Source: Saccostrea echinata (Eukaryota). From it: 64,000 nucleotides of DNA. Shown in pieces: positions 1 to 64,000 of this stretch. The DNA is taken from positions 42,780,001 to 42,844,000 of the forward strand of contig NW_026889750.1 of the NCBI RefSeq assembly GCF_033153115.1, given 5' to 3'. Every line of letters starts with the position of its first letter. Position 1 is the first letter of the stretch. The notes beneath the pieces were generated by a model that ran no database searches, was not told the origin of the DNA, and worked only from the letters and a program-made list of their open reading frames with translations. Both the position numbers and the translations under genes were made by a program.

Positions 1-2004
1 TCATTCAACCAATCAATAAACAGTTTGAAATTAAATGCATATACATGTATCTACAGTTTTCAAAAGAAAAGCGTTCTTCATTGTGTAACCCATATATTGA
101 AAATTCATCACAATGGCGGTAGATTTTTCACCTGCTCCTGAGCTGACATTAACACCTATCAGTTTTGACTCTTTCATATGCTCCAATAATTTTTGTAAGG
201 TTTCCATTGCGGTACGCATTTTTAAATTCGAAAGCTGACAATTAAGAGCAAAAACATGTTTTGCTGGATCAGTGATTTTACATTGAAAGGAATACCGTGA
301 AATGCAACGATATTTTTTCTTATATACCGCGCAGTTCAGTTGTGACTCGAAACGCTTTAAATTTGTCAAAAGGGCAAGGATGAACGATTTTATTTATCTC
401 CAATAGCTTGAATAACATTAATAAGCTACCTCAACTCTATAAAAATGTAGATGCTAATAAGATTGTACACGTCTACAAGAAAAGTAAGAAATATATGTAA
501 ATGTCAGTAACGTATGTAGAATTTGTGTACTCCATCTTTGAAAAATACGAAATGCAAACGTTTTGGAAAAGTTGAGTTTAAATGTTGTCTCTGTTTATTA
601 TCAGTAATGATATCCGTGGTCAGGCGAAGAATTGAGGTTATTTGTCAGAGAGAGAGAGAGAGAGCTTAATTCTAGAAACAAAAAAAAAGGTTTATTTTAA
701 TTTGTTTCTTTTGATACGTACCCGAAATAGATGAAAGGAAGAATGCACTGTACTATTTGAAATTACATTATGCTGACTTACCCTTAAGTTATTTTAAAAA
801 TATTACAAGACTGTATGTGGAGAGAAAACTAGAGATGATATATATATATATCTTTTTAAAATATGAAATACGCAAGACCCTTTTCTTTCTACCGATCGTA
901 TGATGATGAAATATTGTCAAATGGTAATGTATACTCTTCGGTTATTGCACGCACGAACGAAAAAAAAATAAACGAGAAAGAGTAGCTTTAAATAGACGGT
1001 GTATTTGTTTCTTTAAGATTACTTTTCCAGTAAATGTATATCTCTTTCCAAATTTTCAATACATTCAGGCTGTTTTACTATCTTGAATAAATATTTAAAA
1101 AAAAAAACTTTAGATAATACTGAATTTGAATAAACAATGGTAAAATCTTAAATAAAGATAAAATACATGAAATGAATAGCACTGATAAATGGATAAGATA
1201 AGATAAATTCTGCATTAAAAAATTCTAGTGCTAGTTACAACGGTGTTGTATATAATGTAGGAAAATTAAATATCTACTCAATATAAACAATCGTGTATCT
1301 TTCTAAACGTTATATCGATACTCATAGAAACTAGTATTTTAAATACGATAAAGTTATTTAAAGTACATGTTTTTGAATCTGTGTTTTTTAACATTTGTAA
1401 CTTGAACTTGCCATTACGTGGAAATAAACTTGTAAATCGAAAGGATATATCATACAGAAAATGATTATCAAAAATCGTTTTGCTACAAGCCAAGGCCCCT
1501 TAGAACCTATTTCCATGAAATTGCAAAAGAGAAAAATAATTACCATCCACAGTTGGCTAGATAAAAATCTAAAACAGCATTATAAGTAGGAGACATTGTG
1601 GAAATTGCATACAATTATGAAACATTAATGTGTCTCTAAAACCGTTCAACATAAACAAGCATAGCATACAGAGATGTTTACAGTATCTAATGGAGGCTAG
1701 GGATGTCTCAGCTAGAGTGTTTTTACCTCATTAATCTAGTTCTGTATTGTTACATTTATTATGTCTTAGAGGGTGTGTTCTAGATTATTTTAACAATACT
1801 CATGGGATTATGAAAGCAGATCTTCTGTCTACCAAGAGAAAATATGAAGGAAGTTCTAAATACAGTAAAAAAGCGTGTCGTCTTTTCTTAAAATTTCCCG
1901 TTATAATGTTACGAAAAGAGCTCACATTACCGGATCATTTTTCATGCGACATTTTTCCCGCTATCATATATGAAAAAAGCTCAAATTACTGGATTATGAT
2001 TCAA

Positions 2005-2531
2005 ATGGAGCATTTCACTTTCATAAAGGAAAGAGAAGACCTATTTAACCTGATCTCATCTAAAGTAAAACATTTTACAGAATTGCCTGATAAACAAAAA
2101 ATATTCTGGATTCTAAATTGCGAAGAACTAGATATACTAAACTCTCTTGGAAGATTTTTACAAAAAACATTACCATAAATTTTAGGAATGTAACTTTTTT
2201 TTAATTTTTTTTTTTAAATTATTATTATTATTATTATTAACTATGTAAAAGTATGATACTTTCAAGTATATGGTTTAGTAATGTATGCATATATATATAT
2301 GATGTACTGTATATATACCTATAAAACAAGTCTTATGTTCATATAAGATATTTTGGGTATTCCCCTACTTGTATGTCTTTTCTATCAATCAAGCAATTCT
2401 CTTCCTCTTATGTATATGTATATTGTATTTCGTGTGTATGATCATAATCATTATATACATTTTAACAATGTACTTTCTTTTTGCCCCATGAGGGCCCTTA
2501 ATTGGTCAATAAACGAATTGAATTGAATTGG
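2005..2531 (+). mobile_element. 5'-truncated LINE 3' end
   Basis: The end of ORF 1747-2178 (EHF...REDLFNLI...F..L...K...IL) resembles the non-LTR ORF2 C-terminus. The UTR ends with AATAAA followed by (GAATT)3. Confidence 0.5.
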
Positions 2532-2818
2532 ATATAGCATATCTTATTATTAAGCCAATAAAATGAGCCCTTTTCTATTTATAAGCTCACCTGAACTTTT
2601 CTGACCGAAATTTGTCCGTTGTCTGTCGTCGTCGTAAACTTGTCACATTTCGAAAACACTTGGTTAATTTCAACCAAACTTGTCACAAAGTCGGCAGTTC
2701 TGAGTGCTTTATTAAAGCCAAACAGGTTTCAAATCTACTTATTTTTAAAATACTTTGTTATACATTCATAATTAATTTCATTTGTTAATTGATAAAAAAG
2801 AAAATTCAATGAGAAAGT

Positions 2819-3519
2819 TACGGAAGCCCTGGAGGGACATTGACTTACTTGTTACGACTTATTTGTTATAACTTATCAGTTGTAACTTATTTGTTATGAC
2901 TTTTTTATTGCTGGTTATAACTAAGTGTAACGTAGCTATGGAGAACTTGTAGCTTGGCTTACGTGTATTATTAAAAGTGATATGTTAAGTCCTAGTTAAA
3001 CTATGGTTTCTAATTGATTAATTACAATTTAACGACCAGTACAGTTGTGACTACTAAATTCTTATCTGTTAATATCTTGTAACTTTGTTGTTATAGATTA
3101 ATTTTTATTTGTTAATTCTTATTTGTTATTTCTTGACTTCGAGAGACTTTGATTGATTCATAATTTATTTATGTTATATTTGTCATGTTAAAAACTCTGT
3201 AATAGAGGAAATAAATGATGAATGAAAATGAATGAACTCAATAGTTATTATTTAATTCTTATTTGTAACTTTCAGTTTGCATAATAATTGAGCACACGAA
3301 CATAACTACTATTTTATCTTGTCGTTAGTAATAAATTCAAAAGCAAAATATTACTTTCTTCTTTTCTTAAACTACACGTAGCCTCCATTTTTCACGCCAC
3401 GTTTTGGGGGTAAAGTAAATGTGTGATAACAAAATTAAAATAACAAAAATTAACAATTAAGTCATAAGAACTAAGTCAAAACACAAGAAGTAAGTCAATG
3501 TCCCTCCTGGGCTTCCGTA
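2819..3519. mobile_element. Non-autonomous IS3EU-like DNA transposon C
   Basis: Ends TACGGAAGCCCWGGAGGGACATTGACTTACTT (32-bp TIR, 1 mismatch). TSD GAAAGT at 2813-2818 and 3520-3525. Degenerate ~14-bp GACTTATTTGTTAT subterminal repeats. Confidence 0.85.
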
Positions 3520-5262
3520 GAAAGTATTCTAAATGGAAAATTCAAAATTATCAAAAAAAAAAAAAAAAAAAAAAAAAAGAAAGAAAGAAAGAAAGAAAGA
3601 AAAGAAAAAGAAATAGAAAAAAAATATTTCTTGGCATATTTTCATTATCAAATGTTCAATCATCTTATTTTTTTTAATCTAGAATATTAGAATTACATCT
3701 GTTGCTATGAAAAATGTAGTACTTTACAAACTTTTTTTCCTACATCGCCTATGGAATATAAACACCCCCATATCAATCATCACCTTCTTCTTGCAACACA
3801 TTTCTTCTGAAGATTCCATAGTTACGTCATTTGTTTGTTTTGAAAAACAACAGAAGTCTATTTTTAGAAGAAAAAAATCTTACAAAATTCGTATATCTAG
3901 TAACTACATTACAAGTATAGGCTTATAGATTTTATTTCAAGATTTCACGGATACTTATTTAAAAAACAGAATACAAACCACATGTTGTGGAATGTGCGGA
4001 TGGCAGATGTTATTGTACGTTTAGGACATAATTATTTTTGGATGTCACAGTTAGAGCTGGTCAACATAATTTGTTACACAGACAAGGCGCAGCGTGATGT
4101 CACATAACAACCAATGCTTTATTTTTTTAATTTAAAATGTACATTATCAAACGGTGCATCGCCCTAATAAATAAATAAATAAACATGTAATAGGTTTTAG
4201 TGTATGAAGATAAATTAACATCATGTAAAGAATATGATTTGCGCCCATTCGAAATAGCTTTCTCTCTCTCTCAGAGCTTGGGAGAGAGAGAGAGCTTTTA
4301 TATGTGTATATCACTCAAAAATGAACCACACTTGTATGTTTACGAAAATAACTCTTAAATTACAAAAAGGTACAGTGGCTTCAAGTTGTCATTTAGTTGT
4401 TGAAAAAACATGTCAGTCACAATGAAATACTGTACTGATTTAGACACATATTTCGTTCCTCGTTATAGATCTACATAGTGCCTTTCATGCCACCACAAAA
4501 TACTAGTTCATGGCACACTTGAATTCCAAGCTATATTTATAAAATTGTAATATTTTTATCTATATATTTACATTCTTAAATTTCTTTGTCCGAAATAAAC
4601 TACAAATAGTAAAAATGTTTGATTTCTACAAAAAGCTATTGGTTCATCGATAGGTGTGGTCTAAAAAAAAATCACGTGCGGGGCGGGAGACAGAGAAAGA
4701 GAAGTAGGCGGGTCTTGGATCACGTCAATTTAAGGTATCAAGAGCATGTAAACATAAGGAATGACTGTTTAATTTTTTTGGTTTTATGATGTGATCAAGC
4801 AATTGGCTTGCGTGATAATTTCATGCATAAACACCTTTTTATGCAAATTATCATGCAAGCCAATTGCTTGATCACACCATAAAACTAAAAAATTAGAGAG
4901 TTATTCCGTAAAAATATTTTTCTTGATTTCCTTACAAAACTCTGTTTTTCAAAAGAACTTAACGACTATAAAAAAAAAAAAAAACTAAAATCTCTCCAAC
5001 TACTGTGGAATCATCAATGTTCGTGGGAGACCAATATTCGTGGATTTCGTGGGTCATCCCTACTCACATATATACAACCCTACAAAGAAGTAAAATTTTG
5101 CTTGCCCACGAACATTGACCCCACGAATTAAAATGATTATAGATATATTACATAGATTATAATAGGTTAGATAAATTGAACTTTTCTTACATTAAAATCA
5201 CAATTTAGCAAATGTTAAGTGTAAAATTATTTGCTTTTGGTCTTAGTAGTTGACGCTTTTTT

Positions 5263-7713
5263 CAGAATGGATTAAATGCATCAGATGGATGTTGAAATCG
5301 CGCATTAAGAGACTGAGGGCAATATGAAAACCATCTATCCTTCTGTCTTCAATAATTCAGAAGTGAAAAAAGAATTAGATAGATTACACGATCAGTATGT
5401 ACTGCTCCCCGCTGACAAAGCAGGTGATAATATTGTCTTTGTTTGTAAGGCTCATTATTTGAATTGTATTTAAAGATACATACATGTACCACAAACAAAT
5501 TTTCTTATCTCCCACACAGAAGAATTACATTGGTATTTTTTCAATATTTTTTTTTCAATGGAAAAGTAATTAAGAAGTTTTAAATGTGTAAAATGTTAAA
5601 ATACAATCTTGAAAATATCCCAAGAAAACTTGCAGTAAGATATCTTCATACACTTCTTAAACTTTTCAAAAATATACCGGTATTGAGATGTAAAGTTGCA
5701 TTTTTGCACTTTTTACCAATTTATGTGGCTTGCAAGGCAGTGACTAGGCTCAAATTTTTAGTGAGACAAGGGATCTGGGGCCACCCAAGTTTCAAGTGGG
5801 TCCAGGGTAGTGTCCTGATGGGGGTTCTCGGGGGGAGGGGTCACGAAACCTGGGTTTTAGTAAATTAAGGACAATCTTTTAAAGTTTTCACGATTTGAAT
5901 TATTTTTACATGCGTTCTAAACGACAATGAAACCCCTAGTGAGATGATAGATTTACTGAAATTGAAACAAAAGTTGAACAGTTGTTGTAAGCATTAATTA
6001 GTACAAAGACACACATAAGTACAATGTAATTAACGTTCAAAGTAAAACTCTTTTCACTTTTCAGAAAACTCTGAAATTTTAGTAAGGCATTTGCCTCACT
6101 TGCCTCAATGGTAGTTACGGCCTTGGCTTGGCCAAACATTAAGCTGTTTAACAAAACAAAAATCACTTTTAAAGTGAGAGAGGCACATATTTTAGCAAAA
6201 ATATTTGCGTTTTGGAAGAAAAGAATTTGTGTTATTTATCCTGAAGGGGAACTAAGGTTAAATTCTGCAAGGTGTAATACTTATACCCATAGTTCCCCTT
6301 CTAAGGAGGGAATTATTCACACAAAAAAATATGTCAGTTTTAAATATTTTTAATATTCCCAACAATCAAAATGAATTTGAATTGCCATACCTATACTGGA
6401 TTCCAAAACTCTATAAAAATCCTTACAAAGATACATAGCGGGTTCCAATAGATGTTCTACCAAACCTCATTCTTTATTCCTCACTAAAATATTTACAGCT
6501 GTGAAGGAGAAATTTCTTCAGGAGTACTGCACAACAGTATATTCGAGAAGTGGAGTAAATCAGAAGTGGATGCTTAAAAACTCCAAGGAACTTTTAGAAA
6601 ATTTGAAATTACAAATTTTTACCAAAATCAATAATATCAAAACGTACGACTTTTTAACACTTTGTACAACCATTCACCACAATAAATTAAAGTTCAGGCT
6701 TTTTTACATCATAGAGAGCTGCTTTTTCAATAAAAACGGAATTCGTAAATATTCTTACCTTATCATTGGTCATTTGCAAAATTATTTTGTTAAAAAACAT
6801 TCAGATTGTACACACAAGTACTCTGGAGTTGATATTAAAAAGATGCTTGAGTTTCTGATTGACAATATCTATGTAGTTCTTTCAACAATCTGTTGGAATT
6901 TCCATGGGTACCAATTGTGTCCTCTTATTCTGTATTCATATGAAGCAGAATGTATTCAAAAATTTCTACATGAGAAGAAGAAAACACTTGCACTTCAACT
7001 CGACATTTAGATATATCGACGACGTATAGTTACTTCCATTCATACGTCGACTCAATATATCCAAGAGAACTTGAAATAAAAGATACCACGGAGTCTGTTT
7101 CATATTTGGATATTTTACTAGAAAAAGACTTTAATGGTAACCTAACAACCAAACTTTATGATAAACGTGACTTTATGATAAACGTGATGACTTCAAATTT
7201 TTATTCGTCAACTTCCCATACTTGTGTAGCAATATACCCTTGTCACCTGCATATGGGATTTTTGTCTCCTAGTTGATTCGATAAAAAAAAGAGCATGCTC
7301 TACTTATGAACAATTTCAAAAAGGGGGCAAGCTATTGACAAACAAGTTGATGAAACAAGGATATCAACAGTCTCGGTTAGTCATCATTTCGTATTATAAT
7401 TTCGTTTTATGGTCGATATAATGACCTTGTCAGCAAATACAACTTACCATTAAGTCCAATGCTGACTGACATTTTTCATACTAACTGTTTGCCCATTATT
7501 TACACACTGAATTGTCTACGGACATTTTTCGTTTTCCCGATCGTGACAAGGAGCACACGACGGGTGTGACCGGTCGGCAGGGGATGCTCACTCCTCCATG
7601 ACACCTGATCCCACGTCTGATGTTTTTTGGAAGTCTGTGTTTGCGCTGATCCTGATTTGTATTGCTTAAATGGACTTTGAGCTTGAATACTGTTCATTAT
7701 CTCCATATTTCAT
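5263..7713 (+). mobile_element. Decayed Naiad copy, interrupted by an insertion at about 5478-6243
   Basis: Colinear with 50274-51976 with many frameshifts and stops. ORF 6501-7010 is an RT fragment. Same 3' UTR and TTTCAT end. The insert contains a Harbinger-like end (tagttacggccttg, about 6112-6125). Confidence 0.88.
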
Positions 7714-8236
7714 CGTAAGTTCTTTTTGTAAAACGTGATCTTGATCAACAAAATGTTAAAATAATTATAATCAAATAATATATGTCTAGCAAGATTAAAA
7801 GTTGCTTGACGTGCCCCCTAATGGCCTATTGGAAAATTGCAAGTAGGAATTTTTTCATTTCAAGCTTAAGCGCCTCATTTAATTTTTCCTACAAGATTGG
7901 TAACCATCATATTCCCTGTAACAAAAAGCATCATTGTTTAAATAATCTGTCCTCATGCTTGTCTACAATTTTGGAAAAAATTGAACAAGGATTTCCATTG
8001 ACATCAACGCAGGTAAACTAAAAACATTCAAATCATTGTGTTCATATTCAAATTATAAAACTCTGACACCATTTATTTAAATATTTATTAATTTTAAGAT
8101 TTTCATTTTAAAGACATGTTAGACACATAGATTTATTTTTAAAGAAATCCATCATTTAATCATTTTTCATTTGGTATTAATTGGAAATACCTGCATGCAT
8201 GTCATAATAATGTCACATAATCAAGTATAGTTTTAA

Positions 8237-8845
8237 AGGGGCTTGGAGGCAAATTTGAAAATAATATTTTGTAAAATTTTCAGTATAATGTCATGACTTA
8301 TATGTTGCTAAAGCATTTCAAACGTATTATAAAAGCGTGTTTAGAAGCTTCTTTTATCTGAAAAATTATTAAAACTACGAATTTTGGGACGCGTTTGATT
8401 GACACACATATCCTTGTATTTTCAAGAGGAATTATTATCAATTTTTACGGAAAAAAAAAATGTGTGTATTTATGAAAAATATTAAAAGTATAATCCAGTA
8501 AATTCAGATCTGAGATGAGAGATAGCAAAAGCAACACACCGGTGTTGTCAATTCGTGTTCAGTGATGTACAGTGTATGCAGAGTTAACAAATTGAGCGCA
8601 CCCGTTAAAACGAAAACATTAGCAATAACAGAGCTCTTGTCCATGTTTAAAAAGATAGATGTTTAAGAAAGTCGTTGTCATTCAATTTAAGAAAGTTCAT
8701 GAAAAATTGTAAACAAAACTGCAATGCACGTCTTTAACCGAAGATTGAAAATTAACATACAATTAAAGACTAATATCAAATATTTTTTTTTTTATCTTCA
8801 TTAGTTTATATTTCTCTTGGTAAAAGTGCAAATCCATGGCAAACT
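8237..8845. mobile_element. Kolobok-like element related to 35796-36566
   Basis: Flanked by TTAA; the first ~400 bp align with 35796-36190. Confidence 0.65.
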
Positions 8846-9086
8846 TTAAAGCTCTTAATCGCAGTGGTCGGTGATTCTATTAACACTTACTGGGTCAAGT
8901 TTCTATAGTATAATTAAAAACAGGCTACAATAGGCTTACAAAATCCTGAAAATGATTTCTGAATTCTCATTGAAAAAGAAAGTGTTACAGCAAACTTTGT
9001 CGCTAAGCGACCAATGTCAACGCACATTGCAGCACAGAATACATTAAGTCGAGGAATTCGAAGGAAACGAAATTGAAATTGAATGT

Positions 9087-9234
9087 NNNNNNNNNNNNNN
9101 NNNNNNNNNNNNNNNNNNNNNNNNNNNNNNNNNNNNNNNNNNNNNNNNNNNNNNNNNNNNNNNNNNNNNNNNNNNNNNNNNNNNNNNNNNNNNNNNNNNN
9201 NNNNNNNNNNNNNNNNNNNNNNNNNNNNNNNNNN
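9087..9234. other. Assembly gap
   Basis: N run. Confidence 1.
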
Positions 9235-9492
9235 GCAATTCTTATATCTGGGGCTTTGCACTTTAAAAGAATTTAATCTAGAATATTGTCCATTATTTAA
9301 GAAACCACTTGAACTTTTGTACCTGTTAGAGATTCACACAGACATAGATGTAATGAGGGAAAAATAAAACCTGTTTCTGTATTTTAAATTAATCTTGGAT
9401 TTTACTGATATGCGTTAAATATACCTTTAATTAAATACACATGTACTAGTATTTTTCATATGTATTTTTTTTTATTTATTAGCTTATGTAAA

Positions 9493-10583
9493 CAGGTCTG
9501 GGCGGCCTCCGTTTTTGGAGGATAGCTAAATTCAATATGGCTGCCGAAATTTTTACCATATATGGAAACCGCGTTGCATTGTGGGATAGTTTATCCTCCG
9601 ATTTCAGAGGATAACACAGGTAATTTTCAAACACCTCGTGCCTACCTTTAATCAAAAAGTGCAAGCACCAGAGTACATGCAAATAAAAGTTCAAACATTA
9701 AACTATCGATTTTATGTGGCGATTTGAGATTCTATGTCTAGATATTTTGCAATTTATTTTCAAAGTTAGCACTTTTTGCGCTCCACTATTACTGAATATT
9801 TCTTGTTATTTGTTTTATTTTTTATGATTTTTCTCTATTTAGACAAATAGAAAAGGACTTTAATGTTTCTTTTATATTTTCTTTTAATTAAAAAAAAAAG
9901 GAAACAAAAAAGGAAACGCACATTTTAAGCGTATTTAAAACGCAAAATATACTCTGCCTTATAATTTAAGCAAATAAAAGTATAAATGTATTGAATGAAT
10001 TATTAAAAAAATAGATAAATAAATTGAATAGCATAAGTAAATAAAATAAATAATTTGACATGTTTACTAAGAAATTAACATATATTCATACAGCCATGTG
10101 TATACATAAACAAATAAAATATTACAAAGTGATGTGCTTAAGAATTATTAAATGAAAGAAATAATAAATTATTAAACTTAATTTTTCAAAAAAAATTGTT
10201 TATCAAAATTTCTAAACTGCTTATCACATAATTACGGTACTGGAAAATCAGCTGGTTCAGATAATTAACCTCAGTCACAGGCAGGTAAGTGCAATATTTG
10301 TTTTCCAAGCTGTATACCGAATAACTGATTGACGGCAATTACAAAAATATAGTTATATTAATTTAATATCTGGAATTACATGTATCCATCATCATATGAA
10401 ATTGTACCTTTTATTTGTTTTATTTCGAAATCAGCGTACGGTTCATAAATGCAAGAGTTGCTGTTATTTGTTTGGTTAAGAGTTAACTGCCCTTAGTTTT
10501 GAAAATTCCGGTAGGTGGCAAGACTGCTATCCTCTGTTTTCAGAGGATAAAATCTATCCTCCAAAAACAGAGACCTAGACCTG
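9493..10583. mobile_element. Non-autonomous DNA transposon with 5-bp TSD (hAT5-like)
   Basis: TIR CAGGTCTRGG...TTTTTGGAGGATAG; GTAAA directly flanks both ends. Confidence 0.65.
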
Positions 10584-12376
10584 GTAAAAGTTACATGATG
10601 ACACAAGATGATGCATACAAAATATCGTTTCGTTACTGCAAACTCGGAGGCGACTGTCGGTCATGGGATAATTCAAAACTTGTTTAAATAATCTATTTAA
10701 GAAGTAATAATGATATAAAAGAAATTAAAGATGATAAATAAAGCACTTCGCTGCGTCCAGTTCAACAAAATTTGTAATTACGAGTAGCCATCGCTCCATT
10801 TCTAAGCAACAGTCTATAGCAAATTTTCATTTATAATCCAGTAAAAAGAGACGAAATATAAGCGGACATTCGCAAGATTTAACTGATGGATAACCCCTGC
10901 CTTTTCTGTCACATTTAACAAGCACTATAGGTGGTCTCCTTTGTTCGGCCCGTAATTTGTAATAATGCGGGTTTTAAACTGCCCAAAATTCCCCTTCCCT
11001 CCGAACGAGCCATTGAAATTCCACAACCGGCGATGTTCTGATTCTTTCACTCTGGCACAGGCAGCCTGACAGGTGCGCTAGATTTGTACGGTAAGCATTT
11101 CCCACATTTGATTGCATGTGCACTTGGGATTTGGATTAGCTGTGTTAACCTTTGTCGACCAAGGTGTCTTTTTCACCTAATTGTTTAGATTACCTATATA
11201 TCTTGTTCCAAAACATGTTCTTATGAATAACGTGTCGGTTAGCTTACATAACTAAAAATTACAAAACCCTAAAGAGGATTTATATTTCTTTAAAAGGAAC
11301 GAATTTTTCATTGTATCATCAAATGTGAATGAGTTGAACAGTTAACTTTGTTGCCTGTTCGTTTATTTAAGTAGGAACAATGGGGAAAAGTCTTATTCCA
11401 CAATCCGTAAGTAAAAGTCAACAGATGTTCCAACCATGCGGTATTTGGAAGGCAAACTTCAGAGTTTTGTCCTTCCTATTTGTGATATTTAGAACTAGTG
11501 TCTATCTGACATATTTACTATTCATCAATAAAAATATGCATTGTGACTACTTCGTAATTTTATTGATAAGTAGAAAATATGTTAAAAAGACACCACGCTT
11601 TTTAAAGTTCCATTCCAGCATCATAATTATGTAATACTAGTATTAAGTAACATACAAAAAATCTCGAGGATTTTTAAGGAAACTCTATTTTCACAGTTTT
11701 GTAGTTTAAAACAAAATTTGGTAATACGACTAACATCAAAAAGGTATGTGAGATAATATTGAAGTGCGTACTGCGGATATTGATCATCGTTTTGTTCATT
11801 CTCCTTTTTATCCAGCATATATAGTCTAGATTTGTTTGATAAATGTAACTAAAAGCTAATTTAATAATGGCTTATGAAGTGTTGCCGAGAAAACATGAAT
11901 GGAGGTGTTAAATATTATTTTTATCAATGGCATAGACGCATTTTAGAAAAATGGCATTTCATGGAAAGGGGCAATTATAATGATGCTTTGTTAATGGCAT
12001 AATGAATCCTGGATTAGGAGAAATAATTCACTGCGTATTTTATTTTCTCGACGATAGACTAGATGAAACCTAAAAAAAACCCAGCATAATACATGTTATG
12101 TGCAAATTCTTAAATGAAATAATGCCAGACAATGTTTAAATATGCTGGGTCTTCAGAGGGCAATATCATACTTGTACTCTTCAGACTTGTATGCTATTCA
12201 TTTGTGCAAAGTGGGTCAACGAAGGGACATTAAACTCTTTCATAACGTTACCAAGGCGAGCAATGTTTGACTTCTACTGAATTTCCGATAATTGTCAACC
12301 AGACTACTGGGCAATGCCAATGGTCATTGTTGTTCGTATTTATATACTGCTTTGTTATTGACAGACCGAGCCCGAC

Positions 12377-15300
12377 ATGAAGACAGTCAGTGAGTACTTG
12401 GAGAACGTGCTTGAGGAGACGGGTGGATTTGGGAAGTTCCAGATCCTTCTTCATGGCAGCATTCTCTTCAGTAAGGTGTCCATTACTTGGAGTCTCCTCA
12501 TCATGGCGTTCGCTGGGGCTGCTCCAGACTGGTGGTGTGTCTACTCCAACACAACCGATGTCCAATCTTCCATAAACTACAGCACCATATCGAACACAAC
12601 CATGACGTCACCAGTCCATGACGTGTTTCTAGCGTCTAAAACATGTTCACCCCCTGTTAACGGATCTACCTGCCAAGCTTTCGTCTTCGACAACAGCATG
12701 AAGACGATCATCAGCGAGGTCATTTTCTTCTCAAAATTATTAAAAATCTGATTCAGTAATTCTATAATGAAGTGTCAAATCTACTTTGCTAATAATAGGT
12801 CGGATTTGTACTAACGTACGTCCTGTGAATCTGCGTGAATCAGGAATTGTTTTCATTATGTATTTGGCGTGAACTCTGCACAGAATGCATAAACATTACG
12901 GAATTTTAAAACAAAGTGATCATGCCATAATAGTTCTGAACAAATTTTGATTTCTGATGTCGAAACATTTTATTTTGAATGGGTTCAGGGAGAATATAGA
13001 ACTGTTTGTTTTCACAATATGCGTGGTAATGACCACCGAAAGCAGAAACTTTATAAACTGAATCGAAACCGTATGATCACATGATTGTTTGGCGAATCAA
13101 GCTTCATTTGCAATGTAAGCGAGAGAGGGGGTCAAATTGAATTCATATGCAGAAGCAGATTGAGAAGGAAAATGGGGCACCCTCACCAAATTTTGAATCA
13201 TTGTTTCATAGCAAAGATGTAAAGTATACCATCAACCGTATTAAGTGTTAAGTTTCATAAATCAGTGGAAGAGCTTCATTTCGTTACACCAGTATTAATC
13301 TTTGAACCCCTTCTATTAATTACTTGAACTTTTTTCACATTTCGACAAGTGCTGCGTCATATATTCTTTAATACACGCAGATATATGTAACAATTCATTT
13401 ATTTTTGTTAATATATTTATTTGCATGACATCCTAGTTTGTAAAACAACAACATACTTAAATATTTTTTTTTTCAGTGGGGATTGATCTGCGACAGAAAG
13501 TGGGTGACAGCGACTGTCTCCTCGGTACAAATGGCGGGTCTTCTCATTTCCGGTTTTCTGGGTGGACAGTTGGCGGATCTGCTGGGGCGGAAACCGACAT
13601 TCTTTGTGTCGCTTTTCATTCTATCCGCCTCTAATATTGTGGCTGGATTTTCCCAGTCCTGGGTGATGTTCGCTGTGACCCGTTTTATCATCGGACTGGG
13701 GTGTGGAGCATACCTCACTGTTTTCTACACATTCTCTGTTGAGTTCACACCAACTAAATTCCGTCCCATTCAGTTAGCCGTCCCGGATTGGTCAATCTGG
13801 GCCGCCTTGTTGGGGCTTTGTTCCTATCTGTTGAAGGACTGGAGTAGTTTACATATTCTAACTGGAGTTTTGACTGGACTCAGTCTTTTGTCCTGGTGGT
13901 GAGTCTGTGATATTTGTTTTATTACTATCAAACAATATTTAAAACTTGATGGAGGTACATGTATATATATCATATGTTGTAATTGTGAATTCATGGGTTG
14001 AGATTTACAACTGACATGATAGAGGAGTAGATTTAACAGAGGCAAAGTATAAACTCATATGATATCAAAATCCTACAGAAGTGATATTTCTTTAATTTTT
14101 TTTTTCACAGGATTGTTCCCGAAAGTTTCCGATGGTTAGTGTCACATGACAAATTGGCCGAGGCAGATAGGGTCATCAAGAAAATTGCTCACTTAAACAA
14201 CCATCCCAAACCCGATCTTAATAAACTCCAAGCCGTCCTAGAATCGGATAGCACGTTTCAAGGAGACAGAAAATACACATTTTTGGAATTGTTCCGAAGT
14301 CGAACCCTTTTGGTCAACACTGCATTAGCTGGTGTTGCCTGGTAAGATGATTGTTGACTGTTGAGAAATAGAGGACACAACTTATGTTTTAAAACTAGGG
14401 AAAAAATGTAAAATTGCTAAATTAAATAAATTTACACTTCCACAAACATTCTGTTAATTACTAAGTAATGAACAACATGAAATTTTCAAAAAAAAATATT
14501 TAAAAAAAACGAAAAGTGATCAATGTCATAAGTCCTACAAACAAAACGACACTTGAACAGGGCTAAAATGCAGACCCCTGGACATATCTAAGGTACTTAA
14601 TTGTTGGACCTTATCATCATAGACTAACGATTAAATCACTGGTACAAATTGACCATTATAAAAGTTCACCTTCGTGATTCACATCAAATATAATCTATTT
14701 CTATATAATGTCGCAGGTTCTCTTGTGGTTATGCCTACTACGCTATTTCCTATAGCGTGGACCAACTCTCAGGAAACCTCTACCTCAACATGTTTCTTCT
14801 TAGTGTCATCGACATTCCCGCTCTTATGAGCATTTGGTACCTCAGTAACCGGTACGTATTCAGTAACCAAATAGTACCTCAGTAACCGGCAAGCATTCAG
14901 TAACCGATATCATAAAAAGTATCTAAGTAACTGGTAAGTATTCAGTAACTGTTAAGTACCTTCAGTAACCGATATAAGTACCTCAGTAACTAGTAAGCAT
15001 CGGTAACCGATAAATAAAGTAACTGGTAAGCATCAGTTACCGATAAAGACCTCAGTAACTGGTAAGTATTCAGTAACTGGTAAGTATAAAGTATCTCAGT
15101 AATTGATAAATATTCAATAACCGATAAGTACCTTAATAACTGGTAAGTATTCAGTTACTGATAAGTACTTCAGTTACCGAAAAGTACCTGAGTACATGTT
15201 CCTCATTAATGAATACATACATGTACATGTACCTCAGTATATTTTTGTGTTTATCACATGCCATCAATTAATTTTGTAAACAGTATCTCAGAAACGGATA

Positions 15301-18300
15301 TGTGGTTTCCTAATTAAATTATATTTTCATTAATTTATACGTACTTTAGAATTCAGTGGTTAGTTAAGTAAGAGTCAAGCTAGTCAAGACATGCATTTCG
15401 GTAATTCAGAAAGAAATTCAAATATTCCTTTACCTTAAAGAATACAAATGTTGTCGATAAAGCTACTACTCGAGAGTATGCAAATAACAAATAAATATGA
15501 ATTCCTTATGCTTAAAACATTATGATAAGTACTTAAAATGTGCCAGTACATACCTATCCGTAATAGAGATTAAATTCAAGTTAATAGAAAGAAAAAAAGA
15601 GCATTGTCAAGAAGAAGAAAAGAATGGAAAAAGATATTATTTCATTCGGGAATTTCGATCTTTTAAAGCATGCTTAAGCGACAGATTTTGTACGTCACAC
15701 ATTTTATCTTAGGAATTCCTAACAAGGATCATTTAAATAAATTATTTATTCTTTAATAACAACAGTTTATAAAGTTTATACAAATCGTGATTGTTCGTCT
15801 CTTTTGTGTTTCAGTATCGGGCGCAGATGGACATGTCTTGGTTACTTTGTGATTGGCTCCCTGGCTTGTCTGGGCGTGGCGGTATCACAGATGATAGGTA
15901 AGTTAGTTTTTATTATAAATAAATGTAAGTATTTGCTGTGTATATTAACTTTTCAAATACTATCCTAAACACATATACGGAAAAAAAAATCCCGAGCGCA
16001 CCCACTAATATATAGAGACAGACAGACAAATAGACTGGTTTGGTATATATAGATTATTATCAGCAAGGATTTTTGTGTACATTTGTAAGACATACACACA
16101 ATGAAAAGTTTCGCACTTGCTGCAGACATTATAGAAGCTCTTATTGATTCTGTGTTCAGAAGGTCAAAAGGACGTGCTATTAATAGTAACACAGAAACAA
16201 TTGGACATTCAAACTTGCTACAGAGATGCTAGGTGTCTAGAGAATAATCCCACTTCAATGAAAATCTAGGATTTTACAAATATAAGCACACTTTAAATTG
16301 TCCTACTAACTTGATCTTATTTTACTTTTCAATATGCTGACTACAGGGGAACTCTTCAGGTGTCCAAAGGAAGAAACTACTTAATTTAGAATCAGAATAT
16401 CGGTAAACTTAAACAGAAATCATTCGTGAATGCAAAGCAAATGGATATTATTTGAAAGAGATATAATTATTTAAATATTCAGTTAAATGTCTATAGTTCT
16501 GCATGCTTCAAACACAATATAAACAAGTACAAGATTTTTATCAATTATTATAGGGGAATACTTTTAGTATTATTAGCATCGATCGACATTCTTACAAATA
16601 TGTGATTCTTCTTTATTATATATTGCATATATATGTTGATAATTAATTGTCAATATTTTATTTCTAATCAAGTTTCTAATATTTTCAAAGCTCTGAAATA
16701 GGAAATATATTGTGAATGCATATTAGAAGACATAATGCTTCAAACATTTCAGAATTCCGGAGACTTTCCTCAAGGGTCCAACATTTCTGAATTCAACTAT
16801 TGCTTTATTAGCTTCTATAAGGATACCATATGGCACGTATACCACGAATACTGAATAACCAAGATTCTAAAAAACAGTTGATTAGCTTAAACTCTTTGTC
16901 TTTAGATGTGGAAAAAGACCTCCAGAAAAATCTCATTAATGGATTCGCTCTGGCAGCCAAATTTGGTGTTTCTGCTTCCTGGGCCGCCATCATGGCTTTT
17001 ACAACGGAAGTTTATCCCACTGTCGTCAGGTAAAGTACCCGGTTTGAACACACAGCATGTATGATTTTAAGTTCTCCGTGTCACTTTAGTGGACGACTGT
17101 TTTACTTTAGCCCGTTGTTGCTTTGGTGTGAACCGTCCATTTTCTGTGTTCGTAAACTTTTGAAGATTTTTAGCTTCTTCTCCGAAAACGCTGAAGCAAT
17201 TTTTACCAAATTAGGTGCATAACATCTATACTGAAAGGGAAATGAAAATCGTAAATTTCAGTGACCTCTCTCTGGGCAAAATTGTAGCAATCTCAGAAAG
17301 CGTCCTCCTCATTGATCTCTGGAAGACAAACTGTATTCATAAGTAAAGAGTCTTTTATGAGATTTAAAATTCGTGTAGGGGCTCTGGTTCAGGCCCAAGA
17401 GTGGAGTTGATTTGGCCAACAATGAAAAAATTAACATTTTATCTTTAGAATCCCTTGCCTTTATTCCTGGATATCTCTTCTAAGACAAACGGCGTGAACG
17501 GCGACAGTGAACTATGAGCCATACAGCCTGACAACTCGTTCTCGGGCACTTTCTTCTTCTTTTTATTTTGAATATGACAAAAATGCTGAAATACTTTAAT
17601 CAAAATAATTATTTAAAAAAGCTTATCCATATCGTATAGTATTTTGTACATGCATTTGTTGCCCAAATGCCACAGTCATTATGGGTACAGTATCAATTCT
17701 CATTTTTCAGACAGACAGGAATTTCTTTGTGAGATGCCTGATATGCATACGGCAGTTTTTTTTTAAATTCCTTTCATCTTTATGCAAAAGAAACTTTTAC
17801 TTTCATCTTTATGCAAAAGAAACCTTCCAGACATTTCAAACGAAAGGAAAAAAGCGCATACCGGAAATGTCCGAAATTTTGTCCTGTCCGAGTCAGTATA
17901 CCTAAAATGTTAATGTCCCTTTGGTCCAATGTTCAGACCCGAAGGCATGTCAAATTTTATATTGGAAATTTAAAAAAAATTCAATGTATCTTCGGAAAAA
18001 AAGGATATTCAACCCCCCCCCCCCCCCAAAAAAAAAAATTGCTTATGAATCAAAGCAGTGGTTCTAAATTAAGAAATACGCGTTGACAAGGACAAGAGTT
18101 TGGACTCAAGGGTACATGTAATTTAATTATAGGTTGGGAAACGTATGATACTTGTGTGAAATTAAGATCATCGACCTTTTGGTTATATAGAAATTACGAG
18201 ATTAAATGACAGAACTGCTAGTCATGATTAGGCTACGTATAACATGCTCATTTTTTCCCAAAATGACTTGACACAAATTATTGATATTTACATGCCTCAG

Positions 18301-19039
18301 AATTAATTCAGATCTGCAGTTTTTAAGATTACATCTTGTTTCTGTTGACAGGAACATCGGTTATGGAACGCAGAACTCTATTTCACGGGTAGGAGCTCTG
18401 ATAGCTCCACAACTCGTTCTCGTGGTAAGTAAATCAATGACGTCACTTCCTTAGGGATTTTAACTCTCATTGACACTGAAGCTCTACAGTGTTTGATTTT
18501 TTTTCCTGACAATTGCTTATTTTGTTTTTCGTTGTAAACTACTATCTTATTAAAAATCAACTCTGAAAGTCAATTCTGTATACATTGTACAGGGTTATTT
18601 TTGCTTTGTGTTAACTTCGAAATCTTCCTAACATATTTGCAGACAATTTCACTCAGTTTTAAATTCGCCCATACACAATTGCCTTTATAGAGATTTAACT
18701 ATGTTTCGAATTCGCCAACTGACAACGAAGGCGATAGGGGCGAAAACAAAACGGCGGCGAAAATTTCCGAGTAAACAGTGTTCAAAAGTCATTCTTTGAA
18801 AAAAGAAAAAAGAAATAAGCAGCTGTATCTAAGTTAATTCCTTGTACATATGCATGAGTACATGTATGACACTTGTCTATTTTCAGAACAAAGAAACCCC
18901 TGGGGTTATGTACATCATTTGTTTTATTGTGACCTTGGTCTCGGCCATCATGTGTCTCTTGTTGAAAGAAACAAAAGACAAAACGATTGGAGACAATTTG
19001 GAGGTTTCGGTAAAGCGGAAGTCTGACAGTCGTGTGTGA
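12377..19039 (+). CDS. SLC22-family organic cation/anion transporter (MFS), paralog 1; 8 coding exons, 520 aa
   Basis: Exons 12377-12718, 13477-13898, 14111-14341, 14717-14851, 15815-15897, 16906-17029, 18352-18424, 18887-19039, all GT-AG and in phase, total 1563 nt. SLC22 motifs: GGFGKFQ, TIISEWGLICD, LADLLGRKP, VPESFRWL, GNLYLN, IGRR, TTEVYPTVVR, LKETKD. Confidence 0.93.
14838..15192 (+). repeat. ~19-bp minisatellite derived from the exon 4 donor junction (paralog 1)
   Basis: Repeats of CAGTAACYGGTAAGTA(CCT/TT) beginning inside the exon end. Confidence 0.85.
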
Positions 19040-19504
19040 TATAGTGGAATTATGGGATCACAGAACGAGATGAGCACGTGATTCACGATCTGAGCATTGG
19101 GACGCAGCAATGACAATAGCGCATTATACAACATTGGTGCAAAAGCACTTCTTAACAACATTTGAAAACATGTGTACCTCTGATAATTCTGGACGTTTTA
19201 CTTTCTATGTGAAATGTGAAGATGTATGTGAAAGCAATGAACAAATTTTACAATTACGTACATAATCCGTAAACCAAATAATTACATTATCTGTCAAAAT
19301 ACAATTTACTTATCTGGCAACTATATATCATTCACAGAGGTCACTACATTCAGATTCAAATAAATATATATAATTTCATACGACATACTATGAATACAGA
19401 TGTTTTATAAAAAAAAGATATTTAACTAATTACTGGTATTGTTTTCACTGTGTGTTCTAGGATGTAAAAGAAGTAAATTGGATCTTATCTATATAGGTAT
19501 CCTG

Positions 19505-19880
19505 TAGGGATGGGTATCGGCAGAAATTTCGTATCGTGATATATCACGATTTTCCCCCAAAAATATCACGATAAATCGTGATATTTTTACATACAATTTT
19601 TACTACAATTTCATATGAATTTCCATAATATTTCCTAAAAATATGCTATAAAAGCATAACTTTACTGTTTAAATATTTATGTATTTAATATAAAGAATGT
19701 TTGGATGCAAATGTTTAACTGTTTTCAACATTTTTTACACTTCCTGTAATTGCCATTCAATAGATTGAACAAACAAATGAATATTTATAGTTATGTACCA
19801 AATAGTCTTCGTATCACGATACGTATCACGCAATAAAAAATCCTGATATACCGGTATACCGATAAAATCGCGCATCCCTA
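19505..19880. mobile_element. hAT-type MITE
   Basis: TAGGGATG...CATCCCTA ends; 8-bp TSD GTATCCTG/GTATCCAG; subterminal ATCACGAT repeats. Confidence 0.8.
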
Positions 19881-22800
19881 GTATCCAGTACGTGTAAATG
19901 GAAACCTCAGGTGGTGAACTGATTCCAACATACTTATTGATGGAAGTTGACTGTTGCAATGTGTTTGAGTAAAACTCTATATAGAAATACATATATAAGT
20001 AATATGTCGGAATTTTTCGCTTTATGGAAAGAAACGATGGGATATTAACATGTCAAAATACCCAAGGATATAAACTGCATTCACACGGCCAGTTCTACTC
20101 GGTCGAATATAAATTGACCTCGATCTGTATATGCTGTAAGCTAAATATAGCTCCAATGCTACCATTTAACAAATGTAGTCACAGTATGCACTCTGTAGTG
20201 CTATATCATAAAAGTATTCCCCATTCTGTAAATGATGTACGAAGAACAAGATTTGATAGTGTATAACAAAATAACGTATTAACCAGATACATAATAAATG
20301 TTTATAAGTCGTAAATATGTGGCTTGCGCAGTGTTGTAAGCTCAGGCATGTTGCTAAGGGTAAAGGACAAACTGTTGGGGATAAGCCTGTTAATTAATAC
20401 AACGTGGCCATTTACTTGCCCCTCTAGGCGTTCACATCAGAATTAATATATAGTTAAAAGGCTTTTGCTTGTAACTACGCGGGAAATTAACAAGAGGCCT
20501 GTTATGCTCACCTGAGTCAATCTGAAAAGAATGTTACCAAGTCCTGGCCGAGGATCAGGAAGCAGTTTTAGACTTAAGTCAAAATTTCACTCATTCATAA
20601 AACATGTTAAAAGAAAATATTAACAACATGAAAGGAAATCAATTCTTGATAACATTTAAAATTTTATGCGTTTGCTATAATAAACTATTATGACAAATGA
20701 ATGTACAAAATCTGACTTCAGTCTAAAAATGCTTGATTATTCTGGCCCCGAGATCATGAAACATCTTAAGCTTAAGTCAAAATCTTTATGTTGTATTAAA
20801 ATGTTGTAGATGTCAAGCAGACTAAAATTGGAATATTCTTCAACATTGCTTCACAAAAGTCTTATTATCTGCAAATTTAGGTAATTTCTATTAATCATTA
20901 AGCACCTAATCCCATCTCCGTTTTCAGAGATCTGTGTAGGCTCTGCTGTTTAAACGGACTTTTGAGAATGACCCTTGTTTGTTATCTTCACATTTCATAT
21001 TTTGACTGGATCTTTTTAACCGTATTGATGGATATGCGGTAATGCTGTAATAATTTTTGGAGAGCTTTAGTCAGAACCCACGGTATCAAAGTCATCGCCT
21101 TTTGCATTATATCTCAAATACATTGATCTTCAAACAAGGCTCAATCAATGAAGTATTATCCCCTAGTCCTTCCTGTTTTGAAATTAAACTAGTGTATTGA
21201 GACAGCGGTGATTTCTTTTGTTTGAGGGATCGACGAATTAAAGAAATCAATTTCTAATAAGAAATAGAAATGAATATACTTTTCCACTTAAATTTGAGTT
21301 TTATGTCCATTCATGGTTAAGTGGTTGCTAAGAAAATGTGTTTCACGTCAATTTAGGACGACACACTCGGCTGGTAACTCTTAAATTTCGTAAATTGATC
21401 TTGAATTTACATTTTGACATTTATTCCATTTAATCCCACCAGCATATCATTTAAGGGTGCTACTGAATTCTTCCCCTATATTGAATTAGGTATAGTTTGT
21501 CATTAAAGAGGAATGATATTGTTGCTTAGGCCAAAGCAATTCCTACGAAAGTAATATTATATGTAAATGTTTAACTTTTTAAGGAGAAGGAAAATTCAAA
21601 GTGTGACAGACTAAATAAAATGGCCGCCACTGTAGAAATGGATCTCATTGTTCTTGGTTTTCCGTTTTTTGACATCAGTAATGTAATGTCTTTAGCACAT
21701 GTTCGGGTCACATTCGGACGGATGATCTCTGGAAATCTCCCTCGTTCGCTTGACGGGGATAACAACATTATAGGATTCAAAGATTACATATATTTTGATA
21801 GAACTTTGAAAAAAATCTACCATTAAGGTATCTTTCAAGGCGTCTGTATCCAATCTGACTAAAAATGGTTAAGGTGTTTTAAATTTGTTTTTAATGTTTC
21901 TTTCAATATAAAAATTTGTTATCTTCAAAATGGAAGCGTTATATATATCAAAGAACCAAAGGTTCGATAAAAAGAGAAAGAATAGGACAGAAGATAAGAA
22001 TACCAATGTGTCCTTTCTCTTCGTACAAGATCGGCAGTTACATGAAATTTTGGAAAATTTAACATAGAAAAAGGAAAAATAATAAAGAATCAAACAACGG
22101 AAAAATGTGCGTACAATCTATTCGTCATGTAGAGAAATTGTTAATTATAAAAGCATTGTGTTTTCTGACTAGAATATATTTTTCTCTCTCTGTCTCATTC
22201 TCACTCACTATAAACACTCCAAAAACTAACCTTTTTTTTTTTCTTTCCATGTATTGAGAGAAATACTCTTTAATATCCTAATATTTTGAATCTTAAATCA
22301 AGGATGACTTATCCAAGTTTAATTGAAAAGGGTTCAGTAGTTTAAGAAATGATGAAAAACTGCAGATGTAGATATGCTGAAAAACAGAGGAGCAGACAGG
22401 TGCCCGATGTATTCCCTTTACCAATAAGTCGATTGGTCCTCTGATCCAGGCGAGCTAATATATTGTAGTGATGGTGAAAAAGAATTATTCTTCCCTATGT
22501 CCGCCACATAAAATACTGAACCACTAACAAAAATGTCGATACTTACAAAACTGTAGTGTTTAATTAAATGTACTTAATTAATACACATAGAATGCTGATA
22601 GGACGTAAGAACAAGAACGAGAGACAAGCCTCAAGGTCAATTATGAAACGTCAATTGGAGGAGGAAGCAAAATGTTAAAAAAAAAAATACAGTAGAGGGT
22701 TTGCATCGATTAAAAATGTCAACACAAGAATATGAAAGCTAGAGGAAAGTCATTAGAGTATTGTGAACAATACATATATTTTAGAGTCTCTGTGCGGGGT

Positions 22801-23520
22801 TTTCAAGGCTGTTTTGAATGAAAGAATTTGAGGGACTCTGCCCGGAGTTTTCAAGGTTATTTTTAAATGAAAGAAACAGGTCTACACAGGATGCATTTTT
22901 AAAACGCAATCGGGACATACCTCGTGTAGAAATAGTTATTTGTGGCAAATCCAGATGCCCCTGTATTTCAAGTAGAACTTATGAATTCTGAAAGTTCTGG
23001 AAAAACAATTAATATCCCAGAGGATATTGCTATAATGCGCCGTAATGTTATACTCTTCACGAAATCTCAAAGCGTGTCGGGGCGACCAGGGCCTGGATCC
23101 GCCCATGCCTTACATACGTGATATTATAAGCAATCCGTGTCAGGCATATACTATTATTTACATCTGTGTATGAAAAACCTCACGACCTCATGTGCCCCCA
23201 TTTCTCTTATTTGTATCTAGCTGGCTACCTCGTGTCACAAAAGACTCTCTAAAACATGTTAAACAAAAAATTGACTCGGTAGAGTAAATGGGGTTAGTTA
23301 CACAACTTTAGAGTTACGCAAGCTGTGTAGTCAGAGGATTTGCATTCTGCATTTGAGGAATTAGTATAAAGCAGGTAAGCTCTTTTATAATACATTTAAG
23401 TTAATATCAATCTTATATTAACTTCATTATCCTAAGCTTTTAATATGCTGATTAGCAGATTAGTAAATTGCAAAGATACCGGTCGACGGATAATTGGTAT
23501 TAAAGTACCATCGTTGTTAG

Positions 23521-23523
<3 letters not shown>

Positions 23524-23595
<72 letters not shown>
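23524..23595. repeat. (TA)n microsatellite
   Basis: About 35 perfect TA units. Confidence 0.95.
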
Positions 23596-23601
<6 letters not shown>

Positions 23602-26186
23602 TGTTTAACGTAGTTTTACTCGAATCTATGTATGTTACGTCACATCCAGCAGCGATGTAAAACGCTGCTTGATTCCAGCCCGTTACTATGTAACCGAATC
23701 TTATGTGAAATCGACGACCCAGTTTACGGTAATGGAAAAAGGAACATCAAATATTGATACTTTATTCATTCAATGATGCATTTTTATAAGGTTCAAATAA
23801 AAGTTATTTGAGGTGAACACCTCGACGCCCAGGTATAGAAAAACTGAATGGCAATTCTCGCTTCGATTTTTTTTCTCTCCCTGCGCTCAGCTTTCTCAGG
23901 TATCATCTTAAATTTCTGCGCCTGACAAAAATGTGTTTACTCGTCATATATTCCCAGTATAATTTCATTTTATGAAATAAGAAATACAATATAGCTATCG
24001 CCATGTTTATTACTAGTGTCCGATTAACTGAAATTCTCTGCATCGGGAAATTATCCTTGAACTTCGCATCCTTGTTTAACAATTTGAAATTTATTGTTCT
24101 GTCAATTCATGATGGAATCGTTTTTTCACGAATGATTTTCCAATTGTTTTACTATATGCACGGACAGAATTGCGGAACAAGAATTCAATGCGCGAAGACG
24201 GATAAGATCTTGCTTTGGACACGGATGATGTTTGACAAGTGAAAGGAAATAAGAAGCATCGGAATGTGTTAAGTTTTTTGTGGCTGATTAAAGGGGGCAT
24301 ACCTGACAACTTCTTAGTTAACTCATATGCTAGGGGGAAAAGTAATACTTTTATAGTATAGTATTTAGCACTGTGTATGGCGACGTTAATGTCATTATAT
24401 TCTGAACCGATTCTATACACGGCGTGCAATTTAAAGAAATCGTTTTGTAAGGATCAAAATTAGCATGAATGATTCTTTTCTATGTTTTCATAAAAGTATA
24501 CGGTCACATCACGTATACTACAAAATTCGCTGTGCGATCTCTTAGGAACTGGTAGGGGAGAGGGGAGGGGAGGGCAATAACGTCTCTCCAAACAAAAATG
24601 CTTGGTTGTGCCCCAAAACTGATATTGCTTCCTACAGGCCTGTCAAGCGTCCGATTTAAGCTGATGTTTGTGTAAATATTTTTCAGTTCATCTATTCAGA
24701 AAATAGTATTTTTAGCAAAAATCAATTTAGTAATTAAAGCTATTGTTTTTAAATGCAACTTTAATGACTAACTTGTCGCGTTGCAGTTATGAAAACCCAC
24801 ACAATATAGAACAGCTAATGCGCTTACAGAAACAAAACATTTTACACAAGTTCAATCGATGAAATTTCGTAAACTCATTACTGGATGCATATGTTCCAGC
24901 TCTATGAAGAAAAATTCATAACTCGGATGTTTTGGCGTTTTGTAGTTTAAAAATTGACTTTCAGTATCACACGAGCTCCCTGTATCTTTATATAAGATGA
25001 CCAGAATGCTTTTGCTCACATTTTTGTTACAATATTCATCTAATTGCTTCAGCTGTTGTCAAGTTATTCCCCGAGTCACTAGATCAATATTTATTGTGAT
25101 ACATTATTTGAATGTGGCTGATGAATTTATAAACAGTGTATAAGCGTGTACGATAACTAGTGTTGTTCAGGTTCAAGGCTTAAAAAGAAGGATATATATA
25201 TATATATAATATATATTTATATCTATATCTGCATACTCTGTGTAAAATGCATAAGAAAAAATGTCAAGAAATAAAAATATTCATATACATTAAACCAAAT
25301 TGTCATAGCTCAGCTACACAGAGTAAATGAGTAAATATTTGATTCAGTGGCATCAAAACCACATCCTTTTGCGCCCCTGGGAACTTGGGACCCTATGCAA
25401 ATTTCATAAAACCATAACTGCGCATCCATACAGCACGAAAGTGACGATCAATTGACAAAGAATGTTACGCTTAAGTAGGTATATTTACATACACATTTGT
25501 AATTCATTTGATATACAGTTTTGTAGCTGTATCTAATAAAATCTATAAAATTTACGAATTGGATGAACTCAAAGGCGACATATGTATGCCATTAATTTGC
25601 ACTTGAATATTAAATTATGAGTATATATTCCTCTTCAAACTTCTTTGTTAAAATTTCAATTAACAATTCAATACAACTCAAAACAATGTTCAGTCAGTGA
25701 ATACATTGAAATGTATTTTCATTCACACAATCTTTCTATCATATCTTGCTGTAAATTTTGATATTACGTCTATCATAATTTTTTTAAATGATAAAAATTT
25801 GCAAGGTAAACATGTAATTACAGAATTACTAGTATAAGATTTTATTTTATTTACATCACCCAGATTATTTCAAAAGTTTTACGAGTTATTAATGTATGTG
25901 CTTATATCTAGAGATACTTAACCAACCCCCCACCCCCGTCTTCAGATAAGCCTATCACCAAGAAATAGTGACCTTGGAAGATTTTATCGCGTACCAAAAA
26001 ACCCTTAATTACCCATAATCACATTATCTGCCTGCTGGCTTAAACCTTGCCATGGATTACATTATGAATCTATTAATAAAAAGGGGGAAATGTATTATAC
26101 TGTATTTTTTATGATATACAAGGTTGTACTCGTCTATTCTAAAAGATGCCATGATTTCCAAGAAAATCCACTTTTTAACTATTTAA

Positions 26187-26502
26187 GGTCAGACGATACG
26201 TTCCTCAAATATCTGTTTTGTATACCTTCGAATTATGTGGAAAATATTCAAAATTTTAATAACCTTCTGATTTCTAAACTGATTTCTAATTGTCTTTAAA
26301 AAAATGAAACACCAAAAAATGTGTTATTGGCTAATTGAGTTTTTTCCAAAAGGATTTTATAGGAAAAACATCCTCTGGTATCTTGCACAAATGCCTGGTA
26401 AGGTACCTTAATTTTTTGCGAGTAAACATGTTAAAGTAGCAATACTTCAATGACAAAATCTTAGAAAAAATTAAATATTATTGAGGAACGTATCGTCTGT
26501 CC
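26187..26502. mobile_element. Kolobok-like MITE (TTAA TSD)
   Basis: TIR GGWCAGACGATACGTTCCTCAA; TTAA on both sides. Confidence 0.8.
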
Positions 26503-27054
26503 TTAAGTAAATCCAGTGCTTATCTTTTTTTTTGTAGATATGAAGGTAACCATGTCAATATATATAAAAAAAAATAATAATAATTCTTTTAATTTTGAAT
26601 TGACGTTCTCCAAATGCAATTGTGACACGATAGCGGTGTTTTTCTTTGAAGTTTGCTGTTCTGTATTTAGCAATACAGAACTGGACTACACAGTGGACGG
26701 AGCTACTTTCCGTTCTGTATTAGCCCTATATACTGTCTTGTATTAGCCAACTAGCACGGTCTAAAAATACATCTGATTCAATTTTATGAAAAACACGTAC
26801 AAATAGTAAATTTCCTATTATAAATTTTGGAGAAACATTTCCCTAGCAATGTAAAAATGTCAAAATTTCTCAATCACTTTTAAAAAAATTATTCCACACA
26901 GAATCTACACGTTATTTCGATCCAAACGAAAAGGAAAATTCGCAGTTATGGACAACATCCTATGTTGGATAAATTCCTGAAAACCTGTTTGCTTTCCCTC
27001 CTTTTTGTTGGGTCCCCTTCAAAATAGTAAAGCCAATGGGTTCACGGATGCAGC

Positions 27055-27150
27055 CATCGTCGATAACCCACGGGTGATTCACATCGATTCTCTCTATCAT
27101 CACCCGGTTTGAGGTAGCTTGTGAACTCAAAACCGTGGTTTGCGACGATG
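27055..27150. mobile_element. 96-bp MITE of the same TIR family with 9-bp TSD
   Basis: CATCGTCG...CCACGG / CCGTGGTTTGCGACGATG; TSD GGATGCAGC. Confidence 0.8.
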
Positions 27151-28576
27151 GGATGCAGCATACATTAGGTGAAATTCGCACCCCCCCCCCATTTTCCACT
27201 CTTCTTGTGCAAACTCATTCATTTTAGCGATTTTTTCATCTTAAATCCTTATCGCTGACGACTGCCGCACATCATTTTCATTTCGTTTTCAATAAGAAAA
27301 TAAAAATCCGTGACATCAAAGTCCATCGAAGAACTGTCTGTATCGCCGAAGATTTTAAGACCCCTGAAATAAATTAGGATCAATCTCCATCTACAACAAG
27401 GTTAAATTGTCCACCTTATCAATTAAGACTGACTTCAAGTCAATTACGTCTACCCCGTTGTCAAAACTAATCTGACTGAATCTTACATTGTCCTTGGAAA
27501 TATATATACTGCGGATGCATATTTCCCGCTGATGCATATTCCCCGTCGAGGCCTCATCTACAGAGAGAACAAAGGAACCCGGGGGGAAGTTTAGATGCTC
27601 CACAGCTATAAAGTGGGTGGTGCTTTTTCTTGATTGATCGTGTCACAAATCATTTAAAGAACTCGACTGGTTCTGTATCGTAGATACAAATGGGGGCGGA
27701 GACTCGTGCTACGCACTCGTCCACCCCCAAATTTATATATATCTACGATGCATAACTCGTCTCGTTCTCTAAAATAATACTTCAAAGGTTACTGATTACA
27801 TCAAACACATACAAATATTTGATGTTTGATGTGTAATTAGGAAAGACGTTATGAGAAATCGCCATTTAACCAGTCAAACATACTGGGCGTAATTGTTAAT
27901 CATAATGGGAAAATTAATGAAATCTGGACACTTATCGGGTCAAGAGGAAGGCATTTTGATTTAACTATAGTTGAAGTTTCAATATTGATATAGTAGCATG
28001 AACGCAGGTAAAAAGTTATGTGTATAAAGCTTTATATTTTATAAATGTCCAAGTATGGAGAAATTACGTGAAATATAGAGCATTTATTAAAGACTCGCCC
28101 TCCGCTTGAAAAGCGGGGGGGGGGGGGGTGTTATAGTGATGGGGTGTTCGTCCTTCCTTACGTCTACGTCCCGCTGTAAACTTGGGGTACCTATATCCAG
28201 GCTTTACATGTATGTAACCTCTAAAATTTAGGCGCCGACTGGCTCCTAATCAAAAAATACTAGTCGCCAATGCATATTTTTAGTAGCCTGGTAAATATTC
28301 TTAAGCATTAATTTAAAAACTGATATTAGTCAATATATAGAGACAAGTCCATTCCTAACCTTTAAACTCCTTTTCTGCTCTTAATGAAAATGTTTATATC
28401 TCAGTAATTTGACGATCGGACAGATATTGGGGTTTCCCATGGAAAAACTTGGACACTGCATGCCATTCTTTCTATAATATTAGGGATATCCTTCTCTTAT
28501 CTGCATGCAACTCTTCCTATATCAACGAATAAAATTTAATCAGACTTTCACAGAATCTTTACTACAAATTGCGATC

Positions 28577-28657
28577 CATCGTCGCAAGCCACGGGTTTTG
28601 TGTCCATTCTATTTTGTGGAAATAGAATGGACACAAAATCCGTGGCTTGCGACGATG
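28577..28657. mobile_element. 81-bp palindromic MITE with 9-bp TSD
   Basis: CATCGTCGCAAGCCACGG...CCGTGGCTTGCGACGATG; TSD ATTGCGATC. Confidence 0.85.
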
Positions 28658-29033
28658 ATTGCGATCGTGTACCACCTATTTTCTGATCGGACTGATACTT
28701 GGGCTTTCCCATAACAATAAATGGAAAATTAAATTATAAGGAATAGATTTAATAGCTACCCAAGTTATACTTGTATAACCTGGGTTGGAACAGTTTACGT
28801 TTTTTTATAAACCGCTTGGTGAATAGTTGATAACGTGTAACACCTGGCAAGTGGAAGAGAAGTGCACATAGATAATAGTACAGCGATGTTTGTACAAGAT
28901 ATGTAACATACATTTGGTTTTAGAGAACAGGGGGAAAATGCACGTTAAAAAAATACACACACATTGTCAAAACAGAGATTCTGTTCTACGAGATGTTCAT
29001 CCGATTTTCTTGATGCAATTAAATGAAAGGAGT

Positions 29034-29077
<44 letters not shown>

Positions 29078-29119
29078 CATTTAATTCAAAAATAGAAAGA
29101 TCTTCAAACAAGTACTTCT

Positions 29120-29503
29120 TATATGAGTTAAGCTGTCATAATTGAATAATTTAATTTTGATTGTAACACGCCATTTGATTGGATAGAAAAATTCGTTTAT
29201 ATCGTATAACCTTGCCTACGTCAAAATGACTGACGTCAAAAACGTATCAATCCGCTTGAAGTTACATTTAAAATCTGAAGAACTTGAAGGCCTTTTTGAA
29301 GGGAAAATTGTCTTATTTTTTCATTTTATAATAGAAAATTAAATTATAAGGAATAGATTTAATAGCTACCTAAGTTATACTTGTATAACCTGGGTTGGAA
29401 CAGTTTATGCTTTTTTATAAACCGCTTCGCGGTATATAAAGCGTAAACTGCCCCAACCCACTTTATACCGTATAAATTGGGTAGCTATTAAATTCATTCC
29501 TTA
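29120..29503 (+). mobile_element. Terminal-hairpin element (Crypton-like non-autonomous)
   Basis: ~157-bp hairpin 29347-29503 with apex CGCTTCGCG. Second copy at 44626-44960 and a partial copy at 28724-28817. Confidence 0.6.
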
Positions 29504-30158
29504 AATAATAATTATCTTCACGGATCCAAGATTTTCAGTATAGGAGGCATAAAAAAAGGAATATGTGTTTAGCTGTTTTGATATGTACAGACAAAGTAAA
29601 GTATGAGCAAAATGCATGAACCTTTAACTTTTTACTCAGAGATTTTATTTCTGCTTTTCGGCAAAAAGAGGGATTTTGGGAAATACACTTAATTCTACGC
29701 CGGAATTAACCTTTAGACGATAGGTGCAATATATGAATACATTGAATCTTTCCACCAACAGCCAAACGTAAGTGAAACGAGGACACAAGTGTAGCAATTT
29801 GATTGGTTAATAAACAAAGAAGCATAGAAGTGTTTTCGTCATTATGTGGACCAATGAAAATTGCAAAGATGTTCAATTTGCCAATACTTTTCACTTCGTT
29901 AAAATTATATACATGTGTTAGGTTCTTATTTGATTTATTACTGTTAATTAGAATATTTGATTGTTAGAAGAGACGTTAAGTTTCCTGTATGTAATAGGCA
30001 TACATGTACGTTAATGGCTTCTGGGTTATTTTGGTATCATTACCATCGCAGAACCATATATTATTTCTTTGCCGACAGACTTACGAATTAGCAAAATAAC
30101 AATTTAACATGCAAAGAGAAAATTTTTTCCTGCAGATTTTTTACAAGCCGAACCCGAC

Positions 30159-33100
30159 ATGAAGACAGTCAGTGAGTACTTGGAGAACGTGCTGGAAGAG
30201 ACGGGTGGCTTTGGGAAGTTCCAGATCCTTCTTCATGGCAGCATTCTCTTCAGTAAGGTGTCCATTACTTGGAGTCTCCTCATCATGGCGTTCGCTGGGG
30301 CTTCTCCTGACTGGTGGTGTGTCTACTCCAACACAACTGATGTCCCTTCTACCATTAACTACAGTATCATAGCGAACACCACTATGACGTCACCAGTCCA
30401 TGACGTGATTCAAGCATATAAAACATGTACACCATCGTCAAACGCCTCTGTCTGTCAGGCATTCATCTTTGATGATAGCATGAAAACAATCATTAACGAG
30501 GTTATACTATGTCTAAATATGTGTTATTTTTCATATTTTTATGTAATTAGAGACATGAAGCCCATAAGCCTTAGCCATCACCCGAGTCACACTCCTCTTT
30601 CTGATATGTGAATATGCAATTGCTCCTTTACAGTGTTTTTGTTTTCTTGATTTTGAAAACAAAACAAAAATAAACAAAGAAAATAAATTACATGTATGTC
30701 GTCCTCGTCCGTGTCCATTTGTTTGGTATTATATATCTACTTTTGTCGCCTGAAACAAAAACATCTCTGTTGCTAAAATGCAAGTTTCATATTCTCAAGA
30801 ATATTGACAGGGGATACTTACTCCTCCATGGCACCTGATCCCACCTCTGTTTTCAGAGTTCAGTGTTGACTCTGCTTACAACCTGTATTGTTTAAATAGA
30901 CTTGATCACTGTTCGTTATTTTTACAATTCATTCACTGTAATTTAATATATGGAAGCATTATTCTTTAAGAAGCAGTTCCCAAAAAGTACTTTTATTATA
31001 AGGCCCGTAATGATTGGAAGAATGGCTGTCTTGGCTGTTTACAAAACTGCTGCAGCAGTTGAATGATAAATCAGGTCTCATTATTATCGGTAAATAATGC
31101 TTTTGCTTTCCTTCAAATCGTAAAAGCTTTTTTGTCCCCAGCGTTTACTGAAAGTGGTGGATATTTAGTTGGGTTTGCCCGTCCGCCTTTCTGTCTGCCA
31201 TTCTGTGTATGTGGAACAATTTCGTTTCCGGACGATATCTTAAAACGCCTTTGAAATTTTGCAGTGTAATTTTATATCACAACTCCCTATATGGCCTCAG
31301 AACAACTCCTATTAGTTTTTAGGTCAAAAAGTCAAGGTCATAAATTCTCTGTGTAACACTTTCATTTCCGGACGATATCTTAAAAAGCTTTTGAGCTTTC
31401 ACAACGAAATTTTATATCACACTTCTTAATGCCCGATGAAGTCCCCTAATGATCTCAAGTTAAAAGTCAAAAATCAAGGTTGGAAATTCAAATATTGCAA
31501 ATAACATTTTCCAGACAATAATTTTAGTTTTATTTGAAAGTCTTTCAATGAAAATTTGTCACAACTCTCTATGGGCTACATAAGACCCCGATTGATTTTG
31601 TGGTCAAAAGGTAAATGTCATTCATTTTGTCTGTATGTAACATTTATGTTTCTGGACGATATTTTAAAAATCCTTTGAGCGTTTACTATGAAATTTAAAA
31701 TTACAACTCCTTATAGCCTTAAAAAGATCCCTATTGATTTTGAGTCAATAGGGCAAAGGTCATGTCAGAAATTCATACATTGCAAATAACATTTTCCAGA
31801 TGAAAACTTTAGTTTTCTTTGATTTTTTTCAATAAAATTTGATATAACTCCCTATGGATTAGAAAAGACCACTACTGATTATGACGTCGGAAAGTCAAGG
31901 TCAGATATTCATTCAATGCAATGGTTTCCAGATGATAGCTTTGGTTTTTCCTGAGCCTTTTCAATGATATCTTATATCATAATTATAAAACTTTATATCA
32001 TAACTCCCAATGACTTAGATTTTTTATTTTTAGGTCTAAAGGTCAAGGTGATAAATTTATATCTTGCAATAATTGGTTTCCTGGTGATAATTCAACTTTT
32101 TTTTAGGTTTTGCATTAGGTTTACCTTTATTCAATATGACTTAAAAAAAGACACTTATTGATTTTGAGTTCAAAAGGTCAAAGACCAGGTGAGAAATTTA
32201 TATATAGCATACTAATTTAAAGGTGACAGGTTAGTTCCCAAAACTCCAAAGAACTTTTAGAAAACTTTTCGAAAGTCATTAACATCAAACGTACGTCTTT
32301 TCTAGACTTTAAGCAACCTTTCCTTGTCATAAATTAAAAAGTAGGCTTTTAGTATCATAGGAAACTGGTTCTTCAATAAAAATGGAACTCGGAAATTTTC
32401 ATATCCTGTGATTGGTCATCAACAAAATTACATTGTTAAATATCACTCCGATTCTACATACAATACTCCGAAGTTTAAATTAAATCTGGAGTTCCTCATT
32501 GACAACATTTATATAGGCGTTGGAGACCAGGTCTTCCAATGGACCTAATTATACTCCTTTTTCAGCCGACCTATTTTTATATCCCTATGAATCAGAAAAC
32601 TTCTACATGAGAAGAAGAAAACACTTGCTCAACAACACGACATTCAGTTATCTTGATCAAGTTTTATCAATTAACAAAAATTACTTCCATTCATATGTCG
32701 ACTCGATATACTTGCATATCCCAGTGAACTAGAAATAAAAGACACCACAAAGTCTGCCACATCTGTTGCATATTTGAATGTTTTACTGACTAAAGACGAT
32801 AAGGGCCAAATAACAACTAAATTGTATGACAAACGAGATGACATCAGTTTTTCCTTTGTCAACTTTCCCTATCTGTATTTATGTTGTAATATTCCGTTAT
32901 CACCTGCACATGGGGTTTAACTCCCCCTACTTATACGATACTCAAGAACATGCTCTGAGTACGATTAATTTTTAAACCGAGGCAGGCTACTGACCGATAA
33001 GTTGATGTTTCAGGGATTTCAAAAACCTCGTTTAAAGTCAGCATTTCGTAAATTCTACGGTCGTAATAATGAATTGTTAGTAAATATGACCTAAATGTAT

Positions 33101-36100
33101 TATTGGGTCGTATTTTGACTGACGATTTTTATACCAATTGTTAGGCCTTTGTTTTTATATTTTTAATTTGACTTGCGAATATTCCGTTTAACTGATCAGT
33201 ACTTCACGGCGGAAGTGACCGGTCGACAGAAGATTTCTACTCCTTCTAGGCACTTGATCCCACCTTTAGAATTTCCGGGGGTCCGTGTTTTTATGCCCTG
33301 TTCAAAGATTTGAATTGTTTGTAGATTTATTTTAGATCGATCACTGTTTCTTATCTTCGACTTTTTCATTCTTTGTAAGCTTTTACAATGATACTTGAAG
33401 TCATGAATTTCTTTAAATTAAAAAGACCCGTATTGCCTTTAAGGCCAAAAGCTGAAAGGTCAAGGTTGATCTTTTTTTTACTCCATCTGCATTTTTTGGT
33501 TCTTCCACCCTCTTCTTTTTCCCTGATTCTCTGAATCTTGTCTTTTGCTTCAAGTCAAGTCACCAAATTTTAATAAATCTAACGATACTTGTCAATTTTT
33601 ACAGAGACCAGGGTTTCAACAAAGCAGATGAAGATGAGGATATTTGTTGGCTGATCTATATTTAATTGACAAACTGTCCATGATAAGTCACCAAAAACAA
33701 AATGCCTCAGACGACTAGTATTTTTGCAATTCCATTAATGTTTTGTTCTTTGCCGACATATGAAATTTTTGTTTTTTTTTTCAATAACACCATGCTTAAA
33801 TATTTTTCAGTGGGGATTGATCTGTGACAAAAAATGGGTGACAGCAACAGTTTCTTCGGTACAAATGGCGGGTCTTCTCATTTCCGGTTTTCTGGGTGGA
33901 CAGCTGGCGGATCTGCTGGGCCGGAAACCAACATTCTTCGTGTCTCTTTTCATTCTATCCGCCTCTAATATTGTGGCTGGATTTTCCCAGTCCTGGGTGA
34001 TGTTCGCTGTGACCCGTTTTATTATCGGGCTGGGGTGCGGGGCGTACCTCACCGTATTCTATACATTCTCTGTCGAGTTCACACCAACTAAATTTCGTCC
34101 TATTCAATTAGCCGTCCCTGATTGGTCAATCTGGGCTGCCTTGTTGGGACTTTGCTCCTATTTGTTGAAGGACTGGAGAAGTCTTCATATTCTGACTGGA
34201 GTTTTGACAGGAATTAGTCTCTTTTCTTGGTGGTATGTCTTTTATATAGAGAGCACATGGTTAAAAGCTTACATGTATTTCAAAATGAAAAAAAAAATAT
34301 TGAAAACTTGTGATGAAAGCATCACTTATTTTTAATAGGATTGTTCCTGAGAGTTTCCGATGGTTAGTATCACATGACAAATTGACTGAAGCTGACAGAG
34401 TCATCAAGAAAATTGCTCGCATAAACAATCATCCCAAACCCGAGCTTAATAAACTCCAAAACGTTGTAGAATCAGATGCTACGTTTCAAGGAGACAGGAA
34501 ATATACATTTTTAGAGCTATTTCGCAATCGAACACTGCTGATCAACACTGCATTAGCTGGTGTTGCCTGGTAATATTTTTCTCTACCCTTTTAAGGGAAA
34601 TTTTCACTGGTAATATTTTTTCTGCTTTTTTTCTTTTGGGGTAAAAATAGTGGATGCAATGTTGCTTAGCAACGTTATGGGCGTAATCAATGTTGCTTTG
34701 CAACCTGATGGCTTTTATTATCATTTGCTACCCTTTCATGATTTTTTTTTAATATAAAAGATAAGAATAACACTAAATTTATATTTAGGAACCTTACAGT
34801 ATTGTCGAATATTGATCAATTGTAAACAGATGACAGTCACGTATTTAATATATAATCTTTCAGGTTCTCCAGCGGTTATGCCTACTACGCTATTTCCTAT
34901 AGCGTGGACCAACTCTCAGGAAATCTTTACCTCAACATGTTTCTCCTTAGTGTCATCGACATTCCCGCTCTTATGAGCATTTGGTACCTCAGTAACCGGT
35001 ACGTATTCAGTAACCGATAAATACCCCAGTAACCGGTAAGTGTTCAGTGTTAAATAAGTATACCCCAGTAACCGGTTAGTATTCAGTAACCGTTAAGTTC
35101 CTCATTAAGCGTCAAGTATTCAATAATCAATAAGTACTTCATTGACCGGTAAGTATTCAGTAAATGACCGGTAAGTACTCAGTAACCAGTATCAGTAATT
35201 GGTAAGTATTCAGTAACTAGTACCTCAGTAACTGTTAAGTATTTAGTAACCAGTACCTTTGTAACCGATAAGTTAACTGTAACCCATAAGTACCTCAGTA
35301 ACCGGTAAGTATTCAGTAACCGATAAGTTTCTCAGTAACTGGTAATTAGAGTCGCTGGTAAGTACCTCAATAACTGGTAAGTATTCAGTAACTAATAAAT
35401 ACTTCTTTTACTGGTAAGTACCTCAATATATAATGAATTTACAAAAATACTCTCGTAATCGGCGATTACCTTAGTAACCAACAATAAATGACTGGTAAGT
35501 ATTCTGGCATTAGGCATTTAGCACTTCAATAACTAGCAAGTACTTGACCTTTCGTTACCGAAAAGTACCACAGAACCAATGAGCAGCTAGTTAGTCACCA
35601 TTAATCATCCCTTTTCCTGGCATATAAGGATTTTCTTTTGTTTGTACCCTTTTTTAGTTTGCTTTTAATATGTAGCATAAGTGATTCAATTCTACCCTTT
35701 TGATTCTGCAAAGGACAAGGTATGGTACGGCCGAATTTAGCCCCATACTGGAACTAAAAATCAAAACATAGTTAAAATTGATAGTTTGCAGTTAAAGGTG
35801 CTTAGACACAGATTTGAAGTTAATATTTAATCAAATTTTCTGTATAATTTCATGACTTATATGTTGTTTTAGCATTTCATACGAAAATTTGATAAAAATA
35901 TTATTTTATCCGGAAATTAATGAAATTTCGAATTTCTGGACGCGTTTGATCAACACATCCTTGCACTTTCACAAATTTTAACTTTATCCTTATTACTTTA
36001 GAAAAGTAGCAATTTTGTTGTTTATTAATGAAAAATATTAAAACTATAATGCAGAAATTTCAGAGTAAAAATGTAGAAAGCAAAATCCTCTCACCAGTAT

Positions 36101-39100
36101 TGTCAGTCCGTGCTCAGTGGTGTGTGCAGAGTTTAACAATTGAACACACCCGGTGAAACGTAAACATTAACAACAACAGAGCTCGTGCCCTACAAAAAAG
36201 TTTACGTTTCACGGGTGTTTCAATTTGTTAAACTCTGTACACAACTACACAACACTGAGCACGGGCTGACAATACTTAAGTGAGTGGGTTTTGCTTTCGC
36301 ACATTTTTACTCTGAATTTGCTGGATTATACATTTATATACAACAATATTGCTACTTTTCTTAAGTATTAAGGATAAAGTTAATAATTATGAAAGTGCAA
36401 GGATGTGTTAATCAAACGCCTCCCGAAACACTGTAGTTTCAATAATTTCCAGATTAAATAAGTTTTTAATTTATTTTTGGTGTGAAATGCTACAGCAACA
36501 TATAAGTTGTGATATTATACAGAAAATTTGAGAAAATATAAACTTCAAATCTGTGTCTATGCACCTTTAAGAACTTTAAATGATGCTTGTTTCAATATTA
36601 GCACTAATTTTGATTCAAAACGTACACCAAGGTCACAAAAGGGTGTCAAATACATTTTCCTCAATTATAATAGAATTTTATTTTGAGATACTATTTATTT
36701 CGGAAAACAAAGAACACAAGCTTGCCTATGAAAGATTTTTACACTCAAGATGAATCTTATACTAGTGCATAGAATACATGTACATAAATTTGATAGATAG
36801 GCAAACTTGTGGTCTATATTTTCTAAAACAAAGTGTGCTTTAAAATTGATGCAAACAAAAATAAGAAATTCAGAACTTTGCATGTTTTATGATCTTCGCT
36901 TGACCTTTGTGTATCCCAAACTTTTGGAATCAATGCTAACAGGTTTTTAATGATGAGCTATTGATCGTTCTTAAAGATAATCCAAATCAGGGACCAAAAA
37001 GGAGTCTTAGCTTATCCGATCCTTTGAAAATGTTCTCTTTTTTAAAGATTCAATGATAAATGGATTTCATCCATCAAAATAGCGTAGTCACATACAATAT
37101 CTAAAGCACCATAGATAACCTTAATTCTAAGAACGTCTGTATTTTGTTACTTTTTAACAGTATCGGTCGCAGATGGACCTGTCTGGGATACTTTGTGATT
37201 GGCTCCCTGGCCTGTCTGGGCGTGGCAGTATCACAGATGATAGGTAAGTCACTGTCATTATAGAAAAATAAAAGTATTTCTCCCAGCAATTTTTAGCTCT
37301 CCAGAGCCAAAGGCTCAAGTAAGCTTCTCTGATCAAGAAAGTCCGCCGTGTGTCGTTTGTTGTCTTTTAGGGTTTTCTTCTTCAGTATCCCTGCTTCATA
37401 TTTATCCATGTCCTTGATTAAAGGTTGTTCAAGTTTGTTTATATGGAGGTCAAGGCACTTTTTTGAAAGGAAAATAAGGAACAAATACGGGAATTAGTGT
37501 GGGATCGTTTTAAAATATTCTCAAGAACAGCAGGATTATAGATATGCAAGATCTTTATTTAGCAGGCCCGAAGAACGCAGGGGGGGGGGGGGGCTACTTA
37601 TTTCTGAGTATAGTATAGTACAGTATGAACCGTAATTTAATCAAAAACTTACACGAGAAGAAGACAACACTTGTTGTGGCCTTCATCTCGACATTTAGAT
37701 AAACCGACAACATATTATCAATTAACAATAGTTACTTCCATTCATATGTTGACTCGATATATCCCAGTGAGCTTGAAATAAAAGATACCACAGAGTCTGA
37801 CATTTCTGTTTCTTATTAGGATATTTTACTAGAAAAAGACTTTAATCACCGTGTTAAACCCCACATATGGGGACGCGGAATAGTGACCTTTGGGGGTGCG
37901 GATTTCGAAGCGTAATTTGCTAGGAAGACTGAATTAGCTTTTCTACAGCGATTGAGATGGATTTAGTTCTATGTTAACATACCACGGAACTCAGTGATTT
38001 CTCCGCTTACTGATACCAGTATCCCACTTCACAATTCGTGCTAGAAGTACATGAACTATGGAACGCCGCAGCTGCCTTATGTGGAGAACATTCATTATAT
38101 GCTGATACTTTAACATTATATGCTGATAGTTTGTCATTATATGCTGATACTTCAACGTTATATGCTAATACTTCAACATTATATGCTGATACCTTAACAT
38201 TATATGCTGATACTTTAACATTATATTCTGATACTTTAACATTATATGCTGATACTTCAACATTATATGCTGATACTTTGTCATAATATGCTGATAGTTT
38301 GTCATTATATGCTGATACTTTAACATTATATGCTGATACTTTAACATTATATGCTGATAGTTTGTCATTATATGCTGATACTTTAACATTATATGCTGAT
38401 ACTTCAACATTATATGCTGATACTTCAACATTATATGCCGATAATTTGTCATTATATGCTGATACTTTAACATTATATTCTGATACTTCAACATTATATG
38501 CTGATACTTCACTATATGGTGCTTTAAAAAATAGGTTAAACATCGGGATCTTCATACTAAAATTCTTTGACAAGAGAAAAAATCCAAAAAAAATTGTTTT
38601 CAATTGCAAAGTTTTAGTATATATATACACGTACATGTATTGGTTTATATACATGTACATGTATTGGCAAATTGATGGGACGAAAAGGGATAGGATGCAC
38701 GTGTAAGCAGTCTTGAATATACTGGCGTATTTGGGAAGGGGTAGAGAGTACATATATAATATTAAGAGTGAACTAAACGAAGATAGCCTTGCAAAAAACG
38801 CGTGTACTGCACGAAAATTTAAGATATTTTGGAAGTTCAGAAACTCTTCATGGTATTAAAACTTCGCTTTTTTTAAACATCAATGATATTACAGGACATC
38901 AAAGCAGAATAATATAATTTATAGGGGACAAACATTTGATTCGTTTGGGGAGGGGGTGCAATTTTTTTTTCGAGTCAGATTATTTATTTTCATGTCACTT
39001 CGTGAATGATAGATTATTCATTTTCTAGATGACCAGGTACAGATTATTTATTTTCACACAAAACAAAAAAGTCTAACCAAACTCGAAAACTCCATTTCTT

Positions 39101-42100
39101 TGGGGAGAGGGGTGGGGCTACCTCCACGCCAAAGTCATCCTAGTACAGATGATTAATTCACATCATATGATACCCCCCCCCCCCCCTCCCACGCGTATTG
39201 CATGGTCGTTCCGGCCTCAGAACCACTCGTCAGCACTTAAGTTTTCGATAGGTCTTTTATATGTAATTTTCAAATCGGTAGGACGGGGGTTGTTGTTCAG
39301 GGATTTCATTGTTATGACATCGACATAGTAATTTAGGCTACTAATGACTCAAAAGCTTTTCCAGAATCTAGCTGCCATTGCATTTTAACTGGACTATTTA
39401 AGCTGGTCTATACATCCAATGCCATGCATGCGATCATTCTGGAAAACTGTAAAATCACCGAAACTGAGATTATGAAGTTAGTTTGAACTCTGTGAATATT
39501 GACGGAGTTGTAATCTTCCCAACACCCCACCCCTCCCCCTTCCAAAAAAAAAAAAATTAAAAATTATAAACTCAAAAATAATATTTTTAACATCCAAACA
39601 ACTAATATGATATTTCACTAAAAATTCTTCAATTTCAATTAAATTATACCTCATGCAGTATAAATTCATCTATAAGAAATCATATTAAAATACATGTATT
39701 TACTAGTATTTATATATTTTTTGCAATAATACATATAATCATGTAACTTGTAAGCCAGTAAACACATTCCAGAGGGGTATACAGGATTTCAAGATGGGGG
39801 GGGGGGGGTGTTTGTTTGATTATTGTTTAACGTCCTTCTCGAGAATTTTTCACTCAGATTGAGACGCCACCACTTGCCGGTGGAGAGCTGCAAATTTTTT
39901 ACCTATACTCGGCACTCAGGGCCATTGAGCAGCGAGGGATCTTTTTCGTGCCAACACCTACTGCGACACGGGGCCTCGGTTTATACGGTCTCATCCGAAG
40001 GACCGGTCTCCACGTCCCACAGTGGGATTCGAACCCGCGACGTAAGGACCAACTCCTTACTTCGCGATTCTAGAGCAGACGCTCTAACCACTGCGCCACG
40101 TGGGCGACGGGGGGGGGGGGGGGGGGGGGTGATATTAATGACAAAATGACAACATAAACTCAAAATACTACTAGTAAAAATGAGTATATAGGAGCAAAGA
40201 TTTTCTCAAGATTCAGGTTTTCTCTATTGAATATCAAGAACATAAATGTTTTCTAAAACTTTTCTTTCTTTCAACCTCTTACTTTTTTTTCTTCATTTTT
40301 TTTTTAAAGACGTACATATACCACATATATATAAGTGTGGTACGTCTTTTTTAAACGTGGGTTTTCTTGACTGAAAGTGTTAGAATCTAAGTGTATTTAA
40401 AGTAGATTCAAAATTTTTTATTAACAACCCGAAAGATAAGCCATCATGATTACACATACATATTTTGAGATACAACGTTAGTTTTCCTTGAAATGATGAA
40501 TGTGAACAACAATCAAAATGTCAATATCCACTTGAACCTTTAAAATCCGACCAAAGAGACCTTATTAGCTGAGAAAAGGCGTGCATACGTCGAACAACCT
40601 GCAATAATCATTTTAATAAAAACTTAATATTCTCACACATTCTGTTAAAACATGCGTTTTGGACGATTTTCGTATCACGATCCCGATGTTTTACCTATTT
40701 TTAAAACACCATATAGTGAAGTATCATCATATAATGTTAAAGTATCAGCATATAATGTTGAAGTATCAGCATATAATGTTAAAGTATCAGCATATAATGT
40801 TGAAGTATCAGCATATAATGACAAACTATCCGCATATAATGTTGAAGTATTAGCATATAATGTCTCAGCATATAATGACAAAGTATCAACATATAATGAC
40901 AAACTATCAGCATATAATGTTAAAGTATCAGCATATAATGTTAAAGTATCAGCATATAATGTTGAAGTAACAGCATATAATGACAAACTATCAGCATATA
41001 ATGACAAACTATCAGCATATAATGTTAAAGTATCAGCATATAATGAATGTTCTCCACATAAGGCAGCTGAGGCGTTCCATAATGAACACTTCAACATTTT
41101 CTGGCTATGACACGCGGAGTTGCAGATTTGATCGGTTCTTGGTGAAAATTCTTGCTTAATTTATCATTCTTCATCATTTGAGTTGTATGAGGGGTTTCTT
41201 TGCATAATTTTGCAGAAAATACTGTAATAGACTTTCACCCCAAATAAACGGCAAAACCTTCAATATTATTGTGTGCAACCCGGCGGTTGACTTTTAGTGG
41301 AGGTAGGGGGCAAGGAATCATTTTTCATTCTATCTTGTTTGTAGGAATCTGCTGTGTTTAGAATGCATATGTAAAAGAAATAAATTCAAATGAGACTACT
41401 AACTCGCACAAGATGAAACAGGCCTTTATTTTTATACTGATTTTGACTACGGAAAGTTCCGTCCACCAGATCAATACATAGGGCTCACGGCGGGTGTGAC
41501 CGGTCAACGGGGGATGCTTACTCCTCCTAGGCACCTGATCCCACCTCTGGAATTTTATCAAAAGGTAATTAAACTATCTTGGCATAAGTAGCATGAGCAT
41601 GCATTTCCCTCTGTCACGTACAACATAAAACATAACACAAAACGTAAAACTTATTTTGAGTAAATATGGCGAATTCGAACCAAAAATATATGTACTAGTA
41701 TTTTTAAGACTCTACACAACAAAATTATGCATTTCATGGGCTCTCTTTACAGAAAAAGTATTTTATATCTTGCGTATCTACCTCGCTGTATTTTTTTTTT
41801 ACTTTAATAAAAGCTTCTCCACAAGTCGCCCGCGCGGTTGGAGCGTTCGCTATAGAGTAGCTGAGTAAGGAGTTCATTCTTTCGTAGGGGGTTCGAATTC
41901 CAGTGCGGGATGTGACCCATCCTTCGCGTATAAACCGAGGTCCCATGTTGCAGTAGGTGCTGGTACGAAAAAGATCCCTCACTGTTCAAAGGCCCAAGTG
42001 CCAAGTACAGATCTAAATTTCTCGAAGGGACGTTAAACAAATAAAGTTAACAAATCTTCTCCACAAAAGTTTATAACAAGTGACATATTTGAAACGCTTC

Positions 42101-45100
42101 GGTTTTCTCACTTTGAAGCTTATATATTGTTTGTACGTTTCGACGTCCATAAAATGTCCACAGCATTTTGAGCACATACATTTTTTACATTAAAATGGGT
42201 TTTTGAAAGTCTTTTTCCACACTTCCCGAACAATCATGCAAAGAATCCAAGTGCTTTGACATGATTTGACTGCAGTGGCCACCATTTCGAGGAGAACTGT
42301 TCTAGCATTGTGGGCAGATATTCTTTTTTTTGTATTTTTTTGACACGCTATATAAGAAAAATATTTAGCCGAACTGGTATGGCATGTCAAACGTTGCAGT
42401 ATTCGATCTTTTCCATTTGTATTGTATAACTTTCCATTTGTATTGTAAAATTTTTATTTGTATTGTATAATTTTTCATTTGTATTTTATAATTTTCCATT
42501 TGTATTGTATAACTTTCCATTTGTATTGTATAATTTTTCATTTGTATTGTATAATTTTTATTTATATTCTGTAATTTTCCATTTGGATTCTATAGTTTTC
42601 CATTTGGATTGTATATTTTCCACTTGCATTGTAAAAAAAATCATTTGTATTGTATAATTTTTCATTTGTATTCTATATTTTCCAATTGCATTGTATAATT
42701 TCTTATTTGTATTGTATAATTTCTTATTTGTATGCGATAATTTTTCATTTGTATTGTATCCGAGGATTGTTTATTTATTTCGTTACGAAGGATGTCATTG
42801 GTCATAAGTCTGTATAAAGGTTTCGGGTGCCCAACACAAACTTAGTCTGGTACCCTTCCTACAACTCCGACCGCACACTCACTACAAACACAAACTCGGC
42901 TTCTCTATTTGCATGCATGCTAAGGGACGAACATTCGATTCTCGGGGGGGGGGGGGGGGCGAATCCGATTATTTTTTTTCATTCTCTCACAGGAGAGAAT
43001 ATTTATTTCCAATGTGACCAGAGACAAGGAGAAAAACGAAAAGAAGAAAATCTGCCCAAACCCGAAAACTCAGTTTCTTTGGGGTGGGGGTAGGTTCCAC
43101 CACTCAAGGTCAATCTATTTATTTTCTCAGTCATTATTTCTAAGGACAGATTATTTATTTGCCACCATACATATGCCGCCGAAACATGGCTGAAATATTG
43201 CCGACTCAGTGTTAAACAATAATCAAGCAAGCAAGCAAGCAAGCAAATACATATGAGCCCAGTTTGCTTTGAGCACCCGGAACATCTTCAACCCGATACA
43301 GGCTGAAACTTGACCAATGAAATCCTTCGTAACGAAACAAATAAACAATCCGCGGATACAATACAAATGAAAAATTATCGCATGCAAATAAGAAATTTTA
43401 CAATACAAATAAGAAATTATACAATGCAAATGGAAAATTATAGAATACAAATAAAAATTATACAATACAAATGAAAATTATACAATACAACTAAAAAATT
43501 ATAGAATACAAATAAAAATTATACAATACAAATAGAAAATTATAGAATACAAATAAAAATTATACAATACAAATGGAAAATTATACAATACAAATGGAAA
43601 AGATCGAATATTGCAACGTTTGACATGCCATAAACTGGAGCTTAAAAATCATTGTACCCTTTTCCCCACATCAACTTAAATCTGAATTCTACACTTAAGT
43701 TAAGAATTATGTATGTTCCATATACAAAAAAGGAGAAAAAATACGCACAAAAGGTTGTCCCAAAATTTCGTAGACAAGCTTAGTTTTGTATGAATCCGGT
43801 CTCATATATTAAAGAAACTTTGAATATACAGATTAAACCTACTATAACTAATAACTTTATAGACAAACACAGAGTAATTACACAAGTTAAAATATTTTAT
43901 TTTCTCATGTAAGAAGGGGGTGCGGTACCCAGCAAATGCATCTGAATATCGGTTTATATATTTAAAAGAAAATTTTTTAATTTCTGTAAAAGGTATGATA
44001 GTCTACGGAATTGTGGGACAACCTTCGTATATGTATAGAATTTTTTTTATTTTTTTTATTTTTTTTGCCTATTAAAATCGAAATAAAATATATATAGTGT
44101 TCTGTTCTGATCAAATATAAACATAATATTACTACATGTAACATCTGTATAGTCTTGTTTATTTGAGTATAAAAGCAGAGTTATGTCGATAATTTTTTGC
44201 TATGATTAACCGACTAATTCGTCGGAACGTCTTGCGCTAAACCGATTGGCAATTCTATAATCGATTGCCATCCCTAGTATATATTTAGTTTATATCTACA
44301 GGTGCAATGCAGCAAATATGTAATGTTATGTCAAATTCTATATCCAGAAGTATCTGGGCAAAGAGAGGGTAGTGGAGTCAAATAACAGTTGCTATCATTA
44401 AGCGTAGAAAGCCTTACTAGTATACATGTATATGAATATGAGTCAAAGCAAAGAAAATGAACAGAAAAAGTTGCTGAAAAGATTGAATCANNNNNNNNNN
44501 NNNNNNNNNNNNNNNNNNNNNNNNNNNNNNNNNNNNNNNNNNNNNNNNNNNNNNNNNNNNNNNNNNNNNNNNNNNNNNNNNNNNNNNNNNNNNNNNNNNN
44601 NNNNNNNNNNNNNNNNNNNNNNNNTATTTGATTGGATAAAAAATTTACTTTATATCGTATAAAATGGGTTGCCTACGTCACAATGACTTGCGTCGAAAAC
44701 GTATCGATCCGCCTGACGTTACATTTAAATTTTGTACAAATTGAAGTCATTTTTTAAAGACCATCATCTTTTTTTCTTACACTAAATGAATGAAAATTAA
44801 ATTATAAGGAATGAAATTAATAGCTACCCAATTTATACGGTATAAAGTGGGTTGGAACAGTTTACGCTTTTTTATAAACCGCTTCGCGGTTTATAAAGCG
44901 TAAACTGCCCATACCCACTTTATACCGTATAAAATGGGTAGCTATTAAATTCATTCCTTAAATATATATAAAGCACTAAAAATGACCAACGACACGAACA
45001 ATAATAATTGTCAAATTTTCGGGACAACCTGTCCCTTCCTCAGGACAAAGAAAAAAGTTAAGAAGTCATAAAAACAAAGGAAATAGAGAAGCAAAAACAA

Positions 45101-48048
45101 CTAGCACTACTACTAAACTACCAAACACTAAATATTTACAATGTTACATGTTTAATTTGGAGTTTATAAACAGTTGTGAACAAAGAAAACCGGTGTATCC
45201 GGTTAGCAGGGGTTGCTCACTCCTCCATGACACTTGATCCCACCTCTGAGGTTTTTGGAGGTCCGTGTTTGCTCTGCTCCCGATTTGTATTGTTGTATCC
45301 TGAAGAACACCTCGGCCAGAGTTATTAAGTATCTCCATACAGTGTAGATTCAGTTTGTTCACATCAGAAGCTAGAATGAAGTCATGATTGGAATTAAAAT
45401 TTTATTTGGGAATTCAAGTGTATTGGAATAAAAATTCTTAAGTTTAAAACTCGTCTTTTTAAGATCAGCAAGACCACAATAGGTCATATTGTAATTATAA
45501 TACTTTGTCAAATCATGGGCCTTGGGCTATATAGGGAATCAGAATTTTGCATTGGAAACATAAAGGGAAAAAATCTATAAATAGTCTTTTCTGAAGAAAA
45601 ATGGGGCATAGTAGTAAAATTAATCATCTTCATGTAATAAAGATGAGACTGTTCAAATCGTGACCTTGGGGTCAAAAAAAGAGTAATACTATCTAAAGGT
45701 TATCTTCGCCCCTTGCTATTGCCCTATCACACTTGCAAACGATTTTGCCCCAGAACCACACCCCCGCCTTCCCAAAAAAAAACATGCCCTTCACAAAAAG
45801 GAGTAATATTATATAAGGGTTATTTTCGCCCCGTGTTATTATCGCCCTATCACACTTGCAAATGATTTTGCCCCATACACCGTCATGTTAAAGAGGCAAC
45901 TCTGTCTTCTTTGAATTTGCCCCGTTTTAAATTCGTCCACTTTGGAGAAAGGGGCGAAAATAAAATGGGGGTGAATTTTTACCTGTTTACAATATGCATG
46001 TATATATGTATAGAAACATCTTGGTCTTCTCACAAAGTCAGAGTCGCATTTAGTCATATTTAATATATGCAAACATCCAATGCAACGTGGATTCATATAA
46101 GGGCAACCATTGGGAACATCTGTAAGAAAAAGAGGGCTACTATTTCCTTGAGGTGATATATAGCCTTTATAGTTAACTTTATTTGGAATCGTAGACTTTA
46201 ATTTTGAGAAGAGTAAGAGGTTTCATTTTTTCTTGAAATCACAGACTTTAATTTGGAGACGACAGTAAGAGGTTTCATTTATCTACGTGTACTTATTCAA
46301 TAGACCTTTGTCAGGAAGAGAATGGGGAATCAGGTAAGCCTTATGAACCACGGGCCTCTTGTTTAACTCAAGGTGGTTCTGTTAAAAGTATAAACAATTA
46401 ACTTTCCTTGATTTGTTTCAAAAATAAGGATACCGCAAAGTGGAATATCCCCTCGCAATAGAGCACATCTTCAAGAGGCTTGTTACGTACAACACTCTAA
46501 GCACTCGCATCAAAACAAAAGCAAATGGATGTTTGTAAAAGGCAGTATCATACCACAGGTACTTGTGGACAGGACCCCCCCCCCCCAATATTCAACCCAG
46601 AGGCTTGTTGGACATTTTTTTTCACAAATTATATTTATTACACTTATTTATCATGTGTACCATAGGTAAAAATCGTGAAAACCCCAAAATAATCGTTCCA
46701 CACAAAACTACCCTCACTATACATTATAAGAGATCCTTATAATGTATAATGGGGGTATTTTTGTGTAGAACGATTATTTTTAGGTTTTCACGAAAACAAG
46801 CCTCTGGGTTGAATATCGGGGGGGGGGGGGGGGGGGGTTCCTGTCCACAAGTACCTGTGTGTCATACAAAGTTCCTGTCATTTTTTTATGTTTAACTGCC
46901 ATTGTTTATGTTTAACTGCCATTGACTCCTGATTCATTCTACAATAGAACAGAGCTAAGTTATAATTATGGAGCACCAACATATAGATCTGTACAATTAA
47001 TTATCATTACAGCAATCACAAAACGCGTCTTATTGACAAGAATACATTTTAATTTAAAAAAAATAGAAAAGAAAAAACCATATACATTAGGGGGCATTTT
47101 TATTTTATAGATAGATCAAATATGATTTCAGTATCGTATTTTTAACGCTGCATTTTACGATCAAATCTCAAAATGTAGGTAAAATTGTATCAAAAACTTG
47201 GTCTTTATTCTCAGTTTAATGTGTAGCTCAAGTTTGCTCAATGCCACAACTACAACAGCTAGGAGTCACATGATTCAAAGACTGTGTTTTTTTCTAGATG
47301 TGGACAAAGAACTGCAGAAAAGTCTGATAAACGGATTCGCTCTGGCGGCCAAACTTGGCGTCTCTGCATCCTGGGCCGCCATCATGGCCTTCACAACGGA
47401 AGTTTATCCCACTGTCGTCAGGTAAGTAGATTCAGGTCCGGAAGTATAATTACTAGTATCCCACTTGTCGTCAAATAAAAAGATTCAGATGCGGAAGTTT
47501 ATCCCCTTGTCCGCGGATCAAACAGAAAAAATACTCTATTTTAGCAAAATGGATATAGTGTTCTCATCTTATATAACTCCTGTAGGGGTATATCTTTACA
47601 TTTTTAATTCAGTTTATTCAGTACTTTAACATTTACTGTAGGCCCTTCAGTAGTTCCCGAGTTTTCGTTCGACAAATTCACTTGTGATTTTTTTTCTATA
47701 TAAAATCTTATGATTTTTACTTTAAAAAACAGAAACATTGGTTATGGAACTCAGAATTCCATTTCACGGATAGGAGCGCTTATTGCACCCCAGTTTGTTC
47801 TGCTGGTAAGTATTCGTGGAAATTATCCGATGTAGATAGAATTTTGTGGTGCACTATGAATTTACCTACAATTCTTTATTTTTTTTTATTTCCAGAACAA
47901 AGAAACTCCTGGGGTTATGTATATCATCTGTTTTGTTGTTTCCTTAATCTCAGCTATCATGTGCCTTTTGCTGAAGGAAACCAAAGATAAAACAATTGGG
48001 GACAATTTGGAAGTTTCAGTAAAGCAGAGGTCCGGAAGTCGTGTGTAG
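30159..48048 (+). CDS. SLC22-family organic cation/anion transporter, paralog 2; 8 coding exons, 520 aa
   Basis: Exons 30159-30500, 33811-34232, 34339-34569, 34864-34998, 37161-37243, 47298-47421, 47733-47805, 47896-48048. Exon lengths are identical to paralog 1 (342/422/231/135/83/124/73/153). The frame is intact to the TAG stop. Confidence 0.93.
31128..32220 (+). repeat. Helentron/HINE-like element with ~140-bp tandem array (about 7 units)
   Basis: TTTCCRGAYGATA...AAGGTCAAGGTCA units at about 31225, 31365, 31508, 31649, 31793, 31925 and 32077. T-run start with a short hairpin and GTCC/GTCT microsatellite. A remnant resumes at 33370-33470. Confidence 0.65.
32230..33369 (+). mobile_element. 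Highly decayed Naiad copy (RT 3' half plus 3' UTR) in intron 1 of paralog 2
   Basis: Recognisable similarity to 50810-51976 (aaactccaaagaacttttagaaaa; ttgtatgacaaacgagatgac; gtgaccggtcgac...ttttcat). Confidence 0.8.
34985..35570 (+). repeat. Homologous donor-junction minisatellite (paralog 2)
   Basis: Same unit, longer array. Confidence 0.85.
35796..36566. mobile_element. Kolobok-like foldback MITE (TTAA TSD)
   Basis: TTAA|AGGTGCWTAGACACAGATTTGAAGTT at both ends; inverted arms of about 370 bp. Confidence 0.8.
37291..37560 (+). mobile_element. HINE/Helentron 5' end with satellite remnant
   Basis: ttttagctctccagagccaaaggctcaagtaagct..., the typical TTTTAGCTCACCTGAGC start. A matching 3' end (caggtaagc...gggcctcttgttt) lies at about 46331-46363. 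Confidence 0.6.
37640..37845 (+). mobile_element. Internal Naiad RT fragment
   Basis: Matches 51215-51425 (YIDD region to EIKDTTESDISVSY). Confidence 0.8.
38057..41081. mobile_element. Non-autonomous IS3EU-like DNA transposon A with array-built TIRs of about 500 and 420 bp
   Basis: Ends TATGGAACGCC...GGCGTTCCATA. TSD ATGAAC at 38051-38056 and 41082-41087. Inverted arms 38057-38563 and 40665-41081 contain 21-bp arrays. Confidence 0.85.
39811..40108 (-). mobile_element. tRNA-derived SINE, full length (central domain probably Meta/MESC type), nested in element A
   Basis: A box TGGCGCAGTGG and B box GGTTCGAATCCC; body TGGCACGAAAAAGATCCCTC; (AAAC)n tail; flanked on both sides by G-runs. Confidence 0.85.
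41825..42055 (+). mobile_element. tRNA-derived SINE of the same family, internally deleted
   Basis: Same head (GTCGCCCGCG..., B box GGTTCGAATTCC) and body. 11-bp TSD CTTCTCCACAA at 41814-41824 and 42056-42066. Confidence 0.85.
42378..43632. mobile_element. Non-autonomous IS3EU-like DNA transposon B with array-built TIRs
   Basis: Ends TATGGCATGTCAAACGTTGCA...TGCAACGTTTGACATGCCATA. TSD AACTGG at 42372-42377 and 43633-43638. Arms 42378-42804 and 43311-43632 carry 21-bp TTGTATAATTTTYCATTTGTA arrays. Confidence 0.85.
43172..43246 (+). mobile_element. SINE/LINE 3' tail fragment with (CAAG)n tail, inside element B
   Basis: catggctgaaatattgccgactcagtgttaaacaataatcaagcaagcaagc resembles mollusc SINE tails; recognised from memory only. 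Confidence 0.55.
43742..44029. mobile_element. Mariner-like MITE
   Basis: Inverted AAGGTTGTCCCAMAATTYCGTAGAC; the right end is CCTTCG|TA. Confidence 0.55.
44491..44624. other. Assembly gap
   Basis: N run. Confidence 1.
44626..44960 (+). mobile_element. Second copy of the terminal-hairpin element
   Basis: Aligns to 29174-29503; hairpin 44805-44960. Confidence 0.6.
45008..45048 (-). ncRNA. Minimal type I hammerhead ribozyme motif (Penelope-like element pLTR type)
   Basis: Minus strand reads TTGTC-CTGAGGA-A-GGGAC-AGGTT-GTCCC-GAA-AATT-T-GACAA: stem I, CUGANGA core, stem II, GAAA, and a palindromic 4-nt stem III. Confidence 0.72.
46554..46859. mobile_element. Foldback MITE with 8-bp TSD (P- or hAT-like)
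   Basis: TIR CACAGGTACTTGTGGACAGGA-(C)n-ATATTCAACCCAGAGGCTTGTT; TSD TATCATAC/TGTCATAC; palindromic interior. Confidence 0.8.
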
Positions 48049-49601
48049 AAGTGAAAATATTACACCAGTAGAAGTACGATGAGCTTCCCAAGACGACCAT
48101 GGTCCTATAGCTACATGATATACTATGCAATTTGTCGAAACCAATTATCCTACGTTTTATAATAGATTATATTTCTACTTTTTTGTAAGCGAATTAGTTT
48201 AGCATAACATAATTAGCATAATAGAATAAATTGAATTCAGACAAGATTTTTGTTACTATTTTTCATTGTAAAAAAACTCATTAATAATTCTTGAATAGAA
48301 AGGAACGGCTTTCTTGTGCCCTTCACCATATATTTAACTACATTTTTCATTTTCTCACTTTGTTCATGAAAAAAAAAAATCAAAAAAGAAAATCAAATTC
48401 GCATCTCAAATTTGCTGGTCTCTAAGAGGCGAAAGAGAGCTTGCGTTGCCAGTTGGCATCTAATTGGTTGAAAATTGCAACCGTTAATGTTAGAATTACC
48501 CGTCATGTAGAAAATTATTTCCCCAGAAACATTTCAGCTTATCAAAAAGGCTTCTCAAATGAAATGAGAAGGCGTTTATGCAAATTATCACGCAAGCCAC
48601 TCGATTGATCACATCATGAATCCAAAAAATTAGACAGTTATTCCAATAATAGGGGAAATCTGAGAAAGAAAGAGGGAAATTTGGCTCTACTGTGAGATTT
48701 CCCCTCGGGGGAAAATCCCACTTTAGAGTACAGATTCCAGGGGGAAAACTGGCTATTGGGGAAATCCTACTCTACAACACCTGTAGGCCATTTCCAACCA
48801 AAATTGGCACAAAGCATCCTTGGGTAAAAGATAATTCTAAAGTCTTCAAATGAAGGGCAAAGTTCTCTTCCGAAGGAGAAATAATCAAGAAAAGGCAAAA
48901 TTAGGGTGAAGTCATTAAAAAATCTTCTCAAGAAACACTGGGCCAGAAAAGCTGAAACATATATGGAAGCTTCCTGAGGTAGTATAGATCCTAAATTGTT
49001 CAAATCATGGTCGGGGGGGGGGGGGTTTAAGATGGGGTCAAAATAGGGGATCTAAGTTTTTCATTGAAATATATAGGAAGAATCTTCAATATCCTTCTTC
49101 TCAAGAACCACTGAACCAGAAAAATCTTATATCCATGCAAGCTTCCTGAGGTAGTGTAGATTCTAAATTGTTCAAAACATGGACCCCGGGAAGGTTGAGG
49201 TTGCAATAGGGGATCAAAGTTTTACATTGAAATATACGGGAAAAATATTTATAAATATTCTTCTCAAGAACCACTGATTCAGAAGAAATAAAGCTTATAT
49301 GAAAGCTTCCTGTTGAAATATATAGGAAAAATCATTGAAAATCTTTTCAAGAATCACTGGATTAGAAAAGATGAAAGTTATTCCAGATTCTAAGTTTTTC
49401 AAATCATGGCCCCTGGAGGCAGGGTGGTTTCCACAATAGGGGAGAGAAGTTTAATGGTGAATTATAGATATTAGATTTAGAAAAAATCTATAAAAATCTT
49501 CTCAAGAATCACTGGTTCTGAAAAGTTGAAGATTGTAAATTGTTCAAATCTTGGTCCCCGGAGGTAGGATGGGGTCACAATAGAGGATCTAAGTTTTACA
49601 T

Positions 49602-51976
49602 GGGTTAGGTCAACAGTTAGGTCTACATCATATTCGCACCAAACTTTACTCTTTCCCTTTGAAACTTTTAAATAGTCTTCTTGAAAAGGTCAAGGAAAGT
49701 CCATTTTTTGATTCCTCGACACCAGAATATAGGCTCGGATCTGTAGTTATGGATATTGCCAATCATAGGCTTTTTAAACCCCCGCGTTTTACTGAAGAAA
49801 ATGCAGCTAAAACAATCCGTTTTTTCCTTAAACTTCAATATGCCAACAAAGGAATTGACGCGGTTAATATAAGTAATATTCTTAATCACAAAAGGGTCCA
49901 GTCTTGTATTCCACCATATTTCAACTTAAAGATTACACCTTGTATTTCCTACAAATATACATCGACTATTGCTTCCAAACTTTTTAATTACAAGAAAACT
50001 TTACAGGGCCTGGATATCGAATATCTGAAACATAATCCTCCATCGTGTTCATGTTCTTCTTCGCCCTATAACTATAGTCCTGCTGGACACGTTATTACTG
50101 GTGACGTAAATATAGTTAATAATGAGGACCTTAGATCACTAATTTTAAAAGGTCCTAAATTTAGGGAACCTAGATCCTTCAACTGGCGTAAGAATTTCAT
50201 AAATATTATGGATTCTGTAGAGGACTACGCCAGGCGATGGGCCAGACATGAAAAAGAAGACCTTGACACTTTGTCAGAATGGATTAAATGTATCAGATGT
50301 ATGTTAAAATCGCGCATTAAAAGATTGAGAGGCAATATGAAAACCATCTATCCTTCTGTATTCAATAATCCAGAAGTGAAAAAAGAATTAGATAGATTAC
50401 ATGATCAGTACGTACTGGTCCCTGCTGACAAAGCAGGTAACAACATTGTTTGTAAGGCTCATTATATTAGATGTATTTTAGAGGAACTTGGATTTAATTC
50501 TACAAGTGGTAATCCAACTTATACTCATAGTTCCCTTTCTAAGGAAGAAATTCATCAAAATCATATGTCAGTTTTGGATGTTTTTAATATTCCAAACAAC
50601 CAAAATGAATTCCAATTACCATATTTATATTGGATTCCGAAACTTCATAAAAATCCTTACAAACAAAGATACATAGCGGGTTCCAGTAAATGTTCAACCA
50701 AGCCTCTATCTTTACTGCTCACTAAGATATTAACAGTGGTGAAGGAGAAACTTCAAGAGTACTGTGCAACAATATATTCGAGAAGTGGTGTAAATCAGAT
50801 GTGGATACTTAAAAATTCCAAGGAACTTTTGGAAAATTTGAAATCACAAGATTTTACCAAAATCAACAGCTTAAAAACTTACGACTTTTCAACTTTATAC
50901 ACAACCATTCCCCAAGATAAATTAAAGTCCAGGCTTTTTGATATCATTGACAGCTGCTTTTTCAATAAAAATGGAACTCGTAAATATACTTACCTTGTTA
51001 TTGGTCATTTGCAAAATTATTTTGTTAAAAAACATTCTGATTGTACACACAAGTACTCTGAAGTTGACATTAAAAAGATGCTTGAGTTTCTGATTGACAA
51101 TATCTATGTGGTTTTTGGAGACCAGGTCTTCCTACAATCTATTGGAATTTCTATGGGTACCAATTGCGCCCCGTTATTAGCAGACCTTTTTTGTATTCAT
51201 ATGAAGCAGAATTTGTCCAAAATCTTGTACATGAAAAGAAGAAAACACTTGCTGTGGCGTTCAACTCGACATTTAGATATATCGACGACGTATTGTCAAT
51301 TAACAATGGCTATTTTCATTCTTATGTCGATACGATATATCCTGGTGAACTTGAGATAAAAGATACCACAGAGTCTGACATATCTGTTTCATATTTGGAT
51401 ATTTTACTTGAAAAAGACGTTAATGGTAATCTAACAACCAAGCTTTATGATAAACGTGATGACTTTAACTTTTCAATCGTCAACTTCCCTTACTTATGCA
51501 GCAATATACCTTCATCACCTGCATACGGGGTATATATCTCTCAGTTGATTCGATACGCAAGAGCATGCCCTACGTATGTACAATTTCTAAAACGAGGTAA
51601 ATTATTGACAAATAAGTTGATGAAACAAGAATATCAGCTGTCTCGTTTAAAGTCATCATTTCGTAAGTTCTATGGTCGATACAATGACCTTGTCAGCAAA
51701 TACAATTTATCATTGAGTCAAATGCTGACTGACGTTTTTCATACTAATTGTTAGGCCATTATTTACACACTGAATTGTCGACGGATTTTTCCGTTACTTC
51801 CCGATCATGACAAGGAGCACACGGCGGGTGTGACCGGTCGGCAGGGGATGCTCACTCCTCCATGGCACCTGATCCCACCTCTGATGTTTGGAGGTCCGTG
51901 TTTGCTCTGCTCCTATTTTGTATTGTATAATGGACTTTTGAGCTTGAATACTGTATGTTATCTCCATATATTTCAT
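49602..51976 (+). mobile_element. Naiad-type Penelope-like retroelement, 5'-truncated, reverse transcriptase (RT) almost intact
   Basis: ORFs 49659-51359 and 51164-51754 join across one frameshift in a T-run at about 51190. CxC linker (PSCSC...GHVITGD); PLE RT motifs PADK, IPKLHK, DFSTLYTTIP, GISMGT, RYIDD, YLDI; no C-terminal GIY-YIG; 3' UTR ends TTTCAT. CATGGG is present at both junctions (49599-49604, 51974-51979). Confidence 0.88.
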
Positions 51977-52159
51977 GGGACTATTTAAGATTTAAAAAAA
52001 AATAATTTTCTTAAGAACCACAATAAAACCACCTTTACACAAATTTGATATTCCTTATGCAAATTGCTTAAGAAATATCCAAATTTTTGCAAAGAGAGAA
52101 TCATCAATTTGCAAACATTACCAAGTTATTTGCATTTTTTTTTTTAATTATTGACTCCA

Positions 52160-52815
52160 GGTTAGGTGCAGATCTTTAACTCGCTGGTCTGAAAAAAAAA
52201 AGGGATGGACGACCAGAGAGCTACAGTGCCACTCATTGAAAAAGTGCGCTGTTTCTCGATTTATTTCTCCGTATATTTCAAAATATTACCAACTTTGTGT
52301 TCCTACCATATTCTTTTACTTCTTCCACGACAAAACTGCATGACAAGTCATGTACCAAGTGCGTTGGACCGAATTATCTTGCCGTCCAAAATGGCAGTAT
52401 AAATAGGCGAAATTTTCGATGGTCTCAATTTCAGGCCCAGGAGGGCTATCATGTTGTAAATTTTGAATTTACTAGGGGGAGGTAAATGCAAAATTTACAA
52501 CATGATAACAGTTATCAAGTTGTAAATTTTGCATTTACCTCCCCCTAGTAAATTCAAAATTTACAACATGATAGGGCTATTATTGACGGTTTTGGAGAAT
52601 GTTTTGTTGTGGCAGTAGTTAAAGAATAGTTCAGAAACACACGGTTAGTAATATTTTGAGACGGCAGCGTAAATATTCGGAGAAATAAATCGAGAAACAG
52701 CGCACTTTTTTGTGCGCAGTGAATATACTCTTTTTTCAATGGGTGGCACTGTAGCTCTCTGGTGTGGTCCGTCCTTTTTTTTTCAGACCAGCGAGCTACA
52801 GATCTGCAGCTAACC
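52160..52815. mobile_element. MITE with ~120-bp TIRs and apparent 3-bp TSD (Harbinger-like)
   Basis: GGTTAGSTGCAGATCT...AGATCTGCAGCTAACC; CCA on both sides; contains a central palindrome at 52446-52574. Confidence 0.7.
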
Positions 52816-53601
52816 CCAGGTTAGAGTTGGCTAAAATCAGAATTAAATTTTACATAATGCATGTATACGAGATAATAATTTTCTTCTCCATAACTGCAAG
52901 GCGATGTTAGTCATACTGAAATGATGTTGAGGCCATGTTGTGTTGAGACCCCTTGGCTCGAGTTAGGGTGTGACCAAAATATGAGATCACAATTTTTTCA
53001 AATATAAATATCTCTGTAAAATCATCTTAAGAACTTACTCATCTGAGTTTTTTCTTTTGCTACATCCTTCCACAGTTTCAGTGGTTATATCTAGTTCGAA
53101 AAACAAATTCTTTGACAAGACATCAAGAGGGTAGGATAGAGTTAAGAGGAAGAAAGAGCAAGATCCTGAAAACTCATCGTTTATGCACACAGCACAAGCT
53201 GCAATTGATGACGACGAGATAGACACAAAATTTTACAGTTTCATCTGTAACTACCAATCATCCCTTCCTTTAACAACATTATTAGCAGGTTAGCAAAAGA
53301 ATGGCAGATTTTTTTTTTTTTTTTGAAGATCTGCCTATGGCCACATTTTGCCCGAGAACATAGTCAATCAATAAATGGTGTGTTGTACCTTTTATTTTAA
53401 TGCAAATGAGATTTAGCCGATCCCGCCCACAGTGTGACGTAAGCGGTCCAATTTCTCATCAACAGGTCCAATATCTTGCTCCGCATTTAAACATCGATTT
53501 TTTTATGACCGCTCAGTAAAACATTGGAAATGTAAAGATTATTTTTAGCATAGATTTATAAAGGAACCAATTTTTAAAGGTATAATATTTCAAGATGTTA
53601 G

Positions 53602-54360
53602 TAACCAAGAGACCCTATTGGTTTTGACGATCATCTAAGCTGCTAAGTATCTTTAAGTTCTCAGGCTACGACCACATTGGTCCCATCCGGAACGGAAATA
53701 CTGGAATCATGTGACAATCGTTTTACAGTTTTGTAAGGTCTTTAATCATGATCATCTTCAGGAAGTTTGCCCCCTTATAGTTGAGGGTTAGAGAATAAGG
53801 TACACTGTCTAATAAATTTCAATACATGACCGACTTAAACACACCCTAGAGCCTGACACCTGGGGATACAATTTTATAATTGTTGTAGAGGGCTAGCTGC
53901 TCATTTTAGTCGAGCAAACATGTCTGGTAGATGCCAATTAATGAGTAAATGAAGATTTTCAAAGATGTATTTTCAATACTATTAATATTACGACTTACTT
54001 AGCCCCACCCTTGGACCTGTACCATGGGCCAGGAGGCCATGAATGTTACAATTTTGGTAGAAGTGTTAATCTTTCAGCTAGAAATCAATGAGTAAAGAAG
54101 ATTTCAGACGTATGTATTTTTAACATATGACCAATTTAATCATTCCCAATCGCTGGGCTAGATCCCGGGGATCATGAATTTTCGGGTCCAGGGAGGCGTA
54201 CACCATAAAATTCACAATTTCTGTTCTTGTTCACTCCTAAATATTATTAGTTGAAATGTTAAGAAGCTCCAAAGAAGCTGAAACTGTTCTAAAGTTAATG
54301 GTCAATGACATATGAAAACAGGTGGTAATGTCATCTGAGTGACTTGGGTGACCTAAAAAA
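53602..54360 (-). mobile_element. HINE/Helentron-like non-autonomous element
   Basis: Reverse 5' end gtcatctgagtgacttgggtgacctaaaaaa at 54329-54360, reverse 3' end aaccaagagaccc at about 53604, and internal degenerate repeats. Similar remnants at 2580-2690, 17105-17540 and 20489-22460. Confidence 0.55.
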
Positions 54361-55551
54361 AAACTTTTAAAAAACCTCCTTGGCCTGTTGGTTCAAAATA
54401 GTCCAGTGGGCTTGGAGAAAAAGTCCTCTCACTTATAGAGGAGCTGAAACCTCAACGTTTTACTTTTATTTTGAAAGCAAAGATAATAGTTTATCACTCA
54501 GATATTATTTTTAAAACTTTATTTCCAAAAACTTTAGCTGTAATGCCATGAAAATTAAATTATGCAAGAAGTTGAACAATTCTGTCATTTTAAACTTGTA
54601 TTCATCAAATTTTGCAACATTTTGTTACTTTTACAAAAATTTTCATTAGATGGTATGCTAAATTACTCATATTCGCACTGACATCCATTATTTGTTCATC
54701 ATTTACCAAATAAGTCCACTCATTCAAGCCCAATGATGACTATCCAATCAGAATAATGACTGAAAATTCAAAACAAAAAAGCATCCAAGAAGAAATTTAT
54801 ATTTTCTCTCTGAATACTTTTCCTGTTGTTTGTAATAAATATTTTGATTGGCTAGAATCATTGGGGAATCAAAGATGGAATTATGATTGTCTTGAATGAT
54901 ATTTATATATCTACAGGATGTGATAAATGCATTTACATTAATGAATTTACAAAAACATCACAGCTTTCATTCATAACGTCATCTGAGCAGAAAGAAAAAG
55001 AAGTTCCTGAAAGGATATTGAGTATTACATCATCACCATATATAGTCAGTGAAGGCAAAGCACTAGAAATAGTAACAGGCAGGAAAAAAATATCATTAAT
55101 AAATGCAATTCTTAAAACATTTTTAAAAAGTATTTCTAACTTCAATACCTGTCCTATTTCTTAATTGATAATGCATATTTGTTTTCAAATGATAAAAGCT
55201 CAAAAACAAAATACAAAGAAAACATGGACATCATACAACCTCTTGTTTATAGACATACAGAAACACCAACAGAGTGTGATCATTTACATCAGAGACAGAA
55301 GACAGGTACAAAGATACATAATTATAAAACTATTCATTGCATAGTTAACATGGCTCAATTGCATCGAGTCCTTATAAGGCACATCTCGGTCTGCCGATAC
55401 TTCTGATCTACAATATATCTTCTCATTGCACAATTAAACAAGACCTTGAAAAATAGGTCACAAAAATAGGTTACAATAAAGCTGCTCAGTAAATGTCATC
55501 AGAAAATAAAAATACAAAATAAGGACTTGTAAAGAAAGTTACTATAGAGAA

Positions 55552-58500
55552 TTAAGGCCTCGTGGTCTTCATACAAACTTGACAGCGTGACACTCTTGTT
55601 CTCAAGTTACCGGCCTTCAGCGTTTCTTGAACTGGTGTGGCAAACTGGTTCTGGTCAATAGTGGTCAACCAGAAGCTGTATTTGTTGGCATAGAAATGGC
55701 AGGTGCCCCCACTGCCATTGCATTCAATGAATGGTGTGGCCCTGAAGTCCTCCAAACAACTTCCAGGACTAGATAGAGACTGACCACCCCCACTAGGTCC
55801 AGCACCGGTGTGCTGAAAAAAGTAATAGTTACTGTTTATGTTGACATTCAAAAAAAATTTACCTTGGACAAAATCCATGAAAGTAAATCATTACTTTAGA
55901 GAATAGTTACTAGTTAAAAAAAATGACTCTAATGCAATTCATGTATGTAAATCATAATACTCTGATCAAGGGAATTGCATTTACAATTATAATAACTGAT
56001 AAAATCTGGTGGTTTCTTCTACTTTAGAATACTAATAATGAAATAAGAATTTCAAATGGACTAACCATTGCAAAACTGTAACCAATCCAGAGCCCCTTCC
56101 ACCCTACTGGACATTCTGGGATAGCCATAATCTGACTGTGGACAGCAATGACATTAGCAGGGGCATCACAGACCACACAGCGACTGATGTATCGACGTAA
56201 TTCTGGGTCACGAACTGGCATCATGGGCATTTGTTCATTAGTGGACAGCCAGTAGGATTTGTCGTTACGGCTGGCGTAGTTACAGACATTGTTGGTATTA
56301 CAGAAAAGGAATGGCATTGTGCTAAATCTCTGCATACAAGATCCTGCCCAGCCTGAAAGGGTTACAAACAGGTCAGAGAAATGACCACTAGTTCTAACGA
56401 CATCAACCTGCTTATTGACCAGAGAGAAATTATCAGTAAAAATAGAAAAATTGTGAAATTAGGATCTAACTTATAAGAATGTGAGAAATCAAAAGGTTTC
56501 ACTTTAAAAGATATTTCAGATACTTTTTCTTCTTTTTCAAGGTTATTTATAAACATTACAAAATTTTATTAGAATGTCCTTGTTTGCATATAATGTCAGA
56601 GCTGTTTCCAAATGTTTCCTATAAATATAGAGGTTGTTACCTAAGTCTTGATGATGAGATCTCTCGTTTCCTTCGATGTAGAGCAAACTGTAACCAGTCC
56701 AGAGACGACTGGTGCTATCAGGACAGACTGGCTCAGAGTCCGTTTGACTGTGACGAACAACCAGAAAACCAGAGGGTGGGGTCCGTCCTGGGGGTCCTGG
56801 GAATCCTGGCTCACCAGTTGGTCCCTGGGGTCCTTAGGGTAAATACACAGTGATAACAACATAAAAATTATCGACAATATAACAACTGTCAAAATGTTGA
56901 TAAAAGGATTGTGTGATATATATCAACTATTTACTGAGGGTTGTACTAATTCTCACAGTTTTCTTTCTTTTATTTCAAGAATAATTCAAATAACAAATTT
57001 ACAATCTTGTAGCATGTTACCTGGGAAGCCATCATCACCGGGAATGCCTGGATTTCCTGGGAACCCGGGATCACCCTTCATACCGGGGAATCCCTGAATA
57101 CCCCTCTCTCCTGGAATGCCAGGGAAGCCCTTGGGACCTTTAAATCAATAGCAAAAGATCCTTAAAACACACTTTAGTATAATCCACCATTACAAAGTAC
57201 TTGTTACTTTATTTTATGTAGTATTTATTTATTTTCCATCCTGTTTTCTCTTCCATAAATTAGCAATACAATATATACTACTACTTATTGCGTCTCTTTT
57301 GATCGCTCTATTGCATACTTCATCTACTGTGGTCTCATTCATTTTTGATGGGATCTAATTTATTGGTAATGGCAAACACATGTAGTACAATTTCGTTGGT
57401 ACGTAAATTTGTGGAAATTCACCTCTTCCTTTTCCTATCATTCATTAAATATGTAGTTCATTGATCAACTAATTTCATGGTTTGGCTCAACCATGGAAAC
57501 AATGAACAAAAAAATTACAAGACCAGGGTACTTGTGGGACTGACCTGGGAATCCTATGTCTCCTTTGAGTCCGGGAAGTCCGGGTTGTCCCGGTCGTCCT
57601 CCAATTCCTGGTTCCCCTTTATCTCCCTTGATCCTCATGTTAGGGTTTATTATGGCCCCTGGTCCAGGCTCGCCCTTCAACCCATCAAAACCTTGTTCAC
57701 CTTAAAGTACAACAAGCAAATAAATCCTCTGCAATCTTCTTAGTTGTTCACCAATATACAGTATGGTTGAATTTTTTTCACTTATTACACAAAAGGTGAA
57801 AAAAAATTAGAAGACCATAGCATAGGATTTTCTTCTCAATTGCAATCTGTGTTATTACATGTAATCTTATATCTCCTTTCCATCAGATTATCTTTTATAG
57901 TGTCTACTTTGGCTGGGATTTCGTTCTCACCTTTAGGTCCTTGCAATCCAGGTAATCCTGGAAAACCCCTTTCTCCCTTTAATCCTTCCACTCCATCTCT
58001 TCCTGGGCGTCCGGATTCTCCCTTCATTCCAGGTAATCCAGGTACTCCAGAGTTTCCGGGCTCACCTGTCAAATCAAAACTCATTTTTGATCACAAGTTC
58101 TGATAAACTGTAACAAATATTCAAACCATTTTGAATCTAAAATTAATTTTATTACTATTTTTTTCTGCCCAGCAAACACACATTTTTTAAACTTAAAAGC
58201 AGCCAACTTACTATTCAAAAATATTCCTAAAACACCTAGACATTTTCTGTGCCTTAAGTTTTCTCTGTTTTCTTAATGAAATATGAATTCATGCATGGTG
58301 GGAGAGAATCCCCAAGCATACATACCTGCAGGACCTATTGGACCTGGTAGACCCTTAAGTCCGGGGAGTCCAGGAACACCTCTGTCTCCAGGTTCTCCCT
58401 TGATTCCAGGGAATCCTGGCTGTCCGGGTTCACCTGGGATTCCAGTCAAACCAACCTCACCTTATAGAAAAAAAAACAATGAAGATAATTTACACTGGTA

Positions 58501-61500
58501 TCGAAATACATGTGCTCATATACAAAACACTGCATTAAGATCACTCAATAGCATATCTAATTTTCTTTATGTCTGCATGCAGTATGTTTACCTGGAATTC
58601 CATTTAAGCCTCTGTCACCCTTGGGGCCCTGTGGTCCAGGATATCCCACACCTGCATCCCCTTTCATTCCCGGCAAGCCTGGTTGGCCTGGGAGACCTGC
58701 CTCCCCTTTCATTCCTGGGAAGCCATCACGACCTATTTCTCCTGGGATACCTGGCTCTCCCTTGATTCCAGTAATGGAACGACCTGGCTCTCCCTTATTT
58801 CCTGTTGGTCCCTCAGGTCCTGAAATAGTGGCAAGGTTATCTCTCTGATAGTTAAAGAAAAACTTCACCTACTTCTGGCAATATGACTGTACAGATAATA
58901 ACAACATAATTTTGAGAAAGATCCAGATTATGAATAATGTTTTTATTTTGTTTCATTTGCTTGTCTCCAATGATTAATCCTGGGAGAGGTAATGCTGTGG
59001 ATAAAAAACGTTTTGTCATTTGGTTAAATCACTAAACCTTGGAAGTTAGTCTTAAAACAACTTTGCTTTGCTTTAAAGATCTGAGCGTGTTTCACAACCG
59101 TTGCTACTGGTACTATTTGGTGGTTTGGAACAGTACCATTTTATCTCATTCCAATACAGAACAAAATCTCACACTGATAATTAGAGAGTATATGTTTATA
59201 ATTATGATCTATTTATAAATCTGTAATACTGACCTCTTTCTCCCTTCATTCCTGGTAGACCTTCTCTTCCCTCTGGTCCGGGAAATCCAGGCTCTCCCTT
59301 TGAACCTACCAAAAATATATATATATAAAATCTCATTTGGTTAAACAACAAGTTCTGTAAATTAAGTACAGAATACAAACACTAATTTTTCCTTTACCTT
59401 TCTGTCCATTTAACCCTGGCAATCCTTGATCTCCTTTAGCTCCTGGGACACCATTCAGTCCATCTCTTCCACGATCACCCTTAGCACCAGGGAAACCAGG
59501 TTCACCTAGGAAACACATTACAGTATTTTGTGCTGGATTGGCTTATTTTGAAAAAAAAAAATAATCTGATCTGATTGGCTTATATAGCATGTACTTACCA
59601 GGTTGTCCAGGCAGACCATTCAACCCTGGTTCTCCCTTCAGTCCAGGCTGTCCCCTCTCACCCGGCACTCCTGGTAACCCGGCATCACCCTTTGGCCCGT
59701 CACGACCAGGAACTCCATTCAGGCCTGGCTCTCCCTTTATACCAGCTCTTCCAGGAACACCACTAAGACCAGGATTACCTGACAACAAAATATATGAAAC
59801 AGACTTTTATAGTTAGAAGCATACATGCATCATACCTTTTAAACTTCCTAGTGTCAAGCTTCTTGAATGAAATTTCAGATAAATTAATGCTCTCTTTCTG
59901 TCTTAATATCAGCAATTCTTCTATGAATCACACCTCTGATCAAGGTGATGGAATAGATGATTTTTTTTTTCATTTTGAGATGGCCCTTACCTTTCATTCC
60001 TGGGAGTCCATCATTGCCAGGAAGACCAGGCTGTCCAGGTTGTCCTGGGAAACCCTGCATAGAGACCAAATAAACAATCACAAAGTGACCTAGTTATGTC
60101 AGTTAACAATAGTTAAATAACAAGTCAGCGTTTGATATTCACAGTCAATAACATCTGAGTTTTGAAACTTTGAGTTTTGAAACTTACCCTCTCTCCCTTC
60201 ATTCCAGGGAATCCTGGGAGTCCTTGTGGGCCTTGATTTCCCTTCATTCCTGGTAGTCCTGGTGCACCATCCCGACCCCTTTCTCCGTTGATGCCTGGCT
60301 CTCCTGGGATTCCTACTCCCGGGGATCCTTGGTCTCCCTTCATTCCTGGCAGTCCTGAGAGTCCTGTTTAGGTAAAGTAAAATATTCCATTTAATTCCAT
60401 ACTTTTTTTCTGATTTTAAATAAAACAATATTTCTTAATCTAAAACATAAGAATTGAAAAACACTGGATTGGGCAACATACAAAGCTTATTCTATAGGAT
60501 TTCAGCTAGCAAAATTCTTTTCAATCAAATCATTTCAACAAGACCCTCTATCTTTTCAGTTCAGTAATTCATATTACTGATAAATCTCCAAATCAAAGTT
60601 TACAAAAACACCATATTCATTTTGAAAATTTTCAGAAATTTGCAAAAAGTGCACCGACACAAAGTGCTTAAGTGTGATTTTTTTCTGTGCAGTTTTTTTT
60701 CAAGATTATTTCAGCTAAGACTTTCTGAAAAGTATTTGCCAGTTAGCAATGTCGATTCAAAGACAGTACTTCTATATCTAAAATCAGGGTTTATTAAAAT
60801 GAGGGACATACATGTATAATTCACTTAACCTTTAAACAGTGATAATTATTCTTGATAAAGTATTCCTACTGACCATCTTGTCCTGGTAGTCCGGGATTTC
60901 CTGGGGCTCCAGGCCGTCCAGCATCACCTTTAGGTCCTGGGAGACCATCTTGACCCGGGGAACCGAGTAATCCTGGAAGTCCGCTTGGTCCACGTTCACC
61001 TTTCTGTCCTGAAAGTCAAAAATCCTTAGTCTTGTACAAAGTTCTGTATGTACAAAAAAAAAAACTTAACTTGCTGGAGAAGAAATTGATTAAAAAATGA
61101 TTGAATTCAAGCTGATTTGGAGTTTCTTGAGTATACAAGACCAATCAGCTCCATTAAGATTACAGTAGAGCCTCATTTTCTGAGTGGAGGGGTTTGTCCC
61201 AAGTGATATTGTCTAGATTTCAAAAATACTAAAGTTAAGATCTTACTCATAAAACCTTACAAGTTCATCATTAAAAGTGATATGTACGTTTGGATTCAGA
61301 ATGTAAATTACCAGATTGTTGAGTTCAAGTCAAATTACATGTTACATGTTACTTGAGCATCTAGATTAACCAATGTCCTATTGAACACAAGAAGAAAGAA
61401 AAAAGGTACCTGGTTCTCCAGTTCGTCCTTGTTCGCCTGGAATTCCGGGGAATCCCCTCTCACCCTTCATTCCTTGCAGTCCAGGAAGTCCAGGATTTCC

Positions 61501-63771
61501 ATCTCTTCCAGGTTCACCTGGGATTCCAACAAAACCAGTGTCTCCCTTGGCACCTTAAAAACAGAACAATTTCCTCATCATAACCTAAAACTTTCTCAAC
61601 CCGAAATACTGAATAATTCTTGTTTCATAGATCATTCAAATACTACAGCGACTTCATAGATATCTCACCTGGGGCTCCGTCACGACCACGTTCTCCTGGC
61701 AGACCTGGGGGTCCCTGGGGTCCATCTAATCCTGGTGCTCCAGGACGTCCTGGGACACCAGCCTCTCCTCTCTCCCCTGGGATACCAGATAATCCCTCTG
61801 TTCCAGGGAGTCCTGCATTTCCTTTGGCACCAACTGGACCTGATAAGAGAAGAAAACATCAGGTTGAAATTTCATTGAACAGTCTTCATGAAATGAACGA
61901 TGGAATATATATCACTGTTATTATAAGCAATGCTTTTGAAATTAAGGCTACATTGACGAAAGCTGTCAAAATCAGACAAGGATCCTTGATATGTTTAAAT
62001 CAATAATCCTAACTTATAGAATCTAAATTTTGGGCAATTAAGCCCCAAAATTTCCAGTTTCCTCCTTTAACATCTCTAGTAAATTGAATGTGCAGTCATC
62101 AAATTATAAGGAAAATAAACTACTTTAACTTTTAGATCTGATTTGACTTTTCATCCAGTACCTGGTATTCCTGGTAGACCTGCATCTCCAGGTGGACCTC
62201 TTGCACCTTCTGGTCCAGTAGGTCCAGGTTCTCCCTTCTGTCCTGGACCACCTGGTAAACCAGGAAGTCCAGATGGACCTGGATCACCCTTCATACCGGG
62301 AAGACCATCTTGTCCAGGAAGTCCGTCTTGTCCTGGGAACCCAGGCTGGCCACGAGGTCCGTCAAGTCCAGGCAATCCCGGTTCTCCTTTCTCACCATTT
62401 GTAGAACGTCCATCTCTTCCAGGAATTCCGGCTTCCCCTACAATTATTATATGGTACTCCTTTTAAATGGAACCCTTCCATTTGATTAATTAATTTTTTT
62501 TTTGTAATACTTGATTTCAAGGGGGAAAATTCAGAAATATTGGGGGAAATAATGAAATTTCAAGATTACAGAAGTAAGTACATGTATTTGATGATGTCTG
62601 AAAAATGTGACTTGCTTTGTCAACTTTTATACCTTATGTCTGCCTATCTTGCTTTGTCAACTTTTGTACCTTATGTCTGCCTACCTTGCTTTGTCAACTT
62701 TTGTACCTTATGTCTGCCTACCTTTCTTTGTCAACTTTTGTACCTTATGCCTGCCTACCTTTTAATCCAGGTAATCCCTGGGGGCCAGGTTCTCCAGGTC
62801 TACCATCAAATCCTGGCTGTCCTGGGGGACCATCTGCCCCCTTGTCACCTCTGGGTCCAGGAAGTCCTGCATGTAAAAGAAAGAACTCTGTCATCTACTC
62901 AATACATTAAAACTGTCAAGTCAGAACCATGGAACTGATTTCCCAATTTACTCTTAATAATCAATTTAATAATTAATCTTAAGAATTTGTCAAGATATAG
63001 GAGCTGATTATAAAAGTTCTGATGGAATTAATTCTCAGGAAATTAAGGCAAATTACCTCCTTGTTATTCCCAAATTAAAGTTTTGAATGAAATTGCTAAA
63101 TTTTAAACAATAATGATCATTGATTAATAACCTCTTAGCTAAGTTTTTTTAGGTACAAAAATCTAAGCAATATATGGAATCAATTATGAAATATAAGATT
63201 CAAGCACATGCCCATCAACCTCAATTTTTGATATGATCTTTTTAAATAAGTAGAGTTTAAACCTACATAATCCTGCATCAAATAAACTAGATGTAGAGTA
63301 AAACTCTGATATCTAGACACCCTGGCTATCTTGATGTTTTCCAATTTTATTGGACATACTATTCAATACTACATTTAAAAAACTATAACAGTGTTCCCGA
63401 TGTTGTGACAATGAAGTGTACCTCTGGGGCCAGCGTCTCCCGGTATTCCATCAAGTCCTCTTTCTCCCTTCATTCCAGGTAAGCCATCCAGACCAGGGGC
63501 ACCAGGGACTCCTGTTAACAGTCAAAACAAGCCTCATAAACATCCAGGCCAAACAATATCCAGCTTGTGTCAAATTTTGAAAAAAAAAGTCGACCCCAAA
63601 TCATCTCAATGGATATTAAGCAAAAGGTTTGGAAAATTACTTTAAATTCATTCACAACATTCCATAAAATATAATATGTTGAAATTTACCCCTTTCTCCC
63701 TTGACTCCCGGAAAGCCATCTCTTCCAGGAATTCCTGGATTTCCAGGAAATCCAGGTTCTCCCTTTGTTCC
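55552..63771 (-). CDS. COL4A2: Collagen type IV, alpha2-like chain; 3' part only (Gly-X-Y exons plus NC1 domain), 5' part outside window
   Basis: About 17 short Gly-X-Y exons between roughly 57020 and 63770, then NC1 exons 56641-56832, 56066-56352 and 55552-55812. The NC1 motifs [34 protein letters not shown] and [10 protein letters not shown] match the alpha2-like class. The symbol denotes the class, not proven orthology. Confidence 0.93.
62612..62762 (-). repeat. 37-bp tandem repeat x4 at a collagen intron 5' end
   Basis: Minus-strand unit GTAGGCAGACATAAGGTACAAAAGTTGACAAAGCAAG. Confidence 0.85.
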
Positions 63772-64000
63772 CTTCAGAAGGTCAATATTAACATCAATTG
63801 TCTCTCCTCAAAAAAGAAGAAATGTATATGATTTCATGCATCCAGCTCATTAACTAACTGTATAACATCCTGCTTAACATTCAAATTGATGAAAATTCTG
63901 CATATGGAAAAATCTTTTACAAAATAGTTTATTTCGTGATATTAAGCAAAATGTTCTTCTGACAATCACTGAAAATTCTGCTTATTGTTTACATAGTCAC

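Follow-up and report, generated by a model that had tools for sequence, protein, structure and literature searches.

Non-autonomous IS3EU-type transposons with long terminal arrays, and full-length partners, in the oyster Saccostrea echinata

The window analysed here, 64,000 nt of Saccostrea echinata DNA (GCF_033153115.1, contig NW_026889750.1, 42,780,001-42,844,000, forward strand), contains three transposons, A (38057-41081), B (42378-43632) and C (2819-3519). We read A and B as non-autonomous IS3EU elements whose full-length partners lie at other sites of the genome and C as a likely third, and the tandem arrays at their ends as likely docking strips that offer the transposase many sites. 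We give this reading as a whole a probability of about two in three.

All three elements were re-located in the window sequence, with the coordinates and TAYGG..CCRTA termini of the preliminary description and with perfect 6-bp target site duplications (TSDs; ATGAAC for A, AACTGG for B and GAAAGT for C, 3/3). Each thus has the TA..TA termini with terminal inverted repeats (TIRs) that define IS3EU/GingerRoot elements. When TA[CT]..[AG]TA pairs were required to have the same 6 bp on both flanks and an inverted identity of 17/20 or more, the window gave 3 and every one of 20 shuffles of 3-base blocks gave 0. The preliminary description had called the three elements unrelated, with essentially no terminal sequence in common beyond TAYGG. 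Neither statement held, as the tips are identical at 11/20 (A-B), 10/20 (A-C) and 8/20 (B-C) positions, A and C share TAYGGAA, and the autonomous A and B partners encode transposases with 39% identity along 332 aa. The interiors of A and B also share a 57-bp match (81%). No transposase was noticed among the window's frames of at least 90 aa in a non-exhaustive reading by eye, in agreement with the same description.

Element A lies between TSD copies at 38051-38056 and 41082-41087 (+ strand). At its left end a unique 36-bp tip (38057-38092, +) is followed by 19.9 copies of a 21-bp unit (38093-38509, +) and an inner block (38510-38563, +). The right end is inverted (- strand), with an inner block (40666-40718), 15.9 copies of the 21-bp unit (40719-41045) and a unique tip (41046-41081). 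Both inner blocks match the end of the autonomous partner on the side of its HECT gene. The inverted 21-bp arrays were as first described, with a spacing of exactly 21 in 33/34 cases, and the offset of the first unit from the tip is identical in the window and the autonomous ends, with a spacing of exactly 21 in 86/88. Among copies of A, each end carries 11-35 units. A very high-copy repeat, which we take to be SINE-like, is nested in A (39812-40118, no strand assigned) and is unmatched in a more distant copy (L101).

Element B has TSD copies at 42372-42377 and 43633-43638 (+), a unique 31-bp left tip (42378-42408, +), a left array of 16.9 copies (42409-42759, +) and a left inner block (42760-42804, +) that is also found at both autonomous B ends. 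Its right end (- strand) consists of an inner block (43311-43355), an array of 11.6 copies (43356-43595) and a unique tip (43602-43632). The arrays are inverted at both ends as proposed, but the units are a mixture of 21 and 20 bp rather than uniformly 21 bp. The inverted blocks said to close the arrays on their inner side are real in both A and B. There are 7-22 units per end among B copies, and some copies consist of tips and arrays alone, with their own TSDs. A and B thus carry subterminal tandem repeats at both ends, as type 2 foldback elements do; C does not.

All three are dispersed, multi-copy families. Exact tip matches numbered 46 for A, 420 for B and 32 for C across the genome, and reversed control patterns of the three tips gave zero. 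Outside the window most copies likewise have the 6-bp TSD: it was perfect in 10/16 A pairs, 9/14 B pairs (taken from the first 30 of the 420 tip matches) and 14/18 C loci, and not perfect in 6/16, 5/14 and 4/18, respectively. Two of the 14 C loci with a perfect TSD look like a single duplicated insertion. An empty-site comparison through a paralogous transporter gene was dropped because the introns failed to align. Contigs from 4 of 8 listed sequencing runs (each with at most 0.08 of words, no RNA run being among those listed) were repeat-derived, and no listed joint skipped A or B. The idea that such ends seed minisatellites was upheld on a small scale only, by array-only B copies and by one C copy with a 28-bp array of ~0.9 kb, and the end arrays are a plausible origin of dispersed oyster minisatellites.

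The long copies that had been predicted, with a DDE transposase and a second ORF, were found for A and B. Three complete A-type partners (17.8-18.1 kb) and three complete B-type partners (15.4-19.2 kb) each have a separate TSD and flanks, although one B partner's TSD sits in an AT microsatellite and is hence uninformative. Partner tips are near-identical to the window A and B tips, and the array unit is the same. The transposase gene at one end converges with a HECT-like gene at the opposite end, and both start ~70-100 bp interior to the arrays. In the three A partners the transposase frames are uninterrupted, and two copies are 99.6% identical. Three other candidates for the A partner were rejected: an 8.3-kb copy contains a nested element with reverse transcriptase and tyrosine recombinase, a 22-kb copy carries a Polinton-like insert, and an rva_4 match near an A tip (on C50) belongs to an adjoining element of another family. 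The far end was not found within 20-30 kb at 7/15 loci of a first set and 3/12 of a second (C72 being common to both); one locus without a far end at first (C23) was completed in the second set.

The A and B transposases match Pfam rva_4 (E = 2.6e-74 and 1.8e-85) with catalytic spacings of D-57-D-33-E and D-57-D-35-E. Counted by eye against the part of the PMC10045372 supplement available to us, the A core is identical to IS3EU-3_CGi_1p of Repbase at 87/105 positions and the B core to IS3EU-4_DR1p at 67/107. Complete partners and Repbase-like cores support the IS3EU label proposed earlier for A and B, and hence, on sequence grounds, their assignment as non-autonomous members of the IS3EU/GingerRoot superfamily. 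A structure model of the transposase (pLDDT 86.8) has a core that resembles retroviral integrases, IstA, TnsB and MuA; the match to IS21 IstA, MuA and TnsB covers mainly residues 205-415, the catalytic core, rather than the DNA-binding part. Before the core there are HTH-like matches and two predicted helical domains.

The array period is widespread among the IS3EU families of this genome. An upstream end array with a period of 20-23 bp, or a multiple, was present in 25/28 testable transposase families, a count that leaves out five families with at most 1.54 kb of upstream sequence, and was absent from F12, F20 and F30. F4 and F9 have an array in a minority of copies, possibly from a nested element, and at one F9 locus the array period is 10 bp. 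Of 12 further loci, 9 proved to be complete elements with perfect 6-bp TSDs, and 8 of these 9 were arrayed at both ends. A period of 20-23 bp, or a multiple, was found in 19/21 tip-linked array clusters compared to 13/37 other clusters; the Fisher p of 7e-5 overstates independence, since families share descent. Related lineages have related units, while between two deep clades the unit sequence turns over completely and the period stays at 20-23. Several families start with TACGA, not TAYGG. The suggestion that 21 bp represents two helical turns is strengthened by the family survey, but the 14-bp unit of C does not fit it.

Could such arrays be neutral minisatellites? A subterminal site may have been amplified by slippage in an ancestor, with the 21-bp period kept by descent and by conversion between ends. 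A roughly threefold spread in copy number between copies, the kinship of units in related lineages, the three array-less families and the C copy grown to ~0.9 kb are all as expected from this. We nevertheless consider it rather unlikely, as the period persists through complete replacement of the unit between deep clades, the first-unit offset and 21-bp spacing of A are constant, and significant palindromes, which are frequent among protein sites, make up 6/8 of the second-clade units tested.

The second ORF that had been predicted exists and is HECT-like. In A it has six exons, so that the element has the two proteins expected of IS3EU. In the complete B partners (3/3) detection was limited to the final two HECT exons; a fourth B copy has two further exons, the N-terminal exons were looked for in B and not found, and an F16 element gave no second-gene match. 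An intact ligase in cis is thus not needed. One protein (P0007) matches Pfam HECT with E = 2e-10, and the clade-2 second protein falls below the Pfam cut-off (20.4 versus 23.9 bits). Foldseek matched the second protein to HECT domains (E = 5e-11), and a catalytic-type Cys near the C-terminus is invariant in 10/10 aligned proteins. By modelled fold and this cysteine, the product is HECT E3 ligase-like. The genome annotation presents the gene as an ordinary host gene, and some 'HECT/G2E3 expansions' of marine invertebrates may be transposon cargo.

The transposase and the second protein both carry SAM domains, which are homologous (hhalign 97.2%, E = 2.8e-11), although no SAM match was found in the B transposase. 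A predicted SAM-SAM complex scored 0.45 against 0.00 for the best control, with runs agreeing in 100% of contacts and a partner pLDDT of 71; passes at 0.60 or below comprised 5/78 solved complexes and every one of the 4 mismatches (of 180) that passed at all, and resemblance to solved structures may be what lets SAM pairs through. The prediction gives a weak hint of contact between the two proteins.

The second protein also has a conserved zinc-finger-like motif, and this protein or a host factor, rather than the transposase, could bind the arrays, which would then be promoter or anti-silencing platforms. The position of both gene starts just inside the arrays would suit this, as would the window copy of A, which has the HECT-side end twice. 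Gene-less copies, including the tip-and-array B copies, retain arrays and their own TSDs, the finger is single and lies within an E3-like protein, and it is the transposase that has HTH-like matches and helical domains before its core; we therefore judge this alternative improbable.

Element C (701 bp, no strand assigned; TSD copies at 2813-2818 and 3520-3525, +) has a 32-bp TIR with one mismatch. Other C copies are typically ~570-600 bp, and ~100 bp of the window copy (3136-3235, no strand assigned) is unmatched in them. Inverted 14-bp arrays had been described; the left one exists (4.6 copies, 2843-2906, +), but the right end has a degenerate counterpart that is not its mirror image (lag-14 autocorrelation 0.76 on the left and 0.59 on the right). 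Its 14/28-bp period is the exception to the 20-23 rule. Nineteen stretches surrounding C tips that were unpaired or belonged to long copies gave no transposase or HECT match, and no autonomous C partner was found among the 97 rva_4 matches examined of at least 150. C is likely a non-autonomous IS3EU member, assigned by its ends and TSD only. Although the missing partner and the different period would allow for membership of another 6-bp-TSD superfamily with a fortuitous likeness to IS3EU, this is very improbable, as the C tip is identical at 19/22 positions to that of autonomous family F17 (the nearest autonomous tip), the C array contains a 12-mer of the F10 unit, and Ginger2 and Polinton, which the consulted part of PMC6839031 gives as the further DNA transposons with a 6-bp TSD, have TG..CA and AG termini.

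In this reading, the partner transposase would mobilise A and B in trans, with cleavage at their unique tip (20-36 bp) and insertion at a 6-bp stagger. The two helical domains that it is predicted to use for DNA binding would span ~21 bp, such that many protomers could load in phase on the array and feed the tip; array-bound protein might also damp both genes. In the most speculative steps, homologous SAM domains would recruit the HECT protein to the transposase, and the HECT protein would ubiquitin-tag it for turnover or disassembly. The one-sided 14/28-bp unit of C and the widely varying copy number per end, as seen in neutral minisatellites, speak against docking. A broader rule for the superfamily is doubtful at present: a 20-bp tip and a long array, with a two-turn period set by the transposase footprint and a sequence that co-evolves separately in each family, and a HECT protein that is SAM-docked on the array-bound transposase and switches it off or dismantles it. 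If true, this would be a eukaryotic transposon with an in-built ubiquitin-based regulator, and a single genome would provide a large natural set of transposases with orthogonal sites.

The IS3EU superfamily, still poorly characterised, encodes two proteins according to Kojima 2019 (both as given in the part of PMC8232023 consulted). The oyster elements resemble IS3EU/GingerRoot in their TAYGG..CCRTA termini, 6-bp TSD, two-gene layout and integrase-like DDE core, which has 63-83% identity with named IS3EU proteins in the supplement portion compared. In the portions consulted of PMC10045372, PMC12730594, PMC6839031 and PMC8232023, TIRs are >30 bp (fungal) or 100-150 bp (GingerRoot) and arrays are unmentioned, whereas in the oyster the inverted ends consist of phased units and extend over 300-750 bp; where the oyster elements have a HECT-like companion gene, the fungal TET+ families have an alpha-kinase, as far as those texts describe them. 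Searches of the open literature listed no paper describing end arrays or a HECT gene in IS3EU elements, and the supplements of PMC10045372 and PMC12730594 may contain consensus sequences with such arrays. The IS3EU texts consulted, in the parts available, report no transposition assay. Since this one genome offers A partners, matching mini-elements and ~25 families with differing units at a common period, it allows direct tests of how the ends are recognised and what the second gene does.

Two known systems, Muta1 and Tn7, are precedents for end arrays that dock a transposase. Among other eukaryotic elements, Muta1 of Aedes aegypti, a type 2 foldback element, likewise has a terminal motif and tandem subterminal repeats retained in non-autonomous derivatives, and these repeats increase binding and excision; unlike the oyster elements, it is a MULE with an 8-9 bp TSD and a 12-bp repeat with 3-4 bp linkers (PMC5499845, in the part consulted). 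In bacterial Tn7, arrayed 22-bp TnsB sites, the innermost overlapping a promoter, are described in the consulted part of PMC9308760. Like Tn7, the oyster elements have an array of ~22-bp sites next to a short end sequence, an integrase-like catalytic fold and an innermost site close to the element's promoter. On the same partial account, Tn7 has 3-4 sites per end, asymmetric ends and ATPase partners, whereas in the oyster elements the units number 7-38 per end and the partner is HECT-like.

The window, from the 923 Mb genome of the rock oyster Saccostrea echinata, contains two MFS transporter genes in tandem. Elements A (38057-41081) and B (42378-43632) lie between exons of the second gene, and element C (2819-3519) lies upstream of the first. 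The positions, TAYGG...CCRTA ends and perfect 6-bp target-site duplications (TSDs) that a preliminary description gave for all three were correct, and a test for such ends plus a TSD found 3 matches in the window vs 0 in each of 20 shuffles. Its phased terminal arrays held strictly for A (21 bp), while B mixes 21- and 20-bp units and C is not two-sided: a 14-bp unit is repeated 4.6 times at its left end, but its right end has no more than a degenerate version. Nor do the tips share just five bases, as had been thought: their pairwise identity is 8-11/20.

The transporter genes (12362-19037 and 30137-48046; exons 81-89% identical), which we take to be SLC22-like, contain paralogous 18/19/37-bp intronic arrays (14842-15186 and 34985-35420). 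The unit of these looks like tandem copies of an exon end and 5' splice site, which would create many cryptic donor sites. Beyond them lie long overlapping frames (49593-51754), presumably resembling a Penelope-like or non-LTR retroelement, with no Pfam match at E 0.001, and the 3' part of a type IV collagen gene on the minus strand (55552-63756; Pfam C4 and Gly-X-Y exons).

Exact tip patterns had 46 matches in the genome for A, 420 for B and 32 for C, and the reversed control patterns had none. The expectation that other copies would carry 6-bp TSDs was borne out in part: these were perfect in 10/16 A pairs, 9/14 B pairs (from the first 30 B tip matches) and 14/18 C loci (two of the 14 look like one duplicated insertion), and not in the remainder. 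The interior of A was 98% identical in two other A copies, and B and C copies were mostly 78-90% identical to the window element. Five short B copies (191-868 bp) consisted of tips and arrays only, four of them with a perfect TSD.

Some copies have been enlarged or nested. Perfect TSDs still flank an A copy enlarged to 22 kb by a Polinton-like insert (L091-L093) and another enlarged to 8.3 kb by a tyrosine-recombinase retroelement (L094), and in one C copy (L204:82-1529) the left array is made of a 28-bp unit and has grown to some 0.9 kb. B copies (L177, L190, L221) are nested within or beside other IS3EU elements. The one in L177 lies in a non-autonomous F10-type element, inside its array, and an F17 element lies 25 bp inside an F14 tip; a preference for inserting into related ends is possible. 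A two-gene element with a YqaJ-like nuclease and, we assume, a Harbinger-like transposase was found within an F2 element (L146:6943-10000) and near a C copy (L211:3993-7218).

Long copies encoding a DDE transposase and a second gene had been predicted, and they exist for A and B. Pfam rva_4 matched at least 150 times in the genome, and the sequence fetched around these matches contained three complete elements of A type (17.8-18.1 kb) and three of B type (15.4-19.2 kb). Their tips are near-identical to those of A or B, both ends carry the matching array unit, and each element has its own TSD. Their transposases are encoded in unbroken frames (465 aa; 497-530 aa from stop to stop) and have the catalytic spacing D-57-D-33/35-E. 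In the model of the A transposase, an integrase-like core is accompanied by a SAM-like domain and by two helical domains with weak HTH hits. Aligned by eye with entries from the PMC10045372 supplement, the A core was identical to IS3EU-3_CGi_1p at 87/105 positions and the B core to IS3EU-4_DR1p at 67/107. Together with the TA..TA ends and 6-bp TSDs, these identities make it almost certain that A and B belong to IS3EU. Window A is two copies of one element end and not a simple internal deletion, since both inner blocks match the partner end containing the second-gene start. No autonomous partner of C was found in 19 stretches examined; its tip matches the tip of the autonomous family F17 at 19/22 positions.

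The second gene is convergent with the transposase gene and has six exons in A. Most of these exons are 97-100% identical to P0007, which is annotated as an uncharacterised gene of the host. Its protein has SAM, mixed alpha/beta and HECT domains, the last with an invariant Cys, as well as a zinc-finger-like motif. Homologues are present in other bivalves, cnidarians and hemichordates, and three small contigs, matched by size, common to the HECT and transposase match lists give a weak hint of linkage outside this genome. PMC9700323 interprets 20 G2E3 copies in a sea cucumber as adaptation; some such expansions may be transposon cargo. The SAM is homologous to that of the transposase, and a predicted SAM-SAM complex (0.45 vs 0.00 for the best control; contacts agreeing 100%; partner pLDDT 71) lends weak support to their association. 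Passes this low were seen for 5/78 solved pairs and for each of the 4 mismatches (of 180) that passed, and likeness to solved structures may let SAM pairs pass. In the three complete B partners the HECT exons detected were limited to the last two (in a fourth copy, two further ones are present) and an F16 element gave no match to the second gene, which argues against a strict need for it in cis.

The surveyed loci (112 fetched, 97 distinct places among the at least 150 rva_4 matches) represent 33 transposase families, which form two deep clades. Five families with too little upstream sequence were dropped; of the remaining 28, 25 had an upstream array repeating every 20-23 bp or at a multiple of that (41-44, 62-65) and three (F12, F20, F30) had none, although the F4 and F9 arrays may reflect nested elements. 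A recognisable tip lay just outside the array in 21 families. Nine of 12 loci traced to the far end were complete elements with perfect 6-bp TSDs, eight with arrays at both ends and eight with the convergent gene. Complete elements of five families (F14, F15, F16, F17, F22) have 6-bp TSDs and termini TACGA, not TAYGG. Across 1.62 Mb of fetched sequence, the period was 20-23 or a multiple in 19/21 tip-linked array clusters vs 13/37 others (Fisher p 7e-5, a significance inflated by common descent); the others include several IS3EU arrays that the tip pattern missed. The C array, at 14 bp, departs from this rule. The unit sequence differs from lineage to lineage. Six of eight units tested in the second clade were palindromic at p < 0.05, unlike the units of A, B, C and F19. 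We consider it unlikely that the arrays are neutral minisatellites; that they are sites for a protein other than the transposase is slightly less probable again.

Beyond the structure, copies, partners and period observed here, we favour an account (probability roughly 0.7) in which the arrays would be docking strips for the transposase, with a period set by its footprint. The HECT-like protein would be a ubiquitin-based regulator, the weakest link. The IS3EU superfamily, its ends and its 6-bp TSD are already known, and a table in PMC8268682 matches two oyster satellites to IS3EU. In the literature searched, with Repbase and the Kojima 2019 review outside its scope, we found neither IS3EU end arrays nor a HECT partner described, and the words HECT and ubiquitin are absent from the GingerRoot paper. 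The present analysis adds the genome-wide period survey and the linking of mini-elements to their partners. Docking is favoured because it has precedents: in the parts of the sources considered, subterminal repeats of Muta1 increase binding and excision (PMC5499845), and Tn7 ends have a short tip followed by an array-like series of 22-bp TnsB sites, with a promoter under the innermost one (PMC9308760).

What the first reader, a model, noticed from the sequence alone, without database searches (positions are those of the whole stretch)
51781..51913. Conserved structured RNA-like module at the Naiad 3' end, 8 copies in 64 kb, pseudoknot-capable
Seen: downstream of the RT stop lies a GC-rich block that folds by eye into a three-way junction. 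Closing stem GAGCA-CACGG (51815-24) pairs with CCGTG-tt-TGCTC (51896-907); CGGGTGT (51825-31) with GCACCTG (51865-71); ACCTCTGA (51877-84) with TTGGAGGT (51888-95). The inner AGGGG/CTCCT hairpin competes with a GGGAT (51845-49)/ATCCC (51872-76) pairing that would form a pseudoknot. An ACGGA/TCCGT hairpin precedes it. Other full or partial copies: about 7518-7650, 14560-14595 (-), 20900-20947, 30806-30876, 33176-33300, 41449-41551 and 45190-45282; five have no ORF attached. The last hairpin keeps its pairing despite sequence change (CTCTG-tttt-CAGAG at 30845; ATCTC..GAGAT at 20914; CCAGGGGT in the minus copy), and some copies show GGGC or GCCC in place of GAGC/GCTC. Known: N-terminal-endonuclease PLEs were described as lacking canonical hammerheads, and PLE RTs are sister to telomerase RT. 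Inference: a cis-acting RNA, either an RT-recruitment/priming element or an unrecognised self-cleaving ribozyme. The nested topology loosely recalls HDV-like folds, but I see no P1.1 GG pair or catalytic C.
Basis: partly seen in the sequence, partly recalled or inferred. Interest (0 to 1): 0.78.

Follow-up and report, generated by a model that had tools for sequence, protein, structure and literature searches.

The report
Conserved RNA junction in Naiad retrotransposon tails
The 3' untranslated tail of an abundant mollusc retrotransposon (Naiad-type Penelope-like element) carries a conserved 93-base, probably three-armed RNA fold, most likely the handle by which the element's own reverse transcriptase recognises its RNA.

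Summary
At 51815-51907 (+), 60 nt after the RT stop and about 69 nt before the element's 3' end, lies a 93-nt GC-rich block. A covariance model finds it 7 times on the + strand of the window; an eighth, partial copy lies on the - strand. First-look counts in the 923-Mb genome run to thousands.

The copies without an ORF are ordinary 5'-truncated insertions of several related Naiad families.

Two of the five proposed helices, the outer closing stem and the last hairpin, carry compensatory changes between families. They also do so in six metagenome contigs from another organism. The inner helices and the proposed pseudoknot never vary, so they remain untested.

The 64-nt core is more conserved than the RT coding sequence next to it (89-92% against 73-76%).

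Rfam 15 has no match, and folding energies are not unusual. Three oligo-dT RNA-seq runs cover the block but show no pile-up of read ends, so nothing supports self-cleavage.

Best reading (about 0.5): a cis-acting RNA recognised by the element's RT/endonuclease protein. It would be a new variant of a known kind of element. Function is inferred, not shown.

The scan noted the same motif elsewhere in this genome (s1-803405).

The parts
49605..51754 (+). 5'-truncated copy of Naiad family 'A': RT reading frame in two pieces (49659-51359 and 51164-51754, shifted frames), ending with stop TAG at 51752-54.
   Evidence: ORF list. tblastn of P0009 matches aa 229-781 at 49605-51278 and aa 741-912 at 51155-51679; nothing matches aa 1-228. 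Pfam finds no family in either ORF. 11,731 homologues at E<=0.001.
51781..51794 (+). Small hairpin P0 (ACGGA / TCCGT, loop TTTT) between the stop codon and the junction.
   Evidence: The sequence is kept in families A, B and D and in metagenome copy L139. It shows no covariation and is not in the RNAalifold consensus.
51815..51907 (+). 93-nt core, modelled as a three-way junction. P1a 51815-18/51904-07; P1b 51820-24/51896-900; P2 51825-30/51866-71; P2b 51843-47/51855-59; junction ATCCC 51872-76; P3 51877-84/51888-95.
   Evidence: Folds. Pair counts on 23 sequences: 93.1% of cells paired, P1a compensatory in 3 of 4 pairs, P3 in 2 of 8 pairs. Models R1 and R2.
51908..51976 (+). 3' tail of the element, ending ...ATATTTCAT. 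Unique flank begins after it.
   Evidence: Alignment of 30 genomic copies: all but L027 share the sequence up to this motif and then diverge. The terminal GTTCGTTAT... motif is shared by families A, B, D and E and by metagenome copies. RNA-seq depth is 0 in the flank 52002-52165.
7516..7656 (+). Second full module (family A1) behind decayed RT remnants at 5342-7379.
   Evidence: R1 138.7 bits; R2 hit at 7551-7646, 90 bits; tblastn.
33171..33303 (+). Module of family B (GGGC/GCCC type, decayed) behind RT remnants at 32541-33064.
41446..41555 (+). Family B copy that starts near the stop codon (5'-truncated) and is cut off at 41555, inside the last hairpin.
   Evidence: Matches to 39 other genomic copies stop at query position 109-113, while those copies themselves run on into the tail. 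R2 covers model positions 11-83 only.
45150..45284 (+). Family A2 copy, 5'-truncated inside the junction (similarity begins about 45192).
30797..30935 (+). Family D copy, 5'-truncated at P2b, with tail.
20869..21000 (+). Family E copy, 5'-truncated; last hairpin ATCTC..GAGAT; with tail.
   Evidence: R2 scores it only at E=0.24.
14495..14625 (-). 'F' copy: decayed RT C-terminal coding joined directly to the 3' half of the last hairpin, the 3' strands of P1, and the tail. The P2 domain is absent.
   Evidence: The same architecture is in L131 on another contig. Not reported by R1 or R2 at E up to 1.

Best explanation
The block is a cis-acting RNA element in the 3' UTR of Naiad-type Penelope-like retrotransposons. 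In the sense transcript, a closing stem (P1a/P1b) encloses about 85 nt that carry a nearly invariant inner domain and a variable-sequence hairpin (P3).

I propose that the element's own RT/GIY-YIG protein binds this fold. Binding would pick out the element's RNA and fix where reverse transcription starts, about 69 nt downstream at the conserved ...GTTCGTTAT...TTTCAT terminus. Every insertion that is not 3'-truncated therefore carries the fold, including heavily 5'-truncated ones.

Shown:
- its position in the element;
- its abundance;
- conservation above the coding level;
- compensatory changes in P1a and P3;
- its presence in RNA-seq data.

Inferred:
- binding by the protein;
- a role in template choice and initiation;
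- the fold of the inner domain.
For: 1. Element identity. The ORF upstream has 11,731 homologues. Full-length ones carry an N-terminal GIY-YIG domain: P0009 residues 86-169, 32.9 bits against a cut-off of 22.6. A full-length family-A copy elsewhere in the genome has GIY-YIG at the matching place: L141, 23.6 bits against 22.6.

2. Fixed place. In families A, B, D and E, and in foreign copies, the order is stop codon, spacer with P0, junction, then a tail of about 70 nt to the shared terminus.

3. Structure. On 23 sequences, 93.1% of 638 cells pair, against 38-50% when partners are slid. 20 cells in 6 pairs have changes on both sides (0 of 500 shuffles reach 20 cells; 33 of 500 reach 6 pairs). 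The covariation score is 0.183 against 0.141 +/- 0.007. P1a reads GAGC/GCUC, GGGC/GCCC, UGGC/GUCA, UGGC/GCCA and UGAC/GUCA at homologous offsets. Among 132 distinct genomic copies, P1a pair 2 is A-U in 64, G-C in 49 and G-U in 7. RNAalifold finds the same junction, with 5 compensatory pairs among 29. G-U pairs in P2 and P2b are kept (19 and 22 of 23), so only the sense strand can fold this way.

4. Constraint. For family A against family B copies with full coding sequence, the 64-nt core is 89-92% identical and the last 301 nt of coding 73-76% (Fisher p = 0.004 and 0.002; segment table). Against four foreign copies, leaving out the 20-mer used to find them, the core is 86%, 82%, 77% and 64% identical and the coding sequence 57-64%.

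5. Another organism. The 5.9-kb contig L139 matches this genome only in short pieces at 70-85%. L136:1000-1400 matches at 67-83%.

6. Precedent. In a canonical PLE, reverse transcription starts inside a stem-loop of the RNA. A protein-binding motif lies close by, and the hammerhead is dispensable in vitro (PMC11167929, main text read).
Against: - No binding or retrotransposition data exist.
- P1b, P2 and P2b show almost no informative variation. Single-sequence folds give at least three different inner folds. A nested alternative (GGGA/UCCC plus UGCUUA/UAGGCA) pairs in 95.7% and 79.7% of cells.
- Folding-energy z-scores are ordinary in 5 of 6 cores.
- All sequences are fairly close relatives (84% mean column identity), so the compensatory changes amount by my own count to about 5-6 independent events. 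The shuffle control is known to be generous for related sequences.
- The foreign copies were found with a 20-mer from the core, which biases them toward conservation. One of the four (L136) shows no excess once the 20-mer is removed.
- The 'F' lineage lacks the whole P2 domain yet sits at two dispersed loci. The domain may therefore not be strictly required for copying.
- No non-autonomous family sharing only the module was found.
Confidence: 0.5

Rival explanations
1. A new self-cleaving ribozyme that replaces the hammerhead of canonical PLEs and cuts multi-copy transcripts into units.
For: It sits where canonical PLEs carry their hammerhead, in the 3' region / pseudo-LTR (Craig et al. 2021, passages). 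Naiads lack canonical hammerheads. The core has invariant unpaired bases and conserved G-U pairs. A pseudoknot pairing GGGAU/AUCCC is possible and conserved.
Against: There is no match to any Rfam 15 ribozyme family at gathering score, or at E up to 10 on A, A2, B and D copies. The junction strands are 0/5/0 nt, unlike a hammerhead core. CUGAUG occurs only in family A and is absent in B, D and the foreign copies. Three oligo-dT RNA-seq runs show no place where many molecules begin or end (table 6). This is weak evidence, since reads came from many families and the libraries are unstranded.
Confidence: 0.08
2. A DNA-level signal: a promoter or transcription-start region that works when the 3' part lies upstream of a tandem copy as a pseudo-LTR, or a site recognised by the GIY-YIG endonuclease for insertion into existing copies.
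For: In Penelope and Chlamys-3 the pseudo-LTR holds the transcription start (Craig et al. 2021, passages). The Penelope endonuclease recognises element DNA (PMC11167929). Tandem or partial-tandem arrangements occur here: a 5'-truncated copy directly follows a complete 3' end in L103, and there is a second module 255 nt away in L011. Strong primary-sequence conservation fits protein binding to DNA as well.
Against: Compensatory changes in P1a and P3, and conserved G-U pairs that would be A-C on the other strand, point to a folded single strand. The window's family-A copy has no module upstream of it.
Confidence: 0.15
3. An RNA element with another job in the transcript: stability, 3'-end formation, export, translation control, or pairing of two RNAs through the palindromic loop words (ACCGGU; CCAUGG in A/D against CCUAGG in B and foreign copies).
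For: It lies in the 3' UTR and is present in poly(A)-selected RNA-seq. The AU-to-UA swap keeps a 6-nt palindrome. The PLE protein of Anolis is predicted to act as a dimer (PMC11167929).
Against: Nothing tests any of these roles. The palindrome is broken in some copies (L138 ACCGGA, L139 UCUGGG). The constant distance to the 3' terminus fits a role in reverse transcription better.
Confidence: 0.17
4. No function of its own: the families are young relatives, or exchanged their 3' ends by template switching, and the GC-rich block merely looks structured.
For: Folding energies are no better than shuffles in 5 of 6 cases. All families compared are close. PLE reverse transcriptases are known to switch templates (general knowledge, not tested here).
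Against: The core is more conserved than the adjacent coding sequence in 7 of 8 comparisons. It is conserved in another organism whose other DNA matches at only 70-85%. Helix positions change in a compensatory way.
Confidence: 0.07

Closest known systems
RNA recognition and internal initiation region of the canonical PLE 'PAc' (Poseidon of Anolis carolinensis; Frangieh et al. 2024, PMC11167929)
   Same: Both belong to Penelope-like elements. In both, a structured RNA region lies close to the end of the inserted unit, and in PAc the RT starts inside a stem-loop with a protein-binding motif nearby. In both the hammerhead is not needed (PAc, in vitro) or not present (Naiad).
   Different: PAc's region lies at the pseudo-LTR/ORF junction, within the first 172 nt of the ORF, and is AC-rich. 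Here the block lies in the 3' UTR after a C-terminal RT. It is GC-rich, three-armed and has no sequence likeness. Nothing is shown biochemically for Naiads.
3' UTR recognition structures of R2 and 'stringent-type' LINEs (conserved 3' stem-loops bound by the element's RT; recalled knowledge, no call)
   Same: It is a conserved fold near the 3' end, carried by all 5'-truncated copies and assumed to give template specificity.
   Different: The RT clade differs (PLE/telomerase-like). Here the primary sequence is also strongly conserved. No partner SINE sharing the tail was found.
Hammerhead ribozymes of canonical PLEs (Rfam hammerhead families)
   Same: It occupies the same region of the element and also has a three-helix junction.
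   Different: There is no CUGANGA...GAAA core, the junction strands are 0/5/0 nt, there is no Rfam match, and there is no sign of cleavage.
Three-way junction (CR4/5, stem-terminus element) of telomerase RNA bound by TERT (recalled knowledge, no call)
   Same: It is a three-way junction with a short, highly conserved arm. The RT involved belongs to the clade that is sister to TERT (Craig et al. 2021 abstract).
   Different: This is only an analogy of shape.

Membership tests
Naiad clade of Penelope-like elements (host element) | GIY-YIG endonuclease N-terminal to the RT | tested here: met
   Met for family A, not for the window's own copy. L141, cut from a full-length family-A copy with a 1046-aa open frame, has GIY-YIG at 23.6 bits against a cut-off of 22.6. 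Homologue P0009 has GIY-YIG at 86-169 and matches the RT region at 251-767. The window's copy starts at aa 229 of P0009.
Naiad clade of Penelope-like elements (host element) | No canonical hammerhead ribozyme | tested here: met
   Rfam at gathering score gives 0 matches in 64 kb. At E up to 10 there is no ribozyme family on the 3' region of A, A2, B or D copies.
Naiad clade of Penelope-like elements (host element) | CxC zinc-finger-like linker; CCHH motif | not tested
   The N-terminal part could not be fetched beyond 360 nt.
Naiad clade of Penelope-like elements (host element) | [quoted passage not shown] | tested here: met
   5'-truncated copies: 45150, 41446, 30797 and 20869 in the window, and L020-L022 and L027. 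Tandem cases: L011 and L103.
Hammerhead ribozyme | Core CUGANGA ... GAAA ... UH at a three-helix junction | tested here: not met
   There is no Rfam match. The junction strands are 0, 5 (AUCCC) and 0 nt. CUGAUG occurs only in family A, and no GAAA follows.
HDV-like ribozyme | Nested double pseudoknot with P1.1 and a catalytic C | tested here: not met
   There is no Rfam match even at E up to 10. The one possible pseudoknot (GGGAU/AUCCC) is invariant, so it is untested. The membership feature itself was not found.
SECIS element (known in 3' UTRs of some clam and spider Naiads) | AUGA ... AA ... GA quartet around a helix of about 10-14 bp, close to the stop codon | tested here: not met
   There is no Rfam SECIS match. 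AUGA at 51808-11 is not kept (family B has CAAUAC). No GA follows the stem in family A.
C/D-box snoRNA | C and D boxes with a terminal stem; score at or above the Rfam gathering score | tested here: not met
   Only sub-threshold matches were found: Afu_264 at 13-20 bits against 40, and SNORD10 at 25.9 against 37.
tRNA-like / tRNA-derived SINE module | Cloverleaf recognisable to ARAGORN | tested here: not met
   0 genes in 51600-52100.
Retroelement 3' recognition element (works like R2 or stringent LINE 3' UTR) | Conserved fold near the 3' end, kept across related families | tested here: met
Retroelement 3' recognition element (works like R2 or stringent LINE 3' UTR) | Specific binding by the element's RT; needed for reverse transcription | not testable with these tools
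   This needs biochemistry or a reporter assay.
Retroelement 3' recognition element (works like R2 or stringent LINE 3' UTR) | Non-autonomous partners share the element | tested here: inconclusive
   Upstream flanks of the 60 family-B-type loci (L031-L090) that I read were RT coding sequence or truncation points. Only the best 40 of about 1,900-2,600 candidates per query were scored.

The most novel reading that the evidence does not exclude
Naiad elements, the PLE clade without hammerheads, carry a new catalytic or telomerase-RNA-like RNA. Either the 93-nt junction is a new class of protein-assisted self-cleaving ribozyme, or it is a CR4/5-like three-way junction bound by the TERT-related RT. 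The second case would make Naiad RNPs a living model of how telomerase acquired its RNA subunit.
Probability: 0.1. Interest if true: 0.85.

Novelty: new variant of a known kind. Interest (0 to 1): 0.5.

Why it matters
Penelope-like elements are the least understood class of eukaryotic retrotransposons. [quoted passage not shown] This genome gave 26,000-38,000 first-look candidates for the protein.

Nothing is known about how a Naiad protein finds its RNA. A short, defined and conserved RNA with two helices already supported by compensatory changes gives a concrete object for binding, probing and in vitro reverse-transcription assays of the kind now available for one canonical PLE.

If it is the recognition handle, it would also be the part needed to make a Naiad RT copy a chosen RNA. 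It would further explain why 5'-truncated fragments always keep this block.

Tried and rejected
- Known RNA families. Rfam 15 at gathering score gave 0 matches on the window and on six foreign contigs. At E up to 10 on 51500-52200 and on ten loci, it gave only sub-threshold snoRNA/miRNA-type matches. ARAGORN found nothing.

- SECIS and K-turn idea. Rejected: AUGA and GA are not conserved.

- Hammerhead core. Rejected.

- More divergent Naiad families in the same genome. I searched with distant homologues P0009, P0073 and P0088. All three returned the same young family A at the top. All 17 of 17 3' regions I then fetched were family A.

- Cross-species DNA through the look-up of encoding contigs.

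- Collection scans with a 20-mer of the core. Viral contigs gave 0. Genome contigs gave 1 hit, in a GC-rich bacterial MAG contig with no model match; about one chance hit is expected in 596 Gb, so I set it aside. Metagenome contigs gave 6 useful contigs.

- Alignment problems. MAFFT and model R1 misplace the 3' strand of P1a in family B. I solved this by aligning stretches cut exactly from P1a to P1a. Alignment A5 held one locus in the wrong orientation and was discarded.

- Pseudoknot count. It was one column out of register. The right register is contained. Neither shows covariation.

- Literature. The searches were: Naiad + Penelope-like + GIY-YIG; Penelope-like + UTR + secondary structure + retrotransposition + ribozyme; Naiad + Penelope-like + template RNA + target-primed; the 20-mer as text (0 papers); and the contig prefixes (0 papers). 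None describes this element. Craig et al. 2021 was read as passages only. Its supplementary file S1 (consensus sequences, 'HHR_core' and 'HHR_half_core' marks in 3' UTRs) was not visible and may bear on novelty. The 2026 bioRxiv preprint on retrozymes was read as passages only.

- Origin of the metagenome contigs. Not established.
Full report
WHAT IS THERE

The stretch 51781-51913 lies just after the end of a reverse-transcriptase reading frame. That frame runs 49659-51359 and 51164-51754, in two shifted frames, with stop TAG at 51752-54. The minimum-energy fold of the + strand reproduces a three-armed shape.

I number the helices as follows:
- P0: 51781-85 / 51790-94
- P1a: 51815-18 / 51904-07
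- P1b: 51820-24 / 51896-900
- P2: 51825-30 / 51866-71
- P2b: 51843-47 / 51855-59
- junction strand AUCCC: 51872-76
- P3: 51877-84 / 51888-95

The energy is not unusual. For 146 nt, z = -0.76, with 40 of 200 shuffles folding at least as well. The minus strand gives z = 0.04. Six 92-98-nt cores from different families give z = -0.46, -0.80, -2.74, -0.24, -1.59 and +0.91.

THE HOST ELEMENT

Pfam finds nothing in the two window ORFs. A full HMMER scan of 1.84 billion representatives finds 11,731 homologues at E<=0.001.

Full-length homologues carry a GIY-YIG domain N-terminal to the RT region. P0009 has it at residues 86-169, 32.9 bits against a cut-off of 22.6. P0005 and P0020 fall just below the cut-off.

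The window's copy matches P0009 only from residue 229, so it is 5'-truncated. Full-length members of the same family exist elsewhere in the genome, for example one with a 1046-aa frame without stops. A 360-nt piece of that copy encodes GIY-YIG at 23.6 bits against 22.6.

So the element is a Naiad-type PLE as defined by Craig et al. 2021 (PMC8557442, passages). That paper reports that Naiads lack canonical hammerheads and dominate bivalve genomes. First-look candidate counts for the protein in this 923-Mb genome were 38,052, 31,616 and 26,476. These are lower-bound-type counts, not copy numbers.

COPIES AND FAMILIES

In the window, the repeat finder gives 5 copies. Covariance model R1 gives 7 on the + strand, with E from 9e-41 to 8e-4. 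An eighth, partial copy lies on the - strand at 14495-14625; it is seen only in alignments.

Searches of the genome with the window copies gave 138, 2313, 1925, 1899, 2599, 322 and 33 first-look candidates, with up to 40 scored in each.

From these I distinguish several families:
- A: young, 92-100% identical copies
- A1: the copy at 7516
- A2: the copy at 45150
- B: the copies at 33171 and 41446
- D: the copy at 30797
- E: the copy at 20869
- F: a deletion lineage, the copy at 14495 on the - strand

In 29 of 30 family-A loci the shared sequence runs to ...ATATTTCA(T/C) and unique flank follows. In the window the element therefore ends at about 51976, 69 nt after P1a. Families B, D and E have the same layout and a related terminal motif.

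The 'copies without ORF' are explained simply:
- 45150, 30797 and 20869 begin inside the block.
- 41446 begins near the stop codon and is also cut at 41555.
- 14495 is the deletion lineage.

This is the 5' truncation expected of target-primed reverse transcription. I found no separate non-autonomous family. Only the best-scoring copies could be inspected, though.

IS IT A STRUCTURE?

Mutations in dead copies are neutral, so what counts is change between lineages.

- P1a pair 2 is A-U in 64, G-C in 49, G-U in 7 and other in 12.
- P3 pairs 4, 6 and 7 alternate between Watson-Crick and G-U.
- P3 pair 8 is A-U in 56 and G-C in 48.
- P1b, P2 and P2b vary only by scattered single changes.

A scan of public metagenome contigs with a 20-mer of the core returned six contigs, from the OCZB01 and OBLZ01 sets. 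All six carry the module (R1 E from 2.7e-26 to 0.004; R2). In three of them (L135, L136, L139) it lies behind a decayed Naiad RT C-terminus.

They come from another organism:
- L136:1000-1400 finds nothing above 83% in this genome.
- The whole 5.9-kb L139 finds only short pieces at 70-85%.

In these copies P1a reads UGGC/GUCA, UGGC/GCCA and UGAC/GUCA, at the same offsets from P1b as in families A and D.

On a structural alignment of 23 cores (A7), the count of structure pairs gives the following:
- 93.1% of 638 cells paired, against 38.1-50.5% with partners slid by 1-3 columns.
- 6 pairs with changes on both sides (33 of 500 shuffles reach this).
- 20 such cells (0 of 500 shuffles reach this).
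- Covariation score 0.183 against 0.141 +/- 0.007 (0 of 500).

By helix:
- P1a: 3 of 4 pairs compensatory.
- P3: 2 of 8 compensatory, plus 3 that change on one side only between Watson-Crick and G-U.
- P2: 1 cell with a double change.
- P1b and P2b: none.

RNAalifold on nine complete 3' UTRs predicts the same junction. It finds no conserved helix in the spacer or the tail, and 5 of its 29 pairs have compensatory changes.

Caveats apply. The sequences are related (84% mean column identity). By my own count the independent compensatory events number only about five or six. The structure was derived from these sequences. The tool itself warns that related sequences can beat all shuffles.

I conclude that P1a and P3 are real helices of the sense strand. 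The closing of the roughly 85-nt domain is therefore real as well. The fold inside (P2/P2b) is unresolved:
- Single-sequence folds disagree with one another.
My first count of the pseudoknot was one column out of register.

IS IT CONSTRAINED?

Family A against ten family-B copies, by segment:

| Segment | Identity |
|---|---|
| Last 301 nt of coding | 72% |
| Spacer with P0 | 70% |
| 5' flank | 64% |
| P2-P2b domain | 86% |
| AUCCC junction strand | 96% |
| P3 | 75% |
| Tail | 66% |

For the two B copies with complete coding sequence, the 64-nt core is 89% and 92% identical against 73% and 76% for coding (one-sided Fisher p = 0.004 and 0.002). In two further B copies the coding value is depressed by truncation.

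Against the four foreign copies, after leaving out the 20-mer that found them, the core is 86%, 82%, 77% and 64% identical. Coding is 57%, 60%, 62% and 64%, with p = 8e-5, 0.003, 0.04 and 0.6.

So a non-coding stretch is better kept than the neighbouring coding sequence in 7 of 8 comparisons. The conserved part includes unpaired bases and two G-U pairs (19 and 22 of 23 sequences). That suggests recognition of specific bases rather than of a helix alone.

WHAT IT IS NOT

- It matches no Rfam family.
- It is not a tRNA.
- It is not a hammerhead. The junction strands are 0/5/0 nt, and CUGAUG occurs only in family A.
- It is not a SECIS element of the kind Craig et al. found next to the stop codon of some clam Naiads. 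AUGA and GA are not conserved.

RNA DATA

Of 24 runs listed, 20 hold at least part of the stretch. Four are recorded as RNA, and three more RNA runs of the same species label are kept as raw reads.

I laid three oligo-dT raw-read runs and one metatranscriptome on 51100-52300:
- 1230, 811 and 1027 reads were laid, and 1125, 752 and 978 of them fit only in part.
- Depth peaks on the core. In X21 it is about 240 per mate direction at 51838-51878, against 0.3-17 in the bins from 51100 to 51427.
- Depth is 0 in the unique flank 52002-52165.

The peak mainly reflects reads from many families that share the core, not higher abundance. Both mate directions are equal, so the strand cannot be told. The table of places where many molecules begin or end is empty.

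This shows that Naiad 3' ends are present in RNA libraries. It gives no sign of a cleavage site. It does not exclude inefficient or protein-dependent cleavage.

MECHANISM

The only biochemical study of a PLE is Frangieh et al. 2024 (PMC11167929; its main text was read). It found four things:
- The protein needs a defined part of the element's RNA.
- Reverse transcription starts inside a stem-loop rather than at the RNA's 3' end.
- The start site is not homologous to the target.
- The hammerhead is dispensable in vitro.

By analogy, I take the Naiad junction to be the protein's handle on its RNA. The grounds are its constant distance of about 70 nt from the conserved terminus, its presence in every non-3'-truncated copy, and its base-specific conservation. 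I take the conserved terminal motif to be the start region. This is inference.

Against a strict requirement stands the 'F' lineage. It joins the RT C-terminal coding sequence to the 3' half of P3 and lacks the whole P2 domain. It sits at two dispersed, mutually diverged loci: the window copy and L131. The junction point in the decayed window copy is not certain.

NOVELTY

The searches named under Tried and rejected found no description of this element. Rfam 15 has no such family. Craig et al. searched Naiad 3' UTRs only for hammerhead and SECIS motifs, as far as the passages show.

A first-stage note of this scan (s1-803405) records a 93-letter multi-stem motif in four Naiad copies elsewhere in the same genome. 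That agrees with this report but is not independent evidence.

VERDICT

The element is real and conserved, and part of its structure is supported. Its most likely role is a cis-acting recognition RNA of Naiad elements (0.5). It is a new variant of a known kind. The ribozyme reading stays open but unsupported (0.08).

Noticed in passing
window 14495-14625 (-) and L131:1-321: A Naiad deletion lineage in which the RT C-terminal coding sequence runs directly into the 3' half of the last hairpin. The spacer, P0, the 5' strands of P1 and the whole P2 domain are missing. It occurs at two dispersed loci that are strongly diverged from each other.
   Followed up: partly
window 52022-52105: An AT-rich inverted repeat just beyond the element's 3' end. 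It gives sub-threshold matches to plant miRNA precursor models (best MIR6459, 27.4 bits against a gathering score of 100). Probably just a hairpin-forming AT-rich flank.
   Followed up: no
window 56786-63773 (-): Long series of 9-nt-phased GGN-CCN repeats (families D4, D8, D9, D13 and D17). They read as Gly-X-Y collagen-like coding exons on the minus strand.
   Followed up: no
window 7516, 20869, 30797, 33171, 41446, 45150, 51780: Seven of the eight Naiad 3' ends in the window point the same way (+), although they belong to at least five families and were inserted separately. This may be antisense bias inside a minus-strand gene.
   Followed up: no
window 12355-15223 and 30137-35431: Two copies (85-92% identical pieces) of a larger repeat that includes arrays of a 37-nt unit (D5, D10, D11, D14, D15, D18). 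The changing offsets (17,782, then about 20,300) fit the family-B Naiad copy at about 32.5-33.4 kb being an insertion into the second copy.
   Followed up: no
window 38008-38614, 40656-41088, 42393-42780, 43330-43610: Four arrays of 20-21-nt tandem repeats (D1, D2, D3, D6). The 3'-truncated family-B copy at 41446-41555 lies between two of them. Note s1-815038 treats this region as transposons with array-type ends.
   Followed up: no
own genome C32:6696735-6699428 (3' region = L105): A family-A copy with 8 in-frame TGA codons plus 1 TAG and 1 TAA. Its 3' UTR is ordinary family A without a SECIS-like change. The TGA codons may be decay products or may echo the selenoprotein Naiads reported in clams.
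   Followed up: partly
window 51860-51865 and alignment A7 columns 47-52: The loop word CCAUGG (families A, D, E) is replaced by CCUAGG (family B and two foreign copies). This double change keeps a 6-nt palindrome. Together with ACCGGU on the other side of the loop, it might allow RNA-RNA pairing.
   Followed up: partly
L139:786-961, 1250-1581, 4854-5018: The foreign 5.9-kb metagenome contig shares further short repeats with this genome at 70-85% identity, one of them in inverted orientation. These are other mobile elements common to the two organisms.
   Followed up: no
L140:3832-3851 (-): The only genome-contig hit of the 20-mer lies in a GC-rich contig of a Comamonadaceae MAG and has no model match. 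It is taken as a chance occurrence.
   Followed up: yes
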